Shown: positions 1 to 64,000 of the stretch, piece after piece
Position numbering within the stretch: position 1 is the first letter of the stretch
Layout: the number at the start of each line of letters is the position of its first letter
IMG/VR virus record: IMGVR_UViG_3300010883_000001
Location: 64,001 to 128,000 of that record
DNA length: 64,000 bases
Reading direction: 5' to 3' (one strand)
Source: a virus
Notes under the pieces: model-generated
The model's database searches: none
Told to the model about the DNA's origin: nothing
Seen by the model: only the letters and a program-made list of their open reading frames with translations
Made by a program: the position numbers and the translations under genes

Positions 1-1
1 A

Positions 2-565
2 TATGAATTAAAGAAAAGTCCTATTATAGTACGGGTGAATAAGTTTGATGAAGAAAATGCAAAAGCATTTCATAACCAGGTTGCTGCTGCTCATAATACG
101 GGTCAAAAAATAATTCCAGTTGTTATTGATTCATATGGAGGCCAGGTATATAGTTTAATGGCAATGATTAGCGCAATACAATATTCTGAGATTCCTATCG
201 CAACAATTATTGAAGGAAAGGCAATGAGTTGTGGTGCCATTCTTTTTACATTCGGTGAGCAGGGTTTAAGATTCATAGATCCGAACGCGACTGTCATGAT
301 TCACGATGTTTCTTCTATGGACTTCGGAAAAGTAGAAGAATTAAAAGCTGGCGCCGAAGAAGCTGATCGTTTAAACACCAAGATTTATGGTATGATGGCA
401 AGGAATTGTGGTAAGAAAGATGATTATTTTATGAAGATTGTTGATAAGAAAAAGCACGCCGACTGGTTTCTTGATGCAGCTGCGGCAAAAAAGCATGGCC
501 TTGCAAATCACATTAGGGTGCCTAAGATGCATATATCAATAGGTGTAGATATCGATTTTGAGTAA
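2..565 (+). CDS. clpP: ClpP-family serine protease (5'-truncated by window edge)
   Basis: IDSYGG, AMSCG (catalytic Ser) and VMIH (catalytic His) motifs; frame is open from position 2, so the true start is probably upstream. Confidence 0.85.
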   Translation, partial: YELKKSPIIVRVNKFDEENAKAFHNQVAAAHNTGQKIIPVVIDSYGGQVYSLMAMISAIQYSEIPIATIIEGKAMSCGAILFTFGEQGLRFIDPNATVMIHDVSSMDFGKVEELKAGAEEADRLNTKIYGMMARNCGKKDDYFMKIVDKKKHADWFLDAAAAKKHGLANHIRVPKMHISIGVDIDFE

Positions 566-600
566 TTGTGTTTTTTTAATTTAATGTTTTTAGTGACGCG

Positions 601-660
601 GTATAATTAACTAGCGCATTATAGTTTTGTTAGTTTTCGTTTTCGTTTTTGTTAGTTGAG
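601..660 (+). promoter_or_regulatory. Conserved upstream element of fibre gene (GTATAATTAA...AGTTTTGTTAGTTTTCGT)
   Basis: Near-identical element recurs at 6101-6132 upstream of another fibre gene. Confidence 0.5.
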
Positions 661-668
661 TTAAGTAA

Positions 669-3600
669 GTGACTGCAATCAGTGTTAGAACATTAACCGT
701 CAGATCTGGATCTGATGTGGTAATTTCTGATCCTACAACTATCGGGGCCACCGATGGTATTATCATTAATAATCTTGGAGCAGGATTCGCGGCGTTGACG
801 GCATCTATTGGTGTTCCGGAAGATGGCTCATATGCTGAGGGATTATTCACCGACTTTAAACCAACTACTAGATTAGGGATAGCAATTGATAGATTTAATG
901 AAATCTTAAAATTACTCGTTCCTTCACCCGCCCCAGATTTAAGTGATATTGCTCCGGAGAATACTGGATCATTTGCTAAGTTATCATTTGGATCATCAAA
1001 CGTAATATTACACTACACTAACTCTTCCACAAATGCAGGTTTCGCAGCCGTTGATACAAGCGGTCAGTATAGTCATTTACTGAGTAATGGATCAAGCATT
1101 AGAAGGGGCACTTTTAATGGAGCCACTAATATCTTTGGCGATGTTAATGAGCTAATATCAGAAGACAGGTACTCAAACAGTGTATTAAATTTTCCTTCTC
1201 ACTCATTTGGAAATGCAGAGTTAGGAAATCTAAATCTTGAAGTAAATGGTTCAAATATACATACAGTAGATTTATCAAATGCAGGTACCGGGTTGGGTCT
1301 TCCTGCTAGTGGTACACAGAATAATATAAATGGAAATGGCTCTGGGTTTAAGACGCTATCTGCTAAATCAACTGGAACATTTGAGAATAGTACAAGTTTT
1401 GAAACTTTTAAGCATAGGACAACCAGATTTCATATAGCTGCAGCTGATCAGTGCGTGGGATGGAATTATGCAAGAATTACACATACCGACGGCTCGGTCA
1501 CAAGGTCAACAAATTACGTAGAGTGGGTTAATGATACAGATAATAACGCATTAAGCGCAGCGGGAAATGCATTCACAAAAGATACATTTACACCGGGAAC
1601 AAACTTAAGTGGCGTAAAATATTATGCATCGGGAACTGCTAACTATAAGGTGCGTGTTTCGAACGCTTATAGAAATATATTCACGACAAAAAGTATTTCA
1701 TTTTCCCCCCTAACGAATGTCACAATCGCTGATCAGGCTTTCCCCGATATCGGAGGGGGCGAAAACCACACAAAGATACTACACATAACTGGATCTGCGA
1801 CTGTAAGTGCTACAAAGTTATTGAATGAATCAGTCGCCTCGGCAATAAATGTTGATCACCCGCTTAAGGCAAACCTCAATGGTGCTGGTGGTGCAACACT
1901 ATCAGGTATATTATTATATCGCTTGAGTGATACATCAACATCAATATTGGAAACGTTTAGACAGGAGACACAGAGGTTACAGTCGGGCTCATTTAATGCT
2001 CAAGCAGATTTGTCTGGTGTTGGGTGGGATTCTACATCACATGTATCCGGAGCAAACCCACATGGTGATGGTCTTTTATTCTATAATGAAAAATTAGTAG
2101 CACCTAGAAATTCATTGCTTTCAGGTGATTTCAGAAATGCAGCCGAGGGAGGTTCTATAGCTATAGCTCCAAATAGTAACCCTAACTACTCTGGGATTAA
2201 TGCTGGAACAAGGACATTTTTTAGATCATTTACGAATGCCTTGGGCTCAGCTGCTGACTCGGTTTCGCTAACGATCCAAGGGTCTTCAAATATCATTAAT
2301 TATGATGCTGCATTCGGCGTAGGAAAATGTAGGATTTTCGTTAAGTTTCCAACCGGCTCTGGGGGGAAAGCGACAGGCTGGCTAGATGTATCAAAACAGT
2401 TTATATCGGGTACATATGCTAATGGCGCCGGTGTGGTATACGGGGCATTAGATAATACGCTGAACTCCACAATTGGTTGTACTTTTGGAAACAGAAGAAT
2501 TACTAATGGCGAGAAAGTCGCACTTAAAGTAGAGGCAGCTGCATCATGGACTGGAAATATAGGGCAGATAAGTGTTACATTTGGGGCCTCTAATGCCGTT
2601 GATGCTCCCAATCTTACGACTATTACCTCAACAACAAATGGCACTAGTGCAAAGCTAAGTTTTGGTTCATCGAATTCGATAGCAGGATATTCAAATGTTG
2701 CCGTCACACATGGGGTTACAGCATCAGTCGATGCTAATGGCTCATATGCAACTGGCAGTCCTATTAATAGGCATGCAGTATTCATTGCTGCAAATACCGG
2801 TGTAACAGCATCGGTCTCATCGGGTGTTGCCGCAAATTCACCAAATTATCCAGTAAGATCTTTTGGTGAGGGTGATACTGGGACATTACAATTAGAGCTA
2901 AATAGCGCCGTTGTGCATACGATGGATTTAGCAACATTTTCAGGTGCTGGTGCACCAGGATCGGGTACGGCACAGTCTTTGACGAGTGGTACTGGGTTTG
3001 TAAGCGTTAGTACATCTCAACCCGCGACGGGCTCAAATGGTATACCTGATTTCTTAAAGATGACAAGAACGGCAAACTTGGTCGTATCTGCCAGTACGAT
3101 GCGTAATGGGTGGAATTATGCCAGGGTTATTCATACTGCTCCCGCGGGTGATAGGGCAACAAACTATGTTGAATGGGTTATCGATGGTGACACAACATCG
3201 GTAACGATTGATCCAGTACTGGAAAATTTTACTGATGAAACAACATTCTATCAGAGTGGCGTAAAATACTTCGTAAATCCAAGAACGTTCTTTAAGGCAT
3301 CCGTGATCGGTTCCTATCTGAATGTATATTCAGATTCTGCTTCTGCAATATCATTCAATAATTTGTCAAACGTATCAGTGTCTGCGATTACGGGATCTGG
3401 TGATGGTGTTACAACAGCTATAGCTGCTGCTGCATCAATGGCCAAGCCGGCGATCAATACCACCATTGTTAACGCCGAACAAAAGGTACTAAATCTTACT
3501 GGGACCTTAGATTTTTCGCGTGCGTCAAGTCTCCCAGAGGATGCACACACCGCCGGCGCTCGACTCAATGTTATACATCCGTTTGAAGGTACAACAACAA

Positions 3601-4364
3601 CCACGACTCTTACAAAGTCAAATTTTCTAGTATATAGCAGTTCTGATTCATCAAATATAAATACTGTCGAAAATTTTTCACATGAAGCCTACAGGGTAAT
3701 ATCGGGTAGCTATACAACACAAGCCTCATTAACAAACTCGGGAAATAAGTGGAATCCACAAACTTCGCTGAATGGCGTTGATGGTGGCCATAATACGGGT
3801 CTTTTAGTTTATAATGGTCATATATATTCACTCAAAGCGAAAGGAAATTCCGGAGATTTTAGAAATATAGCAGATGGAGGGATCTATCAGGGCCCCTTAT
3901 CAAACGTAAATTATAGTGCACCATCAAATTCTACTAGAACATATATTAGGTATTTTAGGAATAATAATTCCGGAGACAGGCCTGAGATTACTATTACTAT
4001 AACCGGCGACGCCACGGCTGTAGCACAGCAGTCAAATATCGGGGGTGATACAGTGGGAACGCTGGGGGCTAGCAAAAATATTTTTATCGAAGCAAAAATT
4101 CCAGGTAAAACTGGGTGGCTTGACGTTATGCGTTCGACTGATGGCGCAGGTACGCTCTCTGACGGCGACGGCGCTCTTTCAGGAGATCAAGATACCGGCA
4201 TCGATGGATCGGGTGCAATTAATATATGCACCTTTAACGGCGTTACTCTGGATGGAGAAACTTCAGGTGGGGGAGCTGGAACGGGCGAGCTAGTTGCCAT
4301 AAGGATGCAAGCACATAAAGACTGGACAGGGTACATCTCACAGATCTCTGTCACGTATGTATAA
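669..4364 (+). CDS. Large virion structural/fibre-like protein with internal tandem duplication
   Basis: 1231 aa, rich in Gly/Ser/Thr/Asn; two homologous halves (AKLSFGSSN, GWNYARxxHT...TNYVEWV, SGVKY, SGDFRN, TGWLDV, WTGxIxQISVT each occur twice). Confidence 0.65.
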   Translation: MTAISVRTLTVRSGSDVVISDPTTIGATDGIIINNLGAGFAALTASIGVPEDGSYAEGLFTDFKPTTRLGIAIDRFNEILKLLVPSPAPDLSDIAPENTGSFAKLSFGSSNVILHYTNSSTNAGFAAVDTSGQYSHLLSNGSSIRRGTFNGATNIFGDVNELISEDRYSNSVLNFPSHSFGNAELGNLNLEVNGSNIHTVDLSNAGTGLGLPASGTQNNINGNGSGFKTLSAKSTGTFENSTSFETFKHRTTRFHIAAADQCVGWNYARITHTDGSVTRSTNYVEWVNDTDNNALSAAGNAFTKDTFTPGTNLSGVKYYASGTANYKVRVSNAYRNIFTTKSISFSPLTNVTIADQAFPDIGGGENHTKILHITGSATVSATKLLNESVASAINVDHPLKANLNGAGGATLSGILLYRLSDTSTSILETFRQETQRLQSGSFNAQADLSGVGWDSTSHVSGANPHGDGLLFYNEKLVAPRNSLLSGDFRNAAEGGSIAIAPNSNPNYSGINAGTRTFFRSFTNALGSAADSVSLTIQGSSNIINYDAAFGVGKCRIFVKFPTGSGGKATGWLDVSKQFISGTYANGAGVVYGALDNTLNSTIGCTFGNRRITNGEKVALKVEAAASWTGNIGQISVTFGASNAVDAPNLTTITSTTNGTSAKLSFGSSNSIAGYSNVAVTHGVTASVDANGSYATGSPINRHAVFIAANTGVTASVSSGVAANSPNYPVRSFGEGDTGTLQLELNSAVVHTMDLATFSGAGAPGSGTAQSLTSGTGFVSVSTSQPATGSNGIPDFLKMTRTANLVVSASTMRNGWNYARVIHTAPAGDRATNYVEWVIDGDTTSVTIDPVLENFTDETTFYQSGVKYFVNPRTFFKASVIGSYLNVYSDSASAISFNNLSNVSVSAITGSGDGVTTAIAAAASMAKPAINTTIVNAEQKVLNLTGTLDFSRASSLPEDAHTAGARLNVIHPFEGTTTTTTLTKSNFLVYSSSDSSNINTVENFSHEAYRVISGSYTTQASLTNSGNKWNPQTSLNGVDGGHNTGLLVYNGHIYSLKAKGNSGDFRNIADGGIYQGPLSNVNYSAPSNSTRTYIRYFRNNNSGDRPEITITITGDATAVAQQSNIGGDTVGTLGASKNIFIEAKIPGKTGWLDVMRSTDGAGTLSDGDGALSGDQDTGIDGSGAINICTFNGVTLDGETSGGGAGTGELVAIRMQAHKDWTGYISQISVTYV

Positions 4365-4374
4365 GGAGTAAGTT

Positions 4375-5715
4375 ATGGCTGGAAAGACTAATCAGACTGC
4401 AACACTCTTCGCACAGAAAAAGCTTCTAGGTAAAGCTAATACCAGTAATTTAAAGTCAGATTCTCAAGAGCTAATAGGCTCAAGTATTCAGGCAGGTACA
4501 CAGGCATTATTTGGACAGCTTATACCTGCAGTTCCAGTACAGACATTAAGCATAATTCAATCTGCTAGCATGGGTGCCCCGGCAACAGTTGAGTATGTTG
4601 ATTTTACTGTCCATGTTGTAACCGGCACTACTTATGATGGAAATGATTCTGGTGCTGGTGGCGATGGCTCACAAGATCCGGGCCCGCACTGTTATAAGCT
4701 TAAGTTATCGCCAGGGTATCAGGCTGCTACCGCAAATCCGAGTGCTGGAACATACCCCTTTAATAATAGCGCAACTTTACATGAAACCTTGGGTACCCTA
4801 CAGATAATCCCCCCCAATTTCTCTCAGGCAGCGCCTAACCCATACATTCTTAATATATACGATGGTGATCCTGCCGGCGCGGGTAATAAATTAGCACTAT
4901 TAGATGAAATAGACTGGCAACTAGATCCATATAATGGCGTTTTATATATTCAAGATTACGACGCGTCGAAGATTCCTACACATGCAAGAGGCTTTATATA
5001 TGTAGGAAAGATGCTAGATGATGTGCTTGATTCCTTATCAGGTTCCTCAGGTAACTCAGCAACAGGATCAGCACCAAATAATATAAAAAATAGATCAAAA
5101 CAGACTTATTTTATAACATCATCAGTATCAGCTGGAGCACTTATTCAAGTTGCAAATACAAGTTTTTCAGTTGCAGGTTACCATCCAGAGCTGGTGGATG
5201 TTTCTTTGAATGGTGCTTTATTGGTTTCTGGTTCAACGGCTCAGGTCGCTGCCAAAGAAGTAGATTATCTTATCAAAGATGATAGTACCTTAAGGTTTTC
5301 TTTTGATCTTTCGCAGGATGATTTATTATCTGTTAATGTTTTTGCTAGTGGAACTATTTCTGATGAAACAATCTTGACATATACATCTAGTAGTATGTTA
5401 TCAATGAGCAGAAAACTTACACCTGGCTCTGGCATATTATTTTCGTCTGCTAGTGCTGGTATATTTGAGATATCCTCACAAAGAATTAAAACAAACTATA
5501 CACTTACTGCTCCTCTTTCTGCTGACGCAATACTTAATATTGCTGGGGCTTCCTTTGACAAGGGTGCCATTAACCAGGACAGGATTGATGTTTACGTCAA
5601 CGGAAGGATGATGATAACCGGTTCATCAAGTGATTATTTCATAACTGGACCGAATACATTATATTTTAAATTTGATTTAAGCATTGACGATAAGATAACA
5701 ACAGTGGTACAATGA
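4375..5715 (+). CDS. Virion structural protein with two copies of the VxxNG...DY...F-x-F-x-L..DD domain
   Basis: 446 aa; the domain is shared with the C-termini of 6198..8372 and 8709..11921; RBS AAGGAG. Confidence 0.6.
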   Translation: MAGKTNQTATLFAQKKLLGKANTSNLKSDSQELIGSSIQAGTQALFGQLIPAVPVQTLSIIQSASMGAPATVEYVDFTVHVVTGTTYDGNDSGAGGDGSQDPGPHCYKLKLSPGYQAATANPSAGTYPFNNSATLHETLGTLQIIPPNFSQAAPNPYILNIYDGDPAGAGNKLALLDEIDWQLDPYNGVLYIQDYDASKIPTHARGFIYVGKMLDDVLDSLSGSSGNSATGSAPNNIKNRSKQTYFITSSVSAGALIQVANTSFSVAGYHPELVDVSLNGALLVSGSTAQVAAKEVDYLIKDDSTLRFSFDLSQDDLLSVNVFASGTISDETILTYTSSSMLSMSRKLTPGSGILFSSASAGIFEISSQRIKTNYTLTAPLSADAILNIAGASFDKGAINQDRIDVYVNGRMMITGSSSDYFITGPNTLYFKFDLSIDDKITTVVQ

Positions 5716-5850
5716 TCATAGAGATTAATATTTTCCACAATTCTCTTGCGGTTAACATTATTGTTAGAGATATAAGAACGTTTATAGCAAATTATTTGTT
5801 AAAAGAGTGATATTTAAAAGCGTAGACGTGGTAGAAATATAAGGAACAAT

Positions 5851-6078
5851 ATGACTGATGAAAAAAAGACATATGAAACATCGGATCTTGCTATAGCGGC
5901 ATACCTGATGTTGAAGGGACACACCCTTACACATGCCGGAAGACATGCAACCGGTCGTTTTAGTTTCATCTTTAATGACGATGATCAATTGTGCAAGGCT
6001 CATGCAGTAGAATTTTTAAGTTCAGAGTGCTGCAAATTTGATACACATGTAAAAAATTTAAAGAAATTAATTTATTAG
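5851..6078 (+). CDS. Small DUF5659-like protein (possible nucleic-acid binder)
   Basis: YETSDLAIAAYLMLKG...FxF pattern recalled from the DUF5659 family; RBS AAGGA. Confidence 0.5.
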   Translation: MTDEKKTYETSDLAIAAYLMLKGHTLTHAGRHATGRFSFIFNDDDQLCKAHAVEFLSSECCKFDTHVKNLKKLIY

Positions 6079-6100
6079 ATAGGATGTCTTCTTTCGTATA

Positions 6101-6132
6101 GTATAGTTAATATCAGTTATTGTTAGTTTCGT
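6101..6132 (+). promoter_or_regulatory. Conserved upstream element (GTATAGTTAA...AGTTATTGTTAGTTTCGT)
   Basis: Matches 601-640. Confidence 0.5.
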
Positions 6133-6197
6133 CAGTTTGTCAAGTTTCATATTTTATTTACCTTAGGGTTTAGTAAGTTTAGAAGGGTTATTAGTTT

Positions 6198-8372
6198 ATG
6201 TCAGTATCGAGAACACAATTGCGTTTCCAGCAAATCACGGGTTCAATACCCTCTGATGTCCTATCAAAAGTCGCAAATAAAGATTCAATAGCAATAACAT
6301 CAGTATCAGGAACGATTGATCATTTAGCATCAGCGATAAAGAGACTACACGGTTTTACGGCCTTTACCGGTAATGATCCAGGTAGTTTTAATACCAATGT
6401 ATATATATCGGGCAGTTTAATTGATTTAAATCAAGCGGCAACCGTTCAGACTGCGGCCGGTGACCTAACGATCAAATCTGCTGCTGCTAGTGTTAACATA
6501 CAAGGGGTTGAAGCTGCTGCAAATGCCATTTATTTAAATGCATCAAATGCCGCCGGCGGTGTTGATGTAGATGCCGGCACCGGTGGTGTTGCAATAGACA
6601 CAACGGGAGTGTTCTCAATTAATGGTGCCGATGACTCTGACATTACAGTCAGCACAGCGGCCAAAGATCTCGCACTCACTGTCTCTGGTGGCGGTGCACA
6701 GGTCCTCCAGTTGAACTCAGCCGGTACGGGTGCAGACGCAATTGATGTAAATGCAACGGCGGGGGGTATCGACGTTGATGCAGCTGGGGCAATTGCTATT
6801 GATTCAAGCGCGGGTACAATTACAGTTGGTGGAAACGACATAGATCAAAATATTAATGTTGGTACTGACGGTGTCAGGGCAATCGGCATCGGAACCATAA
6901 GCGGTACAGGCGGAGTTCCTTCAACTTCAGTAACCGCAGCTGCTGTTGTTATAGATATTGATGGTGGTGCAACGGGTGTTACGATTGATGCTCTTGATGC
7001 TGGTACAATCGGTATAGGAACCAGCGCAAATGCCGCATCAGATACATCGGCAATTAATATAGGTACGTCCGCAACCGCGAGAACAATAACGGTTGGTAAT
7101 GCTGCGTCGACAAAGGTTGATGTTAACGCGTTGATAATAGAACTTGATTCCGCAGGGACGTTTATCCTTGATGCTGTCTCGACGGCAACGATGGGAGCTA
7201 CGGCATTTGATATTGATGCAGATGGTGGCGCAGGCTCGGGTACAGTGGCTATAGATACAAATGACACAACAAATGGTGTGACAATCGGTACGGCAAACGC
7301 TAACGTACCGATATCAATTGGTAATGCTATATCAGAAGTTACTGTCAATGATAACCTAACTGTTACAGGCGATCTAACCGTTAACGGTGCAACGACGACT
7401 GTCGATACAACAAATTTATTAGTTGAAGATCCAGTCGTTGCGCTAGCAATGAATGCCGGTTCACAAAATCAGAATGGTGGAATAGCAATACTCTCTGGTT
7501 CAACAGATAGTGATTTGGTTTTAGGCCGGGTCGCTAATGATACTTGGGGCGTGGGTAAAAAGGCAACGCTTAAAGCTGAGGTAGTGACGTTAGCTGATAT
7601 GACATTAGTTAATATGCGAGCTAGCAGATTTGAGGTTGATACCGCATCAGATTACATTGACGTCTCAACAGATCTTACATTGGTCGCCGCAGCAGATATA
7701 CTATTAGATCCGGCCGGTGCGGAAGTGAAGGCAGACGCGAGTATCATACCAAATTCTGACAATGCCCGAGACCTAGGTATGGAGGACAATGGGGTAAGCA
7801 GGAGATGGAGAGATGGCTACTTCTCCAGGAACCTATTTGTCTCAGGTGCTTTGGCCTCCAGAGGTTCTACATTACATATAACAGCATCAACATCCGCCGG
7901 TGCCCAAATAACTTTTGGTGATGGTTATTCTGGTGTTGAAGGTATGGGCGGAGGAAATAACGGTAGGATTAAGCTGGCAGGGTCAGGTGAATATACTGAG
8001 TTTATAAGTGCCTTTACTAACACAACAACTATAATTGGTGCAATTAATTCTTTGGCTGCCGGAGTATCAGTGAAGTTTAGTGGGTCTGTCGGAAACGTAA
8101 ACATAATACCTCAAGGGTCTGACCCAGGTACTGCACCAGTTGTTAGAAATACCCAGGTTCACGTAAAGGATATGACACTTGACCAGGTAGATTTAGGAAA
8201 GGTATCAGATAGTAATACGCATGTTTACTTAAATGGCTCAATGTTGATGTCAGGCTCAGCCGCCCTAGTTACTGCCGGTGTACATGCAGACTATGTAGTA
8301 ATAGGGTCTGGTAGTATTAAGTTTGGTTTTCAACTAGAACAGGACGACGTTATCTCAGTTATAAAGTCATAA
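6198..8372 (+). CDS. Tail-fibre-like protein
   Basis: Gly/Ala/Thr/Asp beta-repeats; VNDNLTVTGDLTVNGATTTVDTTNLLVEDP fibre motif; N- and C-terminal domains shared with 8709..11921. Confidence 0.7.
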   Translation: MSVSRTQLRFQQITGSIPSDVLSKVANKDSIAITSVSGTIDHLASAIKRLHGFTAFTGNDPGSFNTNVYISGSLIDLNQAATVQTAAGDLTIKSAAASVNIQGVEAAANAIYLNASNAAGGVDVDAGTGGVAIDTTGVFSINGADDSDITVSTAAKDLALTVSGGGAQVLQLNSAGTGADAIDVNATAGGIDVDAAGAIAIDSSAGTITVGGNDIDQNINVGTDGVRAIGIGTISGTGGVPSTSVTAAAVVIDIDGGATGVTIDALDAGTIGIGTSANAASDTSAINIGTSATARTITVGNAASTKVDVNALIIELDSAGTFILDAVSTATMGATAFDIDADGGAGSGTVAIDTNDTTNGVTIGTANANVPISIGNAISEVTVNDNLTVTGDLTVNGATTTVDTTNLLVEDPVVALAMNAGSQNQNGGIAILSGSTDSDLVLGRVANDTWGVGKKATLKAEVVTLADMTLVNMRASRFEVDTASDYIDVSTDLTLVAAADILLDPAGAEVKADASIIPNSDNARDLGMEDNGVSRRWRDGYFSRNLFVSGALASRGSTLHITASTSAGAQITFGDGYSGVEGMGGGNNGRIKLAGSGEYTEFISAFTNTTTIIGAINSLAAGVSVKFSGSVGNVNIIPQGSDPGTAPVVRNTQVHVKDMTLDQVDLGKVSDSNTHVYLNGSMLMSGSAALVTAGVHADYVVIGSGSIKFGFQLEQDDVISVIKS

Positions 8373-8560
8373 AATATGTCAAAAACAGTTTGGACTATAT
8401 ACTTACCCACGTTAATACACTTTTCAACAATGTAGGTTTCATACCTTTATTTCTTTTCAATATTTCTTTTCAATTAATTTCCAAGCAAATTTTATACTTA
8501 AATCGATGATTTGTCATAAGTTTGACGTGTATATAATACGAGTGTAATATATTTAATATT

Positions 8561-8576
8561 GTCGGCGCAAACCGAC
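8561..8576 (+). other. Hairpin GTCGG-CGCAAA-CCGAC in the long leader
   Basis: 5-bp stem; an alternative partner CCGACA lies at 8583-8588. Confidence 0.35.
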
Positions 8577-8620
8577 TTTATTCCGACATTCGTTTGTTAA
8601 ATTTAGACAACATTTCGATA

Positions 8621-8670
8621 ATTTCATTTCATTTCAATAATTTCATTTCAATATAATTTCATTTCATTTC
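8621..8670 (+). repeat. Imperfect (ATTTC)n pentamer array in the 5' leader
   Basis: atttcatttcatttcaataatttcatttcaatataatttcatttcatttc: 8 ATTTC units in three blocks. Confidence 0.8.
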
Positions 8671-8708
8671 GTTCTACATGTCTAAAAAAACGGAGGAATA
8701 AAAAAGAT

Positions 8709-11700
8709 ATGGGAGAATTAAGAAATCAATTAAGCCTAAAGCAACTTTCCGGATCATTCGGAAACGCTAGGGGTAAAATAAGATCAGATATATCAAAGGC
8801 ATCTGCTTCGGCAGCGACTATCGCATTGTCTGGATCTAATAATAAGGGAGATTTAGCTGGGCTCTTGAGTCACATGGCATCAGCTATTAAACGAATAAAT
8901 GGTGGCTCTGACTTTGCAACCGTCGGAGGTGGTGTCCTTTCAGGATCAACTTACGAGATAAACGCTTCTGGAGACATTACTTTTAATGCCGATGGGGGTG
9001 ATATTAAGTTTGAAGACGGTTCACAGGCAGCCATGACCATTAAGATGGACTCTACTGCTGGTGATGCTGCGTTCCTTGATGCTGGTGATACGGAAATATT
9101 CCGCATTGACGGTTCTGCTAATTCACTTTTAATGGCGAACAATCTTAAGATTGAGCTAGGACACTCTGATGAGTATGTATATGGTGACGGAACTGATATT
9201 CACTTCGGTGTTGGATCTGGTGGTGATATTAATGTCCCGTCCAGTATCGGTGTTACTTTCGGTAACGACGGTGAGAAGATCGAAGGTGATGGTTCTGGGA
9301 TAACTGTTGCTGGTGGAACAATCACACTCGATTCAGAGGGTGACATCAACCTCAACGCGGGTGGCGCAGACGTTGTGTATCAGAGTGATACCCGTGAGTT
9401 CTTGAAAATCACCAGTGGTTCTGGTGTTGTTGATGTAAGCCTTGCCGGCGCATCAAGCTCAGCAGACCTTGTTTTCAAGGATTACGGCGGAACTGAGATA
9501 TTCAGGGTTGATTCATCCGCTGACTCACTTTTGATGTCTTCTACTAAGAAGATTGAGTTTGGTTCGGCCAATGCTTATATTCAGCATGATGGTACTGACC
9601 TTAAAATCGCCGATGATGCTGATGTTAATATCGTTCCTTCAGTCGATTTCTTGGTCGACGCTGGTGGATCGATCATATTGGATGCTCATGATGGAGATAT
9701 TGCGCTTAGAGATAGTGGTACTAATTACCTCGTATTGTCGCAGTCTGGCGGAAGCGCAATCTTAAGCTCATCTGTTCACAGTGAGGATATTCAGTTTCAT
9801 GGTAATAATGCGGCTGAAGTATTCAGGGTTGATGGATCTGCTAACTCACTCCTGATGGCTTCTGGCAAAGAGCTTCAGTTTGCAGACGATGGTGAGCACA
9901 TTTCAGGTGATGGATCTACTTTGAGCATTGTCTCAGAGGCAGGTTCAATCGCAGTTGGTGCAGCACTAACTGATGGTCAGACATTAAAGCTTGGTAAAAA
10001 CAGCGCCGTTGAGGTAATTATTGCACCGCATGGTACAGCTGGTAGCGAAAAGTACTCTGTTACTAATACTGCTGGTACTGCTGTTGATGCTATTTTGATT
10101 GACTCAACTGCTGGTGGTGTCACGCTGAAATCAGCTAATACTACTCATGGTGTGGTTATTGCTACAGCTACTTCAGGTGTTCCAGTTTCGATTGGTCATA
10201 CAACATCTGAAACTACTGTTAATGATAACCTTAATGTCACCGGCGATCTTGAGGTTGACGGATCACTTTTGATTAAGGGTTCCACAACAACCGTTGATAC
10301 AACCAATATGCATGTTGAAGATCCCTTGATGCTTCTAGGTTCAGGATCTACATCAGCAGGTGATAGAGGTATTGTTCTGAAGACCGCTGCCGCTACTGGT
10401 AAGGTAATGTTCTGGGATAACTCAGCATCTACTTTTACGTTTGGTAGTACAACTACAGCAGGTGATCTATTAGGTACATCAACAACGATTACGACATCTT
10501 CATTGGATCAAGTTCGTGTTGGTAAGCTTTCATTTGAAGAAGGTAGATCATACCTAGATACTAATGCTGATGGTAATGCGGTCACCATGACTGCAGGATC
10601 AACTTTCACTGTTGATGCTGCTACTGACATTGTTCTTGACGCAGCTGGTGGTGATATTGATTTTAAGGTAGATGGAACTGCAATGTTGCAGTTTACTAGT
10701 GGATCTTCCGTCGTTGAGATTCAAACAGGTGCAACTTACCAAGACCTTGTCTTCAAGGAAGACGGCGGTACCGAAGTTTTCCGCATGGATGCTTCAGCTG
10801 AGTCACTTTTGATGGCTTCGGGTAAAGAGCTTCAGTTCGCCGACTCCGGTGAGCACATTTCTGGCGATGGATCTACTTTGAGCATTGTCTCAGAAGCTGG
10901 TTCAATCGCAGCTGGTGCAGCACTAGCTGATGGTCAGACATTAAAGCTTGGTAAAAACGGCGCCGTTGAGGTAATTATTGCACCTCACGGCACACCCGCT
11001 AGCGAAAAGTACTCTGTTACTAATACTGCTGGTACTGCGGTATCTGATACTGCTGCTGCTGTGCAGGTTACTGCTACTGTTGGTGCGGTTACGTTGGCTT
11101 CTGGTGTTGCTGATGCAGCTGCTATTCGTCTCAAGGCGACAAACGCTGCTGGTGGTATTGATATGGATGCAGGAACAGGAACGATCGCTCTTGATGCTGG
11201 TGGAATCTCCTTAGATTCAGCTGGTGTTGCTGCGAACTTTACTGTTGCTTCTGATGGTGCTGGTGAAGATCTCACGATCGAAGTGACTGGTGCTACAAAT
11301 TCGTCAGTGGTGATTAAGTCTTCTGGTACAAGTAATGATGCTATTAGTATCGCAACTTCTGCTGGTGGTATGGACCTTACTGTTGCTGGTGCAGCTGCAG
11401 GTGAAGATCTGGACATTTCATCTAATAGTTCGGTTAATGTAACCTCTACTGAAGATGCAACTGATTCAATTAAGTTTGAAGGGTTGGGATACTCATTTAA
11501 TTCAGGTGACTTGGATGATACATATGCATTTAATGATGCACCACTGACCCTGGCATCGATCGGCTCAGCTGATAGTATGGTATCCATGACAAACAAGCTT
11601 GGTAACATGGATCGTACAAAGGCTGCGTTTGATGGTTTAAACTGGAATGGTGGTAAGGTTATTACTACTAAGACGAGAACAAAGAAAACACACCGCATGG

Positions 11701-11921
11701 CGCATGCGGTTTCGTCTGGTGGAACCGTCACTGTCTCTGGTTCTGTACACGATCTTGGTGAACATGAAGGAAATGTTGACGTGTTTTTGAACGGTCAATT
11801 GATACTCACTGGATCCAGTGCGGTAAATGGTGATTATGCGTTGTCATTAACTAATACCGCTGTTGTCAAATTCTATTTTGCCTTGGAGAAGGAAGATACA
11901 GTTACAGTCATAACTGGCTAA
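8709..11921 (+). CDS. Long tail-fibre-like protein with internal repeats
   Basis: 1070 aa; four ExFRxDxSAxSLLM repeats; VNDNLNVTGDL motif; strong RBS GGAGG; followed by a terminator. Confidence 0.75.
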   Translation: MGELRNQLSLKQLSGSFGNARGKIRSDISKASASAATIALSGSNNKGDLAGLLSHMASAIKRINGGSDFATVGGGVLSGSTYEINASGDITFNADGGDIKFEDGSQAAMTIKMDSTAGDAAFLDAGDTEIFRIDGSANSLLMANNLKIELGHSDEYVYGDGTDIHFGVGSGGDINVPSSIGVTFGNDGEKIEGDGSGITVAGGTITLDSEGDINLNAGGADVVYQSDTREFLKITSGSGVVDVSLAGASSSADLVFKDYGGTEIFRVDSSADSLLMSSTKKIEFGSANAYIQHDGTDLKIADDADVNIVPSVDFLVDAGGSIILDAHDGDIALRDSGTNYLVLSQSGGSAILSSSVHSEDIQFHGNNAAEVFRVDGSANSLLMASGKELQFADDGEHISGDGSTLSIVSEAGSIAVGAALTDGQTLKLGKNSAVEVIIAPHGTAGSEKYSVTNTAGTAVDAILIDSTAGGVTLKSANTTHGVVIATATSGVPVSIGHTTSETTVNDNLNVTGDLEVDGSLLIKGSTTTVDTTNMHVEDPLMLLGSGSTSAGDRGIVLKTAAATGKVMFWDNSASTFTFGSTTTAGDLLGTSTTITTSSLDQVRVGKLSFEEGRSYLDTNADGNAVTMTAGSTFTVDAATDIVLDAAGGDIDFKVDGTAMLQFTSGSSVVEIQTGATYQDLVFKEDGGTEVFRMDASAESLLMASGKELQFADSGEHISGDGSTLSIVSEAGSIAAGAALADGQTLKLGKNGAVEVIIAPHGTPASEKYSVTNTAGTAVSDTAAAVQVTATVGAVTLASGVADAAAIRLKATNAAGGIDMDAGTGTIALDAGGISLDSAGVAANFTVASDGAGEDLTIEVTGATNSSVVIKSSGTSNDAISIATSAGGMDLTVAGAAAGEDLDISSNSSVNVTSTEDATDSIKFEGLGYSFNSGDLDDTYAFNDAPLTLASIGSADSMVSMTNKLGNMDRTKAAFDGLNWNGGKVITTKTRTKKTHRMAHAVSSGGTVTVSGSVHDLGEHEGNVDVFLNGQLILTGSSAVNGDYALSLTNTAVVKFYFALEKEDTVTVITG
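9846..10081 (+). repeat. Intragenic direct repeat, copy 1 (~236 bp)
   Basis: Highly similar to 10803..11038 (offset 957 nt, in frame). Confidence 0.85.
10803..11038 (+). repeat. Intragenic direct repeat, copy 2
   Basis: Highly similar to 9846..10081. Confidence 0.85.
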
Positions 11922-11945
11922 TATTTTTTATTAGTCAACTTTTTG

Positions 11946-11978
11946 CCCCCCCGGCTTGCCGGGGGGGTTTCTTTTTTT
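11946..11978 (+). terminator. Rho-independent terminator
   Basis: C7-GG stem pairing with CC-G7 around a short CTTG loop, followed by TTTCTTTTTTT. Confidence 0.9.
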
Positions 11979-12037
11979 ATATTCATTGATATTTTTATAT
12001 TATCTAGTGTTAGATTATCTTTGTTTTTGGAGAGATT

Positions 12038-12520
12038 ATGGATATTGAAAATTTAGTAAGTAATATTAATTCGCTTTGTGATTCCGAAGGTAAGAATTCA
12101 ATGCGCCGCGCAGCTGAGTTGAAGGAACAGGTTAAGGCTGCCGATTCAATCTGTGGCGCAATATCTACTCGCCTTCGTCAAATTTCTACTAATATAAACA
12201 AGGATGCAACACCAGAACAACAGTTGGGATTTGTTCTAGAACAAATGGGGACATTAGATCAGGCCTTACGCGCTGAACCAACAAATTTAAGGATGCAGTT
12301 TGCACGTTCTCAGGCTGATCATGATACATGGGCTAGGGCAAATAAACTAGTAACAGAACTAATAGAAACGTTACATAGAAAAGAAGAAAAAGTTGCACAG
12401 CTTGCCGAAAAGATAACGTCAGGTGAGCTTGATCCAAATGCTCGCCGTAAACCAGGCCAACGCCCTGAATCACTTAAGAATGTTAGGGCAGCGCAGAAAA
12501 TCTTAAAGGAAGAACCATAG
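12038..12520 (+). CDS. Hypothetical coiled-coil protein
   Basis: 160-aa ORF with RBS GGAG; C-terminal RRKPGQRP. Confidence 0.7.
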   Translation: MDIENLVSNINSLCDSEGKNSMRRAAELKEQVKAADSICGAISTRLRQISTNINKDATPEQQLGFVLEQMGTLDQALRAEPTNLRMQFARSQADHDTWARANKLVTELIETLHRKEEKVAQLAEKITSGELDPNARRKPGQRPESLKNVRAAQKILKEEP

Positions 12521-12999
12521 TGGCTATAAAGCTTTTAAAAAATGTCAATTTTGGTAGTTCAAAAGGTGGTTTAGGCACGGTCGGTTTCACGCTAGTGGGG
12601 TATGGAGGCGAGACCGTCACAGGAAGATCAACTACCGGTGTGCATGAGGTTGGCACATCCACAGGAATATACGCAGCGCCAATAACATTTTCTTCATTAT
12701 TCAGTGGTTCAATACTCTGGGATACTGGTGAGGCAGCTTTACTCGCGGTATATGCGACTGAGGAATATAACCAAACCGAGGACAAGCTTAATTTTATAAA
12801 AGGCATTTCCGGAGGAAGATGGAAGCTTGATCAGACCACAAAACAAATGGTTTTTTACGATGATGATAATACGACCATTGTTGCGAGATTTAGTATGTAT
12901 AACTCATCTAAAAATTCATCAGTAGACTCTGTTCATCAAAGAGTAAGAAATGATGAGAATACTGATGGTGCAGTATTAATAGGAAACGTTGATCCATAA
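12520..12999 (+). CDS. Hypothetical (probably virion) protein
   Basis: Coupled ORF, GTG start. Confidence 0.65.
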   Translation: MAIKLLKNVNFGSSKGGLGTVGFTLVGYGGETVTGRSTTGVHEVGTSTGIYAAPITFSSLFSGSILWDTGEAALLAVYATEEYNQTEDKLNFIKGISGGRWKLDQTTKQMVFYDDDNTTIVARFSMYNSSKNSSVDSVHQRVRNDENTDGAVLIGNVDP

Positions 13000-13379
13000 T
13001 GGCTATAACTTCTCCCATAGTAACTCAGGGTTTTGGCCCAAATGTCGACGGCGGAATGATCATTACTATGGGTTTTGGTGGTTTTATAGCTGCTGTTAAG
13101 GAAGTGGCTGAAGATATTATTCGTGCTGCTGGAAAAGCTGCAAGAAGAATAATACCGGATGTTTTATACTCAATAAAGGCATCTCTTATAGAGGTTAATG
13201 GAGAAGAATTATCATATCCAATAGTGGGCTCCGTTAGTAAAATGGCAAAGGTGGATGAATCACCCCTTAGGGGGATAATTACTTTTGTATCTTCTTCAGT
13301 AAGACAGGTGAGTAAACCAATACTTATTGAAGCGAGGCCTCTATTTATTAAGTATTTTAGACCCGGTACAAAAGATTAG
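12999..13379 (+). CDS. Hypothetical protein
   Basis: TAATG coupling; repeated (I/V)TxGFG motif. Confidence 0.65.
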   Translation: MAITSPIVTQGFGPNVDGGMIITMGFGGFIAAVKEVAEDIIRAAGKAARRIIPDVLYSIKASLIEVNGEELSYPIVGSVSKMAKVDESPLRGIITFVSSSVRQVSKPILIEARPLFIKYFRPGTKD

Positions 13380-13394
13380 TTTGGAGTTTATAAA

Positions 13395-13853
13395 TTGAGT
13401 GATTTTGATCTGATATTAGACGATGAAAATGAGTTGAAATTTGCCGTGACAATTGAAGGCGCAGAACAAGGAAGTCCAACGGCCAGGCTTCATATATCTA
13501 CCAATAAGGGATATGATCTTGTTTTTGAGGGTGAAAGATCTTCGGACGGTGAGTTATCAGTTGTTGTTCCCCCCCTCAAAGGCGTAATAGCTGAAGGAAG
13601 TTATTCTGCAGAGCTTGAAGTCATTATAGATGAACGGGTTTTTAAGCCACTCACAATGACGACTAATTTTAAGCGTGCCATCAAGGTGGAGGCTGCCGTA
13701 AAGACAATAATACAATCCAGACAGCCGAGTGTTTCTGCATCCTTATTGACGGAGGAGCCTAGGGAGGTGTCTTCGGTTAAGAAAAAAGTAGAAAAGAAAC
13801 CTGTCAAGAAATCAGCTAGTTTAGATGATATATTGAAGGAGCTGTCCAAATGA
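13395..13853 (+). CDS. Hypothetical protein (beta-rich N-domain)
   Basis: RBS GGAG, TTG start. Confidence 0.65.
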   Translation: MSDFDLILDDENELKFAVTIEGAEQGSPTARLHISTNKGYDLVFEGERSSDGELSVVVPPLKGVIAEGSYSAELEVIIDERVFKPLTMTTNFKRAIKVEAAVKTIIQSRQPSVSASLLTEEPREVSSVKKKVEKKPVKKSASLDDILKELSK

Positions 13854-14116
13854 TAGAAGCAATTATTTATAGTTTGGCTGGTTTTTATCTCTTAGGCTGT
13901 GCAACGACTGCTGGGTTAGCGTTGATTGGGCATTCTTTTTCTTGCTGGGTATTAAAGAACGTAGTTAGGGGGAGTAAGCAGTCTGAGGTTAAGATATTAT
14001 CGTGTAAGTTGAAGGTTAGATCAAGGGATTCTTTAAGACGATGTTATTTGTGGCCGCTATGGGTTATAGTTTCAATAAAAATATTGTTTGAAAAAGAAAA
14101 CTTAATTGATCAATGA
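13850..14116 (+). CDS. Small membrane protein
   Basis: Hydrophobic N-terminus, LWPLW motif; ATGA overlap. Confidence 0.55.
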   Translation: MIEAIIYSLAGFYLLGCATTAGLALIGHSFSCWVLKNVVRGSKQSEVKILSCKLKVRSRDSLRRCYLWPLWVIVSIKILFEKENLIDQ

Positions 14117-14885
14117 AAGAAAAATACGTTCTGCATCACGCCTACTAAAATATTCCCTCTCAGAGCTCAGGGATACAAAAAATCAGTTTGATACATATAA
14201 TGAAGACTTTTTAAGTGCTGTTGACCATGCTCGTAGAAACTTAAAAAAAGAAACCCGCGATTACGAGAAATTTAAAGAGCAGTCTGGATCTAGTGGTTCT
14301 ACTGAGCCGGCGGACAAGAATAAAGTTAAAGAGGAGACTATCAAGAAGGACAAGGAAGATCCCATCACGGAGACTGTCAATGATATGGATAGCCTTAAGT
14401 CAACAGTTGATCCGGTATATAGAAAATTATATAAAAAAATAGCGATGAAGACACATCCTGATAGAATGAAAACAATGTCGTGGTTGGAAGATTATGAAAA
14501 AGATGCGTTGGTTTCAATATTCCAGGAGGCAAGATCTTCATTAGAGAATGCTGATAAAAATGGATTGCTATGTTCTGCATGTGAAGTTGATATTGATCTA
14601 ATGCAGGTAGGGTTTAATGAAGATGATCTTTTACGTAGATTACAGAAGCAGGCAAAAAAATCAAGTGAAAATTTAAATAGCATATCAAGAAACTATATCT
14701 GGTCATGGGGTGAGACAAAAGATATAGTTACAAAGACGAAAATATTACAGGCATATATGCAACATTTAGGGTACCCTCAAATACCCGAGAGTCTTCTACG
14801 CGATGTTATTGATACATATCGTGACTCCACAGGCCGATCACGAAGAAAAGTTGGAAAAAGACCAAAAAGATTAATTAGACGTTGA
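14106..14885 (+). CDS. Protein with internal J-domain-like segment
   Basis: YRKLYKKIAMKTHPDR (helix II plus HPD motif). Confidence 0.6.
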   Translation: MINERKIRSASRLLKYSLSELRDTKNQFDTYNEDFLSAVDHARRNLKKETRDYEKFKEQSGSSGSTEPADKNKVKEETIKKDKEDPITETVNDMDSLKSTVDPVYRKLYKKIAMKTHPDRMKTMSWLEDYEKDALVSIFQEARSSLENADKNGLLCSACEVDIDLMQVGFNEDDLLRRLQKQAKKSSENLNSISRNYIWSWGETKDIVTKTKILQAYMQHLGYPQIPESLLRDVIDTYRDSTGRSRRKVGKRPKRLIRR

Positions 14886-14910
14886 TCAATTTAATGTTTT
14901 ATTATATAAT
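14882..14910 (+). promoter_or_regulatory. Sigma70-type promoter heading the DNA-modification operon
   Basis: TTGATC-17 nt-TATAAT; ATG only 5 nt downstream of the -10 box. Confidence 0.55.
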
Positions 14911-14915
14911 AAAAC

Positions 14916-15116
14916 ATGCAGACTTACACAACAAAACAAATAAAAGCAGCGATTGATGAAACCTTGCATAGGCATTCAACGCTACAGATTAATTTAGCAT
15001 CAAATAGAGCCAGGGAAGTTTTGGCATTAGAAATAATCCAAAAACTTAAACCTTATCTATCTCCTGCTGATCCAGCGGACGTTAGTAAGTTTTGGCCAAT
15101 GGATGAGGAGATATAG
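14916..15116 (+). CDS. Hypothetical protein
   Basis: 66-aa ORF heading the operon. Confidence 0.55.
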   Translation: MQTYTTKQIKAAIDETLHRHSTLQINLASNRAREVLALEIIQKLKPYLSPADPADVSKFWPMDEEI

Positions 15117-15118
15117 GG

Positions 15119-15904
15119 ATGCCAGAAGGACCGGAAGTAAAGTTGTGTGGTGAGCGTTTAGCTTCAAATATTTCAGGTCAAACACTTAAATATATAGAGA
15201 TAATTTCAGGAAGATATTCTAAAAAGACACCTGGCGGAATTGAATTATTTGGAAAAGAATTGCCTACAACGGTTGTAGGTCCTGGTGTTCATGGGAAATT
15301 TATATATTGGATTATGAAAAATAATTATTTTCTATATAATACCCTGGGGTTAACCGGTGCATGGTCTTTGGAACAAGGTCCTTATTCTAGGGTTAAATTT
15401 TCATTTGAGAATCTAGATATTTTTTTTGATGATAAGAGAAATTTTGGCACTCTAAAGTTTGTTAAAGGAAAAGGGAATCTTTTATCAAAATTACAATCTT
15501 TAGGGCCAGATATGCTATCAGGGGACGTTGAAATATCTCTTTTTATTGATAGGCTAAGAGAGAAGAGCTCATGGGAAATTACAAAAGCATTAATGAACCA
15601 ATCCGTGGTTGCTGGGATTGGGAATTATATAAAATCGGAGTCACTATGGAAGACAAAAATTAATCCACACTCTAGGGTTTGTGATTTAGATAACGATACT
15701 TTAGCAGATCTATGCGTTAATATTAGAGATATAATGAGTGATAGCTATAAATCTCAAAAAGAAGGTGACAACTCGTTTAAATTATCGGTATATTCTAGGA
15801 AGAATGATCCTCATGATAATGAGATTATAAAGGAAAAAACAGAGGATGGTAGAACAACATACTGGTGTCCATCCGTACAACATAAAGGGACGATAAATGA
15901 ATAG
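15119..15904 (+). CDS. Fpg/Nei family DNA glycosylase/AP lyase (zincless finger type)
   Basis: N-terminal MPEGPE, HGK, H2TH NQSVVAGIGN, C-terminal GRTTYWCP without a 4-Cys finger. Confidence 0.92.
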   Translation: MPEGPEVKLCGERLASNISGQTLKYIEIISGRYSKKTPGGIELFGKELPTTVVGPGVHGKFIYWIMKNNYFLYNTLGLTGAWSLEQGPYSRVKFSFENLDIFFDDKRNFGTLKFVKGKGNLLSKLQSLGPDMLSGDVEISLFIDRLREKSSWEITKALMNQSVVAGIGNYIKSESLWKTKINPHSRVCDLDNDTLADLCVNIRDIMSDSYKSQKEGDNSFKLSVYSRKNDPHDNEIIKEKTEDGRTTYWCPSVQHKGTINE

Positions 15905-16112
15905 TTTAAAACTTTCTGATGATACGATCGCACAAATTGCAAAAATATTGCAGGTTGCAATTCTTACTGGAACTGACGTGGTGGATAACCTTCGCCAGTT
16001 AGAGCTAGTTACTAGTGAGGACGGCCGGCTAACGATGTCTGAGGATTATGCAAAAAATTTCGAAACTAATATCACCTCGATGTTGGAGGGGATAAGCGAA
16101 GAAAATGGGTGA
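15897..16112 (+). CDS. Hypothetical protein
   Basis: Coupled 71-aa ORF. Confidence 0.6.
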   Translation: MNSLKLSDDTIAQIAKILQVAILTGTDVVDNLRQLELVTSEDGRLTMSEDYAKNFETNITSMLEGISEENG

Positions 16113-16494
16113 TAAAAAAAAGGAGGATATGCTAATCAGCATATTCAGACTACGGGAAGAATTTATGCTAAGGATTAATGAGAAAATACCTGGTGTATAT
16201 CCCCCTTGGCCAGTCGTATTATCAGACAAGGCATCACAACAATCATTAAGAGAATCTGCACTTAAGGGTGTGGAGGAAATGTTTGAAGCATTACAACACT
16301 TAAAAAACTGGAAACCACATAGGGTAACAGAAATAAAAGAATTTAATAGAGAAGAGTTTCTTGAGGAGACTGTCGACGCATTTAATTATTTCTTTTCTTT
16401 GCTTGTTATGATGGGTGTTACACCTGAAGAGTTTTTTAATGCATATGTTAAGAAAGATACTACGATTCATAGAAGGCTAGAAGTAGGTTATTAA
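16105..16494 (+). CDS. All-alpha NTP pyrophosphatase (dimeric dUTPase/dCTPase-like)
   Basis: VEEMFEAL, NWKPH and EETVDAF (ExxE...ExxD) motifs. Confidence 0.75.
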   Translation: MGDKKKEDMLISIFRLREEFMLRINEKIPGVYPPWPVVLSDKASQQSLRESALKGVEEMFEALQHLKNWKPHRVTEIKEFNREEFLEETVDAFNYFFSLLVMMGVTPEEFFNAYVKKDTTIHRRLEVGY

Positions 16495-17516
16495 TGAATA
16501 TTATCGTGACCGGTGCTGCAGGTTTTATAGGGCAAAACCTTACTAAGTGTCTATTAGATTCAGGACATAAGGTTATTGGGATCGATAATTTCTCTACAGG
16601 CGATAAAAACGTTTTTAAAGAATTCTCTTCAGAATATAAGAGCAGTTTTTTACCAATGCCTTTTGACGTAACACGAGAAGATAGTTGGAGAACCATGCTG
16701 ACTGTTGTACACAGGTTTTTTCGGGGCCAAAAGGACATATCAATATATCATCTTGCATGTCCAGCGTCTCCTCCAGCATATCAAAAATATCCTCTTCGTA
16801 CATTGGATACTTCATACTTGGGTACTAGAAACTGTTTAGAGTTTGCTGCATCTGTAAATGCAAAATTTTTATTTGCTTCTACATCGGAAGTTTACGGAAA
16901 CCCGTCTTGTAATCCGCAGTCGGAAGAATATTACGGTGATGTAAATACCGTTGGCCCCAGGGCTTGTTACGATGAAGGAAAAAGGGTCGCTGAGACTCTA
17001 TGTTATGAGTATAATAAGTGTATGGGAACTGATGTGACGATTGTTAGAATATTCAACACGTATGGTCCTGGAATGAAAGCTGATGACGGCAGAGTTGTTA
17101 GCAACTTTATAAATCAGGCAATCACAGGTAAGGAATTAACGATATATGGTGATGGCTCACAGACTCGAAGTTTTTGTTTTGTATCTGATATGGTTGATGG
17201 ATTGATTTTAGCTATGGGATCTGAGTATTTTGGGCCGATTAATTTAGGGAACCCAAATGAGATTACTGTTTCCAAGTTAACAAATATAGTATTAGAAAAA
17301 TGTAATGCACGAAATGCTATTAATTATTACCCATTACCTCAGGACGATCCATGCATCAGGAGACCCAACATAAATAAAGCTAAGTGGTTATTGGGGTGGG
17401 TACCCAAAGTTAGTCTAGATGAAGGTCTAGATAGGACGATACAATACTTTAGAGGTCTTTTACGTGTAGAACCTCAAGAACCATCATATAATTTAAAAAT
17501 TGGTTATGAAAAATGA
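16494..17516 (+). CDS. uxs: UDP-glucuronate decarboxylase (UDP-xylose synthase)
   Basis: TGAAGFIG, HLACPASP, ASTSEVYG, CYDEGKR, RIFNTYGP, DGRVVSNF, QTRSFC and DDP..RRP are diagnostic UXS motifs. Confidence 0.9.
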   Translation: MNIIVTGAAGFIGQNLTKCLLDSGHKVIGIDNFSTGDKNVFKEFSSEYKSSFLPMPFDVTREDSWRTMLTVVHRFFRGQKDISIYHLACPASPPAYQKYPLRTLDTSYLGTRNCLEFAASVNAKFLFASTSEVYGNPSCNPQSEEYYGDVNTVGPRACYDEGKRVAETLCYEYNKCMGTDVTIVRIFNTYGPGMKADDGRVVSNFINQAITGKELTIYGDGSQTRSFCFVSDMVDGLILAMGSEYFGPINLGNPNEITVSKLTNIVLEKCNARNAINYYPLPQDDPCIRRPNINKAKWLLGWVPKVSLDEGLDRTIQYFRGLLRVEPQEPSYNLKIGYEK

Positions 17517-20500
17517 AAAAAACACCCTCAAGATTCGTAGGTCTTCATGCACATTCTGGATTTTCTACATTTGATGGATTAGGATACCCTCAAGAACATA
17601 TTGATTATGTAAAATCAAATGGAATGGACTGTTGGGCACTTACTGACCATGGTCACATGAATGGTTTTGCACATGCTTATTTACATGCTGAAAAATTAAA
17701 AAAGCTTGGTGAGAATTTTAAATTTATTCCCGGGTGTGAAATGTATGTTCATCCGGATTTAGATGTATGGAGTCTAGACTACAAGCTAGCCCGGGCGGCA
17801 AAGCGAGGTGATCATGAGTCGATCACAAAACTTAGACAGCAAAGGGAGTCCATAGTAACCCCTATTCTTGCAGTAACCGATCGCGATGATGAGATTATAG
17901 ATGTTGATATAAATGAAGGAGGTATGACTGTAGAGAATGAGGAGGAGACTAAGTCTGCAAAATTTTATGATCCCGTTAAACGCCGGCATCATTTAGTTGT
18001 ACTACCTAGAACTAGTGAGGGTTTAAAACGTTTATTTTCATTGGTCTCCAAAGGTTATCTTGAGGGATTTTATAGATTTCCGCGTGTAGATTATAAGATG
18101 TTAAAAGAGGCCGCTAAAGGTGGTCATTTAATGCTTAGTACGGCATGCCTAGGAGGCCCCGTCGCATATGAAGTATTCAGGCATTTACAAGAAGTTTCAT
18201 TTAATAATCTTAATGCTTCTCTTTTAGATGATAGATCATTAATGGAGAAGACAATCCTTGGTGTTGGAAATGCATATGGATCACTGTGTGACGCAGTAGG
18301 GCGTGAGAACGTTATGCTTGAGTTACAGTTCAATAAACTCCCAGCTCAACATTTGGTGAATAGAGCTATACTTGAGTATTCTAGAAGAAACAATTTATCA
18401 GATCAATTAATAGTAACTTGCGACTCGCACTATGCAAATCCAGAACATTGGAAAGAGAGAGAATTATATAAGAAGTTAGGATGGTTAAATTATCGTGATT
18501 ATGATCCTTCTTCGTTACCACAAAGTCGCGACGATTTAGAGTGTGAATTATATCCGAAAAACGAAACACAGGTCTGGGATTCATATACAAATACATCTTC
18601 TGGGTATGATTTTTATAATGATGAAGAGATATGTAGCGCTATTGAGAGAACGCATGATATAGCACACGAAATGATAGGCGATATCACAGCCGATAAAAAA
18701 ATGAAGCTGCCGTCATATATAGTACCTCAAGGCACTGATGAAAACACGGCACTTCTAGAAGCTTGTAAAAAAGGATTAATAGAGAAGGGCTTACATGCTA
18801 ACAATGAATATATAGACCGCTTAAAGCTAGAGCTCTCTGTAATACGCAGTAAGGATTTTTCTAGATATTTTTTGACGATGAAGTCAATTCTTGATATTGC
18901 AAGAGAACGCATGTTGATAGGACCGGGTCGAGGATCCGCAGCTGGTAGTCTGGTTGCATATGTACTTGGAATAACAAACGTTGATCCTATAGAATATGGA
19001 TTATTGTTTGAAAGATTTTTATCTGTCCATCGTGAGGGCGCACCAGACATTGATACTGACGTAGGCGATAGGGATCTTCTGATTGATCTACTCAAGGCAA
19101 ATTTTGGTGATCAGAATGTTGTTCCTATTTCAAATTATAACACTTTTAAATTGAAATCATTAGTAAAAGATATATCACGTTTTTATGGTATACCCTTTGA
19201 CGAAGTAAATAAGGCACTGGCACCGGTTGAGAATGACGTAAAAAAAGTAGTCTTTACAAAGGGTACCGACAAAAACCTTTTCGTGTTATTGTATGAAGAT
19301 GCCATTGCACACTCGGCATCATTTCGAAGTTTTATTGAAAAGTATCCTGAGGTAGCTGAACCAATCGAAATTTTATTTAAGCAAAATAAGTCCTTGGGTC
19401 GACATGCTGGCGGAGTAATAATCAGTGAAAATATTCCGGAGCAGATGCCCTTGATACTCGCAAGGGGTGAGCTACAGACCCCTTGGGTCGAAGGGATGCA
19501 TTATAAACATCTGGAAGAGTTTGGGTGGATTAAATTTGATCTTCTTGGATTAGAAACCCTACGAATAATCCAACGTTGTATAGAGCTAGTTTTGAAGAGG
19601 CATGAGGGAAATGAGAACCCGACTTTTGTTGATGTGAAGAAATGGTTTGACCAAAACATGGATCCGAAAGTCATAGATTTTAATGATGAAGAAGTGTTTC
19701 GAAACATATATCATCAAGGAAAATGGGCTGGAATATTTCAGGCTACGCAACGAGGCGCACAGGCATTTTTTAAGAAAGGAAAGCCTTTGAGTATTATTGA
19801 TGTTGCTACGCTTACATCAATTTATCGCCCAGGTCCGTTAAGTGCTAATGTGCATAAGATATATTTGGGATCAAAGGACAATCCAGAAGATATAGATTAT
19901 CAACATGATCTTATTAAACAGGTTCTGGAACCGACATATGGTGCGATAATCTTTCAAGAGCAAGTTATGGAGTTATGCAACGTTGTAGCCGGTTTCCCTC
20001 AGGAAGACTGTGATAAGGTTCGTAGAACAATCATGAAGAGATCTGCGTCTAAGGCAGATGCTATGAAAGCCGAGGCTGAAGCTTTAAAGAACAGATTTGT
20101 TGAGGGTGCTGTCACAAATGGCGTGGCACAGGATGTTGCTAGCGAATTATATGAGAAAATCTTATTTTTCTCCGGATATGGTTTTAATAAATCTCATGCC
20201 GTATCTTACGCAGTTGATTCTTACTATTGCGCATGGTTGATGCACTACTATGAGGAGGAATGGCTGTGTGCTTATCTTGAGGCTATGTCAAGTACTCCGG
20301 ATAAGTTGGCAAAAGCATCTAGCGAGATTAAAAAGCTGGGATATAAGACGGTACCTCTAGACATAAATTATGCTGAAAAGACCTGGACAATATTAGACGG
20401 GAAGAAATTTATGCCATCATTCTTATCATGCAAAGGTATAGGACTAGCCGCAATCGACGAGATTATGAAAAATAGACCGTATAGCTCAGTTGATGATTTA

Positions 20501-21112
20501 CTATGGGATGAATCAGGTAAGTGGCGACATTCAAAGTTTAATAAGCGTGCGTTAGGCTCACTTATTCGTGTTTGTGCATTTGGGTCCATGGGCTTAGTTG
20601 GCGAAAGGAAGGCATTTTCTTCATATAAGCAGATGCACGAAATACTAATAGATAAAAACCAAGATATAAAAAAGTCAACAAGGAAAGATCCATGGAGAGG
20701 TAAAAAAGCAATGACTGAATTGCTGGTTGAATCAGATACTTCAAGCGAATGGACATCTTATGAGCTAGCAAAGAATAGTATTGAGCTGTTGGGATCATTT
20801 AGTTCGAAATTACTAGTGGATGACGAGTTACAAAAAGAGCTACAAAAAAGAGGCATTCACACAATTGATGAATATCACTCAAAAGACCTATATTGGTTTA
20901 TTGTAAAGAAGGCAATCCCAAAGTTGACAAAGAATAAAAAGCCGTATCTACTATTGACAATATCTGGTACTGAAGGATCGGAAAGTCGGATGTTCTACTG
21001 GGGATGGAATGGAAACACAGATATATCAGAGTTTTCAGTTTGTGTGGCAGAAATTGACAGGAGCGATTTTGGATTTTCAACTAGATCCGGAAAGATAAAG
21101 GTAATTAGATAA
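17513..21112 (+). CDS. dnaE: DNA polymerase III alpha subunit (family C)
   Basis: PHP domain (HAHSGFS.FDG, TDHG, CDSH), GRGSAAGS, FERF, PDIDTD, HAGG, KFDLLGL, RPGP, FQEQ, YGFNKSH. Confidence 0.97.
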   Translation: MKKTPSRFVGLHAHSGFSTFDGLGYPQEHIDYVKSNGMDCWALTDHGHMNGFAHAYLHAEKLKKLGENFKFIPGCEMYVHPDLDVWSLDYKLARAAKRGDHESITKLRQQRESIVTPILAVTDRDDEIIDVDINEGGMTVENEEETKSAKFYDPVKRRHHLVVLPRTSEGLKRLFSLVSKGYLEGFYRFPRVDYKMLKEAAKGGHLMLSTACLGGPVAYEVFRHLQEVSFNNLNASLLDDRSLMEKTILGVGNAYGSLCDAVGRENVMLELQFNKLPAQHLVNRAILEYSRRNNLSDQLIVTCDSHYANPEHWKERELYKKLGWLNYRDYDPSSLPQSRDDLECELYPKNETQVWDSYTNTSSGYDFYNDEEICSAIERTHDIAHEMIGDITADKKMKLPSYIVPQGTDENTALLEACKKGLIEKGLHANNEYIDRLKLELSVIRSKDFSRYFLTMKSILDIARERMLIGPGRGSAAGSLVAYVLGITNVDPIEYGLLFERFLSVHREGAPDIDTDVGDRDLLIDLLKANFGDQNVVPISNYNTFKLKSLVKDISRFYGIPFDEVNKALAPVENDVKKVVFTKGTDKNLFVLLYEDAIAHSASFRSFIEKYPEVAEPIEILFKQNKSLGRHAGGVIISENIPEQMPLILARGELQTPWVEGMHYKHLEEFGWIKFDLLGLETLRIIQRCIELVLKRHEGNENPTFVDVKKWFDQNMDPKVIDFNDEEVFRNIYHQGKWAGIFQATQRGAQAFFKKGKPLSIIDVATLTSIYRPGPLSANVHKIYLGSKDNPEDIDYQHDLIKQVLEPTYGAIIFQEQVMELCNVVAGFPQEDCDKVRRTIMKRSASKADAMKAEAEALKNRFVEGAVTNGVAQDVASELYEKILFFSGYGFNKSHAVSYAVDSYYCAWLMHYYEEEWLCAYLEAMSSTPDKLAKASSEIKKLGYKTVPLDINYAEKTWTILDGKKFMPSFLSCKGIGLAAIDEIMKNRPYSSVDDLLWDESGKWRHSKFNKRALGSLIRVCAFGSMGLVGERKAFSSYKQMHEILIDKNQDIKKSTRKDPWRGKKAMTELLVESDTSSEWTSYELAKNSIELLGSFSSKLLVDDELQKELQKRGIHTIDEYHSKDLYWFIVKKAIPKLTKNKKPYLLLTISGTEGSESRMFYWGWNGNTDISEFSVCVAEIDRSDFGFSTRSGKIKVIR

Positions 21113-22200
21113 TGCGGGTCTTAGTAGTCGGAGGAGGTATATTTGGTACCACGATAGCATCAGAACTATCAGAGCATGGAAATGATGTAACATTAATTGA
21201 AAAAGAAAATACCTTGATGACGGCAGCCAGCAGGGTAAATCATAATCGTGTTCATTTTGGCTATCACTATCCTCGTAGTCCAGAGACGGCAAGACAATGT
21301 CTAGACAGCATTCCCAGTTTTTTAATGCATTATGGTGATTCTGTAGTATCGGATTTCCCTAACTATTATACGATTGCTAATGAAGGTAGCTTCGTAACCC
21401 CGGAACAGTTTATTGATTTTTGTAAAGAGGTTAAAATTGATTTCTACGAACAATATCCACCTAAGCATCTTCTTAGAAGAGACAAGCTAGCAGCTAGCTT
21501 TAGGGTAAGAGAGCCTATTTTTAGTACCAGTCGATTAGCACAGCTAGTTAACGATCGATTAGATCGAGCAGGTGTGAACGTTCTTGTAAGGACACAAATT
21601 ACTAAGGCTAAGAAAAATCCTGGAGGTGGATACTCTGTAATGATAAATGGTGCTAGGTGTATATTTGATAAGGTTATTAATGCAACATACGCCGGCCTGA
21701 ATACTGTAAATAAGGTGTTTAATGTCCGGCCTCATGAACTACGGTTTGAGGAGACAGTAGTACCAGTATTCAAGTTCAGTCACACACCTGTTGGGCTGAC
21801 TATAATGGATGGTCCCTATTGTACTATAATGCCTCATGGAAATATTTCGGAAGAGTTTTTACTTTGGCATGTTGATGGCGGAGTTTTATCTCATGCTACT
21901 GACATTAAAAATATTCGTAGGGTTGTGTCATCTGATGAAGAGATCGCGGCTCGTATAATTGAGATGTCTGCTGAGTTTATGCCTTTTATGGAGGGCGTGG
22001 AATTTCTTTCATTGATGAAAACAGTAAAGACTGTCTATGAGAATAAGTATGATGCAAGAATGTCTGAGGTTCATACGTACGACGACAGTCCGGACTTTAT
22101 CTCAGTATTATCTGGGAAGATAATGTGTGCACCTCAGATTTCATATCAGGTTCGAGAATTAGTTAGGGGTAAGAAGTATCACAGGAGTATTTTGGTATGA
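21112..22200 (+). CDS. FAD-dependent oxidoreductase (DAO-like family)
   Basis: VVGGGIFG dinucleotide-binding motif, ASRVNHNRVHFGYHYPRS, VINATY, IMDGP. Confidence 0.8.
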   Translation: MRVLVVGGGIFGTTIASELSEHGNDVTLIEKENTLMTAASRVNHNRVHFGYHYPRSPETARQCLDSIPSFLMHYGDSVVSDFPNYYTIANEGSFVTPEQFIDFCKEVKIDFYEQYPPKHLLRRDKLAASFRVREPIFSTSRLAQLVNDRLDRAGVNVLVRTQITKAKKNPGGGYSVMINGARCIFDKVINATYAGLNTVNKVFNVRPHELRFEETVVPVFKFSHTPVGLTIMDGPYCTIMPHGNISEEFLLWHVDGGVLSHATDIKNIRRVVSSDEEIAARIIEMSAEFMPFMEGVEFLSLMKTVKTVYENKYDARMSEVHTYDDSPDFISVLSGKIMCAPQISYQVRELVRGKKYHRSILV

Positions 22201-22862
22201 TAAAGAATATACTAATTTTTGGTGCATCTGGTTATGTGGCACGTCATTTTAGCGAAAAATATTTTAATCATTATAATATTATTCACTTTGCTAGAGAAGA
22301 TTTTGATTTTTTGAGACCTGATTTTGAAAAATTGGTTGAAAATTTAATCGAGAAACTTCAACATTTACGGCAACCACGACATGGCGGCGTAGATGGGATT
22401 GTGTTTTTGCAAGGAATTAACCCCTCATTTGGAGTAAGTGACATAGATGATAATCAGTTTCATGATATGTTAAGTATAAATTTATCAGTACCACTTCAGG
22501 TTATTAGGCAAATTAAAGACTGGATTAATAAAAGTGCATCAATCACATTTATATCATCCATTGCAAGAAAGAAAGGGAGTTATGATCCGAGCTATGCTTC
22601 TGCAAAAGCGGGGCTGGTTGGACTTCAGCAGGCTTTGTCAAATCATTTTTCTGATATTCGTTTTAATACGATATCACTCGGGTTGGTTGGGGGATCCCCT
22701 GTTCACGAGGGAATGACAGATGATTTTGCCCTTAAACATCTAGATGCCATGGGAGGAAAATTGGTAAAAGTTGATGATGTTTGTAAAGCTATAGGTTTTT
22801 TGATAGAATGTGATAGTATTTCTCGCGCGATTATTCCAATTGATAGAGGGTTTAAGTTATGA
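22197..22862 (+). CDS. Short-chain dehydrogenase/reductase
   Basis: IFGASG, ISS (catalytic Ser), YASAK (YxxxK), C-terminal IDRG. Confidence 0.85.
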   Translation: MIKNILIFGASGYVARHFSEKYFNHYNIIHFAREDFDFLRPDFEKLVENLIEKLQHLRQPRHGGVDGIVFLQGINPSFGVSDIDDNQFHDMLSINLSVPLQVIRQIKDWINKSASITFISSIARKKGSYDPSYASAKAGLVGLQQALSNHFSDIRFNTISLGLVGGSPVHEGMTDDFALKHLDAMGGKLVKVDDVCKAIGFLIECDSISRAIIPIDRGFKL

Positions 22863-23389
22863 GTGATCAAAAGATCATAATCTTTGATGGTCCGGACGGG
22901 TGTGGAAAGACAAATATCGCAGCTGCGTTGTCAAGACTTCTAGATATTCCCGTTTTTAAGAATGAATTTGAATGGGATCATTTTAATCTTGGCTCAAGTA
23001 ATGATTATTTTATTAAAGCAATAGAATATCAGCACCCCTACGTGTTATCTTTCTTAAAGCAAACCAGACATTCAGCAATATTTGATAGGGCTCATCCTTC
23101 TGAGTTTGCATACTCCCGCGTATTTGAGAGAACAACAAGTTGGAGGGCTTTAAAGATGTGTGATGATATGAGTGCTGAAATGTCTGTAAAAATAATTATT
23201 CCCTATCGCACAAATTATGAAAATGTCGATGATGAGTTTGGGGTAAATCCCATAAAGCTAGTAGAGATTGAATCCGAGTATAGAGCATTTGCTAAGTGGA
23301 CCAAGTGTGATGTAATGTGGTTAAATGTTGATGATGAAGATTTAGATAGGGAAATTAAGGAAATCGTTGATTTTTTGGAGATGGTATAA
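22859..23389 (+). CDS. dNMP/thymidylate kinase-like P-loop kinase
   Basis: FDGPDGCGKT Walker A; FDR motif. Confidence 0.85.
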   Translation: MSDQKIIIFDGPDGCGKTNIAAALSRLLDIPVFKNEFEWDHFNLGSSNDYFIKAIEYQHPYVLSFLKQTRHSAIFDRAHPSEFAYSRVFERTTSWRALKMCDDMSAEMSVKIIIPYRTNYENVDDEFGVNPIKLVEIESEYRAFAKWTKCDVMWLNVDDEDLDREIKEIVDFLEMV

Positions 23390-24420
23390 TGAGGGTACTG
23401 TTTAGTTATTGGGGATTTTGTGAGAGCTTTGAAGACTGTAACGAACCGAATACACCTGATGGATCTAGATTCACTAGACCGATGTTTGTTAATGCACTTA
23501 CGATTGCAGGGCACCAGGTAACATCTCTACAAAAAAGAAGAGAGAAAAATGAGTACCCCGGGATTACATATGATCCAGTTGGTTTACCTGATGGTGATAT
23601 TTTATTTATTGAGTGGCGCTGGAAGACGTGGAAAAATTTTGGTGATACTAAATTTGAGAATGATTATGACAGGCAAATCGAATTATTGCAACACTATCAT
23701 GGAGAGGTACCCGTCGTAATATGGGACTGTGATATGAAATTGACGTCTGAGGATGAGAATAGGTGGCCTGAGGCTATCATTGCTGACCCTACAATGGACC
23801 CTAAGCAACTTACCAGAAAGAGGGCTAGGTTACCATTTTCATCAGATCTGAAATTTTTAGTTGAGCCGTATGAAGACCCGGTTAGGTATGGGTATATCGG
23901 GAACAATTACGAGCGAGATGAGATGTTTGAAAAATATTATAATTGTCCCGCAAAATCTCTTAGGCCGGAAGGAATTCAAACATCAGTTTTTGGAAACTGG
24001 CTTCTGCGATCTCCGGAGAGAATGTCTCCTGAACATGTAACGAAGAAATTTCGTAATATTGCGTTTATTGATAGGGTTGGGTTTACTGAATCCATGCAGC
24101 AGTTGAGAAAATTCATATGTACTACACATATCACAAAGCCAGAGTATGCAAAGAGGGGATTTGTCTCGCCTAGGTATCTTGAGAATATAGCAACATGTAC
24201 TCCTTCATTGGTACCTTGTGAGTTTATGATGAATAATATTTTAGGAAATAATTGGATGGCATCAAGCTCAGGCAGTGTTGTCAAGGCTGTAAGATATTTG
24301 AGATGTCTTTTACCAGAAGATCGTGCTGCGGTTGTTGATGAGCAAAGGTATAATTTGAGAAATAACCTGAATGTTGATGTTAAGCAAACAGTTGAGTTTT
24401 TAGAGGGTTTGATAAAATGA
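23389..24420 (+). CDS. GT-B glycosyltransferase, putative DNA/nucleotide-base modifying
   Basis: N-terminal NALTIAGHQVTSL, DILFIEWRW and VVIWDCD; C-terminal YIGNNYER and SPRYLE (R-x-x-E) resemble GT-B donor-binding domains; operon context. Confidence 0.65.
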   Translation: MRVLFSYWGFCESFEDCNEPNTPDGSRFTRPMFVNALTIAGHQVTSLQKRREKNEYPGITYDPVGLPDGDILFIEWRWKTWKNFGDTKFENDYDRQIELLQHYHGEVPVVIWDCDMKLTSEDENRWPEAIIADPTMDPKQLTRKRARLPFSSDLKFLVEPYEDPVRYGYIGNNYERDEMFEKYYNCPAKSLRPEGIQTSVFGNWLLRSPERMSPEHVTKKFRNIAFIDRVGFTESMQQLRKFICTTHITKPEYAKRGFVSPRYLENIATCTPSLVPCEFMMNNILGNNWMASSSGSVVKAVRYLRCLLPEDRAAVVDEQRYNLRNNLNVDVKQTVEFLEGLIK

Positions 24421-25412
24421 AAAAATCAGTATTAATTACTGGAGGTTGTGGCTTTATAGGGGGCAATCTTGTAAAAGCACTATACAATAAGGGATGGGTT
24501 GTTGATGTTGTTGATCACAGTGTAGAGATAGATCCGGATATATTTTCCCATGATGGAAAAAATGTGACGAGAATTTGTCCGGCTGCGTTAATGCCAGCGT
24601 TACAAAAAAGGGATAGAGAAGACAAAATATTAGTAATAACGTCTGATTTTACTGACGAAAATATTTTGAAGAAAATTTCTAATAAAAAATATGATATAGT
24701 TTTTCATATGGCCGCTGAACCCCGAGTGGGGTTTAGTGTTAAAGATCCTGTCTTTACAACTGAAGAGAACTTGTTTAAGACAGTTGTGTTGTTTAAGGCC
24801 TGTGCTGATGCTGGTACAAAGGTTGTATTTTCCTCCTCATCAGCAGTTTACGGAAATGCTGATCAACTACCCACCAGCGAAGATTGCAAAAAGAAACCAG
24901 CATCCCCATATGCATTGCAGAAGTTACATGCGGAGGATTACGCAAGGTTATTTAGCGACTTGTATGACTTAGATGTTGTATGTCTGAGGTATTTTAACGT
25001 ATTTGGCCCCGGGGCTCTAGGCAGTTCTCCTTACGCAACGGCAGTTGCTGCATGGTGCCAGGCAATATATGATGGAAACACATTACGAAGTGATGGTGAC
25101 GGAGAGCAAACGCGGGATCTTGTTTATGTGGATGATATTGTAAGAATTAATATTGCCCTAGGGAAAAGTGCTAAAAACTTTAAAGGCGATTGTTATAATG
25201 TTTGTACCGGTAAGTCATATAGCAATAATTACGTATTATCTAGGTTTAGGGAAAAATTTTCTAATTTAGAGATCGTTTCTGCTCCTGCTCGTATTGGAGA
25301 CGTTAAACATACTTTAGGTGATACCAGTAAGGCAACAAATGATCTTGGATTTGAGGTTGTACATGATTTCGATGATGCTTTAAAGGCAACATGGGCATGG
25401 TGGGGATTTTAG
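24417..25412 (+). CDS. NAD-dependent NDP-sugar 4-epimerase/dehydratase
   Basis: ITGGCGFIG, HMAA, SSSAVYG, YALQK, LRYFNVFGP, GDGEQTRD. Confidence 0.9.
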   Translation: MKKSVLITGGCGFIGGNLVKALYNKGWVVDVVDHSVEIDPDIFSHDGKNVTRICPAALMPALQKRDREDKILVITSDFTDENILKKISNKKYDIVFHMAAEPRVGFSVKDPVFTTEENLFKTVVLFKACADAGTKVVFSSSSAVYGNADQLPTSEDCKKKPASPYALQKLHAEDYARLFSDLYDLDVVCLRYFNVFGPGALGSSPYATAVAAWCQAIYDGNTLRSDGDGEQTRDLVYVDDIVRINIALGKSAKNFKGDCYNVCTGKSYSNNYVLSRFREKFSNLEIVSAPARIGDVKHTLGDTSKATNDLGFEVVHDFDDALKATWAWWGF

Positions 25413-25422
25413 GGGAAAAAAA

Positions 25423-26412
25423 TTGCATATTGTCTCTCATTCGTTTAACGACTGCTATAATCAGTTGGCGAAATATTTGTTAACAAGCGGGGAATATGAT
25501 GTATCCCCTAGAGGCCAGAGGGTTAGAGAATCTTTATGCGTAAGTTTTAAGATTGAAAACCCTAGGGATAGACTAATCTATAATCCGGCGAGAAAATTTT
25601 CTTTCACATATGTTATAGCGGAGATGCTTTGGTATATTTCTGGAAATAATAAAACGTCGTGGATATCTCATTATTCTAAATTTTGGAATAAAATATCTGA
25701 TGATGGTAAGACGGCCAACTCTGCATATGGTGCTAGGATATTTGAGAAAAATGAAAGAATCGCAGGATCCCAATTTATTCAGTGGGATTTTATAAAGGAG
25801 GAGTTAAGAAAAGATCCGGATTCTAGAAGGGCAATAATTCATATCCGCGTTCCGGAGGATTCTATAAAGGCAAAGCTTGATGTCCCCTGTACAATATCAA
25901 TACAATACTTTATAAGATCTGAAAAATTACATTGCATAGTCAATATGAGATCTTCTGACTTAATTTTAGGGATAAGCTACGATATTCCTGCGTTCACATT
26001 TATGCAGGAGATGATGGCAAATGAATTGGGGGTTGATGTAGGCTCTTATATGCATGTCAGTAATTCATTGCATGTATACGAGAGACATTTTGATATGCTA
26101 GAAAAGATAGCATCAACAGAAAATATTAATAAGTCTTATTCATTAAGTTCAGGAGCTAGAAAACTTAAATTACCACAGGGTGATCTACCCATATATAGTT
26201 TAATGCAGTTTGAGGACGCTATGCGAAAAACCACCCATAATAAAACCGCATTAGATTTATTAGATTCATCGATTTGTTTATTCGATGATTATTGGAATGA
26301 TTGGCTACGAGCGCTAGCAGCGCATAGGGTTCTTAAAAATGGTGATAAACATCTTCACGATAATATATTATATAGGTGTGATCGCTTGAGGGGGTGTTAT
26401 GAGAGATCCTGA
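25423..26412 (+). CDS. Thymidylate-synthase homologue of dCMP-modifying type (dCMP hydroxymethylase-like)
   Basis: SAYG, DSRRA, PCT (Cys156), RSSDLILGISYD (Asp187), SLHVYERH; Asp where ThyA has Asn177. Confidence 0.85.
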   Translation: MHIVSHSFNDCYNQLAKYLLTSGEYDVSPRGQRVRESLCVSFKIENPRDRLIYNPARKFSFTYVIAEMLWYISGNNKTSWISHYSKFWNKISDDGKTANSAYGARIFEKNERIAGSQFIQWDFIKEELRKDPDSRRAIIHIRVPEDSIKAKLDVPCTISIQYFIRSEKLHCIVNMRSSDLILGISYDIPAFTFMQEMMANELGVDVGSYMHVSNSLHVYERHFDMLEKIASTENINKSYSLSSGARKLKLPQGDLPIYSLMQFEDAMRKTTHNKTALDLLDSSICLFDDYWNDWLRALAAHRVLKNGDKHLHDNILYRCDRLRGCYERS

Positions 26413-26992
26413 GTTTATAATTTTTACTGGACCAATGTTCGGTTCAAAAACTACTAGAATGCTAGCATGTGTAGACAGGTATAGATACCAGCATAAACTT
26501 ATTGCAGTATTTAAACCAAAGATAGATGATAGATACGAGACTGATAAAATTAAAACACATTCAGGTTTGTCTATACAGGCGCACTGCGTCGAGTCAGGTT
26601 ACGAGATTGCTGATATTATAACTAAAATTGAGCTAGCGTCACTTAAGAGAGTTGACGTGATTGCCGTTGATGAAGCTTTTATGATTGAAGGATGCTCGTC
26701 GACGCTAATTCAATTGTTTAAAACAGGATACACAATCGTAATTGCGTCGATACAATTATCGGCCACCGGCGAGCCATTTAATGAAATTAAAGATATTCTG
26801 CCATGGGGGACAAGAGTTGAGGTTTGTCCAGCAGTATGTTCTAGGACTGGCGAAGATGCATATTATACATTTAGAAAAGTTGAATGTTTGGATAGCATTA
26901 TGATTGGAGGTTCTGATATGTATGAGGCCAGGTGTTGGTCAAGTCATCCTGGACTGAATTCCTTGGAGAAATTAAATGATAGAGCCATCTAG
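26399..26992 (+). CDS. tdk: Thymidine kinase
   Basis: GPMFGSKT, KPKIDDRY, THSG, VDEAF, IGGSDMYEARC. Confidence 0.88.
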   Translation: MRDPEFIIFTGPMFGSKTTRMLACVDRYRYQHKLIAVFKPKIDDRYETDKIKTHSGLSIQAHCVESGYEIADIITKIELASLKRVDVIAVDEAFMIEGCSSTLIQLFKTGYTIVIASIQLSATGEPFNEIKDILPWGTRVEVCPAVCSRTGEDAYYTFRKVECLDSIMIGGSDMYEARCWSSHPGLNSLEKLNDRAI

Positions 26993-27830
26993 CGTTGATT
27001 GCGTAATATATCATGCTGACTGTACTGACGGCTTTGGGGCAGCCTACGCAGCATGGAAACTTTTAGGAAACAAGGCAGATTATTATGCGTGTAAGCATGG
27101 CTCAGTCCCACCAGATGTATCGGGTAAAAGAGTTGTAATTCTAGATTTTTCTTTTAATAATGAGATTACAAAAGCAATGATTGACACAGCGGATGGTTTG
27201 ATAGTCATTGATCATCATAAGTCGGCCATGGTAGAATTGCATGATATTACGGATGCTATATTCAATATGAGTAAATCTGGAGCCATGCTAGCATGGGAAT
27301 TTTTTCATCCGGGAAAAGAGCCACCAAAGTTTATTTCGTACATAGAGGATCGTGATCTGTGGAAGTGGGAGTTACCATATTCAAAAGAGTTCGCTGCAGC
27401 TTTTGATATGGTTCCTTTCGAGTTTGAAGAGTTTGAGAAGTTTGAAGATGACTCTGTTTTTGATGATGCTGTAAAACGAGGAAGTTACATACTGGCGTAT
27501 TCAAAAACGGTAGTTAAAAAAGTCTCTGAGAAGGCATCACCAAGAAGATTAAACGGAAAGAGCATATTGGTCGTAAATGCTTCACATTGGATGTCGGAAA
27601 TAGGCGCCAGGCTTTCTCCCGATTGTGATGTTGCAATGATCTGGTATTATGATCATATTGATAAAATGATAAAGGTTAGCTTAAGATCTTTTCATGACAC
27701 CGTTGATGTCTCCGAGGTCGCAAAGAAATTTGGCGGAGGTGGGCATAAAAAGGCTGCTGGTTTTATACTTCCTGGAGATGCTGTCGTGGATGATATTTTT
27801 GACGATGAGGTTAAGAATGAAGAAGTTTAG
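26976..27830 (+). CDS. DHH/DHHA1 phosphoesterase
   Basis: YHADCTDG, LDF, IDHH, EDRDLW, SLRS, GGGGHKKAAG. Confidence 0.9.
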   Translation: MIEPSSVDCVIYHADCTDGFGAAYAAWKLLGNKADYYACKHGSVPPDVSGKRVVILDFSFNNEITKAMIDTADGLIVIDHHKSAMVELHDITDAIFNMSKSGAMLAWEFFHPGKEPPKFISYIEDRDLWKWELPYSKEFAAAFDMVPFEFEEFEKFEDDSVFDDAVKRGSYILAYSKTVVKKVSEKASPRRLNGKSILVVNASHWMSEIGARLSPDCDVAMIWYYDHIDKMIKVSLRSFHDTVDVSEVAKKFGGGGHKKAAGFILPGDAVVDDIFDDEVKNEEV

Positions 27831-28239
27831 GCCTGGATGGGATGCGATTTGGCTTAAGTTTGCGCATCTAATATCTGAGAGAAGTTATGATGATCGGTAC
27901 AAGGTAGGTGCCATTGTAGTTTCGATCGACAATACACAGGTTCTTGCAGTGGGATATAATGGAAATTATTCTGGTGGTCCAAATGAAGCAGACTCAGCTG
28001 AACCAGGCAAATCAGGATTTATTCATGCTGAGATTAATGCATTACTTAAGTGCGACTATAATTATCACAAAGTTAAAAAACTATATGTTACACTATCACC
28101 GTGCATGATGTGTGCTAAGGCCATTATTAATGCCGGAATCTCAGAGGTGATTTATGATGATGAGTATAGAGATACGGCCGGAATTCAGCTTATGAAGGAT
28201 ACAGGAATTGTCGTTAGGAGAGTAAACAATTATTCTTGA
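27817..28239 (+). CDS. dCMP deaminase
   Basis: VGA, GYNG, HAEINA, PCMMC zinc motifs; start moved to MKKFRPGWD. Confidence 0.9.
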   Translation: MKKFRPGWDAIWLKFAHLISERSYDDRYKVGAIVVSIDNTQVLAVGYNGNYSGGPNEADSAEPGKSGFIHAEINALLKCDYNYHKVKKLYVTLSPCMMCAKAIINAGISEVIYDDEYRDTAGIQLMKDTGIVVRRVNNYS

Positions 28240-28311
28240 CATACTTCTGAATCAGTTTTTACTATAAAAAAATAATTTCTATATTTTCTTTTAGTCCTCC
28301 TGTGAAATAAG

Positions 28312-28319
28312 TATAAATA
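28312..28319 (+). promoter_or_regulatory. Possible T4-type late promoter TATAAATA
   Basis: Exact octamer 23 nt upstream of the first gene of the acidic-protein block; AT-rich context lowers specificity. Confidence 0.3.
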
Positions 28320-28342
28320 GCCCAGTATTTTATGGATGTTTT

Positions 28343-30646
28343 ATGAGTAGTATAAAAAACGGTTTATTTAGAGAGTTTGATTTAGAGTATATCATCGAGA
28401 CTAGCCTAAAGTTACGTAGGCTAAGTGATAGCTCAATTATTCTCGAGAACGCGCTAGCCAACAACGATATTAGTGCATTGTTAATGGAGGAGCTAGAAAG
28501 TAAAGACATAGAAAAGCTGAGAAAAACTACTAAGGAAACAAAAAAGGCAGTTGAGCAGATACAGGCTGCCATAGGTGATAAATTACCTAGCCTTAAAGAT
28601 CCACTAGATAGTCTACACGATGCAATAACTGATTCCCTAAAGTTCGTATCAGAGCTTGATTTAGAAAATCCTGAAGGTATGATGGCAAATATTGGGAGAT
28701 TTTTTGGATCTAAGGTTGATATTGCATCTTCATTTCAAGCAGTTTTACAAATACAGACAAAAACAAAACAGATAGCAGATTCTTTAGAGCAAGCAATTCC
28801 TTTAATATTGAAAAATATTGAAGACCTTATTGATGAGACTCAGCAGGATGTTCCTTTAAGTGAGTTAGCTGGAACAGGTGATATTCCGGATGCTAATAAA
28901 ATTAAAGGAGGTGTTCAAAAGGCGTTTAAGGCCGGCGGCGGCGGGTTCTTGGGGAAACTTACCGGGTTTTTGAGAAAAGCAGCAGGTAAATCAAAGCTCT
29001 TAGCCGGTGTAGTTGATCCGGATTTCGATGAGGTCGCTGATGATTTCATGTTACTTTCAATTATACAAATGAAAGAGTTAGAAACGGCCTTAGGTACAGC
29101 TGCAGATGTTGAGATGTTAGATAAGGCTACAACTGAAGATCTTGCCAAGGCAGAGCCTGAAGATTACCAAGCCGTAGCCGCTGATCAAAGCGGATCCGGC
29201 GCAGCACCTGAAAATCCTGATAAGGCTGAGCCTAGACCTGATTTTACGCTTGAAGACTTAATGGCACTATTACAAAAAATGAACCCGCCAGCAGCCAAGG
29301 AGCTGGAGGCGATGCCTGAAGAAGAGCAGGAGGCCGTCGCGGCAGATGACGTAGAGGAGATAGTTGCGGGTGAGGTCAGCCCGGAGGATGCTGCAGAAGA
29401 GGTGTCCGAAGAGGCTGAAGAAGCTGCAGATGCACCAAAGTGGTCAGAGATAGCTAATTCGTTCTTAGATGATCTTAAGTCTAAAGGATTATCCGACAAA
29501 GGCGAAGAGTTTATTAAGAGTTATATGACCGACATTATAAACCAACCTGATTTTGAAGAGGCCGTAGGTGCGTCCCTTAAGTTGAAAGAGTCATTATTTA
29601 TAGGCAGTATTTCTTCATTTTTATTTGAAGAAATAGAATATAAAGATTTAGAAAAGGCATCAAAGGACTCAGCTGAATTTTCATCAGATGAGCAGGCTGC
29701 AGCTGTTACTTCACATCTAGCCACCATGATGTCTGATGCCGGCGTAGCAGTTGCCGGCGACCCTGGTGTAGAATTAACTGATGATATCATTGCAGGAATT
29801 GGCATTGCCGAAGAAGAGATTCCAAAACCAGAAGTAGGCGAAATTTATAATTTCACTACAGGGAAAAACAAAAAGACTTTTGTAAAGATCAACAGCGAAC
29901 CAGATGGAGAATGGGTAAGTGCATCTACAGCTGATGGGAAAGGCTCTTTCAAAAAAGCAAAATTTAATGTAAAGATTACGAGACTTGGCGAAAAGACAAC
30001 CGCTGAAGAAGCGGGGATTAGTGAAAAAGAAGGAGGGGAAGACATGCCAGAAGATCCAGAAGTTGAAAGCTCACCAGAAGAAGAGATTAAAGCGGCGCCT
30101 CAGGATGTACCTCCGGGCGTAGCAATTGGCACGGCATTAGAAGATTGGGAACAGTCACTATCTAAGAGTAGCCAAGAGACCATTAACAGAAAAAATAGGT
30201 TTCAAGCATTAAAAGACGTTATTAACTCCAGTTTAGAGGGAGCAGCACAACGTACTGCCAAGCATGTTAAGACGGCTATTAAAAAGTGGCGTGCTGAACA
30301 TGAGGAGACGCTAATAACATCAAAGAGATTTGCGAAGAAGAATTTTGATACACTATCAGAATTAATTCCCCAGCTGGTCGCAGTGATAATGGCAAAAAAG
30401 ACAGAATCTGCAGGAAATCTAATGACTATAGGAAGCATCCATAGAACAGTTTATAAACATCTGAATAAGAGATTTTATGGAACGAGATATTTATTATCGG
30501 AGATATTGGTTTCTAACGATGCCAGATCTAGCAGTATCAAATCTAATGATGTTAGTAGTACTCGACCTACCGGTAATTTTGATCTTACAAATTCAGATAG
30601 TGATGATTCTACCATGGCTAGGTGGAGAGAATTAGCCGGATTATGA
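28343..30646 (+). CDS. Large acidic protein, probable internal head/core protein
   Basis: 767 aa, Glu/Ala rich; C-terminal MARWRELAGL motif shared with 50714..51847. Confidence 0.6.
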   Translation: MSSIKNGLFREFDLEYIIETSLKLRRLSDSSIILENALANNDISALLMEELESKDIEKLRKTTKETKKAVEQIQAAIGDKLPSLKDPLDSLHDAITDSLKFVSELDLENPEGMMANIGRFFGSKVDIASSFQAVLQIQTKTKQIADSLEQAIPLILKNIEDLIDETQQDVPLSELAGTGDIPDANKIKGGVQKAFKAGGGGFLGKLTGFLRKAAGKSKLLAGVVDPDFDEVADDFMLLSIIQMKELETALGTAADVEMLDKATTEDLAKAEPEDYQAVAADQSGSGAAPENPDKAEPRPDFTLEDLMALLQKMNPPAAKELEAMPEEEQEAVAADDVEEIVAGEVSPEDAAEEVSEEAEEAADAPKWSEIANSFLDDLKSKGLSDKGEEFIKSYMTDIINQPDFEEAVGASLKLKESLFIGSISSFLFEEIEYKDLEKASKDSAEFSSDEQAAAVTSHLATMMSDAGVAVAGDPGVELTDDIIAGIGIAEEEIPKPEVGEIYNFTTGKNKKTFVKINSEPDGEWVSASTADGKGSFKKAKFNVKITRLGEKTTAEEAGISEKEGGEDMPEDPEVESSPEEEIKAAPQDVPPGVAIGTALEDWEQSLSKSSQETINRKNRFQALKDVINSSLEGAAQRTAKHVKTAIKKWRAEHEETLITSKRFAKKNFDTLSELIPQLVAVIMAKKTESAGNLMTIGSIHRTVYKHLNKRFYGTRYLLSEILVSNDARSSSIKSNDVSSTRPTGNFDLTNSDSDDSTMARWRELAGL

Positions 30647-30656
30647 GGTATAATAA

Positions 30657-30998
30657 ATGAAAATCTCAGAGATAGATCTTACTAGAAAAAACAAGGTAAT
30701 TCTGCGTAAAGGATTAAAGATCGTACATTCACCTACCGGGTTGGAATATACTGTACTTGATGTATTTAAAGATTCATCAGGAAAAGTAAAAATTAAGCTA
30801 GCTCCCCCAGAACAACCTAGGGTAGAGCCGATCACATCTACTACGGTGATGCAAGAAGTTGAGCTAGTAAATAATACCCAAGACGATCAGACAATACACA
30901 CCACGCCTGAAGATACTGCCGAAGAAGTCATAGATCTGGAGGACGAGGACGTCCTTGTTTTAGATCAAGGAGAATTGAAAGATTATGAGGTTAGATAA
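30657..30998 (+). CDS. Hypothetical protein
   Basis: RBS GAGG; acidic C-terminus. Confidence 0.7.
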   Translation: MKISEIDLTRKNKVILRKGLKIVHSPTGLEYTVLDVFKDSSGKVKIKLAPPEQPRVEPITSTTVMQEVELVNNTQDDQTIHTTPEDTAEEVIDLEDEDVLVLDQGELKDYEVR

Positions 30999-31690
30999 TG
31001 TCTGATGTTATAAAAAGAGAAGTTGTCGCAGCGATAAGGGCCGTTATTAATAAAGACGATGACGTAAGTCAAGTCTCTGAGTCATATGTAGTTCAACCTA
31101 GGAAATATGCTTTATCAACAGAGAAGATTGGCGAAAAAACAAAGGGTATGATGATAAAGAGATTTGAGGAAGCTGTTGCAAACCTAAACACAGTTTCAGC
31201 GAAGCTTGACACAGCTAATAAAGAAGCTGCTGGAGAGTTTCACTCTGATTTTCGCTCATTAAAATTTGATGAGTCATCGTTACTATCTAGATCTTTTTTG
31301 ACAGCTATGACCCTGGAGAACATAAGCGACTTAGATTCTAAAATAACGATGGATTCTCTTCCTTTTTTACGTTTAGATAGGGATTTTCAATCTTTTGACA
31401 ATTGGCAAAGAGATTTTATTGCGTGTGGGAAATGTATAACGGATGGGTTTGTTGCATGCGGATTAAACGTTTATTTAAAGAAATACACAAACATAATCTG
31501 CGCCGGCCCAACATTCTCAGTTCCAGTTGGGTTTATGCCTATACTGGTTTTGGCAATTGATCCAATAGTAATATCAAGAAATTTTTCTGCAGATAATTCG
31601 CAGTTTATTGCATCAATGATGAAAGAGATAGATTGGGATAAGGTCTCTGATAGAATTAAGAAGTCAGAAAAGTTTTTAAAGATTTTGTGA
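30998..31690 (+). CDS. Fe/Mn superoxide dismutase-fold protein lacking metal ligands
   Basis: VANLN, LENI, LDRDFQSFDNWQRDF, PILVL and IDWDKVSDR align to Fe/MnSOD; the DVWEHAYY position reads AIDPIVIS. Confidence 0.65.
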   Translation: MSDVIKREVVAAIRAVINKDDDVSQVSESYVVQPRKYALSTEKIGEKTKGMMIKRFEEAVANLNTVSAKLDTANKEAAGEFHSDFRSLKFDESSLLSRSFLTAMTLENISDLDSKITMDSLPFLRLDRDFQSFDNWQRDFIACGKCITDGFVACGLNVYLKKYTNIICAGPTFSVPVGFMPILVLAIDPIVISRNFSADNSQFIASMMKEIDWDKVSDRIKKSEKFLKIL

Positions 31691-31697
31691 GGAAACA

Positions 31698-32468
31698 ATG
31701 ATAAACATACAGTTCTTGAATTCTGTTAGGAATTTAATTAGAGAAGGATTATTGGGCAATGGTTCTCGTGATTTATTTCAAATTACTAGATTAATATCAG
31801 AGATTAAAGAAGGATCTTTGGGAGAACATTATATTTTAGAAGAGGCAAGTAATGACGTCTTAGCCATGCTTAAGGGTGCATCTTCAAACAGTAATATGAT
31901 TATCGTTTTAGAGGGTGAAGAAGAAGATATTTTTGGCGGCGGTGATGACGAAGAAGACGCTGGCGAAGAAGACGCTGACGAAGAAGACGCTGACGAAGAA
32001 GGTGCCGATGAGGAAGGTGCCGATGAGGAAGGTACCGATGAGGAAGAGAAAGAAGAAGAGCCGACCGGTCCCGTAGATACAATGTTCGATGCAGCAATAT
32101 CTGATTTGTATACAGAGTTTGAAGGAAGAGCCATTGATACTGCCTCTGAGGAGAAAGTTGCATATGAAAATAGAGATTATTCAATTTCTCGTATACTGAC
32201 AGAAGAGGAGCAATTGTTCGACGTTCGTGTTTTTGCTAGGGAGGTCGCAAATTTAATTAACAATTATGAACATTTATTAGACGTGGAGTATTTACTCTAT
32301 AAAAAAGCTGTAGATTTCATAGAGAAAAAATATGGCCAAATAGTTTCAAATGATTTTATAGATACCCTAAAGAGCGATTATAGTTTATCATTCAGCGACG
32401 AGCCGGCCGAAGTTGCAACTCCAGATGCGCAGCAAAAATATGCGATAGGAGCCATGGCCGCGGAGTAA
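31698..32468 (+). CDS. Acidic hypothetical protein with DEExA repeats
   Basis: RBS GAGG; VRNLIRE motif. Confidence 0.7.
   Translation: MINIQFLNSVRNLIREGLLGNGSRDLFQITRLISEIKEGSLGEHYILEEASNDVLAMLKGASSNSNMIIVLEGEEEDIFGGGDDEEDAGEEDADEEDADEEGADEEGADEEGTDEEEKEEEPTGPVDTMFDAAISDLYTEFEGRAIDTASEEKVAYENRDYSISRILTEEEQLFDVRVFAREVANLINNYEHLLDVEYLLYKKAVDFIEKKYGQIVSNDFIDTLKSDYSLSFSDEPAEVATPDAQQKYAIGAMAAE
31947..32048 (+). repeat. 15-bp tandem repeat (6+ units) encoding DEEDA/DEEGA
   Basis: gacgaagaagacgct / gatgaggaaggtgcc units. Confidence 0.85.
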
Positions 32469-32475
32469 TATCACG

Positions 32476-32745
32476 ATGAGCCTTTATGATTTCGAGACAA
32501 GAAAATCAATTCATATAAACTTAACAAAATCAACACATTCTGAGCTTAGGGTTATGCTGATAAAGCGAGGTCTTTCTATGCAAGAAGTCTTTGATTCTTT
32601 TGCTGGAAAACTATGCTCAGGTGACGATAGGTTATCTTTCATATTGGATGAAATAGAAAGAGAAAAAAGAGAGAAGGTAATAAAGAGAGTTTCAAAATCA
32701 GATGAAGAGTCAGTTTATAGATTAATAGAGGAGGATAATTCTTAA
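32476..32745 (+). CDS. Ribbon-helix-helix DNA-binding protein
   Basis: RKSIHINL beta-ribbon, THSELRVML helix, GLSMQEVF helix. Confidence 0.65.
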   Translation: MSLYDFETRKSIHINLTKSTHSELRVMLIKRGLSMQEVFDSFAGKLCSGDDRLSFILDEIEREKREKVIKRVSKSDEESVYRLIEEDNS

Positions 32746-33017
32746 TGTGGCCTTTTAGTAAATCAGCGAAAAATAAGAAAATAAAGATTTTGACAAAAAG
32801 AATTGAAGAGCTTGAGCTTGAGCTTGATAGACTTTCAAAGTTATCTGACATTATTTCATTAGCACAGCATTCATTGGGCGAAGACATGCTTTCAATTATT
32901 GCCGTATTGAACGCCGCAGGTGTCCAAGCCGCGAGTGATTATTCAGATCCGGATGATGATGAAGAAGAGGATAAAATTGCAGTTTCGGCTGATGACGATG
33001 ATACTTATTTAAACTAG
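32745..33017 (+). CDS. Hypothetical coiled-coil protein
   Basis: TAATG coupling. Confidence 0.6.
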   Translation: MWPFSKSAKNKKIKILTKRIEELELELDRLSKLSDIISLAQHSLGEDMLSIIAVLNAAGVQAASDYSDPDDDEEEDKIAVSADDDDTYLN

Positions 33018-33045
33018 AGTAGAGTAGAGAATTAATTTTCTATAT

Positions 33046-33261
33046 ATGGAGAATATTATGGTTGAGCAGATGAAAGCTTTCGCAGATAGACATGTTGAGA
33101 GATTTGTATCAAGAAAATTTTTAGCGTGGCTAACTGCAACTGGATTATGTGCATATGGGACCGTTACTAGTGATAATTGGACAGCAATAACATTAGCGTA
33201 TATTGGAACACAGGCGCTGGTTGATATGGCTGTACGTTGGAAGCATGGTCCAAGAGATTAA
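33046..33261 (+). CDS. Putative holin
   Basis: Small; SRKF motif followed by two hydrophobic segments; basic C-terminus. Confidence 0.55.
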   Translation: MENIMVEQMKAFADRHVERFVSRKFLAWLTATGLCAYGTVTSDNWTAITLAYIGTQALVDMAVRWKHGPRD

Positions 33262-33263
33262 TA

Positions 33264-33665
33264 ATGTCGTGGTTAGCTATTAAATTATTTTTTATGAAGT
33301 CGTGGGCTATTTTTAAAAAATATTGGCAAATATTTTTTGGAGTTTCGATATCCGTGCTTTTTTATATTTTTACTAGGGATTCATCAAAGATGGGAACGGT
33401 ACTCGGGGATGCACATAATTCCCATAAAAAGCAAATGGCTAAAATAGACGAAATAAAGAGTAAAGAGCAAAAAAAAATAGATGTCGTCATTGATTTACAC
33501 AATGAAAATATTGAAAAAATAGAATTAGAGCACTCTAAAAAAGTCGATAAAATATCTGAAGACAAAGAAAAAAGAAAAGAAGAACTAGGCGAGTTGGGTG
33601 ATTCAACTGTTACGGATCTAATATCTGATGCTTTAGATATTTCGAATTTAGATGATGAGAAGTAG
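33264..33665 (+). CDS. Membrane-anchored coiled-coil protein (i-spanin-like)
   Basis: N-terminal TM (WQIFFGVSISVLFYIF), then a charged helix; follows the holin. Confidence 0.45.
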   Translation: MSWLAIKLFFMKSWAIFKKYWQIFFGVSISVLFYIFTRDSSKMGTVLGDAHNSHKKQMAKIDEIKSKEQKKIDVVIDLHNENIEKIELEHSKKVDKISEDKEKRKEELGELGDSTVTDLISDALDISNLDDEK

Positions 33666-34113
33666 GGTGAAGTTTTTATCTATTGTTATATCATTTTTAA
33701 TGATACTGAGTCCTGCATATGCACAGCTAGAGGGTGCAAAAACCGTAACGGCCGGTGATATATGCCCATATTCCGGAACGTTACTGACGTCAACTGCAGC
33801 AGCAAAGTTGATTATAACGTTAGAGACAAATAAAGAGCTTTGCAACGCCCGGGCAGAAAAAGAGCTGGACTTATTACAGGAAAGATTGACGCTTAAAATA
33901 GAAATATTAAGTGTGCGTTTAAATTCTTCAAAAGAACAATATGATAGTATAGTAAAGCTTAAGGACGAACAAATACAAGGTCTTCATTCACATATTAAAG
34001 ACATTGAAGGCCATGGCCTGGGAAAAACGTTTTGGTTTTCTATGGGTGTGGTTGGTGGCGTTATTATAGTTTTGGCGTCTGCATATGCTGTGGGTGAAGT
34101 TTCAAACAGATAA
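33652..34113 (+). CDS. Secreted coiled-coil protein with C-terminal TM (spanin-like)
   Basis: Signal peptide ending AYA, coiled coil, C-terminal hydrophobic helix. Confidence 0.45.
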   Translation: MMRSRVKFLSIVISFLMILSPAYAQLEGAKTVTAGDICPYSGTLLTSTAAAKLIITLETNKELCNARAEKELDLLQERLTLKIEILSVRLNSSKEQYDSIVKLKDEQIQGLHSHIKDIEGHGLGKTFWFSMGVVGGVIIVLASAYAVGEVSNR

Positions 34114-34127
34114 TTGGTGAGTAGATT

Positions 34128-35279
34128 ATGAAAAAAAGAAAAAAGAGATTATTGGAGATAGCGCCTGAACCAGGATACAATAGGCATGGTATATATGATC
34201 GCCCTGGTCCGAATGATAATATTGAAGATGAAGATATTTTACAAAATGGACCGATAGAACCGGTGCCACAAATGGCTACACAACTATCTGGTGAGAAACC
34301 TCCTATTGAAGATCCCGATTTTATTCCTTCAAATCCAGATGAATTATCTAGAGCTGCATCACTAATTGCAAAGAAGGTCCCAAAAGGAAAGATCAAGAAA
34401 TTTTATTCTTCACTTATGGATAGTCTGGATAGTGTACTTAATTTGGACGATGTTGGTGAAGAAGAAAAAGATGATCTAAGATTTGAAGAATCAAAGAATC
34501 CCTATATTGGAAATTTAGTTGATTTATTATTCGAGAATATTGATGATTTACCACACTCATACAGTCCATCGGGTAAAGGTGATCCGTCCGGATTAAAAAA
34601 TATTGCCCGTGAATTTGGGTTATCGGTTTCCGGTGCAAATATTCTTGTTAGAAGAATAGTCGAAAAACTTAAGACCGTGATGGGCGTTTCTGACGATGAA
34701 ATTTCTGATGCTGAAGAATTAGCCGCAAAAATGTTCAGAGATGTTATAGAACAAAAAATAATTCCAAGAGAAGAGAAGACTCCAGGGGTATTGTCTCATA
34801 CTTTTGATATTTCTGCTGATGAGTTTGCATTAATAGCAAAGAATCCACTAGATTCAGATATTTTTAATAGTTTCTTTGCTATTTCCTATATCGCTCCAGC
34901 ATATAAAAAGTTGATGAACAAGAGAACAAAAAATGCTAGAGAGCTTTATATTGAATTAGGATATCCAAGGGGCGCATTTAATATGATAGTTAGTCAACTC
35001 AGGGGCTTAACTGGCTCAGATCCTCGCGCGCTGAGAAGTAAATTTGAGAAAGCTGCTATAGATTCATTTGCTCAAACAAATCCAGAATTAAAAGGCATGG
35101 AAGAGAAGGAAGAGGCAGCGAGAAATATATATTCAAGATTAATATCTGATATGCCTGAGATAAGAGGAAAATTAATACCAGCGTCGGGCGAATTTTTATC
35201 GATGATAAACATAGTATCACCGGTGAGTCTTGAGGATGGTTTAAGATCTTTAATAGATTCTATAGAGGAGTCGCTATAG
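34128..35279 (+). CDS. Hypothetical protein with internal HTH
   Basis: LKNIAREFGLSVSGANIL HTH-like segment. Confidence 0.6.
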   Translation: MKKRKKRLLEIAPEPGYNRHGIYDRPGPNDNIEDEDILQNGPIEPVPQMATQLSGEKPPIEDPDFIPSNPDELSRAASLIAKKVPKGKIKKFYSSLMDSLDSVLNLDDVGEEEKDDLRFEESKNPYIGNLVDLLFENIDDLPHSYSPSGKGDPSGLKNIAREFGLSVSGANILVRRIVEKLKTVMGVSDDEISDAEELAAKMFRDVIEQKIIPREEKTPGVLSHTFDISADEFALIAKNPLDSDIFNSFFAISYIAPAYKKLMNKRTKNARELYIELGYPRGAFNMIVSQLRGLTGSDPRALRSKFEKAAIDSFAQTNPELKGMEEKEEAARNIYSRLISDMPEIRGKLIPASGEFLSMINIVSPVSLEDGLRSLIDSIEESL

Positions 35280-35292
35280 GCAGAGTCGTTTT

Positions 35293-35697
35293 ATGAAGAA
35301 AAATCAAAAATTATCATTATTGATGTCGGATTATCTAGATGAACAATTACCCTCGGCAACGAAAAAAGTTTCTGAATATGCGGAGTATATTGGGAGTCTA
35401 GTAACGGAGGCATCTTCCATGCCTATTTCACCAAAGAAGATACTGTGGTCTGTTGATGAAAATACCGGCGAGCTGACTAGGGTTTTTAAGTTTGGACAAC
35501 ACGAGCAATATATTACATTTGCATCTGATGTGTTAGAATTTGAGGCTGGATTTAAGCATTATGCTGATATTAGCATGAGATATCCAACTATAGAGATACG
35601 GTTAATAACACGTGAAAGAGTGACAATAACAGACATGGATATAGAATACTCTAGGGTTGTTTCATCTATTTTTGAAGAAGTAATGTCTAATGAATGA
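35293..35697 (+). CDS. Pterin-4a-carbinolamine dehydratase (PCD/DCoH)-fold protein, degenerate
   Basis: W...LTRVFKF...F...E...HYADI...Y..IEIRLIT....ITDMD pattern; canonical HHPD and TH are altered. Confidence 0.6.
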   Translation: MKKNQKLSLLMSDYLDEQLPSATKKVSEYAEYIGSLVTEASSMPISPKKILWSVDENTGELTRVFKFGQHEQYITFASDVLEFEAGFKHYADISMRYPTIEIRLITRERVTITDMDIEYSRVVSSIFEEVMSNE

Positions 35698-36046
35698 TTT
35701 CGAAAAAGAGAGCATCATACTGAGTGATGGTCTTGAAGAAAGAATAAAGGACACGGTTCTTGTTGATGAGATAATATCTAATAATTCATCTAGAAAAATT
35801 ACGTTTGTATCAAAACAAGGCGATATATCTGGCGATATAACCCATTTTATGTATGATGATAAGATAGTTAAGATTGATGGTGTTTTTCGAAAACAACAGT
35901 TTAAGAATATCGTGACAAACATAGAAGAGGCGACGGTATCATTATTTAATAGATCTAGAACATTTAAAGTAGGAAATCCGTCAATAAGATACTCTGTTGC
36001 CGGTGAAGATATTAATATTAGCGTCGTTTTTATAGACGTTTCATAA
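35690..36046 (+). CDS. Hypothetical protein
   Basis: Coupled ORF. Confidence 0.6.
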   Translation: MNDFEKESIILSDGLEERIKDTVLVDEIISNNSSRKITFVSKQGDISGDITHFMYDDKIVKIDGVFRKQQFKNIVTNIEEATVSLFNRSRTFKVGNPSIRYSVAGEDINISVVFIDVS

Positions 36047-36056
36047 AGGTTTTAAA

Positions 36057-36224
36057 ATGAAAAAATTTACTTTTGATAAATTTATAAAGGCTCTAGAGAG
36101 AGATAGGACAAAGAAGGTACAAAAAGATGAAGAGAAAAAAAGGGCTGATGATGAAAACCCAACGCGACGGTTGGTTAACAAGCAAAAAGAGCATATAAAG
36201 AATCGTTTTTTCTGGAGAAGATAA
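36057..36224 (+). CDS. Small basic protein (55 aa, not in ORF track)
   Basis: MKKFTFDKFIKALERD...FFWRR; fills the gap; TAATG-coupled to the next gene. Confidence 0.6.
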   Translation: MKKFTFDKFIKALERDRTKKVQKDEEKKRADDENPTRRLVNKQKEHIKNRFFWRR

Positions 36225-36841
36225 TGTCATCGAATAATAGTAATAAGTTTGATGATCTGTATATTCTGACCGAGCAGATAGTAAAGTCTGTGATGTCTGA
36301 TATGTCGTTGCTGACTGAAGGTGAAAGAGAACAGCAAAAAGAGACAGAAAAACTATTGAAGGATGATTCTGCAATTGGCGAAAAAAAAGAAGAAGTAAAC
36401 GAAGACGAAGACGAAGATAAAGGGTCGGACAAAAAAGTTGTAGTGCCCCGGACAGGATCAACAGAGTCCGGGGAGGAAAAAGATCCAGCAGCTAATGCAG
36501 ATATACCTCAACCGTCCGTTTCCGAGTTTACTGATGCAAAACTATCAGATGTAATTGATCAGATTAATATGCTCCGGAGCGGAAAGTCTCTTAAAGATAA
36601 AGAAATACAAGGGCAATTGTCTACATACTATAATAGGCTCAAGGCTGGTGAGCGACAGGTATTTATGATTTTTATGTCTGCGTTAAGCCAGATATTGTCT
36701 GGTGATATTGGGGGTGGTTCCGCACCATCACCAAAGGGTCTGGACATAGAAATCGTTCCAAAGGAAAAGAAAGATAATCGTGAAGAAGAAAATGATCAGG
36801 AGAAAGCCCCTCAGGGGACTGTAATTGTAGGTGGTATATGA
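36224..36841 (+). CDS. Acidic hypothetical protein
   Basis: 205 aa; several L-x-E sites in the N-terminus. Confidence 0.7.
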   Translation: MSSNNSNKFDDLYILTEQIVKSVMSDMSLLTEGEREQQKETEKLLKDDSAIGEKKEEVNEDEDEDKGSDKKVVVPRTGSTESGEEKDPAANADIPQPSVSEFTDAKLSDVIDQINMLRSGKSLKDKEIQGQLSTYYNRLKAGERQVFMIFMSALSQILSGDIGGGSAPSPKGLDIEIVPKEKKDNREEENDQEKAPQGTVIVGGI

Positions 36842-37107
36842 AACCTAGGTCTGCATATAAAAGTGCAGGACACCTCATTTCTGAATTAAAGAATGATGGA
36901 TATGGCCCCGATCACCTATGTCGGTCTGGTTCGGTTATTAAGTTTGGTTCATCTAGATGTATAAGTGATATAGAATTAAGAATTAAGGATGCAACCCATC
37001 ATAGAAATAGTTGTGGTTCTAGAACGGCTGCTCGCCAGAGCTATAATGGGCTTTTACATGAACTGAGAAGAATGTTGAGGTTTGCTATTAGGATTAGTGG
37101 TATATAA
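36838..37107 (+). CDS. Hypothetical basic protein
   Basis: ATGA coupling. Confidence 0.6.
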   Translation: MKPRSAYKSAGHLISELKNDGYGPDHLCRSGSVIKFGSSRCISDIELRIKDATHHRNSCGSRTAARQSYNGLLHELRRMLRFAIRISGI

Positions 37108-37108
37108 T

Positions 37109-38353
37109 ATGTCTATTAGAAGATATGTACGTAGGAATATTAGGGATACATTATATCACGATGATATAGTTGAGACCTCACTTTATGATGTTTTCGTAGG
37201 TCCATTTGAAGATGTATTGCATGCACTCCCGCTGACGATCGCCACGATTACATCTGTCGCTAGGTTAAATTTAACAGTATTATTCGCAATAGATCCTGGA
37301 AAAATTGCCGCGGCACATGGTGAGTTTGATAAACGTCAGGGAGAAATTAGTAAAAAGTGGGAGCCTATAATGAAAAACAACCAAATAGCAGCAGCTCAGG
37401 GTGATCTGGGTGCAGTTGCTTTTGCGTTGGCGCCGGCGGCATTTCTAGGCGGCGCAGCAATGAAGGGTCTATATAATAATGCCGGTAATATAGGCGGCTG
37501 GGCGAGAGATGCAGGTCTAGACAAGGGTCTTTTAAGCATGCTTCCAGGATTTTCGGCGGGAAAGTCAAAATACCCTGAAACTCCCGGCGGCGCCGCCAAT
37601 GATAGCAAAAAAAAGGGGACAGTCCGAAACGTTTTAGAGAAATTGGCATCTATATTTTTTATTTATACACCTACTGAATCACAATTTAGAGATGATCTTC
37701 CGCTAATTGTGGAGAAGATACAGAAGCCGGCCCCATTTGAGCAGGCATTAGCACAGTGGTTAGATGATACCGGTCTTTCTAATGAGTTTGAAGAAATGAA
37801 AAAAGAGACAGCCGAAATTCAGATCGGCAAAGCCAAAGCCTCCCACAAGATATTTGCTGATAAGCTGATAAAGTTTGCTGGACTGTTCCAGGCAACAGAT
37901 CTTGAACAAATAGTTGCAGCTATTAAAGAAATTTCACCTGAGCAGGCATCTAAGGTAGAATCAATTGATCAGAATTTAAAAAAGGCTGAGGACGAGCTAG
38001 CTAAAAACGAGAAATTTATTCAACAGCTTAAGGATGAGAAAAAGACAAACCCTAAAGAAGAAATAGAGATGTCAGAGGATGAAATAAGGTCTTCCGCGAA
38101 AAAAGTAGCATTTGCTCAAGCAAAGGTTGATCTACAAAAACAACTTGAAGATATGCTGAAGGATAAAAAGTCTATGGATGACTTAATAATGCAAGCGACT
38201 GATGCAATATTTTCTGACTTTCCTATTAAGAATGAGAAAGCAATGACGGCCCTTAGGAAAGATTCGTTTGCTGCTAGTGTAGTAAAAGAGCTGCAGATCC
38301 TAGTAGATGATATCAAATCTCAAATTCAAAAGTTACAAAGCATGAGTTTCTAA
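37109..38353 (+). CDS. Hypothetical helical protein (possible virion/ejection protein)
   Basis: Start at MSIRRYVRR; hydrophobic Ala/Gly segment followed by a coiled coil. Confidence 0.65.
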   Translation: MSIRRYVRRNIRDTLYHDDIVETSLYDVFVGPFEDVLHALPLTIATITSVARLNLTVLFAIDPGKIAAAHGEFDKRQGEISKKWEPIMKNNQIAAAQGDLGAVAFALAPAAFLGGAAMKGLYNNAGNIGGWARDAGLDKGLLSMLPGFSAGKSKYPETPGGAANDSKKKGTVRNVLEKLASIFFIYTPTESQFRDDLPLIVEKIQKPAPFEQALAQWLDDTGLSNEFEEMKKETAEIQIGKAKASHKIFADKLIKFAGLFQATDLEQIVAAIKEISPEQASKVESIDQNLKKAEDELAKNEKFIQQLKDEKKTNPKEEIEMSEDEIRSSAKKVAFAQAKVDLQKQLEDMLKDKKSMDDLIMQATDAIFSDFPIKNEKAMTALRKDSFAASVVKELQILVDDIKSQIQKLQSMSF

Positions 38354-38383
38354 TATTATTTTTCATTATTAAGGAGTTTTAAT

Positions 38384-38740
38384 ATGAGTCAAGATTCTGG
38401 CAAGGGTTGGGTACCGGAAATTTGTTATGAGGAGCTTGAAGGAGGGTTAACCAGCAAAATACCCTTTATCAATGTCCCAGAAGACAAGGCAATGCCTGGT
38501 GTTATTTTTATATTTGAGTCAAGGGAGACCGGTGAGCTTGAACCCGGGTCTGAGGGAGAAGATCTTCCCGTTATTGAACTGAACCTTCATCAATATGCCG
38601 ATATGAGTATGCTGAAAGAAAACCTGACAACCCTAGAATATAATCGGGTTAGAGAAGTGCTGGGTTTAGATCCTTTGGTTATAGCGGTTGATAAAGGCAG
38701 GGAGATAACAAGTAATATTAGGGGTACTATAGGATCCTAG
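38384..38740 (+). CDS. Hypothetical protein
   Basis: RBS AAGGAG. Confidence 0.7.
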   Translation: MSQDSGKGWVPEICYEELEGGLTSKIPFINVPEDKAMPGVIFIFESRETGELEPGSEGEDLPVIELNLHQYADMSMLKENLTTLEYNRVREVLGLDPLVIAVDKGREITSNIRGTIGS

Positions 38741-38772
38741 GTAGCCGCCTTATCGATCCAAGGTTCTGATAA

Positions 38773-39189
38773 TTAGCGCATAAACTTAGACAGATCATAA
38801 CAGCTATTATTAATTATCTCACCTCTTACATTATATGTTTTTGACTTTTTCTCTGTTTTGTGTATGTGCGCATTCTGAGTCGTTGTGTTGTCTTCAGATA
38901 TTATTGTGACTACTGGTTGACTTTTTAGCTGAATTGCCGTCGCAATATTTAAGAATACCTCGGCCGGACACTTCGCGGTTTTTCCACTATCCATCCTATA
39001 TTCAACTAACACCGGTGTGGTTCCCACCCACGTGATATTTGTGACCGTCACCTTACCTAAACTTTGTACATTCCACCTCTGGCCTGGTAATATTGTAATG
39101 AATGTATTTTTATTAGTTTTTTCTGCTAGAAAGAATATTGCAATTGACGTGATTACTGATCCTATTAATATTCCAAGGAAAAGATACAT
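38773..39189 (-). CDS. Membrane-anchored hypothetical protein
   Basis: Fills an intergenic gap; N-terminal TM; RBS GGGAG on the - strand. Confidence 0.6.
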   Translation of the reverse strand: MYLFLGILIGSVITSIAIFFLAEKTNKNTFITILPGQRWNVQSLGKVTVTNITWVGTTPVLVEYRMDSGKTAKCPAEVFLNIATAIQLKSQPVVTIISEDNTTTQNAHIHKTEKKSKTYNVRGEIINNSCYDLSKFMR

Positions 39190-39244
39190 TATTTGAAACT
39201 CCCTGTCATTAATTTAATCATAACAAAACATTGGAGCTAATAAA

Positions 39245-39901
39245 ATGTGCTATATTTTGCCCAAAGACGTAAAAAATACGTTGAAAAAAATGTCTGGTTT
39301 TTATAATGATATGACGACGGTTTTTGATTCATATGGTTTTAAGTTTGATGAAAATGCCGGCCGCCGAAATATTGTAATGTCACATGCTCAAGAAAAAATG
39401 CTAGCAAGTGAAATTAGGGATTCATTTGACTCGGTGATATCAGATGGGCGAACGGGACAACCTGATATTGTCATAACGGATAATGATATCACTCGCGAAC
39501 TTGAATGTAAGATTACAACCCCAAGAAAGAGCCTATCATTACAGACGGATTACGAGACCCTACAAAGAAAAGGTTCACTAGATTACATTTACTTTATTAC
39601 AGATGAGAGTTTTAAAGAATTTGCCGTACTTTTCTTTGAGGGTTTAACGGCGGATGATTTTCGTCCCCCGAGCCCTGGATCACGTGGAAAGTCGAGCATG
39701 ATAAAGTATAAGGCATTTTCGAAGTGCACACCCCTACACGGATCATACAATGACTTACGCGAGCTAAATATTAAGAAATGTCAAAATAAATTAGGGAAAT
39801 TGAAGAGTTCTCAACAATATGAGAAAAAAAAGATTGAAAAATCCCTGAATTTTTGGTTAAATTCCAATAAGCGATTTACTGTTAACTTAGAGAGGATTTA
39901 A
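39245..39901 (+). CDS. PD-(D/E)XK nuclease, restriction-endonuclease-like
   Basis: E(AQEK)...PDIVI...LECK motif. Confidence 0.6.
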   Translation: MCYILPKDVKNTLKKMSGFYNDMTTVFDSYGFKFDENAGRRNIVMSHAQEKMLASEIRDSFDSVISDGRTGQPDIVITDNDITRELECKITTPRKSLSLQTDYETLQRKGSLDYIYFITDESFKEFAVLFFEGLTADDFRPPSPGSRGKSSMIKYKAFSKCTPLHGSYNDLRELNIKKCQNKLGKLKSSQQYEKKKIEKSLNFWLNSNKRFTVNLERI

Positions 39902-40393
39902 ATGAGTACTAGAGCGTATACCGTAGGATCGGTATTATTCATATTGTCACCGGGTAATAGGGAAGTACTACCCGTACGGGTTGTAGAGGAAGTATATAGA
40001 AAAAACTTATCCGGACAATCAACGTCATATATTGTTCAAACCACGGAGGGGACATCACATTCGCTAGAAGATTTGGAGGGTACCATTTTTTCTTCGACGG
40101 AGGAAGTTAGGGCAACAATGTATGATTTATTGAGACGAAAGGTAGATGAAGTTGTTGATGTAACTCACCAATTGGCAAAAGATACATTCATGAATTCGGA
40201 TAATGATGTATACGAAGATCAACATGTCCCCGTGGTACCAACTATAGAAGAAGGTCAGGAGATAGTAGGTCAGCGAGATAATCTTGTCGTTGAAGAAGTG
40301 AAGGGATTGAGTGAGACTGTTTCTCATGTTACGTTGCCTGATGGATCAGTGGCAAAAGTTTCTGTTAACCTACCTGAGGGTTTTGAGTATTAA
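39902..40393 (+). CDS. Hypothetical protein
   Basis: RBS GAGG. Confidence 0.65.
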   Translation: MSTRAYTVGSVLFILSPGNREVLPVRVVEEVYRKNLSGQSTSYIVQTTEGTSHSLEDLEGTIFSSTEEVRATMYDLLRRKVDEVVDVTHQLAKDTFMNSDNDVYEDQHVPVVPTIEEGQEIVGQRDNLVVEEVKGLSETVSHVTLPDGSVAKVSVNLPEGFEY

Positions 40394-40406
40394 GAAGAAG
40401 ATTATT

Positions 40407-41213
40407 ATGAAAAAAAAGAGAGTTTTACTTGTTGATGCCTATAATATGCTATATAGATCTAGGTGTGGATGGAAAGATGGTGAGAACCCTATCGTATATA
40501 CGTTTTTTAGATGTTTGAGATCTGTTTTAAACCAGTTTTCTCCAGATGTCGCTTATTTTGTTCTAGAAGGTTATCCTGAAATGAAGATGAATTTTGATTC
40601 ATCTTATAAGGCGCAGAGGAAACGTGAGCATGATCCTGAATGGTTTAGACAGAAGCAAATTTGTATTAATGCAGTCTCTGATTTAACCCCAGTAATATCA
40701 GTTAAGCATGAAAAACGTGAGGCTGATGATGTGATTGCTCATCTGGCGTTAAATGATCACGCAGAAGATGAGTGTATTGTAATTTCATCGGATAAAGATT
40801 TTATATTGTTAGCACAACGCCATGAAAGTTTAAAGTTATATAATCCTATTAGCAAAAAGATGCAAGAAATTCCAGACTTTGATTATTTGACTTATAAATC
40901 ATTACGAGGAGATCCATCTGATAATATTCCGGGATTTAGGGGTATCGGAGATAAGCGCGCAACAGCAATGTCTGAAGACGCTGAGTTATTTTCTAGTTTT
41001 ATGAGTGATATAGAAAAAGAAAAATTATTTGAAAAAAATAAGCAGATGATAGAATTTGTAAAGATTAATTCGTCATCAGAATTAGATTTCTTAGGTGCGC
41101 CTAACAATCCGTCTCTTTTAAGAGAACTATTTAACGATTTGGGATTCGAGTCATTATCAACTGAGGGTTCATGGGAAAAATATAGCGCACCATTCTACAA
41201 GTTGATCTGCTAG
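40407..41213 (+). CDS. 5'-3' exonuclease/flap endonuclease (T4 RNase H/PolI N-terminal family)
   Basis: LLVDAYN, YKAQR, EADDVI, SSDKDF, GDPSDNIPG..GIG. Confidence 0.92.
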   Translation: MKKKRVLLVDAYNMLYRSRCGWKDGENPIVYTFFRCLRSVLNQFSPDVAYFVLEGYPEMKMNFDSSYKAQRKREHDPEWFRQKQICINAVSDLTPVISVKHEKREADDVIAHLALNDHAEDECIVISSDKDFILLAQRHESLKLYNPISKKMQEIPDFDYLTYKSLRGDPSDNIPGFRGIGDKRATAMSEDAELFSSFMSDIEKEKLFEKNKQMIEFVKINSSSELDFLGAPNNPSLLRELFNDLGFESLSTEGSWEKYSAPFYKLIC

Positions 41214-41241
41214 TTGGCTAAATTATATATGAGGTATTTAA

Positions 41242-43108
<1,867 letters not shown>

Positions 43109-43163
43109 TGTATTGTCAGAAGATGTTAGCACATAGTGCTATTAACTAGAATAGGAGGGCTTT

Positions 43164-43415
43164 ATGCCTGCCACGATCGAAGCAACTGAAGAAGAAAGCC
43201 ATTTGACTAGGGAAACCCTATCGACAATGTCAGATAGGGAGTTGAATGATTCATTGTCAGACATAACCAGAAAAATTAGAATGTTTAGAAAAAACGGAAA
43301 GGATACGAAGGTATTTGAGGTAGAGTACTGTTACCTAGAAGACGAAAGTCAGCGGCGCGCTACATATGGTCGAAATTTTGTGTCGAGAAACTTGTATAAG
43401 AAGAGAACTCGATAA
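43164..43415 (+). CDS. Hypothetical protein
   Basis: RBS AGGAGG; first gene after the promoter. Confidence 0.75.
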   Translation: MPATIEATEEESHLTRETLSTMSDRELNDSLSDITRKIRMFRKNGKDTKVFEVEYCYLEDESQRRATYGRNFVSRNLYKKRTR

Positions 43416-43441
43416 ACCTAAATTAATTCCCGGAGAGTTTA

Positions 43442-44215
43442 ATGTCTGATATGTTACAACATTTTTTTAAAGAAGTGGGAAAATCGCCGCTTCTAACCAG
43501 AGAAGAAGAAGTTGAATTATCAAAAAGAATAGAAAAGGGTGACGCCAAGGCAAGGGATAGGATGATTAGATCTAATCTTCGCCTTGCAATTAGCATTGCA
43601 AAAAAATATCAAAACAAAGGCTGTTCATTGGAGGATTTAATTCAAGAATCCAGTATTGGTCTTATGAAAGCAGTAGAAAGATTTGACTGGAGGAAGGGTT
43701 TTAAATTTTCTACTTATGCGTGTTGGTGGATTCGACAATCTGTTAGGCGTCATATTGCCAGTCATTCAAGCTCTATTAAGCTTCCTACATACGCAAAGAA
43801 TATGTTATGGAAATCGAGGCAGATGTCGCTTGAGTATGAAAAAGAGTTTGGTGTAAAACCTACAAAAAAAGAGGTTGCTGATCTATTAGGGGTATCCGTC
43901 TCTACAATTGACTCCATATTTGCGTGTTCCGGCCCTACAGATTCACTTGATAGAAATCTGAGCTATCGTTCTAGGCAAACATCAAGAACATTAGCTGAAG
44001 TTCTAGTTGACGAAAATGCCTCTGGTGTTGATGATAAACTTGACAGTGCAACGCTTTTATCGTCAATTCGTGATGCTTTAGACAGTCTTTCGGATCGCGA
44101 ACAAAAAATTGTACGAATGAGATTTGGAATATCTGAGGATGATAATAATATTAAAAATTATCCTTTAAAAAAATCAGAGTTTGATAAAATTAAGTCTGCA
44201 TCAGGAGTTAGTTGA
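43442..44215 (+). CDS. RpoD-like sigma-70 factor lacking the region 4.2 HTH
   Basis: Region 1.2 (LLTREEEVELSKRI), region 2 (SNLRLAISIAKKY, DLIQE, GFKFSTYACWWIRQ), region 3, region 4.1 (LSDREQKIVRMRFGI); no TRERIRQIE-type helix. Confidence 0.9.
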   Translation: MSDMLQHFFKEVGKSPLLTREEEVELSKRIEKGDAKARDRMIRSNLRLAISIAKKYQNKGCSLEDLIQESSIGLMKAVERFDWRKGFKFSTYACWWIRQSVRRHIASHSSSIKLPTYAKNMLWKSRQMSLEYEKEFGVKPTKKEVADLLGVSVSTIDSIFACSGPTDSLDRNLSYRSRQTSRTLAEVLVDENASGVDDKLDSATLLSSIRDALDSLSDREQKIVRMRFGISEDDNNIKNYPLKKSEFDKIKSASGVS

Positions 44216-44217
44216 AA

Positions 44218-44538
44218 ATGACAATGCCAAAAGGTTTCAAGAGTGAGCACGGATATGCGACGGTTACATCTGTAGAGGGGGCCCTAGATTATCGTAGGAT
44301 TGCGGAAAAGATGACTAGCGAGGGTTACAAAATGAACCACTCCACAGCTAGGAATATCTTTTTGTCTGCAATGAGAAAACTTGCGTCTCACGTGGTAGAT
44401 ACTTATAGAATAGATAGCTCATCTGAGATAGTTGACAGGACTGCAAAAGATCCAAGGTTTCAAGAAGGTATTTTTGAGATTATGGATGAAATTGAAGCTG
44501 ATAAAAAGACGTCGACACAAGGTGAGTGTGGTATTTAA
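44218..44538 (+). CDS. HTH protein resembling sigma region 4.2
   Basis: LDYRRIAEKM....MNHSTARNIFLSAMRKLA; directly follows the truncated sigma (start may be 44212, 44218 or 44224). Confidence 0.55.
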   Translation: MTMPKGFKSEHGYATVTSVEGALDYRRIAEKMTSEGYKMNHSTARNIFLSAMRKLASHVVDTYRIDSSSEIVDRTAKDPRFQEGIFEIMDEIEADKKTSTQGECGI

Positions 44539-44563
44539 TCTTTTAATTTTAAGGAGTAGTTAA

Positions 44564-44932
44564 ATGGGAGCTGGTATACCTTTTGAGTTTTTTTTGGCTC
44601 GAAGAAAATATTCTGTTGAAGATGTCGTAAGAATTGCTGGGGCATTTTCTTATGAAGAGCTTGTAACATTTTGTAGGGAGTCGCAAATCCGTCCCCCTGG
44701 TCGGACTGACAAAGTTTTGAGTGCAATAAGCGCCTTCGCTACGTCTGAGAATGCCTTATCCGCAGGAAACACCCCGGTGCCAAAGGTAAGAAAGTTGAAA
44801 GTGAACAATAATCATGAAAAAGTAACTAATGAACCAACCACGGTTGAGCCGGCGGTTACTATCGAGAAAGAGGCTCCACCAAAGTCGTCAACGCCTCGTG
44901 TTCCTCGTCACCGGCGCACAAAGAAATCATAA
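44564..44932 (+). CDS. Hypothetical protein with basic low-complexity tail
   Basis: RBS AAGGAG. Confidence 0.65.
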   Translation: MGAGIPFEFFLARRKYSVEDVVRIAGAFSYEELVTFCRESQIRPPGRTDKVLSAISAFATSENALSAGNTPVPKVRKLKVNNNHEKVTNEPTTVEPAVTIEKEAPPKSSTPRVPRHRRTKKS

Positions 44933-44935
44933 CAT

Positions 44936-45109
44936 ATGTTATTTCCACGCTGGCTTTGGGGTACATGTGTATTTCTTAATGTTCTTTTGACTTCATTCAA
45001 TTTATACATTGGAAATAGGGGATATGCTGTTATGGCAACATTAACTGCATTTGTTTGTTTATTTAATTTTATTTCCGTGGGGAAGAGAGAAGAAGAGAAT
45101 GGCACTTAG
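44936..45109 (+). CDS. Small membrane protein (57 aa, not in ORF track)
   Basis: MLFPRWLWGTCVFLNVLL...; two hydrophobic stretches; fills the gap. Confidence 0.45.
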   Translation: MLFPRWLWGTCVFLNVLLTSFNLYIGNRGYAVMATLTAFVCLFNFISVGKREEENGT

Positions 45110-45767
45110 AGATATTCGTCAATATCCGGATAAGGTTTTAAGAGAGAGATCTGAGGATTTAGATCTGAGTTCTGATTTAGCATGTCAGATTAGAGATGAC
45201 CTGATAGATACATTATCACTTGTTTCCGGGGCCGGCTTAGCCGCGCCCCAGATTGGGTTTTCGTATAATGCGGTGATTATAAGACCTTCAATTATGAAAA
45301 TTCATAATCCTGATCCTAGTGAGAAAAATCCGGATTTTTGGTTTCTTGGAAACCCAGTAATAACGGTCTTATCTGATTCTGAGAAGATTGTATGGAAAGA
45401 AGCATGTTTATCCGTACCCGTCGTTTCGGGTCCGGTCGCAAGAGAGTCATATATTAAGATTAATTACGAAAATATAAAGGGTGAAAAGAAAGAGGTTACG
45501 CTTGGGCCACCTATGTCAATGGTTATGCAACATGAGGTGGATCATCTAGAAGGCAAGCTTTATATTGATAGAGTTCAAGGTGTTTCCAAGTACATGATAA
45601 ATAAAAAATTAAAGAAAGCATTTCGAAAGGAAAAGAAGAATCACGAGCAACTAGTTGAAACAATGGCCTCAATTTCCAGACCTCAATTAACTAAGTTACA
45701 TAATGAAAAAAGAAAGAGCCTTCGGGAAAAGAGAAAGAATAAAAAGAAGTCGAGAAGTAAGGGATAA
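45099..45767 (+). CDS. def: Peptide deformylase
   Basis: GAGLAAPQ, EACLS and QHEVDHL motifs; Lys-rich C-tail. Confidence 0.93.
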   Translation: MALRDIRQYPDKVLRERSEDLDLSSDLACQIRDDLIDTLSLVSGAGLAAPQIGFSYNAVIIRPSIMKIHNPDPSEKNPDFWFLGNPVITVLSDSEKIVWKEACLSVPVVSGPVARESYIKINYENIKGEKKEVTLGPPMSMVMQHEVDHLEGKLYIDRVQGVSKYMINKKLKKAFRKEKKNHEQLVETMASISRPQLTKLHNEKRKSLREKRKNKKKSRSKG

Positions 45768-45769
45768 AA

Positions 45770-46801
45770 ATGTCACATGATCCTTACTATAGAGAGTTAG
45801 GTTTAAAATCCTCAGCATCAGACTCTGATATTAAAAAAGCTTATCGCAAGCTTGCAATGAAATATCATCCTGATAAGAATGAAGGCAATAAAGCGGCTGT
45901 AGAAAAATTTAAGAAAATTTCTCATGCATATGCAGTCCTAACTGGAAAAGAATCACCTGAAAATGATGCATCAAACTTTAATCCATTTGCTCATGGCACT
46001 GGATTAGATGATATATTTAAAGAGTTTTTTGGTGGTTTCAGCACCGGTTTTGCAAGAGACTTTTCAGATTTTGAGAGGCCCCAGACCAGACCACGCCGCG
46101 ATCTAGATATTCATAGCAACATAAATATTGATTTTCTAGATGCAGTTAGAGGTTATGACAGCGTAATAAGTGTAAATACAAATAAAACATGTAACCCATG
46201 CCAAGGTACTGGTTCTGATGGCGGTCATTTAGTTTCATGTGAAACGTGTGACGGAACAGGGTCTAGCGTAATACGTAGGGGTCTTATGGTGATTCGGCAG
46301 GCATGTCCGTCCTGCGCTGGTAGTGGTCGTCAACCGGCATCATTATGTAGAATATGCTCTGGCCGTGGTTTTGGTACCGGCCTAACAGAGGTTCGTGTTA
46401 CGATTCCTCCAGGAGTAGACTCAGGAAATATTTTAAGAATGGTTGGGCTTGGAAACGAATTCTTAGGATCTGTTGGAGATCTTTTTCTTCAAATTGGTGT
46501 TGGAGATTCATCGGAGTTTTCTAGGGATGGATATAATATTTCTTCAACATATGATTTGAAGTATACTGATTTTATCCTGGGCGCAAGAGAGAATATAAAA
46601 ACAATATACGGTAATATCTCAGTAACAATCCCCCCAAATACTAGGCCTGACAGTAAATTAAAAATCTCAGGTAAAGGTATCACAAACCCATCTACGGGTG
46701 CAAGAGGGGATCATTTTTTAAGGTTAAAAGTATCCGTACCTTCGCACATAACAGATAAGCAACGAAGCGCTATCATGGTGTTAAGAGGTTTAGGGTTGTA
46801 A
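45770..46801 (+). CDS. dnaJ: DnaJ chaperone (type I)
   Basis: J-domain HPD, G/F region, four CxxCxGxG motifs, C-terminal domain. Confidence 0.95.
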   Translation: MSHDPYYRELGLKSSASDSDIKKAYRKLAMKYHPDKNEGNKAAVEKFKKISHAYAVLTGKESPENDASNFNPFAHGTGLDDIFKEFFGGFSTGFARDFSDFERPQTRPRRDLDIHSNINIDFLDAVRGYDSVISVNTNKTCNPCQGTGSDGGHLVSCETCDGTGSSVIRRGLMVIRQACPSCAGSGRQPASLCRICSGRGFGTGLTEVRVTIPPGVDSGNILRMVGLGNEFLGSVGDLFLQIGVGDSSEFSRDGYNISSTYDLKYTDFILGARENIKTIYGNISVTIPPNTRPDSKLKISGKGITNPSTGARGDHFLRLKVSVPSHITDKQRSAIMVLRGLGL

Positions 46802-46808
46802 TTATATT

Positions 46809-46838
46809 CGTGCAATTTAGTTTTTTCTGTGGTATAAT
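46809..46838 (+). promoter_or_regulatory. Promoter CGTGYAA...TGGTATAAT, copy 2
   Basis: GTGCAA-17 nt-TATAAT. Confidence 0.75.
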
Positions 46839-46864
46839 ATTACTATAAACAGGGAGGATTTAAT

Positions 46865-47122
46865 ATGTTCTTGACCACCTTAATTTTTCTACTAATCTTA
46901 TTTGGTGGAATTCCTGCATTAAAATATTTTACGGCATCATTTATAATTAGTTTTGCAGTGGGAATAGGTGCTTGTGCTCTCTTATTTGCAGGATCTACTA
47001 TCGGTTATTATGTGGGTGGGGTTACTGGCTTGTGGACATCAATATTTCTATCCTCAGGTGTTGTCCTAGGTACCCTGGTTCTTATTATTGTTTTTAGCTG
47101 GACAAAGTGTTCCTGTGAGTAA
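46865..47122 (+). CDS. Small multi-pass membrane protein
   Basis: RBS GGAGG; three hydrophobic segments. Confidence 0.65.
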   Translation: MFLTTLIFLLILFGGIPALKYFTASFIISFAVGIGACALLFAGSTIGYYVGGVTGLWTSIFLSSGVVLGTLVLIIVFSWTKCSCE

Positions 47123-47411
47123 GGATTCAATCGCTACTTTAGTAGAGCTTTTGATGCTAGAGTCAGGTATTGTACCTTTATCTGCCGGTGATATATACCC
47201 TAAGATAGTTGATGCTAGTTGGTCAATTGATAAAAGATTCAGTTCTATCTCTAAAGAAGAGAAGAGAAAGATGAAAAGAAAATTTCGAAAACTTTGGAGA
47301 AAAAAAGCAAAATCATCCGGGAGAGATTTTTCAAAACTGTCTCGTACTACAAAAAGACAATTAGTAAGATCTTTATTTTTAGACATGGCCAAAGAAAGTT
47401 TTTTTGATTGA
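47115..47411 (+). CDS. Hypothetical basic protein
   Basis: Probable GTG start overlapping the upstream gene. Confidence 0.55.
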   Translation: MSKDSIATLVELLMLESGIVPLSAGDIYPKIVDASWSIDKRFSSISKEEKRKMKRKFRKLWRKKAKSSGRDFSKLSRTTKRQLVRSLFLDMAKESFFD

Positions 47412-47479
47412 TTGTTTAAGTGTGGAAAAATAGCGTATATTTATGTATGTTATTTTCTCAATAAACGAGGTCATACTTT

Positions 47480-47779
47480 ATGAAAGAAATAGAAATACCA
47501 CTATCTGTCCTTAAGGCCATGTCACGACTCCCAATGTCAAGAGAAGAGATTGATGAGGTTGTTGACATGAAACATACAGATCTAATAATTGAATATGGGC
47601 TAGATTCTCTTCAGGCTCATATGGCATGTACATGGACTTATACCGAGGCCCAACGCCAGCATTCCCAAGATATGTCTATGTCACTTGCGGACGCACCAGA
47701 AAGAAAACCATATGGTGCGCATACAAAAACATACCCCCTCAAGGAATCGTTAAGAAGATTAATCAAAAAGTACAGGTAA
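47480..47779 (+). CDS. Hypothetical protein with C-terminal LKESLRRLIK motif
   Basis: RBS GAGG. Confidence 0.65.
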   Translation: MKEIEIPLSVLKAMSRLPMSREEIDEVVDMKHTDLIIEYGLDSLQAHMACTWTYTEAQRQHSQDMSMSLADAPERKPYGAHTKTYPLKESLRRLIKKYR

Positions 47780-47814
47780 GCTGTACATATTATATTTGTT
47801 TTATAAAATTTTCT

Positions 47815-48423
47815 ATGATTAAGCTTCATGTAAAGCTACCGCACAGATTTAATCTAGCGCTTAGTGGTGGCCCTGATTCTATGTCTGCACTTGATTTTTT
47901 TTGTAGAGGCCACCGCGACTTTAAGTGTATATACTTCAACCATAAAACAAAGCATTCAGTAGAGGCAGTTCAGCACGTTGTAAAAGAGTGTAAGAATAGG
48001 GGTGTTGAATTAATTATAAGTGATATTGATACAACATTAATAGACAAGGCAAAAAGCCTGGAGGCTGAGTGGAGAAAGCAGAGAATAGCATTTTTTAATT
48101 CTTTTAATGAAGATATAATAACCGCACATAATTTAAACGATGTTGTTGAGTGGTGGATGTTTACTTCGCTGCACGGAAACCCTAGACTAATACCTACTAG
48201 AAACAAAAATATATTGAGACCCTTTTTGACAACTTCAAAAGATGATTTTCTTAAGTGGAATAAAAAAAATGATGTTAAGACAGTTTTAGATCCGGGGAAT
48301 ACAAATAGAGACTTTATGCGTACAATAATAAGGCATGATATGATGCCACATGTATTAAAAATTAACCCGGGTATCGGAAAGGTTTTGAGGAAGAAAATCA
48401 TGAGAATTAAAAATGAAGCTTAG
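47815..48423 (+). CDS. tilS: Minimal TilS-like PP-loop ATPase (tRNA-Ile lysidine synthetase family)
   Basis: ALSGGPDS, FNH, AHNLND, LRPFL, DPGN, R..IRH; N-terminal domain only. Confidence 0.8.
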   Translation: MIKLHVKLPHRFNLALSGGPDSMSALDFFCRGHRDFKCIYFNHKTKHSVEAVQHVVKECKNRGVELIISDIDTTLIDKAKSLEAEWRKQRIAFFNSFNEDIITAHNLNDVVEWWMFTSLHGNPRLIPTRNKNILRPFLTTSKDDFLKWNKKNDVKTVLDPGNTNRDFMRTIIRHDMMPHVLKINPGIGKVLRKKIMRIKNEA

Positions 48424-49441
48424 ACAAGCGTTATGTTTTGATGATGTTCTTTTAGAACCTAGGTTTTCAAGTATTTGTTCAAGATCAGATATATCTTTAG
48501 AGTTTAAGCTAAGAAATTTATCTCATACTTTCTCTCTTCCTGTATTTTCTAGCCCAATGGATACAGTTACGGAAGACAAGATGGCTTATGGGATGTATAG
48601 GGCTGGTGGGCTAGGTATTATCCACAGATATAATACTATAGATGAACAGGTGGTGCATGTGAATTCAGTGTGTGCCTCAAAGACAGCACACGTTGGCGCG
48701 GCCATAGGGGTTTCAGGTGACTTTGAAGAAAGGGCATGTGCTGTATACGATGCCGGTGCCCGCATAATTTGTATAGATGTTGCTCATGGCCACCATATGC
48801 TAGTAAAAGAAGCACTCAGTTGCCTGCGGACTACGTTCGGCAACAACATTCATATAATGGCTGGCAATGTTGCTACTATAGATGGGTTTAATGACTTGGC
48901 TGATTGGGGCGCTGATAGTATTCGAGTTGGTATAGGCGGAGGATCAATATGTTCAACTAGAATACAAACAGGTCATGGTATACCCACTTTACAAAGCGTG
49001 TTTGACTGTGCTAGATCTGATAGGCATGTTTCTATTATTGCTGATGGAGGGATTCGGAGTAGTGGTGATATCGTAAAGTGTCTGGCCGCCGGCGCCGATG
49101 CTGTTATATGTGGTTCACTATTAGGTAGGACGTCCGCTGCCCCGGGTGCACGATTTGTCGACGCTTCGGGAAATGAATATAAACAATACAGAGGAATGGC
49201 CTCTATAGAGGCCCAGATTGACTGGAGGGGTCATTCATCATCGGTTGAAGGGGTAACATCAAACGTTATGATACAAGGCACGTTAGATGATGTCTTGGCA
49301 GCACTTGAGAGAGGCATAAGATCAGGTTTATCATATAGCGGGTGTACAACGTTAGATAAATTTAGGGCTAGCGCAAGGTTTATAAACTCATCGACACTTT
49401 CGTCTGCTGAAAACGATACTCATATTTTTACACGTAAATGA
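48413..49441 (+). CDS. IMP dehydrogenase/GMP reductase family protein (no CBS domains)
   Basis: [45 protein letters not shown]. Confidence 0.9.
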
Positions 49442-49473
49442 TTTACTGACGAATATAGAGACTTAGTATTTTC

Positions 49474-49800
49474 ATGAGTAGGGATGAGAATACTATGATT
49501 GATGATGAGTTTTTGACCAATACAATCGTCGAATTTGCTATATTAAGCTTGTTAGGGTTTCATTTAATAAAGATACCACCATCATCCTCATATTTTTCAG
49601 ATATAAAATATCGTCCTGTTTGGACATTGGCTCAAGACAAAAAAACAAAAACGCCTGTTCGTTTAGAGTTGATATGTCCGGCAAAACGGGAAACTAGGGT
49701 CGCATGGCCTCAAGATTTAAATGAGTTTGGTGTGACTTTAGTAGATATTATTGAATATTTACGATCAATAGGTGCAAAAAAGTTACCTGCTGTCTTGTGA
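49474..49800 (+). CDS. Hypothetical protein
   Basis: 108-aa ORF. Confidence 0.5.
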   Translation: MSRDENTMIDDEFLTNTIVEFAILSLLGFHLIKIPPSSSYFSDIKYRPVWTLAQDKKTKTPVRLELICPAKRETRVAWPQDLNEFGVTLVDIIEYLRSIGAKKLPAVL

Positions 49801-49843
49801 TCACATATATATTAATGCCAGCTGAATTTTGGTGGGAGACTTT

Positions 49844-50356
49844 ATGGGTAATCGAAAATTTGAATTTGACGTAAGAACATGGATAAGAGAAGCAGCGCAA
49901 GAAAAACAAGATAAAGCTGTTGAAGAGATGTCAAAAGAAATAGAGAAACTAAGTCATGAGTGGGCGGGTGGAGATAACCTAGAACACTCAATTGATCATA
50001 CTAAATCATCAACGGGCCTTGAGTCTATAAAACACCCGGAGGTTGATGGTCTAGAAATTTCTGAATCACATTTTGAACTTGGTGGTGATGAAGGTATTTC
50101 TGTATGTGATTTAGGAAATTCAGATTTGGCAGCCCAGTATGAAAGAAAGGCTAGCAGATCGATGATAGCAGTACCATGCCCGGAGTCATATGCCACAGCT
50201 GCTCAGGCCCTTGTTGGATCACCGTATGATGCAGAGGGATTACTCAGGCCCCTCATGGAGGCTACTGGCGCCACGTGCCCAGCATCGGTTGCGCGTGCAT
50301 TAGCTGATCTGATTGACGTAGCTCAGGCACTTGGGATTATTGGGAGTCTCAAATAA
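49844..50356 (+). CDS. Hypothetical protein (VRTWIRE motif)
   Basis: RBS GGGAG before ATG 49844. Confidence 0.65.
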   Translation: MGNRKFEFDVRTWIREAAQEKQDKAVEEMSKEIEKLSHEWAGGDNLEHSIDHTKSSTGLESIKHPEVDGLEISESHFELGGDEGISVCDLGNSDLAAQYERKASRSMIAVPCPESYATAAQALVGSPYDAEGLLRPLMEATGATCPASVARALADLIDVAQALGIIGSLK

Positions 50357-50748
50357 TGTCATTTACCAGCCAGACATTGGTAGAGAAGCCATGGGGTCAT
50401 GAAAAAATATGGGCAAATTGCTCTAATTATATTGGCAAAATTTTATATATTAAAAAAGGTCATAGGTTATCACTTCAGTTTCACAAGGAAAAAGAAGAAT
50501 CTATTATGGTACTTGAGGGAACGATGATATTACATCATAGATTACCCACTAGCAACTTACATGGCCCAGGATCTATGCAGAGGACTGAAATGAGTGAAGG
50601 AGATTGTTTTCACATAAAACCAGGGCTTACACATAGATTTGAGGCGGTAGACTCAGACGTAACGATATTAGAGGTATCAACAACACAACTTGACGACGTA
50701 GTTCGTCTAGACGATGATTATGGGAGAGATAAACGTGAAAACGCTTAA
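50356..50748 (+). CDS. Cupin, mannose-6-phosphate isomerase type II C-terminal-like
   Basis: VEKPWGHE, LSLQFH..KEE, HRF, EVST...DDVVRLDDDYGR. Confidence 0.85.
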   Translation: MSFTSQTLVEKPWGHEKIWANCSNYIGKILYIKKGHRLSLQFHKEKEESIMVLEGTMILHHRLPTSNLHGPGSMQRTEMSEGDCFHIKPGLTHRFEAVDSDVTILEVSTTQLDDVVRLDDDYGRDKRENA

Positions 50749-51847
50749 AGAAGTTTACGGATACTCAAAGAAAAAAAGACTTTCAAATAAAAGTTTAAAA
50801 AAGATAATTTTAGATGAAACGATTAAGGTCTTGATCGAGCAAGGTGAAACCGCAGAAGAAAAATCAGCAGATGCAGGTGGTTTTGCTAGCGTTACTACTT
50901 CGACCAACATCGCAGACTTAGACGGTAGTGATGCCTATAGGCAACTGGTATCTGGAGATGAAAGCGCTCCGCTAGTACAAGCCATGATCAACGCTGAACC
51001 TTGGGCTTCTGGGGCCGTATCAAAAGCCGGCGGCGTTGAAGCCATTAAAAAATGGGCTGAAGGAGTAGGCGAAGCCGACCTGTCTGCACGAATTTCTAAA
51101 ATTGGGTCATCATTACCTGGTTCTGCTCCGGCCAAGGTTGACATGCCTGCTTTGGAAGGCGAAGATGCAGCAAATGTTGCCGATGCCCTTTCTCCTGGTG
51201 GGAAGTATAATATAGACCTCGCAGCCGTGTATGCTGGAGATTCAGAGGATTTTGATGCTTGGTATGACGGCCTCTCTGATGAAGATAAGGCGTCTTATGA
51301 CGCAGGCAAAGTTCCAAGTGCCGATAAAAATGAATCTTTTATTAGAGAAGATAAGTACCCTCGCCAAGGCAAATCTCCAATGCCGGGAGGGGGTGCGGAT
51401 GCAGTTGGAAAAGCTCTGGCGTTTCTAACCAAGGGAATGGCAGATGGAAACCCTACAGATGATAACATCAGTGTAACACAGGGTGGATCTATAGCTAATT
51501 CAAAGATGGTTCCAACACAATCCAATATTCTAGCCGGAAAATCTATGCTGTTTGCATTTCTGCAGGGTACAGGAAATACTGACCTATCTGATATGGGCGG
51601 GGCTTTCGTGACGTCTGCCGGAGAAATATTAGACGGACATCACCGGTGGTCAGGTGCCTATATTGGAACAGGTGGTGGATTAACCCACAGCAATGTCCAT
51701 GTCGTTGACGGAGATAAGGATACGCTTATTCCGATGTTAGTATCTGTTGGTAATGCACTCGGTCGTTCACAAAAAGAATCTCGTACTAGAAATAACAAAG
51801 ACCAGCTTATCATGGAGCGATGGAAAACGATCGCAGGCATCGTATAA
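50714..51847 (+). CDS. ParB/Srx-like domain protein, probably virion-associated
   Basis: PTQ and ILDGHHRW motifs; C-terminal MERWKTIAGI; start may be GTG 50735. Confidence 0.65.
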   Translation: MIMGEINVKTLKEVYGYSKKKRLSNKSLKKIILDETIKVLIEQGETAEEKSADAGGFASVTTSTNIADLDGSDAYRQLVSGDESAPLVQAMINAEPWASGAVSKAGGVEAIKKWAEGVGEADLSARISKIGSSLPGSAPAKVDMPALEGEDAANVADALSPGGKYNIDLAAVYAGDSEDFDAWYDGLSDEDKASYDAGKVPSADKNESFIREDKYPRQGKSPMPGGGADAVGKALAFLTKGMADGNPTDDNISVTQGGSIANSKMVPTQSNILAGKSMLFAFLQGTGNTDLSDMGGAFVTSAGEILDGHHRWSGAYIGTGGGLTHSNVHVVDGDKDTLIPMLVSVGNALGRSQKESRTRNNKDQLIMERWKTIAGIV

Positions 51848-51866
51848 ACTAGTTTAGGAGAGTTAG

Positions 51867-52697
51867 GTGCCTTGGAAAGCTATAAAAAGAGATTGTGTTC
51901 AAAAAACTACCGGTAAAAAAGGCACCCACGCAGTTGTAAAGAAAAAACGTGGCGGAAAGACGGAGCAGGAGTCATGTCATGATAATGAAAAATCTGCAAA
52001 TTCAGCCATCAGGGCCCGGCATGCGAATGAGTCGCGAGTATACGCATTAACAGAATTAGAGTTAAGAAACCTCATTAGAAAATCAATAATTTCGGAAAAG
52101 AAATGGGCTGATTTTAACGCACCTAAGGGTGAGACTATTTCATTAAGCGTATCGGATTTTGATGATAATACTCCTAGTGTTAGAGATTTAGATGATGAAA
52201 TATTTGATTTAATTCAAAATGCGTATAATGATGTACCGTTAGGTAATGATGAGTTTGGGCATGCAAAAGTTAGAAGTCCTGAAAGTTTACCGGCGGGATA
52301 TACAGTTTTGCAGGCTGCTGATTTAGATTCAGATCCAGATCCGGATTATTTTCGTGGATCAAAAATGAAATCAGGTAGGGTTAAGCTTGGAATAGTTGGT
52401 CATGACGGATCCGATATAGCAATTCAAAAATATCTAGATGAGACCGCTGAACAACTTAAGTCTGGTGGGATGGCTGAGATGTCTGGGGCAATTGCACATG
52501 TCATGATAACTCGTCATGGTGTAAGTGCAGTAACAGATCAGGCGACTGTAGAGTCTTTATTAGGAAAAAGAGTAGAGTGGGTAGGCCTGCATCCGGATGA
52601 GAAATATGCTAGTAGATACGGCCCTGCTTATAAGGGATGGTATAATAGGACAATAGGTGGTGGAAAACATATGAAAATTTTATTAGGAGCAGTATAG
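51867..52697 (+). CDS. Hypothetical protein with LRNLIRKSIISE motif
   Basis: RBS AGGAG, GTG start. Confidence 0.7.
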   Translation: MPWKAIKRDCVQKTTGKKGTHAVVKKKRGGKTEQESCHDNEKSANSAIRARHANESRVYALTELELRNLIRKSIISEKKWADFNAPKGETISLSVSDFDDNTPSVRDLDDEIFDLIQNAYNDVPLGNDEFGHAKVRSPESLPAGYTVLQAADLDSDPDPDYFRGSKMKSGRVKLGIVGHDGSDIAIQKYLDETAEQLKSGGMAEMSGAIAHVMITRHGVSAVTDQATVESLLGKRVEWVGLHPDEKYASRYGPAYKGWYNRTIGGGKHMKILLGAV

Positions 52698-52894
52698 TGT
52701 TATTAAGAAAAGGCGACAGGGTTCAGATGATATTTCAGATGAATAAAGTAGGGACAGTTTTGGAGGTAAGATCCAAAGCAAGCCATCAATGGCTGATGGG
52801 TGGCGCGCTAAGTTCTAAATTATTTGTTGATATTAAGCTCGATACCGGTGATGTCGTGACTGTGGCGCATGATGATTTGATGAGGGAAGACTAA
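52697..52894 (+). CDS. Small SH3/KOW-like protein
   Basis: LRKGDRV...GTVLEV pattern. Confidence 0.5.
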   Translation: MLLRKGDRVQMIFQMNKVGTVLEVRSKASHQWLMGGALSSKLFVDIKLDTGDVVTVAHDDLMRED

Positions 52895-53228
52895 CATCAA
52901 CTTCATCATCATTAAACTGGCGCATCTGTTCAATTTCTTCAGGTCGATACCCCTTAACTAGGTCGAATACTTCGGGTCTGGGATCTTGATCATCTTCAAT
53001 TTCGTCAACCTCTGCACCTTCATCGTCAGCTTCGCCGTAGAATGCTCCATCACCCCATCCGGTATCTTCTCCCCAACCGGCTGTATGTGATGTTCTTATC
53101 GTATCAAGCATTCCAAGCGTGGCACTTCCATTTTTGCCACCCCCACCTTTTAATGCTTCTGGTGGTTGCCAGAGTTCGCTGATTGCGCTTCTTATTAACT
53201 GGCGTAACGTAGTTTCTGTTAATCTCAT
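52833..53228 (-). CDS. Hypothetical protein with N-terminal MRLTETTLRQLIRSAISE motif
   Basis: Shares the recurring motif; RBS AGGA; 3' end overlaps the convergent gene. Confidence 0.65.
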   Translation of the reverse strand: MRLTETTLRQLIRSAISELWQPPEALKGGGGKNGSATLGMLDTIRTSHTAGWGEDTGWGDGAFYGEADDEGAEVDEIEDDQDPRPEVFDLVKGYRPEEIEQMRQFNDDEVDVSLPSSNHHAPQSRHHRYRA

Positions 53229-53421
53229 TTTTAATTCCTAGCTTTTAATTATATTCTTATAATTGGAGACAATAAAAAATACCTAATATCAATCACCAGT
53301 TTAATATGGATTCACTTTAAAGCATATTTGTAAGTATTGTAAGCGTGAGTAGCTTATATGTTGAATAATTAAACAATAGGTATTTTGATAATACTTCTAA
53401 TTCATTATGATAGGAATTTTT

Positions 53422-53583
53422 ATGAAGAAAAATAAGTCAATTGCTGTAAGAAAAGTTGATAGAATAATTGAGGTTCTTAATAAAAAAGATGAGCCCTTAT
53501 ATAAGATGACGTTTATGACCGTCGGTGATTTCAGAAAAATAATTAGGGAAGAGATTGAGGGATTATTAAACGTTAAAAAATAG
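53422..53583 (+). CDS. Small protein (53 aa, not in ORF track) with FRKIIREEIE motif
   Basis: RBS AGGA; MKKNKSIAV...GLLNVKK. Confidence 0.55.
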   Translation: MKKNKSIAVRKVDRIIEVLNKKDEPLYKMTFMTVGDFRKIIREEIEGLLNVKK

Positions 53584-53663
53584 TATGCTCACCGCTCTGT
53601 ATTACGATTGGGGTTACGCTTGTATATTATATTAAGAGAAAAATTTCTGGTGACTAATCAATT

Positions 53664-53918
53664 ATGGATGATAAAGATGCTCATGATCTTTTTAAAGATC
53701 TGAATTATAAGCTTAAGCTTAATTGGACAAATCATGAGCGCCGATATGGCAAATTTGTCAAGCTAAAGAAGCATGAAATAAGATATGCTGCCTTCATTAA
53801 AGATAAGTACAATGAGGTTGGCTGGGCAGTTAAGGTTATTATGGGCTTAAGCCCGGGTTTAAAACGTGAGGCCTGGCTAAATTTTAAAGTACCCGGGTGG
53901 TCAAAGAAAGAATCTTAA
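53664..53918 (+). CDS. Hypothetical basic protein
   Basis: 84-aa ORF. Confidence 0.55.
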   Translation: MDDKDAHDLFKDLNYKLKLNWTNHERRYGKFVKLKKHEIRYAAFIKDKYNEVGWAVKVIMGLSPGLKREAWLNFKVPGWSKKES

Positions 53919-53921
53919 AAA

Positions 53922-55178
53922 ATGGCAAGAACAAAAAATTTTGGCGCTAGCGCCGTAAGGTTCAATCAGGGAATTTCATTATCAGGATCTGTAGGTGCAA
54001 ACGCCGGCCACTCATTGGTCGTGACAGGATCAGCTGTTATTAGCGGACTATCTTATCCAATGTCTGATGGTACTGCAAATTATGTTCTTAAGACTGATGG
54101 GAATGGAAGTTTAAGCTGGACTTCAAATTCAGGTGGAGGGTCTGGATCACCTGGTGGATCTAATACTCAATTACAATATAACAATAATAGTTCGTTCGGC
54201 GGGGTCTCTGGTGTCACTACTGATGGTACTAATGTAACTTTTGGGGATACTGCCTTACTAGTTGGATCAGATATTATTCATTCTGGCGATGCAGATACTT
54301 TTGTTCGGTTTGAAACCAACAATATCAGTTTGTCAGCCGGTGGTGCCGTGATGACTTATGATGGAACAGACTTAACAGTTCCGGGTGTCAGCAGCATTTA
54401 CGTGGACAAAATAAGGCGAGCATCAGATAGCAGCACTACTACAAAAATACTTCTCAATGATGAAGCATTAAAGTTATATGCTGGCCACTCATCAGATAAC
54501 ATATGCACGATAGATTCTACTGGTCTAACAATAGATAACGGCAGCTTAGAAACAGCAACCATCGATTACACTGACGGCGATCTGTCTATGACCATTGCCG
54601 ATGGGGGCAAGGTTACGTTTGCAGCAGGTTTTGGCGTTGGATCCGATGCGGCTGGTGACATATTGTACCATAACGGTACCAGCTATATTAGGCTGGCTAA
54701 GGGCACCGCAGACCAAGTGCTTACCATGAACGACGCAGCTACTGCACCCGGCTGGGAAGCTGCTAGTGGAGGAGGGGGTTCAAGTGAATCGACTGTTTCA
54801 TACACATTAGGATATGCGACATTGAATACAGCTGCAGGAGGTAGCGTATCTGATGCACTTACAATTCCGGCTGGAAAGACTCTTAAAATAATAACAATTG
54901 ATATAACGACCGGCTTTACAGATTCATACGGAAGCGGGACTTATGCAACGATATATTTTAAATCTGGTTCAACATCACTAAGACCCCGGGGTACATATAC
55001 ATCTTACGGATCTGTTAGTGAAGGTAGTAGTTTTTGGGGCGCATCTGATGCTTATGGTTCTACATCATGCCGACTGACGATTGGCGGCGGCGGCAGTGAA
55101 GATTTTGCACTTTATTGGTCAAATCAGAGTTCAACTCTCACAGCTGGATCTGCAATAATAAAAGCTTGGTATGTATGA
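53922..55178 (+). CDS. Fibre/receptor-binding-like protein
   Basis: YPMSDGTANYVLKTDGNGSLSW, SPGGSNTQLQYN and GDILY...GTADQVLT fibre motifs. Confidence 0.7.
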   Translation: MARTKNFGASAVRFNQGISLSGSVGANAGHSLVVTGSAVISGLSYPMSDGTANYVLKTDGNGSLSWTSNSGGGSGSPGGSNTQLQYNNNSSFGGVSGVTTDGTNVTFGDTALLVGSDIIHSGDADTFVRFETNNISLSAGGAVMTYDGTDLTVPGVSSIYVDKIRRASDSSTTTKILLNDEALKLYAGHSSDNICTIDSTGLTIDNGSLETATIDYTDGDLSMTIADGGKVTFAAGFGVGSDAAGDILYHNGTSYIRLAKGTADQVLTMNDAATAPGWEAASGGGGSSESTVSYTLGYATLNTAAGGSVSDALTIPAGKTLKIITIDITTGFTDSYGSGTYATIYFKSGSTSLRPRGTYTSYGSVSEGSSFWGASDAYGSTSCRLTIGGGGSEDFALYWSNQSSTLTAGSAIIKAWYV

Positions 55179-55224
55179 GCTAATTATCCACCCCTGAAAT
55201 ATTTATAAAAAACAGGGTTAAAGC

Positions 55225-55950
55225 TTGCAAGAACACGAGAAATTACAAATAATTGAAGATCTTATGCTAGAGTTTCCGGAAGGCCCGGGACCGAACTCAC
55301 TACAGTATGACAAAATAATTATAAAAGAAACAACAGCAAGACCTGGCTCTATAAGGTATATACCCAAAGAAAGTAATTACGGATACGATCCAACAATTAT
55401 TTTTTCATTGGGTATAAGAGCATATACCGAATGTAGAGATATCATTACCAGGATCGTATGTGGCGACTATTGTGATATTTATGACAGGGAAAAAGTCTCT
55501 GATAAACAAAAACGCTTTATCCAAAATAGGGCTCCAGATGTATGGTCTAGGTTGTGTAGGGCTATGAGTAAGATACAAAAAGAAGGAGGAAGAGGAATAT
55601 ATAAAGTTTATAATCAGAGTTCATTTTTCAATCCTCCCCTTGGGTTTGTCTATGCAAAAAATAAGCAGGACGCGATTGATTGCTGTGACATATTATTTTC
55701 AGGATTATGCGATGATAAAAAGAGATTGATAATAGAGTTTTATGGATATGAAGATGTTAATGCTGCGATATCACATAATCGTGAGATACTACAGAAGATG
55801 TCATCAAGCATAGAGACATCACGGGTAAATGTAGATAATCTTAATAGGAGGATTTTAAAGTATGAAACAGCATTACAGAGATTGTCAACAATTTTAGACG
55901 TTCAATTATCATTAGTAGAAAAGCAATGTGAACAAAAAGATGATGATTGA
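55225..55950 (+). CDS. Hypothetical protein
   Basis: 241-aa ORF; C-terminal coiled coil. Confidence 0.6.
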   Translation: MQEHEKLQIIEDLMLEFPEGPGPNSLQYDKIIIKETTARPGSIRYIPKESNYGYDPTIIFSLGIRAYTECRDIITRIVCGDYCDIYDREKVSDKQKRFIQNRAPDVWSRLCRAMSKIQKEGGRGIYKVYNQSSFFNPPLGFVYAKNKQDAIDCCDILFSGLCDDKKRLIIEFYGYEDVNAAISHNREILQKMSSSIETSRVNVDNLNRRILKYETALQRLSTILDVQLSLVEKQCEQKDDD

Positions 55951-56074
55951 TATTTTTATGATATGATATAAATGATTGATATTAGCGATATTTTATCAGT
56001 AGCTTTATTGGCAAATATTTCTTCTATAGTCACGTATATTATTGAGAGTAAAATTAGGTGAGGTGCTATAGGAA

Positions 56075-56566
56075 ATGACTAAGAAAGAAGATGGGACGGT
56101 TGTTGGTTTTACGTGTGGATCTTTTGATTTGATGCATGCAGGGCATGTTCTTATGTTCGAAGAGTGTAAAAAATATTGTGATAAGCTCGTAGTTGGTGTA
56201 CAATCAGATCCATCAGCTGACAGGCCTGAGTCAAAGAATACACCCATCCAGACTTTTGTCGAGAGAATTTTGCTAGTAAAGTCAGTGAGATGGATTGATG
56301 ACGTTATACTTTATCATACCGAGGAAGATCTTTATAGAATATTAGAGGAATTGAAACCCAGCGTTAGGATAATTGGCGAAGACTGGAGGGATAAAGAGTA
56401 TACAGGTCATAATTTACCTATTGATGTTATTTTTAATTCTAGATCCCATACATACTCAACTAGCGAATTGAGGGAAAGGGTTTATGATAGAGAAAAAAAG
56501 AAAAAAGATAAAGAGAAAAATGTAGGTCTATCTCATGGTACCGGTTTACCTACAGGAAGCGATTAG
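56075..56566 (+). CDS. HxGH cytidylyltransferase (TagD/RfaE-like)
   Basis: CGSFDLMHAGH, LVVGVQSD, ER, GEDW, STSELR. Confidence 0.88.
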   Translation: MTKKEDGTVVGFTCGSFDLMHAGHVLMFEECKKYCDKLVVGVQSDPSADRPESKNTPIQTFVERILLVKSVRWIDDVILYHTEEDLYRILEELKPSVRIIGEDWRDKEYTGHNLPIDVIFNSRSHTYSTSELRERVYDREKKKKDKEKNVGLSHGTGLPTGSD

Positions 56567-56570
56567 TTTT

Positions 56571-57296
56571 ATGAAAATAGATGATGCCGCCGAAGTGAAC
56601 CGGCAATACTTATATCACGATAATGATGGATTTGTTGAATATGTCCAACACATGGGTGATGATGCCACAATCGTTAATGCAGCCAGGGTTTCTTTTGGTA
56701 AACAGGTGGCTGAGTTATCTAATAAAGACAAAAAATTGATTAAATACCTTGTAGCGCATAAGCATACGTCTACTTTAGAACATAATGTTTTAACAATGCG
56801 GTTTAGGGTACCCTTGTTTGTTGCGCGGCAACATATGAGGCATCGTACTTGGAGTTTTAATGAAATTTCTCGTAGATATACAAGCATTGATATGTCAATG
56901 TACGAGCCAGACATGTTCAGGGTTCAACATTCTCAGAATAGACAGGCATCCGAAGATGATGGGTTGATTAATCCCTTATGCGTGTCGACAACAGCATATG
57001 ATATTGGGATATCCGGCTCAGCGTCAAGTCTAGTAAAGAGACACCACAAATCATCAATGTTACTGTATGAGTCTTTAATGCAAGCCGGTGTTTGTAGGGA
57101 ACAGGCCCGCGGAGTTCTACCTCAAAATATGTATACAGAATATTTGGGAACAGTCAATCTAAATAATCTGATCAAATTTATACATTTGCGTATCCATGAG
57201 GGTGCACAGTGGGAGATAAGAAGGGTTGCTGAGTCTTGTTACCATATAGCTAGCTCTTTGTGGCCGGATGTTATGAAATGTGCGGTGAAAAATTAA
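56571..57296 (+). CDS. thyX: Flavin-dependent thymidylate synthase
   Basis: AARVSF, HTSTLEH, ARQHMRHR..SFNEISRRY, EQARGVLP, AQWEIR. Confidence 0.95.
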   Translation: MKIDDAAEVNRQYLYHDNDGFVEYVQHMGDDATIVNAARVSFGKQVAELSNKDKKLIKYLVAHKHTSTLEHNVLTMRFRVPLFVARQHMRHRTWSFNEISRRYTSIDMSMYEPDMFRVQHSQNRQASEDDGLINPLCVSTTAYDIGISGSASSLVKRHHKSSMLLYESLMQAGVCREQARGVLPQNMYTEYLGTVNLNNLIKFIHLRIHEGAQWEIRRVAESCYHIASSLWPDVMKCAVKN

Positions 57297-57304
57297 TCTT
57301 AATT

Positions 57305-57334
57305 CGTGCAAATTTTATTAAGTTATGGTATAAT
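57305..57334 (+). promoter_or_regulatory. Promoter CGTGYAA...TGGTATAAT, copy 3
   Basis: GTGCAA-17 nt-TATAAT. Confidence 0.75.
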
Positions 57335-57358
57335 TGAATTATAATGTAGAGTGAAAAT

Positions 57359-57631
57359 ATGAATGACTTGCAGTTAGGATCTGAGGTTTGGTTTGTTTCT
57401 CTTTCTGAGAAGCAACCTAGGCAAGGTATAGTTCTTTCTATATATGAAAATGATGCGATCACCCCCTCAGCTCAGCTCCAATGTATCCACTCGGGTGCAT
57501 ATTATGTAGTCCCAAAGTCTTGGATTGGGGATACTCGAAAATCAGCAAAGTGCCTTCGCATAGATAATGATATTGATTTTCGAAAACGCGTTAATAAAAT
57601 AATAACTTCAAAGGGAGAAAAAGATGAATAA
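57359..57631 (+). CDS. Hypothetical SH3-like protein
   Basis: First gene after promoter copy 3. Confidence 0.6.
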   Translation: MNDLQLGSEVWFVSLSEKQPRQGIVLSIYENDAITPSAQLQCIHSGAYYVVPKSWIGDTRKSAKCLRIDNDIDFRKRVNKIITSKGEKDE

Positions 57632-57863
57632 ATTTAGTAGTATCGATATTCTTGATTTAATCTTTATCAAGAATTATGAGCAAAATCTTGCAAGAAAGAA
57701 TGAGGATACAAGACCAGTATTATATTTGAGTCCCCCCAGTGCTCAGTTTGAGACTAAAAATCTCCCAAAAACTCAATCAATTAGCACTGTAATAGAGATT
57801 GATCTCACAAAAGATGAAGAAGAATCAAATTGTTCAAGGGTGATTATTATTAATAACGTCTGA
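57624..57863 (+). CDS. Hypothetical protein
   Basis: RBS GGGAG. Confidence 0.6.
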   Translation: MNKFSSIDILDLIFIKNYEQNLARKNEDTRPVLYLSPPSAQFETKNLPKTQSISTVIEIDLTKDEEESNCSRVIIINNV

Positions 57864-57881
57864 GATCTGAGGGGAAATTAC

Positions 57882-58115
57882 ATGAATCCTATTATAAAGA
57901 CTGCTATATTTGAGTATGAAAACAGGGATAAAACATGGAGATCTAATATTGGAGCTCCGGTCAAAGCTTTAAAAGTACTTTCAGGAGTTCTGAGTAAATT
58001 AACACCCGAGACTATCATCGCATTAGAGGATGCAGGCTGGCCCAATCGGGATGATGTTCTTAAGATATTTTTAAAGGCGATAAGATTTGAATGTAGTAAA
58101 AAAGAAGTTAAGTAA
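57882..58115 (+). CDS. Hypothetical protein
   Basis: RBS GAGGGG. Confidence 0.55.
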   Translation: MNPIIKTAIFEYENRDKTWRSNIGAPVKALKVLSGVLSKLTPETIIALEDAGWPNRDDVLKIFLKAIRFECSKKEVK

Positions 58116-58926
58116 TACCATTGCACTTTTTGACATGGATGGCACGCTAACACCGGCTAGAAAGAAAATTGATGATAGTATGATTGGTCCTATGATCGAT
58201 CTATTAAGTGTCACACGCGTTGGAATCGTGTCTGGTAGTGGTATCGACTATATTACGCAACAGTGTAATGGATTGTTTAAAGAGTTGCTGGCGCGCCATA
58301 GTCTTCGTGAAAATCTAGATATCTTGCCATGTAACGGTACTCAGGTATATAAGCTTGATCCAATGTCACATGAAAATCCTCTCGTAAAAAAATATGCAGT
58401 TGATATGATCCAAAAGGTAGGAGAAGAAAAGTATAAATCTCTTATTTCAAAGATTATATCATTAACACATGAGTGCCAGGCGAATAATAATATTCCTTGC
58501 ACTGGTACTTTTATGTCGTACAGAGGTAGCATGCTGAATTGGGCTCCCTCGGGTCGCGATTGTAATTTTGATAAAAGGCAGGCGTTCATGGATTTTGATA
58601 AAGATGCGGGTCTTCGTGTCGATTTAGTTGAGAGGTTGGCATCATTTGTTGAGGATGAGCTACATGCTAATATAGACATGGCCATTGGTGGTGAGATTTC
58701 AATTGATATATTTCCGACCGGATGGGATAAGACCTACGCTCTGCGTCATTATCCGGATTTTATCTATTCTTTTGTCGGAGATAGGTGCACTCCACCGGGA
58801 AATGATTATCCCATATATTCTAATGTGGAGAACCTGGGATACCCCGTATATAATGTTTCAGACCCTTCAGACACTATAGATATAATTAACAATAGACTTA
58901 TTCCTTATTTTTCTAAAGGACAATAA
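58087..58926 (+). CDS. Eukaryote-type phosphomannomutase (HAD-IIB, PMM2/Sec53 family)
   Basis: LFDMDGTLTPARK, GTFMSYRGSMLNWAPSGR, GGEISIDIFPTGWDKTYAL, FVGDR..PGNDY. Confidence 0.85.
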   Translation: MNVVKKKLSNTIALFDMDGTLTPARKKIDDSMIGPMIDLLSVTRVGIVSGSGIDYITQQCNGLFKELLARHSLRENLDILPCNGTQVYKLDPMSHENPLVKKYAVDMIQKVGEEKYKSLISKIISLTHECQANNNIPCTGTFMSYRGSMLNWAPSGRDCNFDKRQAFMDFDKDAGLRVDLVERLASFVEDELHANIDMAIGGEISIDIFPTGWDKTYALRHYPDFIYSFVGDRCTPPGNDYPIYSNVENLGYPVYNVSDPSDTIDIINNRLIPYFSKGQ

Positions 58927-58928
58927 CA

Positions 58929-60194
58929 ATGGGATTAATTCACCTCAGTCACTTACACGAAAATATGTCTTTGACGTTTGGCGAGATAAAGGCCGTATTT
59001 AGCGGTATAACTACAGGAGAAATTCAACCGATTGAAAAGTTTGATGGGCAGAGTATATTCTTTAAGTGGAATGCGCCAGATAGTACAGTCCGGGTTGCAT
59101 ACAGCGCATCAGAGATCAGAGCTGGGGGCAAGACAATCGAGGAGTTTTCTCAACGGTGGATTGGCCACCCCGCCGAGAATGCGTTTGTTGGGGGTGCCGA
59201 GGCAATTCAACTAGGGGTTCAGTCACTTGATGACGCTACCTTGCTGACAATCTTTGGGGATAGTGGGAATAGCTTTATTGCAGCGGAGATAATATATCCA
59301 GACAACCCGAATATGATAAATTATAATGGCAATTATATTGCGATGCATAACCTGCAGAAGTTTGATGATGCCGGGAAACCGGCAGACGCGCAGCTAGCAG
59401 GCGGAGAGTTTGGGCAGCTAATATCTGCGATAGAGGAGGCAGAAGAGGCTGCCGATCAGAGTGAGTGGTCAGTAATAGGCCCCCAAATTACCAACATTCA
59501 AGATTTAGTATCAGGTGATACTGTAGCAGAGTATATCTCCCAATTAGACGTTGTTTCTGGGATGAGTGATAATGCAACAATTGGTGATTATGTTGAAGAG
59601 CAGCTTCGGGCCGGCCCAATTTTTGATTTACCAATTCCCATTACTAAACAAGAGGGTTTAATTAAGCTTATTTTGAAAAAAGATGGCGCTCCACGGTTAA
59701 TTGACTTAAAGAAAGGATTACCAAGAGATGTCGCAGCGCAAGTTTCGGCACTAGGCCAGGCTAAAAATAGGAATAAGGTTGTTGGAAATGCTGTTAGCAA
59801 GATCGAGGGAGTGATTAGTGATTTTGCTATAGAAATTTTATCCGGAGTTGAATCAGTAATTGTAGGTTCTCACAGTGAAGAGATTTCTAGACTAAAGACA
59901 ATGTTGAATGATGCCGTCACGCAGATCGAGGCTGCGGAGGGATCAGATGATTTAATGCCTATGGTTGAAAAGCAGCTTGAAAAGTTAGGCGGAATTGATA
60001 AGATAACATCTACCGTAGAAGGGATAGTATTTGAGTATCCAGCTGGCAGTAAGCAGTTATACAAATTGACCGGCGCTTTCGCAATGTTGAATCAGATTGT
60101 TGGCCGGGCCCGAAGGTTGCCTGCTCCCACGAAAGAAAGCGAGCAAAACGAGGCTCTCTTGCGTAATTATGTAAGGGCATTTATAACGGGATGA
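58929..60194 (+). CDS. RNA/DNA-ligase-like covalent nucleotidyltransferase-fold protein
   Basis: Motif I EKFDG, motif IV EGIVF, motif V YKLTG; C-terminal NEALLRNYVR. Confidence 0.55.
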   Translation: MGLIHLSHLHENMSLTFGEIKAVFSGITTGEIQPIEKFDGQSIFFKWNAPDSTVRVAYSASEIRAGGKTIEEFSQRWIGHPAENAFVGGAEAIQLGVQSLDDATLLTIFGDSGNSFIAAEIIYPDNPNMINYNGNYIAMHNLQKFDDAGKPADAQLAGGEFGQLISAIEEAEEAADQSEWSVIGPQITNIQDLVSGDTVAEYISQLDVVSGMSDNATIGDYVEEQLRAGPIFDLPIPITKQEGLIKLILKKDGAPRLIDLKKGLPRDVAAQVSALGQAKNRNKVVGNAVSKIEGVISDFAIEILSGVESVIVGSHSEEISRLKTMLNDAVTQIEAAEGSDDLMPMVEKQLEKLGGIDKITSTVEGIVFEYPAGSKQLYKLTGAFAMLNQIVGRARRLPAPTKESEQNEALLRNYVRAFITG

Positions 60195-60201
60195 TGATAG
60201 A

Positions 60202-61887
60202 ATGAATCAAGAATTAGTTAGACAACTTGTGCGTGAGTGGTTGAATGAATTATTCGATGAGCCGAAAACAGCAGGTTATTATAAGCCTCGTCACGGGGGT
60301 TACACTGGCCCAGGATTGAACCAGGCCAGCGATAATCATTCTTATGTAGAAGATGGTTCTTGGAACCCTACTGGCCTATCCAGCTTAAGCGTTTTCGGTA
60401 ATGTTTCGAGGGCAAGAGACGGTAAAACCGGCTACAAAGTTCAACCAACAGACTCTGTTGCAGCGGAGCTTAAGCAGTTTTTTGAAGAGTCAGGTGCAAC
60501 AAAAGACGAAATCGTCGAGCTTGGCCAAAAAGTAAAGACTAAAATTGACGCTATTTTTACGTCTGCGCTTAAAGCGATTCCGGATCTTGATCCTGCAAAG
60601 TGGGATGGCCCTAAAATTCGTGGAAAAGACGAGATTACGGGTGCAGTAGGCTATAGGTACGATCACCCAGGCTTATCTGCTCCATTTATGGTTAGCTTAC
60701 ACGGTATCACTAGCGCAAGAGGTAATACAACTGAAAGAACTCAAAACGTCGCAGGTTACTGCATGAACATAGCGTTGACAGCTCCACCACCACAAGGGCC
60801 CGGCCTAAAAGTAAAGGACTTTACTCAAATAGCCAAAAAGGGCTCAACTGTTCCAGATGTCAAATTTAATTTTGAGAACTCTGAGCCTATCATCGTTGAA
60901 GTGAAACAAGACAACGCTTATCTTTTTGATAAAACAATGAGTCGAGACGGTGTAACAAGCAAAAAAGCAGCTAGAGCTGGTTCAATGATCGACAAAATGG
61001 CGGTGGCACTGGCAAAATCTGTTGCAGGGGTTTCAAGTAGTTTTCCTCGCGGATCAATTGCATCATTAGCAGACTACGTTGATGCTCTGAGGGCTGATCC
61101 GGTGGTGAAGAAGGCCGTGTCAAAAGGCGCGCCCATGCCGGGTTATGCAGGCGATGGCGGAGGCACTGCAGCGAAAGGAAGTCTTCCAGCAGCATATTTT
61201 TCGCTGCCTGACTCAAGTAAGGGTTTCTTAGTGCAAGTGCTTCAGGAACACTGGGTAGAGGGCGGGGACAATTATTTGGCAGTAGTTTCCGGTAATCAGT
61301 CTTATGTGTGGTTTACTGGAAACGGTAAAAACCTTTTAGAAAGCATGGGTGTCAAATCCTTCGGTCCGGAATCGTTCACTAGCGCAAGATTAAGAAATGG
61401 ATCAGCGGGAGAAGGAAAGATAAGGGTCATGGTCGATGTTAAGTTTAACCTGACAGATGGCTTTGAGGTGTGTGCCGGCAAAGGTGCATTCATGAATGAA
61501 GCGCTAGTACGAGAATCCAGGGATATTCAGAGACTGCGTAGTGTAATCAGGGAATCTCTTTTGATGGAAGAACTAACTCGCTCAGACAAGGTTGAGGTTG
61601 GTAGAATAATCCGAAAAGAGATTGACAAAGATCGAGCAAAGCAAAAGAAGGTCGCGAGGACCGAGGCAGAAGAAGAGATCAAGAAGGCTTTAGGAGTCTC
61701 ATTCTTTGGGAGCAAAGGAAAGATAAATAAGTTTGTTGTGGACGCTATTCATAGTGAAGTTACCAAGCTTATCAACAAAGGCCAGACCCGTGATGATATT
61801 GCCAAGATAACAAAGGACGTTATCAAGAAGCTCTACAAAGAGCTAGCGGTTGCGCAGGCCCCAGTCATAGACAGGATCAAGGTCTAA
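60202..61887 (+). CDS. Protein with central PD-(D/E)XK-like motif flanked by recurring head-type motifs
   Basis: VPDVKF...IVEVK; LVRQLVREWLNE and LRSVIRESLLMEE. Confidence 0.5.
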   Translation: MNQELVRQLVREWLNELFDEPKTAGYYKPRHGGYTGPGLNQASDNHSYVEDGSWNPTGLSSLSVFGNVSRARDGKTGYKVQPTDSVAAELKQFFEESGATKDEIVELGQKVKTKIDAIFTSALKAIPDLDPAKWDGPKIRGKDEITGAVGYRYDHPGLSAPFMVSLHGITSARGNTTERTQNVAGYCMNIALTAPPPQGPGLKVKDFTQIAKKGSTVPDVKFNFENSEPIIVEVKQDNAYLFDKTMSRDGVTSKKAARAGSMIDKMAVALAKSVAGVSSSFPRGSIASLADYVDALRADPVVKKAVSKGAPMPGYAGDGGGTAAKGSLPAAYFSLPDSSKGFLVQVLQEHWVEGGDNYLAVVSGNQSYVWFTGNGKNLLESMGVKSFGPESFTSARLRNGSAGEGKIRVMVDVKFNLTDGFEVCAGKGAFMNEALVRESRDIQRLRSVIRESLLMEELTRSDKVEVGRIIRKEIDKDRAKQKKVARTEAEEEIKKALGVSFFGSKGKINKFVVDAIHSEVTKLINKGQTRDDIAKITKDVIKKLYKELAVAQAPVIDRIKV

Positions 61888-61969
61888 TTAGAGACCCCAA
61901 TTAACAAACATTCATTAGAATACTATTTTTATAATATTGCTATAGCTTTATTTGGAGACAGTACCATCA

Positions 61970-64000
61970 ATGAAAAACGTAATTTTATTTCTTGTTACTC
62001 TTGCGTTTCTTGTGTCGTGCAAGGATGAGACGCCGGCGGGACAAGGTGCAGATGATCAGGAGCTCCCCCCTCGATTATCATCTGACAATCCAGATGCTTC
62101 TCTAGAGCCAGATGTTCATATTTTAGACTGGCAACCCTCACTCCCTCCGGAGCCTGAGCTCACGCGTGAAGAACGCTGTGCACAGATACCGGTTATCGAG
62201 ACTCAAGAATATTGCCTGTGTTTTCCACAATGTTGTGATAACCAGAGGTGGTACTGCCCACCAAACCCCCGTCAGACAATAGACGTAATGCAGGTCGTTG
62301 TTGAGATTTGTGATGAGAATAAGGTACCTTGCATATTTGGGATTGACCCGGGTTGTCCGCCACCTGAAATATTATCACGAGGTGAATGCATCACACAGTG
62401 GGAGTGCCCTCCGGGAACAATCGGCGAGTTTATACGCTGGTTTGAATGCCAGCTTGAGGATGGTACGTTGGGTAGACAACAGATTATTTGTGACAAGGGC
62501 AATTTGCAACACATGCCTTGTCATCCATGTGATCCGGAGGTCTGTGACGATGAGGACAATGATTGTGATAACATCATTGATGAAGGTAGATTTCCATGTG
62601 AGACGCAGTGTGGCGAAGGGTGGGGTTTTTGCATAGAAGGGCAAGTTGTTGATTGTAATGCGGCGAATCCTGGTGAGGAAAGATGTAATTTCCTAGATGA
62701 TGACTGTGATGGCACCATTGATGAGGGTCAGAGGAATGCATGTGATGAATGTGGCCCATTATCCATAGACATATGTGATGGTGCAGATAATGACTGTGAT
62801 GGTACTGTTGATGAAGAGTTAGTTCGGGAATGTGAAACTGCATGTGAAAGAGGTATCGAGACATGCGAAAATGGTAACTGGATATCGTGTACGGCACAAC
62901 AACCGGTTGATGAAGTGTGTGACGGCGCAGACAATGATTGTGACGGTCGGATTGATGAGCAACTAGATTGCCTATGTACGATCCAGGACGTAGGAAATCT
63001 AATGCCTTGCTCAGAGCCACCGTTATTGTGTGGTCAGGGATTTAAGACATGCGAGTGTGTAGATCCGGATTGTCATGAGTTGAGAGTGACAGAGTGTGCA
63101 GCGTTATGTACGTATGTACCCCAACCACCTCCATGCGATCCTAGGGTTGGGATTGCTTTGGGGCAAGAAGAGTGTAATAATTTTGATGAAGACTGTGATG
63201 ATCTAATTGATGAGGGTTTGAGACAGGCATGTTATACCGGTGAGCCAGAAACACTACTTACGGGTGTTTGTATTCCGGGTGAAGTATATTGTGATAGGGG
63301 TACCTGGGGAAATGATAGAAATAATGCATTTGATCCAGGATATTGTTCCGGAGAAGTAACGCCTAGCGAAGAGATCTGTGATGGAGCCGATAACGATTGT
63401 GACGGTGAGATCGATTACGGAGAAGAGATAAGGGATACTGATATTTTATTTATTGTCGACTGGTCTGGATCAATGGATCAGGAAATAGAGGCAGTTAAGA
63501 TTGCATTGAATAGATTTGCACAGCATTTTGAGGCTGAGATACCACTTCAGTGGGGGTTGGTGGTTGGGCCAAAAGCATTTCCACATGCAGTTGGTCATGA
63601 AACGTTAGTATTAGTTTCAAATATATCTCCATTTGATCAATTCTTAGCTGCATTTGCGGCTTTGGGAAATGAAGGCATGTCCACCGGTAATGAGATGTTG
63701 CTGGACGCAATTTATTTTGCCGTAAGGAATATCTCTGGTAACGCCAATATAGACATTGCTGCGCTACAGTGGAGACGGAATGTCGATTCAATCCCGGAGA
63801 AAGAAAATTTTAATATTACCTGGCGCCCAGATGCTGATAGGATCATCATTGTATTTACGGATGAGGCTGAGCAGTCTTATTTGGATCCTCAAATTACAAA
63901 ACTTCATGTCGAAGATGCTTTAAGAGCAGGTATAAATCTTAAATTATACACATTTTCAATTCCTCTTATCGGAAATTGGGAAGAAATTTCTCAGGCCGGA
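61970..64000 (+). CDS. Cys-rich lipoprotein with six MopE-like metal-binding repeats and a vWA domain (3'-truncated; not in ORF track)
   Basis: Hand translation: MKNVILFLVTLAFLVSC lipobox; six C(D/N)xxD(N/D/E)DCDxxxD(E/Y) repeats; DILFIVDWSGS MIDAS; IIIVFTDE; open to the window end. Confidence 0.85.
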   Translation, partial: MKNVILFLVTLAFLVSCKDETPAGQGADDQELPPRLSSDNPDASLEPDVHILDWQPSLPPEPELTREERCAQIPVIETQEYCLCFPQCCDNQRWYCPPNPRQTIDVMQVVVEICDENKVPCIFGIDPGCPPPEILSRGECITQWECPPGTIGEFIRWFECQLEDGTLGRQQIICDKGNLQHMPCHPCDPEVCDDEDNDCDNIIDEGRFPCETQCGEGWGFCIEGQVVDCNAANPGEERCNFLDDDCDGTIDEGQRNACDECGPLSIDICDGADNDCDGTVDEELVRECETACERGIETCENGNWISCTAQQPVDEVCDGADNDCDGRIDEQLDCLCTIQDVGNLMPCSEPPLLCGQGFKTCECVDPDCHELRVTECAALCTYVPQPPPCDPRVGIALGQEECNNFDEDCDDLIDEGLRQACYTGEPETLLTGVCIPGEVYCDRGTWGNDRNNAFDPGYCSGEVTPSEEICDGADNDCDGEIDYGEEIRDTDILFIVDWSGSMDQEIEAVKIALNRFAQHFEAEIPLQWGLVVGPKAFPHAVGHETLVLVSNISPFDQFLAAFAALGNEGMSTGNEMLLDAIYFAVRNISGNANIDIAALQWRRNVDSIPEKENFNITWRPDADRIIIVFTDEAEQSYLDPQITKLHVEDALRAGINLKLYTFSIPLIGNWEEISQAG

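Follow-up and report, generated by a model that had tools for sequence, protein, structure and literature searches.

A phage gene cluster predicted to glycosylate 5-hydroxymethylcytosine in DNA, with a putative UDP-glucuronate-derived pentose donor

The window analysed here is a stretch of 64,000 nucleotides, positions 64,001 to 128,000 of the IMG/VR record IMGVR_UViG_3300010883_000001 (about 145 kb, 52% complete), part of the genome of a large marine phage that belongs to a cosmopolitan group of marine jumbo phages. Between positions 14916 and 28239 every open reading frame lies on the plus strand, and neighbouring frames touch or share 1–17 nucleotides, with the exception of a 10-nucleotide gap upstream of the ThyA homologue (Table 1). 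All 13 gene assignments that a preliminary description had made in this run came out again in searches by profile, PDB or fold, with the frames at the positions given there, save that the dCMP deaminase more likely starts at the in-frame ATG at 27817 than at 27694: the 140-amino-acid product, with a 14-nucleotide overlap, fits the 139-amino-acid orthologue in the related locus L003. The description had also taken these genes for one translationally coupled run. Scanning the run for promoters and terminators gave no signal above chance, and a promoter-like site at 14882–14910, before the first frame, did not exceed chance either; the operon claim is therefore based on the tight packing of the genes and on their linkage conserved in relatives.

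Table 1. Genes of the packed run and the separate thymidylate synthase gene, in window positions.
Feature	Position	Strand	Evidence
66-aa ORF, first of packed run	14916..15116	+	Function unassigned; no Pfam match
Fpg/Nei-family DNA glycosylase	15119..15904	+	Pfam Fapy_DNA_glyco, H2TH and C-terminal domain, all over cut-off
Conserved 71-aa protein, function unassigned	15897..16112	+	No Pfam or PHROG match
All-alpha (MazG/dUTPase_2-like) NTP pyrophosphatase, candidate dCTPase	16105..16494	+	PHROG 12184, 4e-16
UDP-glucuronate decarboxylase (UDP-xylose synthase, UXS)	16494..17516	+	Human UXS1 4gll/2b69
Family C DNA polymerase (DnaE-like)	17513..21112	+	Pfam PHP, DNA_pol3_alpha, finger, HHH_6
DAO-superfamily FAD oxidoreductase, candidate sugar-tailoring oxidase	21112..22200	+	Pfam DAO, 7.7e-21
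Classical SDR, partner of FAD enzyme	22197..22862	+	Pfam adh_short_C2
Tmk/YorR-like P-loop nucleotide kinase, candidate hm-dCMP kinase	22859..23389	+	PHROG 761 thymidylate kinase, 4e-9
GT-B glycosyltransferase (GT), candidate DNA (hmC) glycosyltransferase	23389..24420	+	343 aa, unannotated; predicted fold
GalE-family NDP-sugar 4-epimerase	24417..25412	+	Pfam Epimerase, 1.7e-47
ThyA-superfamily enzyme, Asp-type, predicted dCMP 5-hydroxymethylase	25423..26412	+	Pfam Thymidylat_synt, 3.7e-34
Thymidine kinase (TK)	26399..26992	+	Pfam TK, 9e-33
DHH/DHHA1 phosphoesterase (NrnA/RecJ-like)	26976..27830	+	PHROG 4771, 8e-76; Pfam DHHA1
dCMP deaminase	27817..28239	+	Pfam dCMP_cyt_deam_1, 4e-19
ThyX (phage dTMP synthase), outside cluster	56535..57296	+	PF02511, 1.3e-48, G000 120643-121266

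The active site of the ThyA homologue was read with published residue rules (PMC13326640, PMC5175136). In the alignment the enzyme carries L143D, C146, R166, S167, D169, N177D, R126 and W80; of these, N177D, L143D, C146, D169, R126 and S167 make up a signature that T4 gp42 dCMP hydroxymethylase also has, and they were found in 50 of 50 family members. The phage has a separate ThyX that covers dTMP, so that a second thymidylate synthase would be redundant. These results support the earlier claim of a C5-modified cytosine made by an Asp-type ThyA homologue, with residues of both the cytosine type and the hydroxymethyl type, and from the sequence this enzyme very probably makes hm-dC. It is highly improbable that it forms another C5 group, be it 5-hydroxy-dCMP as in RB69 and DLP3 or 5-methyl-dCMP as in XP12-type phages. 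Among PDB entries it matches MilA (5b6d, 4e-41) best, as do the 5hoC synthases, and the architecture of the module resembles that of 5hoC systems. However, all tested 5hoC synthases have Asn at position 169 (PMC13326640; D169N as a diagnostic mark is a recent, empirical rule), and RB69 gp48 has N169, E143 and A80, whereas D169 and the folate-stacking W80 are retained here. The absence of D169N thus predicts a hydroxymethyl rather than a hydroxy product. Against a methyl product, Asp at 143 correlates with hydroxymethyl, not methyl, products (PMC13326640), and a methyl group offers no acceptor to a GT that is always linked. The preliminary description had left the choice between pentosyl-hmdC and pentosyl-OH-dC open; the kept D169 favours the former and disfavours the latter.

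Several neighbouring products fit into nucleotide metabolism. The pyrophosphatase shares 32% identity over 76 amino acids with T4 gp56 dCTPase (E 7e-7) and matches Pfam dUTPase_2 at 1.2e-4, 0.1 bit short of the cut-off. The gene upstream of the GT may encode a Tmk-like P-loop kinase, a weak assignment drawn from PHROG 761 (4e-9) and a PDB match to YorR (2axp, 0.009); the product is 29% identical to RB69 gp45. The DHH phosphoesterase, 43–81% identical (mostly 67–81%) among the relatives having the gene, probably acts in nucleotide salvage.

The comparison with relatives covered 49 related IMG/VR loci; a search for a cultured relative of the phage found none. Every locus that reaches far enough has GT, kinase and ThyA homologue in a span of about 5 kb, and this linkage persists through at least seven gene orders. 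The kinase adjoins the GT in all loci except one short one. The GalE-like epimerase and DnaE accompany the three genes in nearly all loci despite the shuffled gene order, DnaE (46–82% identity) being less than 10 kb away in nearly all relatives. The co-occurrence of sugar genes with the ThyA homologue, on which the preliminary description had staked its reading beforehand, was thus found for the GT and, in nearly all loci, for the epimerase. Some of the relatives also keep the Fpg/Nei gene upstream of these genes.

The predicted structure of the GT is a confident GT-B fold whose top structural match by Z is T4 beta-glucosyltransferase (BGT), with T4 AGT also among the matches. We consider it likely that this enzyme glycosylates DNA. 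The alternative, that the ThyA homologue makes hm-dC while the GT acts on protein, lipid or a small molecule and the linkage reflects co-expression of an early or replication module only, appears improbable to us. It draws on the fact that no sequence homology to known DNA glycosyltransferases, BGT and AGT included, was detected, and that the non-DNA GT-B enzymes BshA (3mbo, among the top fold matches), TarM and PimA score within 1–2 Z units of T4 BGT. Nevertheless, the adjacency of GT, kinase and ThyA homologue survives many rearrangements, kinase-GT-ThyA modules of similar arrangement have been verified by experiment, and the family was not found among 185,579 prokaryote species genomes. The GT founds a new family, the members seen here coming from metagenomes and viral contigs only.

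Donor-sugar genes are more variable. UXS matches human UXS1 (4gll) over its full length (E 3.5e-94) and is 51% identical to a UXS gene of Sinorhizobium meliloti pSymB. The FAD enzyme (AF2 pLDDT 92.9) has GlpD (2qcu) and glycine oxidase as top Foldseek matches, and the SDR is 41–44% identical to that of DAO-MT-SDR-GT2 blocks in bacterial polysaccharide loci. Orthologues of the two are paired in phage loci, in Bacteroidota glycan loci and in bacterial loci of the O-antigen type, the last of which points to sugar tailoring. Most relatives, two near-complete records (92% and 84%) among them, lack UXS, FAD oxidoreductase and SDR, and many relatives have UDP-galactopyranose mutase in place of UXS; these three genes are lineage-specific accessories, not core. 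The claim of a pentose is therefore limited to the sub-lineage of the window. Within that limit the earlier proposal of a UDP-GlcA-derived pentose is based on the recurrence of UXS, whose orthologues (46–65% identity) adjoin the module in six independent loci (L003, L028, L055, L060, L075 and L076). UXS, DAO and SDR form a block in L075 and L076, with DnaE intervening in the window and in L003; UXS adjoins the GT in L055 and lies 1 kb from it in L060; in L028 a UXS-GLF block places UXS and the pyranose mutase immediately upstream of kinase and GT. The 145-kb record (52% complete) yielded no UDP-glucose dehydrogenase, so that UDP-GlcA would have to be supplied by the host or by the missing half.

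The preliminary description had considered a step from UDP-xylose to UDP-L-arabinose by a 4-epimerase. The epimerase of the cluster matches TIGR01179 galE (6e-43, under the cut-off) and PDB 6dnt (1e-46), and is 28% identical to UDP-xylose 4-epimerase and likewise 28% to GalE. It retains S124/Y149/K153, and its gatekeeper Y299 is replaced by Thr in the window and in 45 of 45 orthologues, whether or not UXS accompanies them; this small residue is also compatible with HexNAc substrates. These features do not support assigning the enzyme to UDP-Xyl/UDP-L-Ara.

These same data bear on which sugar is attached. A UXS-derived pentose is our tentative choice, at somewhat below an even chance. We regard as rather unlikely that hm-dC receives a hexose or HexNAc epimer (Gal, GalNAc), as presumably in the relatives without UXS, while UXS, DAO and SDR act for some other target, for instance the glycans of the host envelope, or provide just a minor second sugar. 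Such a division would agree with a core of GT and epimerase from which UXS is mostly missing, with the invariant epimerase active site, with the O-antigen-type homologues of DAO and SDR, and with the single glycosyltransferase found in 145 kb; but UXS repeatedly adjoins the GT or the DAO-SDR-kinase-GT genes in differing gene orders, in L028 together with the mutase, and a search of the record for envelope-glycan machinery (GT2, GT1) came up empty.

Taken as a whole, we read the cluster (probability roughly 0.6) as a T4-type pre-replicative cytosine replacement followed by DNA glycosylation, with a donor cassette that may give a UDP-GlcA-derived pentose. The gp56-like pyrophosphatase and the DHH phosphoesterase would supply dCMP, which the ThyA homologue would convert to 5-hydroxymethyl-dCMP with methylene-tetrahydrofolate. 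The Tmk-like kinase would phosphorylate hm-dCMP, host NDK would finish the triphosphate and the phage DnaE would insert it into DNA, while dCMP deaminase, ThyX and TK would keep up the supply of dTTP. After replication the GT would move a sugar from a UDP-sugar onto the hydroxymethyl group. The donor would come from the variable cassette next to the GT, in which the 4-epimerase is nearly constant and to which lineages would have added UDP-galactopyranose mutase, a second SDR-type enzyme, a Gfo/Idh/MocA enzyme with an SDR, or UXS with DAO-SDR. In the window, UXS would turn host UDP-GlcA into UDP-xylose, possibly followed by epimerization to UDP-L-arabinose and possibly by FAD-dependent oxidation and SDR reduction to a keto or epimeric pentose, the product being placed on hmC. 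If true, this pentose would be a new form of a known anti-restriction strategy.

The novelty first claimed for this system was too strong. Pentosyl-cytosine DNA has been published for RB69, DLP3 and Thanatos (PMC13326640, PMC12838424), and kinase-GT-ThyA modules and GT-epimerase pairs acting on 5hmC are likewise in print (PMC13326640, bioRxiv 10.1101/2023.12.21.572611), all from 2023–2026. With the T4 5hmC pathway (gp56 dCTPase, gp42, gp1 kinase, alpha- and beta-glucosyltransferases, cd, td) the cluster shares the gp42 signature, a gp56 homologue, dCMP deaminase with a separate dTMP synthase, and the BGT-like fold. It differs in the sequence of the GT, in a hydroxymethylase of MilA length with a C-terminal extension of roughly 100 amino acids, in the Tmk/YorR-like kinase, in a family C rather than family B polymerase, and in encoding donor enzymes (epimerase, UXS, DAO, SDR), whereas T4 uses host UDP-glucose. 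The glycosylated 5-hydroxycytosine systems of RB69, DLP3 and RL38J1 (PMC13326640) also have an adjacent nucleotide kinase, GT-B and MilA-like ThyA homologue with phage-encoded donor genes; RL38J1, like many relatives of the window, carries UDP-galactopyranose mutase, and DLP3 gp76/77 share BshA 3mbo as a top fold match. In contrast, their ThyA homologues carry D169N and are only 28% identical to that of the window, the kinase match is weak, and their pentose route runs from ribulose-5-P to D-arabinofuranose, where that of the window would run through UDP-GlcA decarboxylation (xylose/L-arabinose). Shewanella phage Thanatos (PMC12838424), also marine/aquatic, combines a pentose on cytosine with a ThyA homologue, dCTPase and dCMP deaminase, but it is T4-like, its D169N-type enzyme makes 5hoC, and it relies on a sugar-1-P pyrophosphorylase instead of UXS for the donor.

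In phage C5-methyltransferase/TET clusters, GTs acting on 5hmC need partner epimerases, which are encoded adjacent, as in the window, and supply the donor, and GT-B enzymes often lie near ThyS; there, however, 5hmC is formed post-replicatively by methyltransferase and dioxygenase, and the products named are Hex, HexNAc, HexA and heptose, with pentose and xylose unmentioned (bioRxiv 10.1101/2023.12.21.572611). According to PMC6024577, citing Gu et al. (2011), a Uxs-Uxe-glycosyltransferase operon of S. meliloti makes UDP-xylose and UDP-L-arabinose; it similarly groups UXS, a GalE-family epimerase and a GT, but serves glycans, not DNA, and its Uxe is only 28% identical to the window epimerase, no closer than E. 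coli GalE. Thomas et al. (2018) had named this route as one by which phages might, hypothetically, obtain UDP-arabinose. Finally, the 71-amino-acid protein is conserved at 35–59% identity across about 30 related loci and lies immediately upstream of the pyrophosphatase gene in every relative where it was detected.

The window is bases 64001-128000 of a linear IMG/VR virus record of 145,181 bp, 52% complete by CheckV estimate, with almost all of its genes on the + strand. Since its relatives are marine contigs (mostly Tara) of 180-288 kb, this record represents about half the genome of a marine jumbo phage that has not been cultured. Neither megablast of the 12-kb cluster nor tblastn of its glycosyltransferase (GT) against 50,697 deposited phage records retrieved a close relative, the latter giving no match, and DnaE matches in deposited phage records did not exceed about 30% identity. 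The cluster comprises 15 ORFs on the + strand, whose neighbours abut or overlap by 1-17 nt apart from a single 10-nt gap. A scan for promoters and terminators gave nothing exceeding shuffled expectation.

Profile, structure-database or homologue searches reproduced all functional labels of the preliminary description. Pfam confirmed Nei/Fpg, DnaE, thymidine kinase (TK), the DHH protein, dCMP deaminase, the DAO-type FAD enzyme, a classical SDR and two extended SDRs; for the deaminase, the label held but the start did not, ATG 27817 being the most likely one instead of 27694. The all-alpha pyrophosphatase (129 aa) matched a phage nucleotide-pyrophosphohydrolase PHROG and the C-terminal half of T4 gp56 dCTPase (32% identity, E 7e-7). 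The kinase label was weak but consistent, with matches to the thymidylate kinase PHROG (4e-9), YorR (0.009) and RB69 gp45 (29% identity).

The window proteins were mapped onto 49 IMG/VR loci and six ENA/JGI loci from related contigs (L-numbers hereafter). In every locus reaching far enough, the genes for the GT, the kinase and the ThyA homologue (TS) lay within about 5 kb of one another; the GalE-like epimerase (Epi) joined this module in nearly all loci and DnaE adjoined it in almost all. Gene order varied by lineage (kinase-GT-Epi-TS; TS-GLF-GT-kinase-Epi; GT-kinase-TS-Epi; kinase-GT-SDRe-...-Epi-TS; and further variants, GLF being UDP-galactopyranose mutase), and the persistence of linkage despite such heavy rearrangement argues for functional coupling of the GT, the kinase and the ThyA homologue. 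The same kinase-GT-ThyA arrangement is found in the experimentally studied phages RB69, DLP3 and RL38J1. The expected co-occurrence of sugar genes with the ThyA homologue was thus borne out for the GT and largely for the epimerase, but UDP-glucuronate decarboxylase (UXS) and the other sugar genes are not part of the core.

We aligned the window ThyA homologue with E. coli ThyA, T4 gp42, Aeromonas phage 31 gp42, RB69 gp48 and SP-10 dUMP hydroxymethylase, and, in a second alignment leaving out Aeromonas phage 31 gp42, with the four other references and 49 added family members. The catalytic residue C146, the phosphate/deoxyribose ligands R126, R166, S167, H207 and Y209, and W80 (E. coli numbering) were present in all 50 family proteins, window included, as were Asp at 177 in place of Asn177 and Asp at 143 in place of Leu143. 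Asp177 confers cytosine specificity, and an acidic residue replacing Leu143 is associated with water access and a hydroxymethyl instead of a methyl product (PMC13326640). The product of RB69 gp48, of DLP3 gp80 and of other homologues put to the test is 5-hydroxy-dCMP, and D169N has been proposed as the diagnostic residue of 5-hydroxy-dCMP synthases (Lee et al., 2026; PMC13326640). The window protein does not fit a 5-hydroxy-dCMP synthase of this type, as the signature Asn169 is absent: Asp169 is kept in the window protein and all 49 relatives, the same alignment showing Asn in RB69 gp48. This RB69 protein carries N169, E143 and A80, whereas the window family agrees with T4 gp42.

The best PDB match of the ThyA homologue was the CMP hydroxymethylase MilA (E 4e-41, C-terminal extension included), which owes its ribose preference to A176 and K133; the window protein has Ser (S167) and Arg (R126) at these two positions. 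This matches the deoxyribose-preferring state defined by MilA A176S/K133R. The window also holds a complete gene for ThyX, the flavin-dependent thymidylate synthase, which would cover dTMP synthesis and make the ThyA homologue redundant for it. Together, the active-site residues and ThyX lead us to predict 5-hydroxymethyl-dCMP as the product, and not 5-hydroxy-dCMP, 5-methyl-dCMP or dTMP. If so, the occurrence of D169 and N169 in otherwise similar modules would provide a clean natural test of the recent signature separating 5-hydroxymethyl from 5-hydroxy synthases.

The GT is predicted to adopt the two-Rossmann GT-B fold. Its sequence had no match in Pfam, NCBIfam, PHROG or PDB, the last giving only chance matches to chlorophyll-binding proteins, and searching the T4 and RB69 regions that encode BGT, AGT and gp46:47 with an HMM of the family gave no match. 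A pattern-based scan of limited sensitivity confirmed no member in 185,579 prokaryote species genomes, and 197 homologues, typically of 50-57% identity, were recovered among 5.8 billion metagenomic proteins. No extra GT1 or GT2 genes were found within the 145-kb record. The putative acceptor of the GT, 5-hydroxymethylcytosine (5hmC) in DNA, is deduced solely from the constant linkage of this gene to those of the ThyA homologue and the kinase.

Regarding the sugar donor, the first extended SDR matched human UXS1 over its full length with 318 bits (E 3.5e-94; next family 125 bits) and S. meliloti Uxs with 51% identity, and reached no equivalog cut-off in NCBIfam; judged by these matches, it is a true UDP-glucuronate decarboxylase. 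Orthologues (46-65% identity) were restricted to the window, L003, L028, L055, L060, L075 and L076. The order was UXS-DAO-SDR-kinase-GT in L075 and L076, with DnaE between UXS and DAO in the window and L003; L028 showed UXS-GLF-kinase-GT, L055 UXS-GT, and in L060 UXS preceded the GT by about 1 kb. The proposal that the pentose comes from UDP-glucuronate is hence favoured by the firm UXS label and by the proximity of UXS to the module wherever it is present, but weakened by its confinement to these seven loci, and no UXS was found anywhere in the records of relatives estimated to be 92% and 84% complete. UDP-glucose dehydrogenase (Ugd) was not found in the window record or in the UXS-bearing relatives, though in records that are all incomplete this is no sign of its absence; UDP-glucuronate would have to be supplied by the host or by the half of the genome that is missing. 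In G001, the 84% complete record of L025 that lacks UXS, a gene of the UDP-glucose/GDP-mannose dehydrogenase family lies about 90 kb from the modification module.

Other loci carry different sugar genes. About 20 have a true UDP-galactopyranose mutase (Pfam GLF 1e-77) with the gene of the ThyA homologue, or UXS, on one side and that of the GT or the kinase on the other; about 13 have a second extended SDR, and one has a Gfo/Idh/MocA oxidoreductase together with a relative of the window SDR.

The PDB matches of the epimerase were 4-epimerases, and its features are those of a GalE-family extended SDR. The triad S124/Y149/K153 together with N179, R231 and R292 was conserved in the 46 aligned members, window included, with Thr for S124 in two of them. 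The gatekeeper position (Y299 in E. coli) is Thr, a small and permissive residue, in the window protein as in each of the 45 orthologues compared, whether or not UXS accompanies them. Identity is 28% to S. meliloti Uxe and likewise 28% to E. coli GalE, so that sequence does not show whether the epimerase acts on UDP-Xyl/UDP-L-Ara. In established sugar-nucleotide chemistry, UDP-xylose relates to UDP-glucose as UDP-L-arabinose does to UDP-galactose. By this parallel, adding UXS to the epimerase, with or without the mutase, and the GT would make a route to galactose one to L-arabinose, and L028, with UXS, GLF and GT, looks exactly like such a conversion. A Uxs/Uxe route has been put forward as a hypothetical way for phages to obtain UDP-arabinose (Thomas et al., 2018), and S. 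meliloti has a Uxs-Uxe-GT operon (Gu et al., 2011, as cited in PMC6024577).

The FAD enzyme belongs to the DAO superfamily, and its predicted model (pLDDT 92.9) was nearest to the folds of glycerol-3-phosphate dehydrogenase (GlpD) and glycine/sarcosine oxidases. A divergent UDP-galactopyranose mutase was considered and rejected, the protein having a DAO fold without the GLF domain PF03275; in L028 and relatives of the L033 type, GLF genes proper stand at the corresponding position. Over 1,900 homologues were found, and a feature-database search returned generic DAO clusters only. Orthologues with 41-45% identity occur inside polysaccharide loci of a Mucilaginibacter genome and a 121-kb metagenomic contig, both in the order Wzt, DAO, methyltransferase, SDR, GT2, and the SDR of these loci is 41-44% identical to that of the window. 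This pairing in bacterial polysaccharide loci marks DAO and SDR as a conserved glycan-biosynthesis cassette, and in phages the pair travels with UXS. We propose, as the weakest step of the model, that they might carry out a two-step oxidation-reduction of a sugar hydroxyl yielding a keto-sugar or an epimer, similar in logic to the non-homologous DprE1/DprE2. The Mucilaginibacter orthologues are also a hint that the phage host may be a member of the Bacteroidota. The two polysaccharide loci, L067 and L068, carry the DAO-methyltransferase-SDR-GT2 block beside Wzm/Wzt ABC transporter genes, itself an uncharacterised glycan-tailoring cassette. L074 lacks an epimerase, and no UXS was seen in the 1.4 kb remaining upstream; the DAO-SDR pair may work there without either enzyme, or the contig may be cut.

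In the proposed pathway, the gp56-like enzyme would hydrolyse dCTP or dCDP to dCMP, to which the DHH phosphoesterase would probably contribute by salvage; the ThyA homologue would hydroxymethylate dCMP, the Tmk-like kinase and host NDK would phosphorylate the product, and DnaE would incorporate it, dTTP being maintained by dCMP deaminase, ThyX and TK. The GT-B enzyme would then glycosylate 5hmC in DNA, in the window lineage with a pentose made by way of UXS, either xylose or L-arabinose or a form altered by DAO and SDR. We give a probability of roughly one in three (0.35) to the full reading, in which these marine jumbo phages carry 5-(pentosyloxymethyl)cytosine, a base not seen before, its sugar being made from host UDP-glucuronate by phage UXS and a two-enzyme oxidation-reduction (epimerisation or keto-sugar) step of the FAD oxidase and the SDR, and installed by a new, virus-only GT-B family, with sister lineages swapping the cassette to form galactofuranosyl- or L-arabinofuranosyl-5hmC. 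The observations of the preliminary description were confirmed, and its interpretation, cytosine replaced by a pentosylated C5-modified base, was supported only in part.

T4 is the paradigm for glycosylated 5hmC formed by way of a ThyA homologue. Among the hypermodifying phages that have been characterised, we know of none whose polymerase belongs to family C. Phage M6 of Pseudomonas, which hypermodifies its DNA, was considered as a DnaE-bearing precedent and discarded, its 664-aa polymerase being annotated as DNA polymerase only. Pentosylated cytosine DNA is already known from RB69, DLP3 and related phages as arabinosyl-5-hydroxycytosine (PMC13326640) and from Thanatos (PMC12838424). Pairs of a GT and a partner epimerase install Hex, HexNAc and HexA on 5hmC, and GT-B enzymes often lie near ThyS, with no pentose in that work (Pyle et al., 2023; bioRxiv 10.1101/2023.12.21.572611). 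The literature searched, whose incomplete coverage gives no proof of priority, contained no UXS route to a DNA sugar, no pentosyl- or galactofuranosyl-5hmC (as opposed to 5-hydroxycytosine), no mention of the window GT family or of a DAO and SDR tailoring pair, and, for marine jumbo phages, no link to a family C polymerase. If the reading is true, glycosylated hydroxymethylcytosine would reach beyond T-even coliphages to abundant uncultured ocean jumbo phages with this polymerase, and UDP-glucuronate decarboxylation would be a third pentose route to DNA, besides Ru5P-derived arabinose and sugar-1-P pyrophosphorylase routes. The GT would represent a family new among DNA glycosyltransferases, one whose donor cassettes can be swapped, and enzymes of this kind are useful in 5hmC labelling chemistry. 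They also matter for how marine phages escape restriction and CRISPR, and for the question why viromes may under-recover or mis-basecall genomes like these.

Positions of features in the window and in related records
Sequence	Positions	Feature
Window	669-11921 and 28343-30646	Very large ORFs (1231, 446, 724, 1070 and 767 aa)
Window	14916-28239	Modification cluster
Window	40311-49441	Host-like gene block
Window	40311-41213	FEN-type 5'-3' exonuclease
Window	41433-43085	GroEL
Window	45051-45767	Peptide deformylase
Window	45770-46801	DnaJ, full-length
Window	47626-48423	TilS-like PP-loop ATPase
Window	48413-49441	GMP reductase/IMPDH-family enzyme
Window	56535-57296	ThyX
L003	1304-1747	HhH-GPD glycosylase
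L006	2511-2945	HhH-GPD glycosylase
L017	8180-9463	ORF with intein splicing domain, then DnaE finger and HHH_6 parts
L060	6551-7927	GNAT-Thg1 (tRNA-His guanylyltransferase-like) fusion protein, upstream of UXS
L060	13338-14150	TnsA-like/NUMOD3 homing-endonuclease-like gene, between GT and kinase
L067	7001-9278	DAO-methyltransferase-SDR-GT2 block
L068	6336-8645	DAO-methyltransferase-SDR-GT2 block
L074	4967-9262	DnaE-DAO-SDR-kinase-GT-TS
G001	142015-142482	UDP-glucose/GDP-mannose dehydrogenase-family gene

Some further features were noted around the cluster and in its relatives. The very large ORFs had no Pfam match; that of 767 aa had no PHROG match either and is also found downstream of the cluster in L003. 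A GMP reductase homologue, present in the host-like block of the window, adjoins the modification module of several related loci (L028, L055). DnaE seems to be interrupted in L017 and the L018-L026 group, and in this clade DnaE matches begin at shifted positions. The HhH-GPD glycosylase of L003 and L006 is encoded directly upstream of Nei, where the window instead has a 66-aa ORF; a pair of DNA glycosylases encoded next to base-modification genes might serve to excise pyrimidines that are unmodified or damaged.

Follow-up and report, generated by a model that had tools for sequence, protein, structure and literature searches.

We analysed a window of 64,000 nucleotides (positions 64,001 to 128,000 of IMG/VR record IMGVR_UViG_3300010883_000001) from an uncultured marine jumbo phage. 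Within it, an open reading frame (ORF) of the thymidylate synthase (TS) fold, with an AGGGGA-type ribosome-binding site directly 5' of its start codon, stands in a block of DNA-replication and deoxynucleotide genes that also includes putative sugar-transfer functions (Table 1). Pfam, PHROGs and JGI all name this gene 'thymidylate synthase'. The preliminary description of this DNA took it instead for a cytosine-specific TS homologue beside a separate ThyX, a reading with which all our tests agree: the residue signature and its conservation across the family, the nearest solved structure, and the retention of this gene together with ThyX in five near-complete relatives.

Table 1. Coordinates of the genes, domain and codons discussed in the text
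Feature	Position	Strand	Remarks
All-alpha NTP pyrophosphohydrolase (MazG/dUTPase_2-like), candidate dCTPase	16105..16494	+	weak PF08761 and PF01503; phrog_12184 E 4e-16
Small P-loop NMP-kinase-like protein, candidate hm-dCMP kinase	22859..23389	+	phrog_761 'thymidylate kinase' E 4.2e-9
GT-B fold glycosyltransferase, candidate DNA hmC glycosyltransferase	23389..24420	+	343 aa; assigned by fold only
GalE-like NDP-sugar 4-epimerase	24417..25412	+	PF01370 E 1.7e-47; best NCBIfam galE, 147 bits, under cut-off
TS-fold pyrimidine hydroxymethylase (predicted dCMP 5-hydroxymethylase)	25423..26412	+	329 aa, TTG start
Asp153 codon, 3 residues before Cys156	25879..25881	+	aligns with ThyA L143, T4 D145; invariant 121/121
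Cys156 codon, catalytic, PCT motif	25888..25890	+	aligns with ThyA C146, T4 C148; invariant 121/121
Asp179 codon	25957..25959	+	aligns with ThyA D169; Asp kept 121/121
Asp187 codon, cytosine-selecting	25981..25983	+	aligns with ThyA N177, T4 D179, MilA D186; invariant 121/121
C-terminal five-helix domain, MilA-type	26116..26409	+	residues about 232-329
Thymidine kinase	26399..26992	+	PF00265 E 9.3e-33; start overlaps TS stop by 14 nt
DHH/DHHA1 phosphoesterase	26976..27830	+	phrog_4771 E 8.3e-76; kept downstream in relatives
dCMP deaminase	27694..28239	+	PF00383 E 4e-19; phrog_174 E 1.8e-44
thyX, flavin-dependent thymidylate synthase	56571..57296	+	PF02511 E 2.5e-47; TIGR02170 163 bits vs cut-off 87.9

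Neighbouring genes

The thyX gene, which had been described as intact, is indeed free of stops and passes the TIGR02170 cut-off; its RHRTWS motif is visible, and an in-frame ATG at 56535 offers an alternative start. The true start of the dCMP deaminase probably lies later than the ORF start, since the ORF overlaps the DHH gene and its domain does not start until residue 49. The MazG-like ORF, which is kept upstream of DnaE in relatives, shows 32% identity over 76 aa to the T4 gp56 dCTPase (pairwise E 7e-7). For the P-loop kinase, neither tblastn against cultured phages nor phmmer against the PDB gave an informative match, and its function is therefore proposed from phrog_761. By these weak sequence similarities, the kinase and the dCTPase are both candidates. 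The glycosyltransferase has no Pfam or PHROG match, and no significant similarity to T4 BGT, VPE25 b-gt or Colly_1 b-gt emerged from BLASTP. Its model (pLDDT 93.3), on the other hand, matches only GT-B enzymes in Foldseek, including T4 BGT (TMq 0.64-0.68) and T4 AGT (0.64). The source phage also carries a FAD oxidoreductase gene (21112-22200), one SDR and two NDP-sugar enzymes of the SDR type.

Family and fold of the TS-like protein

The TS-fold ORF matches the Pfam profile PF00303 with an E-value of 3.7e-34 and aligns with the catalytic set of the TS superfamily, namely C156, E67, R176, S177, H217 and Y219. Its best sequence match in the PDB is MilA (E 3e-41, residues 7-308), ahead of ThyA (~1e-22) and T4 gp42 (8e-16), and its best PHROG is phrog_5131 (E 6.3e-55, residues 7-310). 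The AlphaFold model has a pLDDT of 92.8; with this model Foldseek places MilA at the top over the full length (TM 0.81-0.86), with ThyA at about 0.55 among many matching TS chains. The NCBIfam equivalog cut-offs for ThyA are missed (100.6 bits against 327, and 84.1 against 108.35), and with scores far under every one of them the protein is, as judged by its sequence, not a ThyA equivalog.

A C-terminal extension of roughly 90 aa had been reported, and it is real: the PF00303 match ends at residue 233, and residues ~232-317 fold as five helices (232-243, 257-269, 273-284, 289-305 and 309-317 in the model). This part of the protein aligns with MilA both in sequence, up to MilA residue 298, and in structure, and a five-helix extra C-terminal domain has been described in MilA (PMC5175136). 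The extension is thus the known MilA domain and no new feature. It stands in place of the C-terminus of ThyA, which in that enzyme closes the active site.

Active-site residues

To assign residue columns, the protein was aligned by MAFFT with ThyA of E. coli and gp42 of T4, and conservation was assessed over 121 retrieved relatives. Translation and alignment bear out the earlier observation that Cys156 is followed 31 residues later by Asp187, in the columns of T4 Cys148 and Asp179: the segment RSSDLILGISYD begins at residue 176, and its final Asp is residue 187. The roles of the residue in the Asp187 column have been described (PMC5175136, PMC13326640, PMC8670742). Asp153 falls in the T4 D145 column (ThyA L143), which holds the water-activating residue of hydroxymethylases and in which the T4 D145N change gives an inactive enzyme (PMC6400193; PMC13326640). 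Ser100, Tyr102 and Ile91, invariant in all 121 relatives, correspond to T4 Ser94, Tyr96 and Val85; the Ser and Tyr of T4 hold the substrate water (PMC6400193), and Ile91 stands where EcTS has W83. Thr157, also invariant, corresponds to T4 T149 and replaces H147 of ThyA, and this column is one of the two positions that best separate cytosine-modified from unmodified metavirome contigs (PMC8670742). All four ThyA-type residues N177, H147, L143 and W83 are therefore replaced in this protein (D187, T157, D153 and I91).

The sugar-facing residues are of the deoxyribose type. Arg135 and Ser177 (121/121) take the place of K133 and A176 in MilA, and in the HMMER alignment the protein reads SRR and RSSD against SKR and RAND in MilA. 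According to the published rule, deoxy-specific enzymes have the equivalents of Arg126' and Ser167 where MilA has Lys133' and Ala176, and the MilA double mutant A176S/K133R lost its activity on CMP (PMC5175136). Asp179 bears on a different distinction, since D169N is the mark of flavin-dependent 5-hydroxy-dCMP synthases (PMC13326640); with Asp kept here, that signature is absent. The alignment reproduced its controls as published: in the ThyA-177 column Asn appears for the dUMP hydroxymethylase of SP10 and Asp for RB69 gp48, and RB69 gp48 reads E/N/D, with Asn in the D169 column. The residue features of a dCMP hydroxymethylase are all present, namely Asp at N177, Asp at L143 with the Ser/Tyr pair, and Arg and Ser of the deoxy type, as judged by empirical rules derived mostly from short T4-type enzymes and MilA.

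Related loci and phylogeny

Homologues number 856 at E <= 1e-10, in marine and other metagenomes and including phages of 270-324 kb. The family was found in viral contigs only: when 185,579 species genomes of bacteria and archaea were scanned with a sequence pattern, no relative emerged. Megablast of window positions 22000-29000 against 50,697 phage records returned nothing, and the closest proteins of cultured phages reach just 33-39% identity.

Across 68 related IMG/VR viral loci we found a conserved block consisting of DnaE, kinase, a variable slot, epimerase, TS, thymidine kinase and DHH, usually with the dCMP deaminase next; the P-loop kinase adjoins the slot in most of these loci. The slot is filled by a GT-B transferase, as in the source phage, by an O-carbamoyltransferase with PF16861 and PF02543 (loci L014, L039, L042, L045, L057, L061, L062, L064 and L065), or by a Pfam-less protein of 430-460 aa, and the first two never occur together. 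Both of these enzyme types need a hydroxyl acceptor, and carbamoylation of 5hmC in DNA has been demonstrated for a phage carbamoyltransferase found together with TS homologues that have Asp177 (PMC8670742). The FAD oxidoreductase was considered as a flavin partner of the TS-fold enzyme and rejected, since it is missing from all 80 related loci and D169N is absent.

Each of five near-complete relatives (270-324 kb) has exactly one PF00303 gene together with ThyX, and none has a match to DHFR (PF00186), which fits a reaction without folate oxidation. Neither a PF00186 match nor a second TS gene was found in the 145-kb source contig; as this contig is only ~52% complete, the source phage itself may still encode a DHFR elsewhere.

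A phylogeny with gp42, MilA and ThyA had been proposed as a check. In a quick tree made without MilA and BcmA, the family is monophyletic, and ThyA and DoCa10 pair apart from all hydroxymethylase-like sequences, this family included (aLRT 97). We used the tree for these two statements only, as its deep nodes are open and its branches long.

A predicted deoxycytidylate 5-hydroxymethylase

Based on fold, residue signature, family conservation and gene context, we consider it likely, with a probability of about 0.8, that the ORF encodes a folate-dependent deoxycytidylate 5-hydroxymethylase resembling T4 gp42 (EC 2.1.2.8) on the longer MilA-type scaffold. The preliminary description had named hm-dCMP, m5-dCMP and 5-hydroxy-dCMP as possible products; the residue rules and the neighbouring hydroxyl-decorating enzymes narrow the predicted product to 5-hydroxymethyl-dCMP and disfavour the other two. 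In such an enzyme, Cys156 would attack C6 of dCMP while Asp187 would read and protonate the cytosine ring, and the methylene of 5,10-methylene-tetrahydrofolate would pass to C5. A water activated by Asp153, together with Ser100 and Tyr102, would then add to the exocyclic methylene, giving 5-hydroxymethyl-dCMP and regenerated tetrahydrofolate.

The gene content suggests how the pathway might continue. The adjoining P-loop kinase and a host NDP kinase could raise 5hm-dCMP to the triphosphate, the MazG-like pyrophosphatase is a candidate for depleting dCTP, and the phage DnaE polymerase may incorporate hmC. The neighbouring GT-B transferase would glycosylate the hydroxymethyl group on DNA, with a sugar nucleotide probably adjusted by the SDR-type epimerases or dehydratases of the phage, and dTMP would be supplied separately through the dCMP deaminase and then ThyX. 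Making the predicted 5hm-dCMP would be the first step towards sugar-coated cytosine in phage DNA.

The 5-hydroxy-dCMP synthases of the RB69 gp48, DLP3 gp80 and HY126 AfhB kind use flavin, and in a phage with such an enzyme the sugar would sit on C5 through an ether oxygen. They share N177D and the acidic L143 residue with the TS-fold ORF (PMC13326640), which is adjoined by sugar-nucleotide genes and a glycosyltransferase and has a FAD oxidoreductase gene near by. However, the diagnostic D169N is missing here, all 121 relatives have Asp179, and some relatives bear a carbamoyltransferase of the type that acts on 5hmC (PMC8670742). The known hydroxylases are also short (about 238 aa), and their structures 9iqu and 9iqc reach a TMq of 0.57-0.61 against 0.81-0.83 for MilA. 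We regard this reading as very unlikely.

Equally improbable in our view is that the enzyme methylates dCMP at C5, as that of Xp12 does, which would give phage DNA with 5-methylcytosine. As cited in PMC8670742, the work of Liu and Santi (1992) and Hardy and Nalivaika (1992) indicates that Asp at N177 alone makes ThyA a dCMP methylase. However, at the positions by which T4 dCH activates water the protein has matching residues, Asp153, Ser100 and Ile91 (PMC6400193). Methylases are expected to have a non-acidic L143 residue and recycling by DHFR, whereas the protein has D153 and the five near-complete relatives show no DHFR. In addition, a neighbouring GT-B transferase or carbamoyltransferase needs a hydroxyl group, and the quick tree separates ThyA and DoCa10 from the hydroxymethylase-like sequences.

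A further reading accepts 5hm-dCMP as the product and has much of it deaminated to 5hm-dUMP by the clustered dCMP deaminase, which belongs to the conserved block, so that thymine rather than cytosine would be replaced in DNA. ThyX and thymidine kinase are nevertheless kept, which argues for normal thymine; T4, which likewise has cd, td, tk and gp42, modifies cytosine only; and a non-exhaustive look at the annotated part of the cluster revealed no 5hmU-specific enzymes. This too we hold to be very improbable. Still smaller is the chance that the enzyme, in the manner of MilA or BcmA, hydroxymethylates the ribonucleotide CMP and so yields a free base or a nucleoside metabolite instead of a precursor for DNA. 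No relative is closer to it by sequence or fold than MilA, whose C-terminal domain it shares. However, the positions of Lys133' and Ala176, which give MilA its ribose preference, are occupied by Arg135 and Ser177, the residues found in all deoxy-specific enzymes, and the surrounding block is one of DNA-replication and dNTP genes with no MilB-like N-glycosidase context. Finally, the automatic annotation (PF00303, PHROG 'thymidylate synthase') would make this an ordinary second thymidylate synthase turning dUMP into dTMP, redundant with ThyX, which is hardly credible given the replaced N177, H147, L143 and W83, the distance from the ThyA equivalog cut-offs and the helical domain in place of the active-site-closing C-terminus.

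The enzyme class of the predicted dCMP 5-hydroxymethylase and the strategy of cytosine modification are already well known, and it is well supported that this ORF is a new example of a known phage trick; the finding is of value for annotation and ecology, not as a new concept. The label 'thymidylate synthase', common to several hundred homologues, hides what appears to be a cytosine-replacement pathway. If these phages carry hmC or glycosyl-hmC in their DNA, this would affect sequencing and cloning behaviour, evasion of restriction and CRISPR, and estimates of virome abundance. ThyA positions 143, 147, 167, 169 and 177 separate enzymes making dTMP, 5m-dCMP, 5hm-dCMP, 5ho-dCMP and hmCMP, and the present ORF is a clean case. 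More tentatively, abundant jumbo phages of the ocean may possess a modular 'plug-in' system built around this long-form hydroxymethylase, in which GT-B enzymes, 5hmC carbamoyltransferases and Pfam-less proteins are swapped in the slot. The source DNA would then perhaps bear glycosyl-hmC with a sugar undescribed on DNA, and that of the relatives other hmC derivatives likewise undescribed, although we would put this somewhat below even odds.

Comparison with known systems

Although T4 gp42 (PDB 1b49, 1b5d, 1b5e, 6a9b, 6l18) has only about 25-27% identity to the TS-fold protein and, with 246 aa, has no C-terminal five-helix domain, its signature is identical. The matching pairs (T4/this protein) are E60/E67, S94/S100, Y96/Y102, R123-R124/R135-R136, D145/D153, C148/C156, T149/T157, S169/S177, D171/D179, D179/D187, H216/H217 and Y218/Y219. 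The genomic logic is also alike, with a dCTPase-like enzyme, kinase, GT-B transferase, dCMP deaminase, thymidine kinase and separate dTMP synthase. T4 pairs gp42 with ThyA (td) and DHFR (frd), whereas the group of the source phage has ThyX, with no DHFR found; the polymerase is of the DnaE type here and of family B in T4.

MilA, the CMP 5-hydroxymethylase of Streptomyces rimofaciens (PDB 5jnh, 5b6d, 5b6e, 5jp9), is the closest solved relative, at a full-length identity of about 30%. Both proteins have the five-helix domain and Asp in both the L143 and N177 columns (PMC5175136; PMC13326640), but MilA prefers ribonucleotides through Lys133' and Ala176, and it serves antibiotic biosynthesis in a bacterium, whereas the present family comes from viral contigs. 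The 5-hydroxy-dCMP synthases (RB69 gp48, DLP3 gp80, HY126 AfhB) resemble our protein in TS fold, N177D, acidic L143 residue and neighbouring genes for sugar-nucleotide synthesis and DNA glycosylation (PMC13326640); they differ in D169N, bound flavin and the use of O2, and in lacking the MilA-type extension.

The TS homologues that Yang et al. (2021, PMC8670742) describe from metavirome contigs with modified cytosine likewise have Asp at 177 and a residue other than His at 147, and they are accompanied by a pyrophosphatase (PRA-PH/MazG-like) and by a dCMP deaminase. In that system 5hmC is carbamoylated, whereas the source phage carries a glycosyltransferase instead and some of its relatives carry a carbamoyltransferase in the slot. 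In the literature cited here we found no assayed long-form phage dCMP hydroxymethylase. Long-form phage pyrimidine hydroxymethylases, represented by those of Bacillus phage SP10 and Bacillus phage G (gp319) and by PHROG 5131, also have a long C-terminal region and Asp at L143. The SP10 enzyme has Asn at 177 and therefore acts on dUMP, whereas the uncharacterised gp319, with just 33% identity to the TS-fold protein, has Asp at 177 as here.

Signature residues and predicted reaction

We propose that the TS homologue is a dCMP 5-hydroxymethylase functionally of the T4 gp42 type, a prediction to which we assign a probability of about 80%. It is encoded on a linear IMG/VR viral contig of 145,181 bp (completeness estimate ~52%), bases 64001-128000 of which form the window, where the + strand carries all long ORFs and GC is ~0.39. 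The ORF encodes 329 aa from a TTG start with a purine-rich ribosome-binding site upstream; it begins 11 nt after the stop of the NDP-sugar epimerase gene, and its own stop overlaps the thymidine kinase (TK) gene start by 14 nt.

The preliminary description, of a TS homologue with the dCMP specificity residue and a ThyX encoded elsewhere, was confirmed. The catalytic Cys, set by the PCT motif in the ORF translation, is residue 156, and alignments with E. coli ThyA and T4 gp42 place it in the column of ThyA C146 and T4 gp42 C148. Asp187, the last Asp of RSSDLILGISYD, shares a column with ThyA N177 and T4 gp42 D179 in the same alignments, and is distinct from Asp179, the first Asp of this motif, which is equivalent to ThyA D169. 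The thyX ORF is intact (PF02511, E 2.5e-47; NCBIfam equivalog TIGR02170 passed), and the protein does extend at its C terminus, Pfam coverage stopping at residue 233 of 329.

The residue rules that we used are published and were either tested or statistically derived. In E. coli ThyA numbering, Asn at position 177 specifies dUMP and Asp dCMP (PMC13326640, PMC5175136), and positions 177 and 147 are the best two separators of cytosine-modified from unmodified metavirome contigs (PMC8670742). Position L143 is hydrophobic with methyl transfer and Asp or Glu with hydroxymethylation; in T4 dCH (gp42) the substrate water is activated by Asp145 with Ser94 and Tyr96, D145N being inactive, and Val85 stands where E. 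coli TS has the solvent-excluding Trp83 (PMC6400193, PMC13326640). The TS homologue, with D187, T157, D153, S100, Y102, I91, D179, R135 and S177 in the alignments, has the T4 gp42 pattern at all nine signature positions, which are identical in 121 of 121 relatives retrieved from a 5.8-billion-protein collection. Because of this pattern in the protein and all 121 relatives, the predicted reaction is dCMP + 5,10-methylene-THF + H2O -> 5-hydroxymethyl-dCMP + THF. As alignment controls, E. coli ThyA showed L/H/D/N at 143/147/169/177, RB69 gp48 showed E/N/D at 143/169/177, agreeing with its publication, and the SP10 dUMP hydroxymethylase showed D/N at 143/177.

Mechanistically, Cys156 would attack C6 of dCMP while Asp187 protonates N3; CH2-THF would donate the methylene, and the exocyclic methylene would take up water activated by Asp153, Ser100 and Tyr102. 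The P-loop kinase may then phosphorylate hm-dCMP, the MazG-like enzyme may remove dCTP, and DnaE could incorporate hm-dCTP. Finally, hmC on DNA would be glycosylated by the GT-B enzyme, using a sugar nucleotide shaped by the phage SDR-type enzymes.

Conserved block and exchangeable slot

When window proteins were compared by tblastn with 80 related IMG/VR loci, the block DnaE, kinase, [slot], epimerase, TS, TK, DHH surrounded the TS homologue in 68, the slot being a variable gene position beside the kinase. A dCMP deaminase lies downstream in annotated relatives and was detected by tblastn in only some loci. In the window its domain begins only at residue 49 of the listed ORF, and the true start is probably an internal codon. 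The FAD oxidoreductase matched none of the 80 loci and the SDR downstream of it only one (L031); the two look like a lineage-specific sugar-pathway addition. An Fpg/Nei-type glycosylase gene lies upstream of the MazG-like gene, an arrangement that recurs in several relatives. Most relatives share a 230-aa protein that is encoded downstream of the nucleotide block and matches Sod_Fe_C weakly (E 7.5e-4).

Features of the window and of related IMG/VR loci (L numbers)
Feature	Position	Strand	Remarks
Fpg/Nei glycosylase	15119-15904	+	complete; PF06831, PF01149, PF21025
MazG/dUTPase_2-like pyrophosphatase	16105-16494	+	32% identity over 76 aa to T4 gp56 dCTPase
SDR-type NDP-sugar dehydratase/decarboxylase-like enzyme	16494-17516	+	
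DnaE	17513-21112	+	
FAD oxidoreductase (DAO family)	21112-22200	+	
SDR	22197-22862	+	
P-loop kinase	22859-23389	+	
343-aa protein without sequence match	23389-24420	+	GT-B glycosyltransferase by predicted fold
GalE-like epimerase	24417-25412	+	
TS homologue	25423-26412	+	
Thymidine kinase	26399-26992	+	
DHH phosphoesterase	26976-27830	+	
dCMP deaminase	27694-28239	+	as listed; 137-nt overlap with DHH gene
230-aa protein	30998-31690		
ThyX	56571-57296		
Carbamoyltransferase slot	L014:7524-10020		also L039, L042, L045, L057, L061, L062, L064, L065
Pfam-less slot proteins	L018:6663-7985; L038:5022-6314; L079:5171-6550; L081:5221-6531		
UDP-galactopyranose mutase	L019:9029-10147		by position also L020-L029, L032, L035, L040, L044, L073, L076
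Split DnaE	L014:1342-6885		
Two-piece ThyX match	G004:C1:38522-39211		record of L075

In most loci the slot is filled by the GT-B protein. Folded with 32 homologues from related loci, the window's 343-aa protein gave a model with pLDDT 93.3 that identifies it as a GT-B glycosyltransferase; the matches listed for it included T4 beta-glucosyltransferase (TMq 0.64-0.68) and T4 alpha-glucosyltransferase (0.64), the top TMq among them being that of the BGT entry 1nzd (0.68). In nine loci the slot holds a 609-aa carbamoyltransferase (PF16861/PF02543) and a 226-aa unknown protein, directly 5' of the TS homologue or of the epimerase preceding it. A phage carbamoyltransferase has been shown experimentally to turn 5hmC in DNA into 5-carbamoyloxymethylcytosine, and is found alongside TS homologues with Asp177, a dCMP deaminase and a PRA-PH-type pyrophosphatase (PMC8670742); the nine loci probably mark 5-carbamoyloxymethylcytosine phages like those of Yang et al. 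2021. GT-B protein and carbamoyltransferase occurred together in none of the related loci compared. The DnaE of one carbamoyltransferase locus, L014, is spread over several ORFs that carry intein-splicing domains (PF14890) and is likely an intein-containing polymerase.

In other relatives, the slot between kinase and TS or epimerase is taken by Pfam-less proteins 430-460 aa long, which are candidates for additional hmC-decorating enzymes of undescribed kinds. In one subgroup the TS and GT-B genes are separated by an added UDP-galactopyranose mutase gene (PF03275, E 1e-77), which suggests galactofuranose decoration; this order is common to ~20 loci, the ORF having been scanned in L019 and inferred elsewhere from a ~1.2 kb gap.

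Alternative activities

A 5-hydroxy-dCMP synthase is one alternative. Among Foldseek matches of the TS homologue model, the HY126 dCMP hydroxylase ranks behind MilA, as do ThyA and T4 gp42 (TMq 0.53-0.61). The mark of the flavin- and O2-dependent synthases is D169N, and 5hoC was the product of all nine additional natural homologues with D169N that were tested (PMC13326640); the TS homologue keeps Asp here.

A dCMP methylase would likewise act on dCMP, but the glycosyl and carbamoyl transferases of the slot argue against a methyl product. A hydroxyl acceptor is required for glycosyl transfer and O-carbamoyl transfer alike, and since the known carbamoyltransferase acts on 5hmC, the slot enzymes point independently to a hydroxymethyl product. 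Another reading has the product go on to hm-dUMP; in the pathway that we propose, dTMP would come from dCMP deaminase and ThyX, with TK for salvage.

A CMP-specific enzyme is suggested by likeness to MilA, the CMP 5-hydroxymethylase of Streptomyces rimofaciens. MilA is the nearest solved structure by sequence (E 3e-41 over residues 7-308), with weaker matches to ThyA proteins (~1e-22) and T4 gp42 (8e-16). In Foldseek against the PDB, all MilA chains ranked first (TM 0.81-0.86, ~330 columns) for an AlphaFold2 model built on 60 family members (mean pLDDT 92.8), whose five helices past residue 232 correspond to MilA's extra five-helix C-terminal domain, remote from the active site and required for solubility (PMC5175136). 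However, the ribose preference of MilA is due to Lys133' and Ala176, replaced by Arg and Ser in deoxy-specific enzymes (PMC5175136), and the TS homologue has the deoxy-type residues on this long-form structure.

The least favoured alternative is an ordinary ThyA. Every NCBIfam ThyA equivalog cut-off is missed by far (100.6 bits vs 327; 84.1 vs 108.35), and in a quick maximum-likelihood tree, with long deep branches and otherwise without resolution, E. coli ThyA and a Xanthomonas phage DoCa10 protein separate from all hydroxymethylase-like sequences (aLRT 97). In each of five near-complete relatives, 270-324 kb in size, there is a single PF00303 gene and a ThyX match above cut-off, and no DHFR was found; one of the five has terminal repeats and a completeness rating of 100%. 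The 145-kb contig, ~52% complete, likewise showed a single PF00303 gene, and a DHFR was not found in it. ThyX and hydroxymethylases both work without releasing dihydrofolate, so the gene set is consistent with itself, and ThyA-type methyl transfer would be the odd one out. In the L075 record, a single 299-aa frame gives the ThyX match as two segments, profile positions 60-182 preceding 13-57; permutation or rearrangement of the ThyX could account for this, as could an artefact of scoring.

Distribution and novelty

Published work already covers the enzyme class, the pairing with DNA-decorating transferases and the rules for Asp177, L143 and D169, and the overall interest of the TS homologue is modest. 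Particular here are the lineage (marine jumbo phages that encode a DnaE polymerase and ThyX), the exchangeable slot adjoining the gene, and a MilA-like scaffold predicted for a dCMP enzyme of phage origin, a combination for which none of the cited papers reports an assay. No cellular relative appeared in a pattern scan of 185,579 bacterial and archaeal species, one genome each, and an IMG/VR scan gave 113 relatives. At E <= 1e-10 there were 856 homologues, typically 321-345 aa long with 45-69% identity; those with a named source came mostly from Tara and other ocean samples, and several sit on 160-308 kb contigs. In the quick tree the family forms one clade (aLRT 91).
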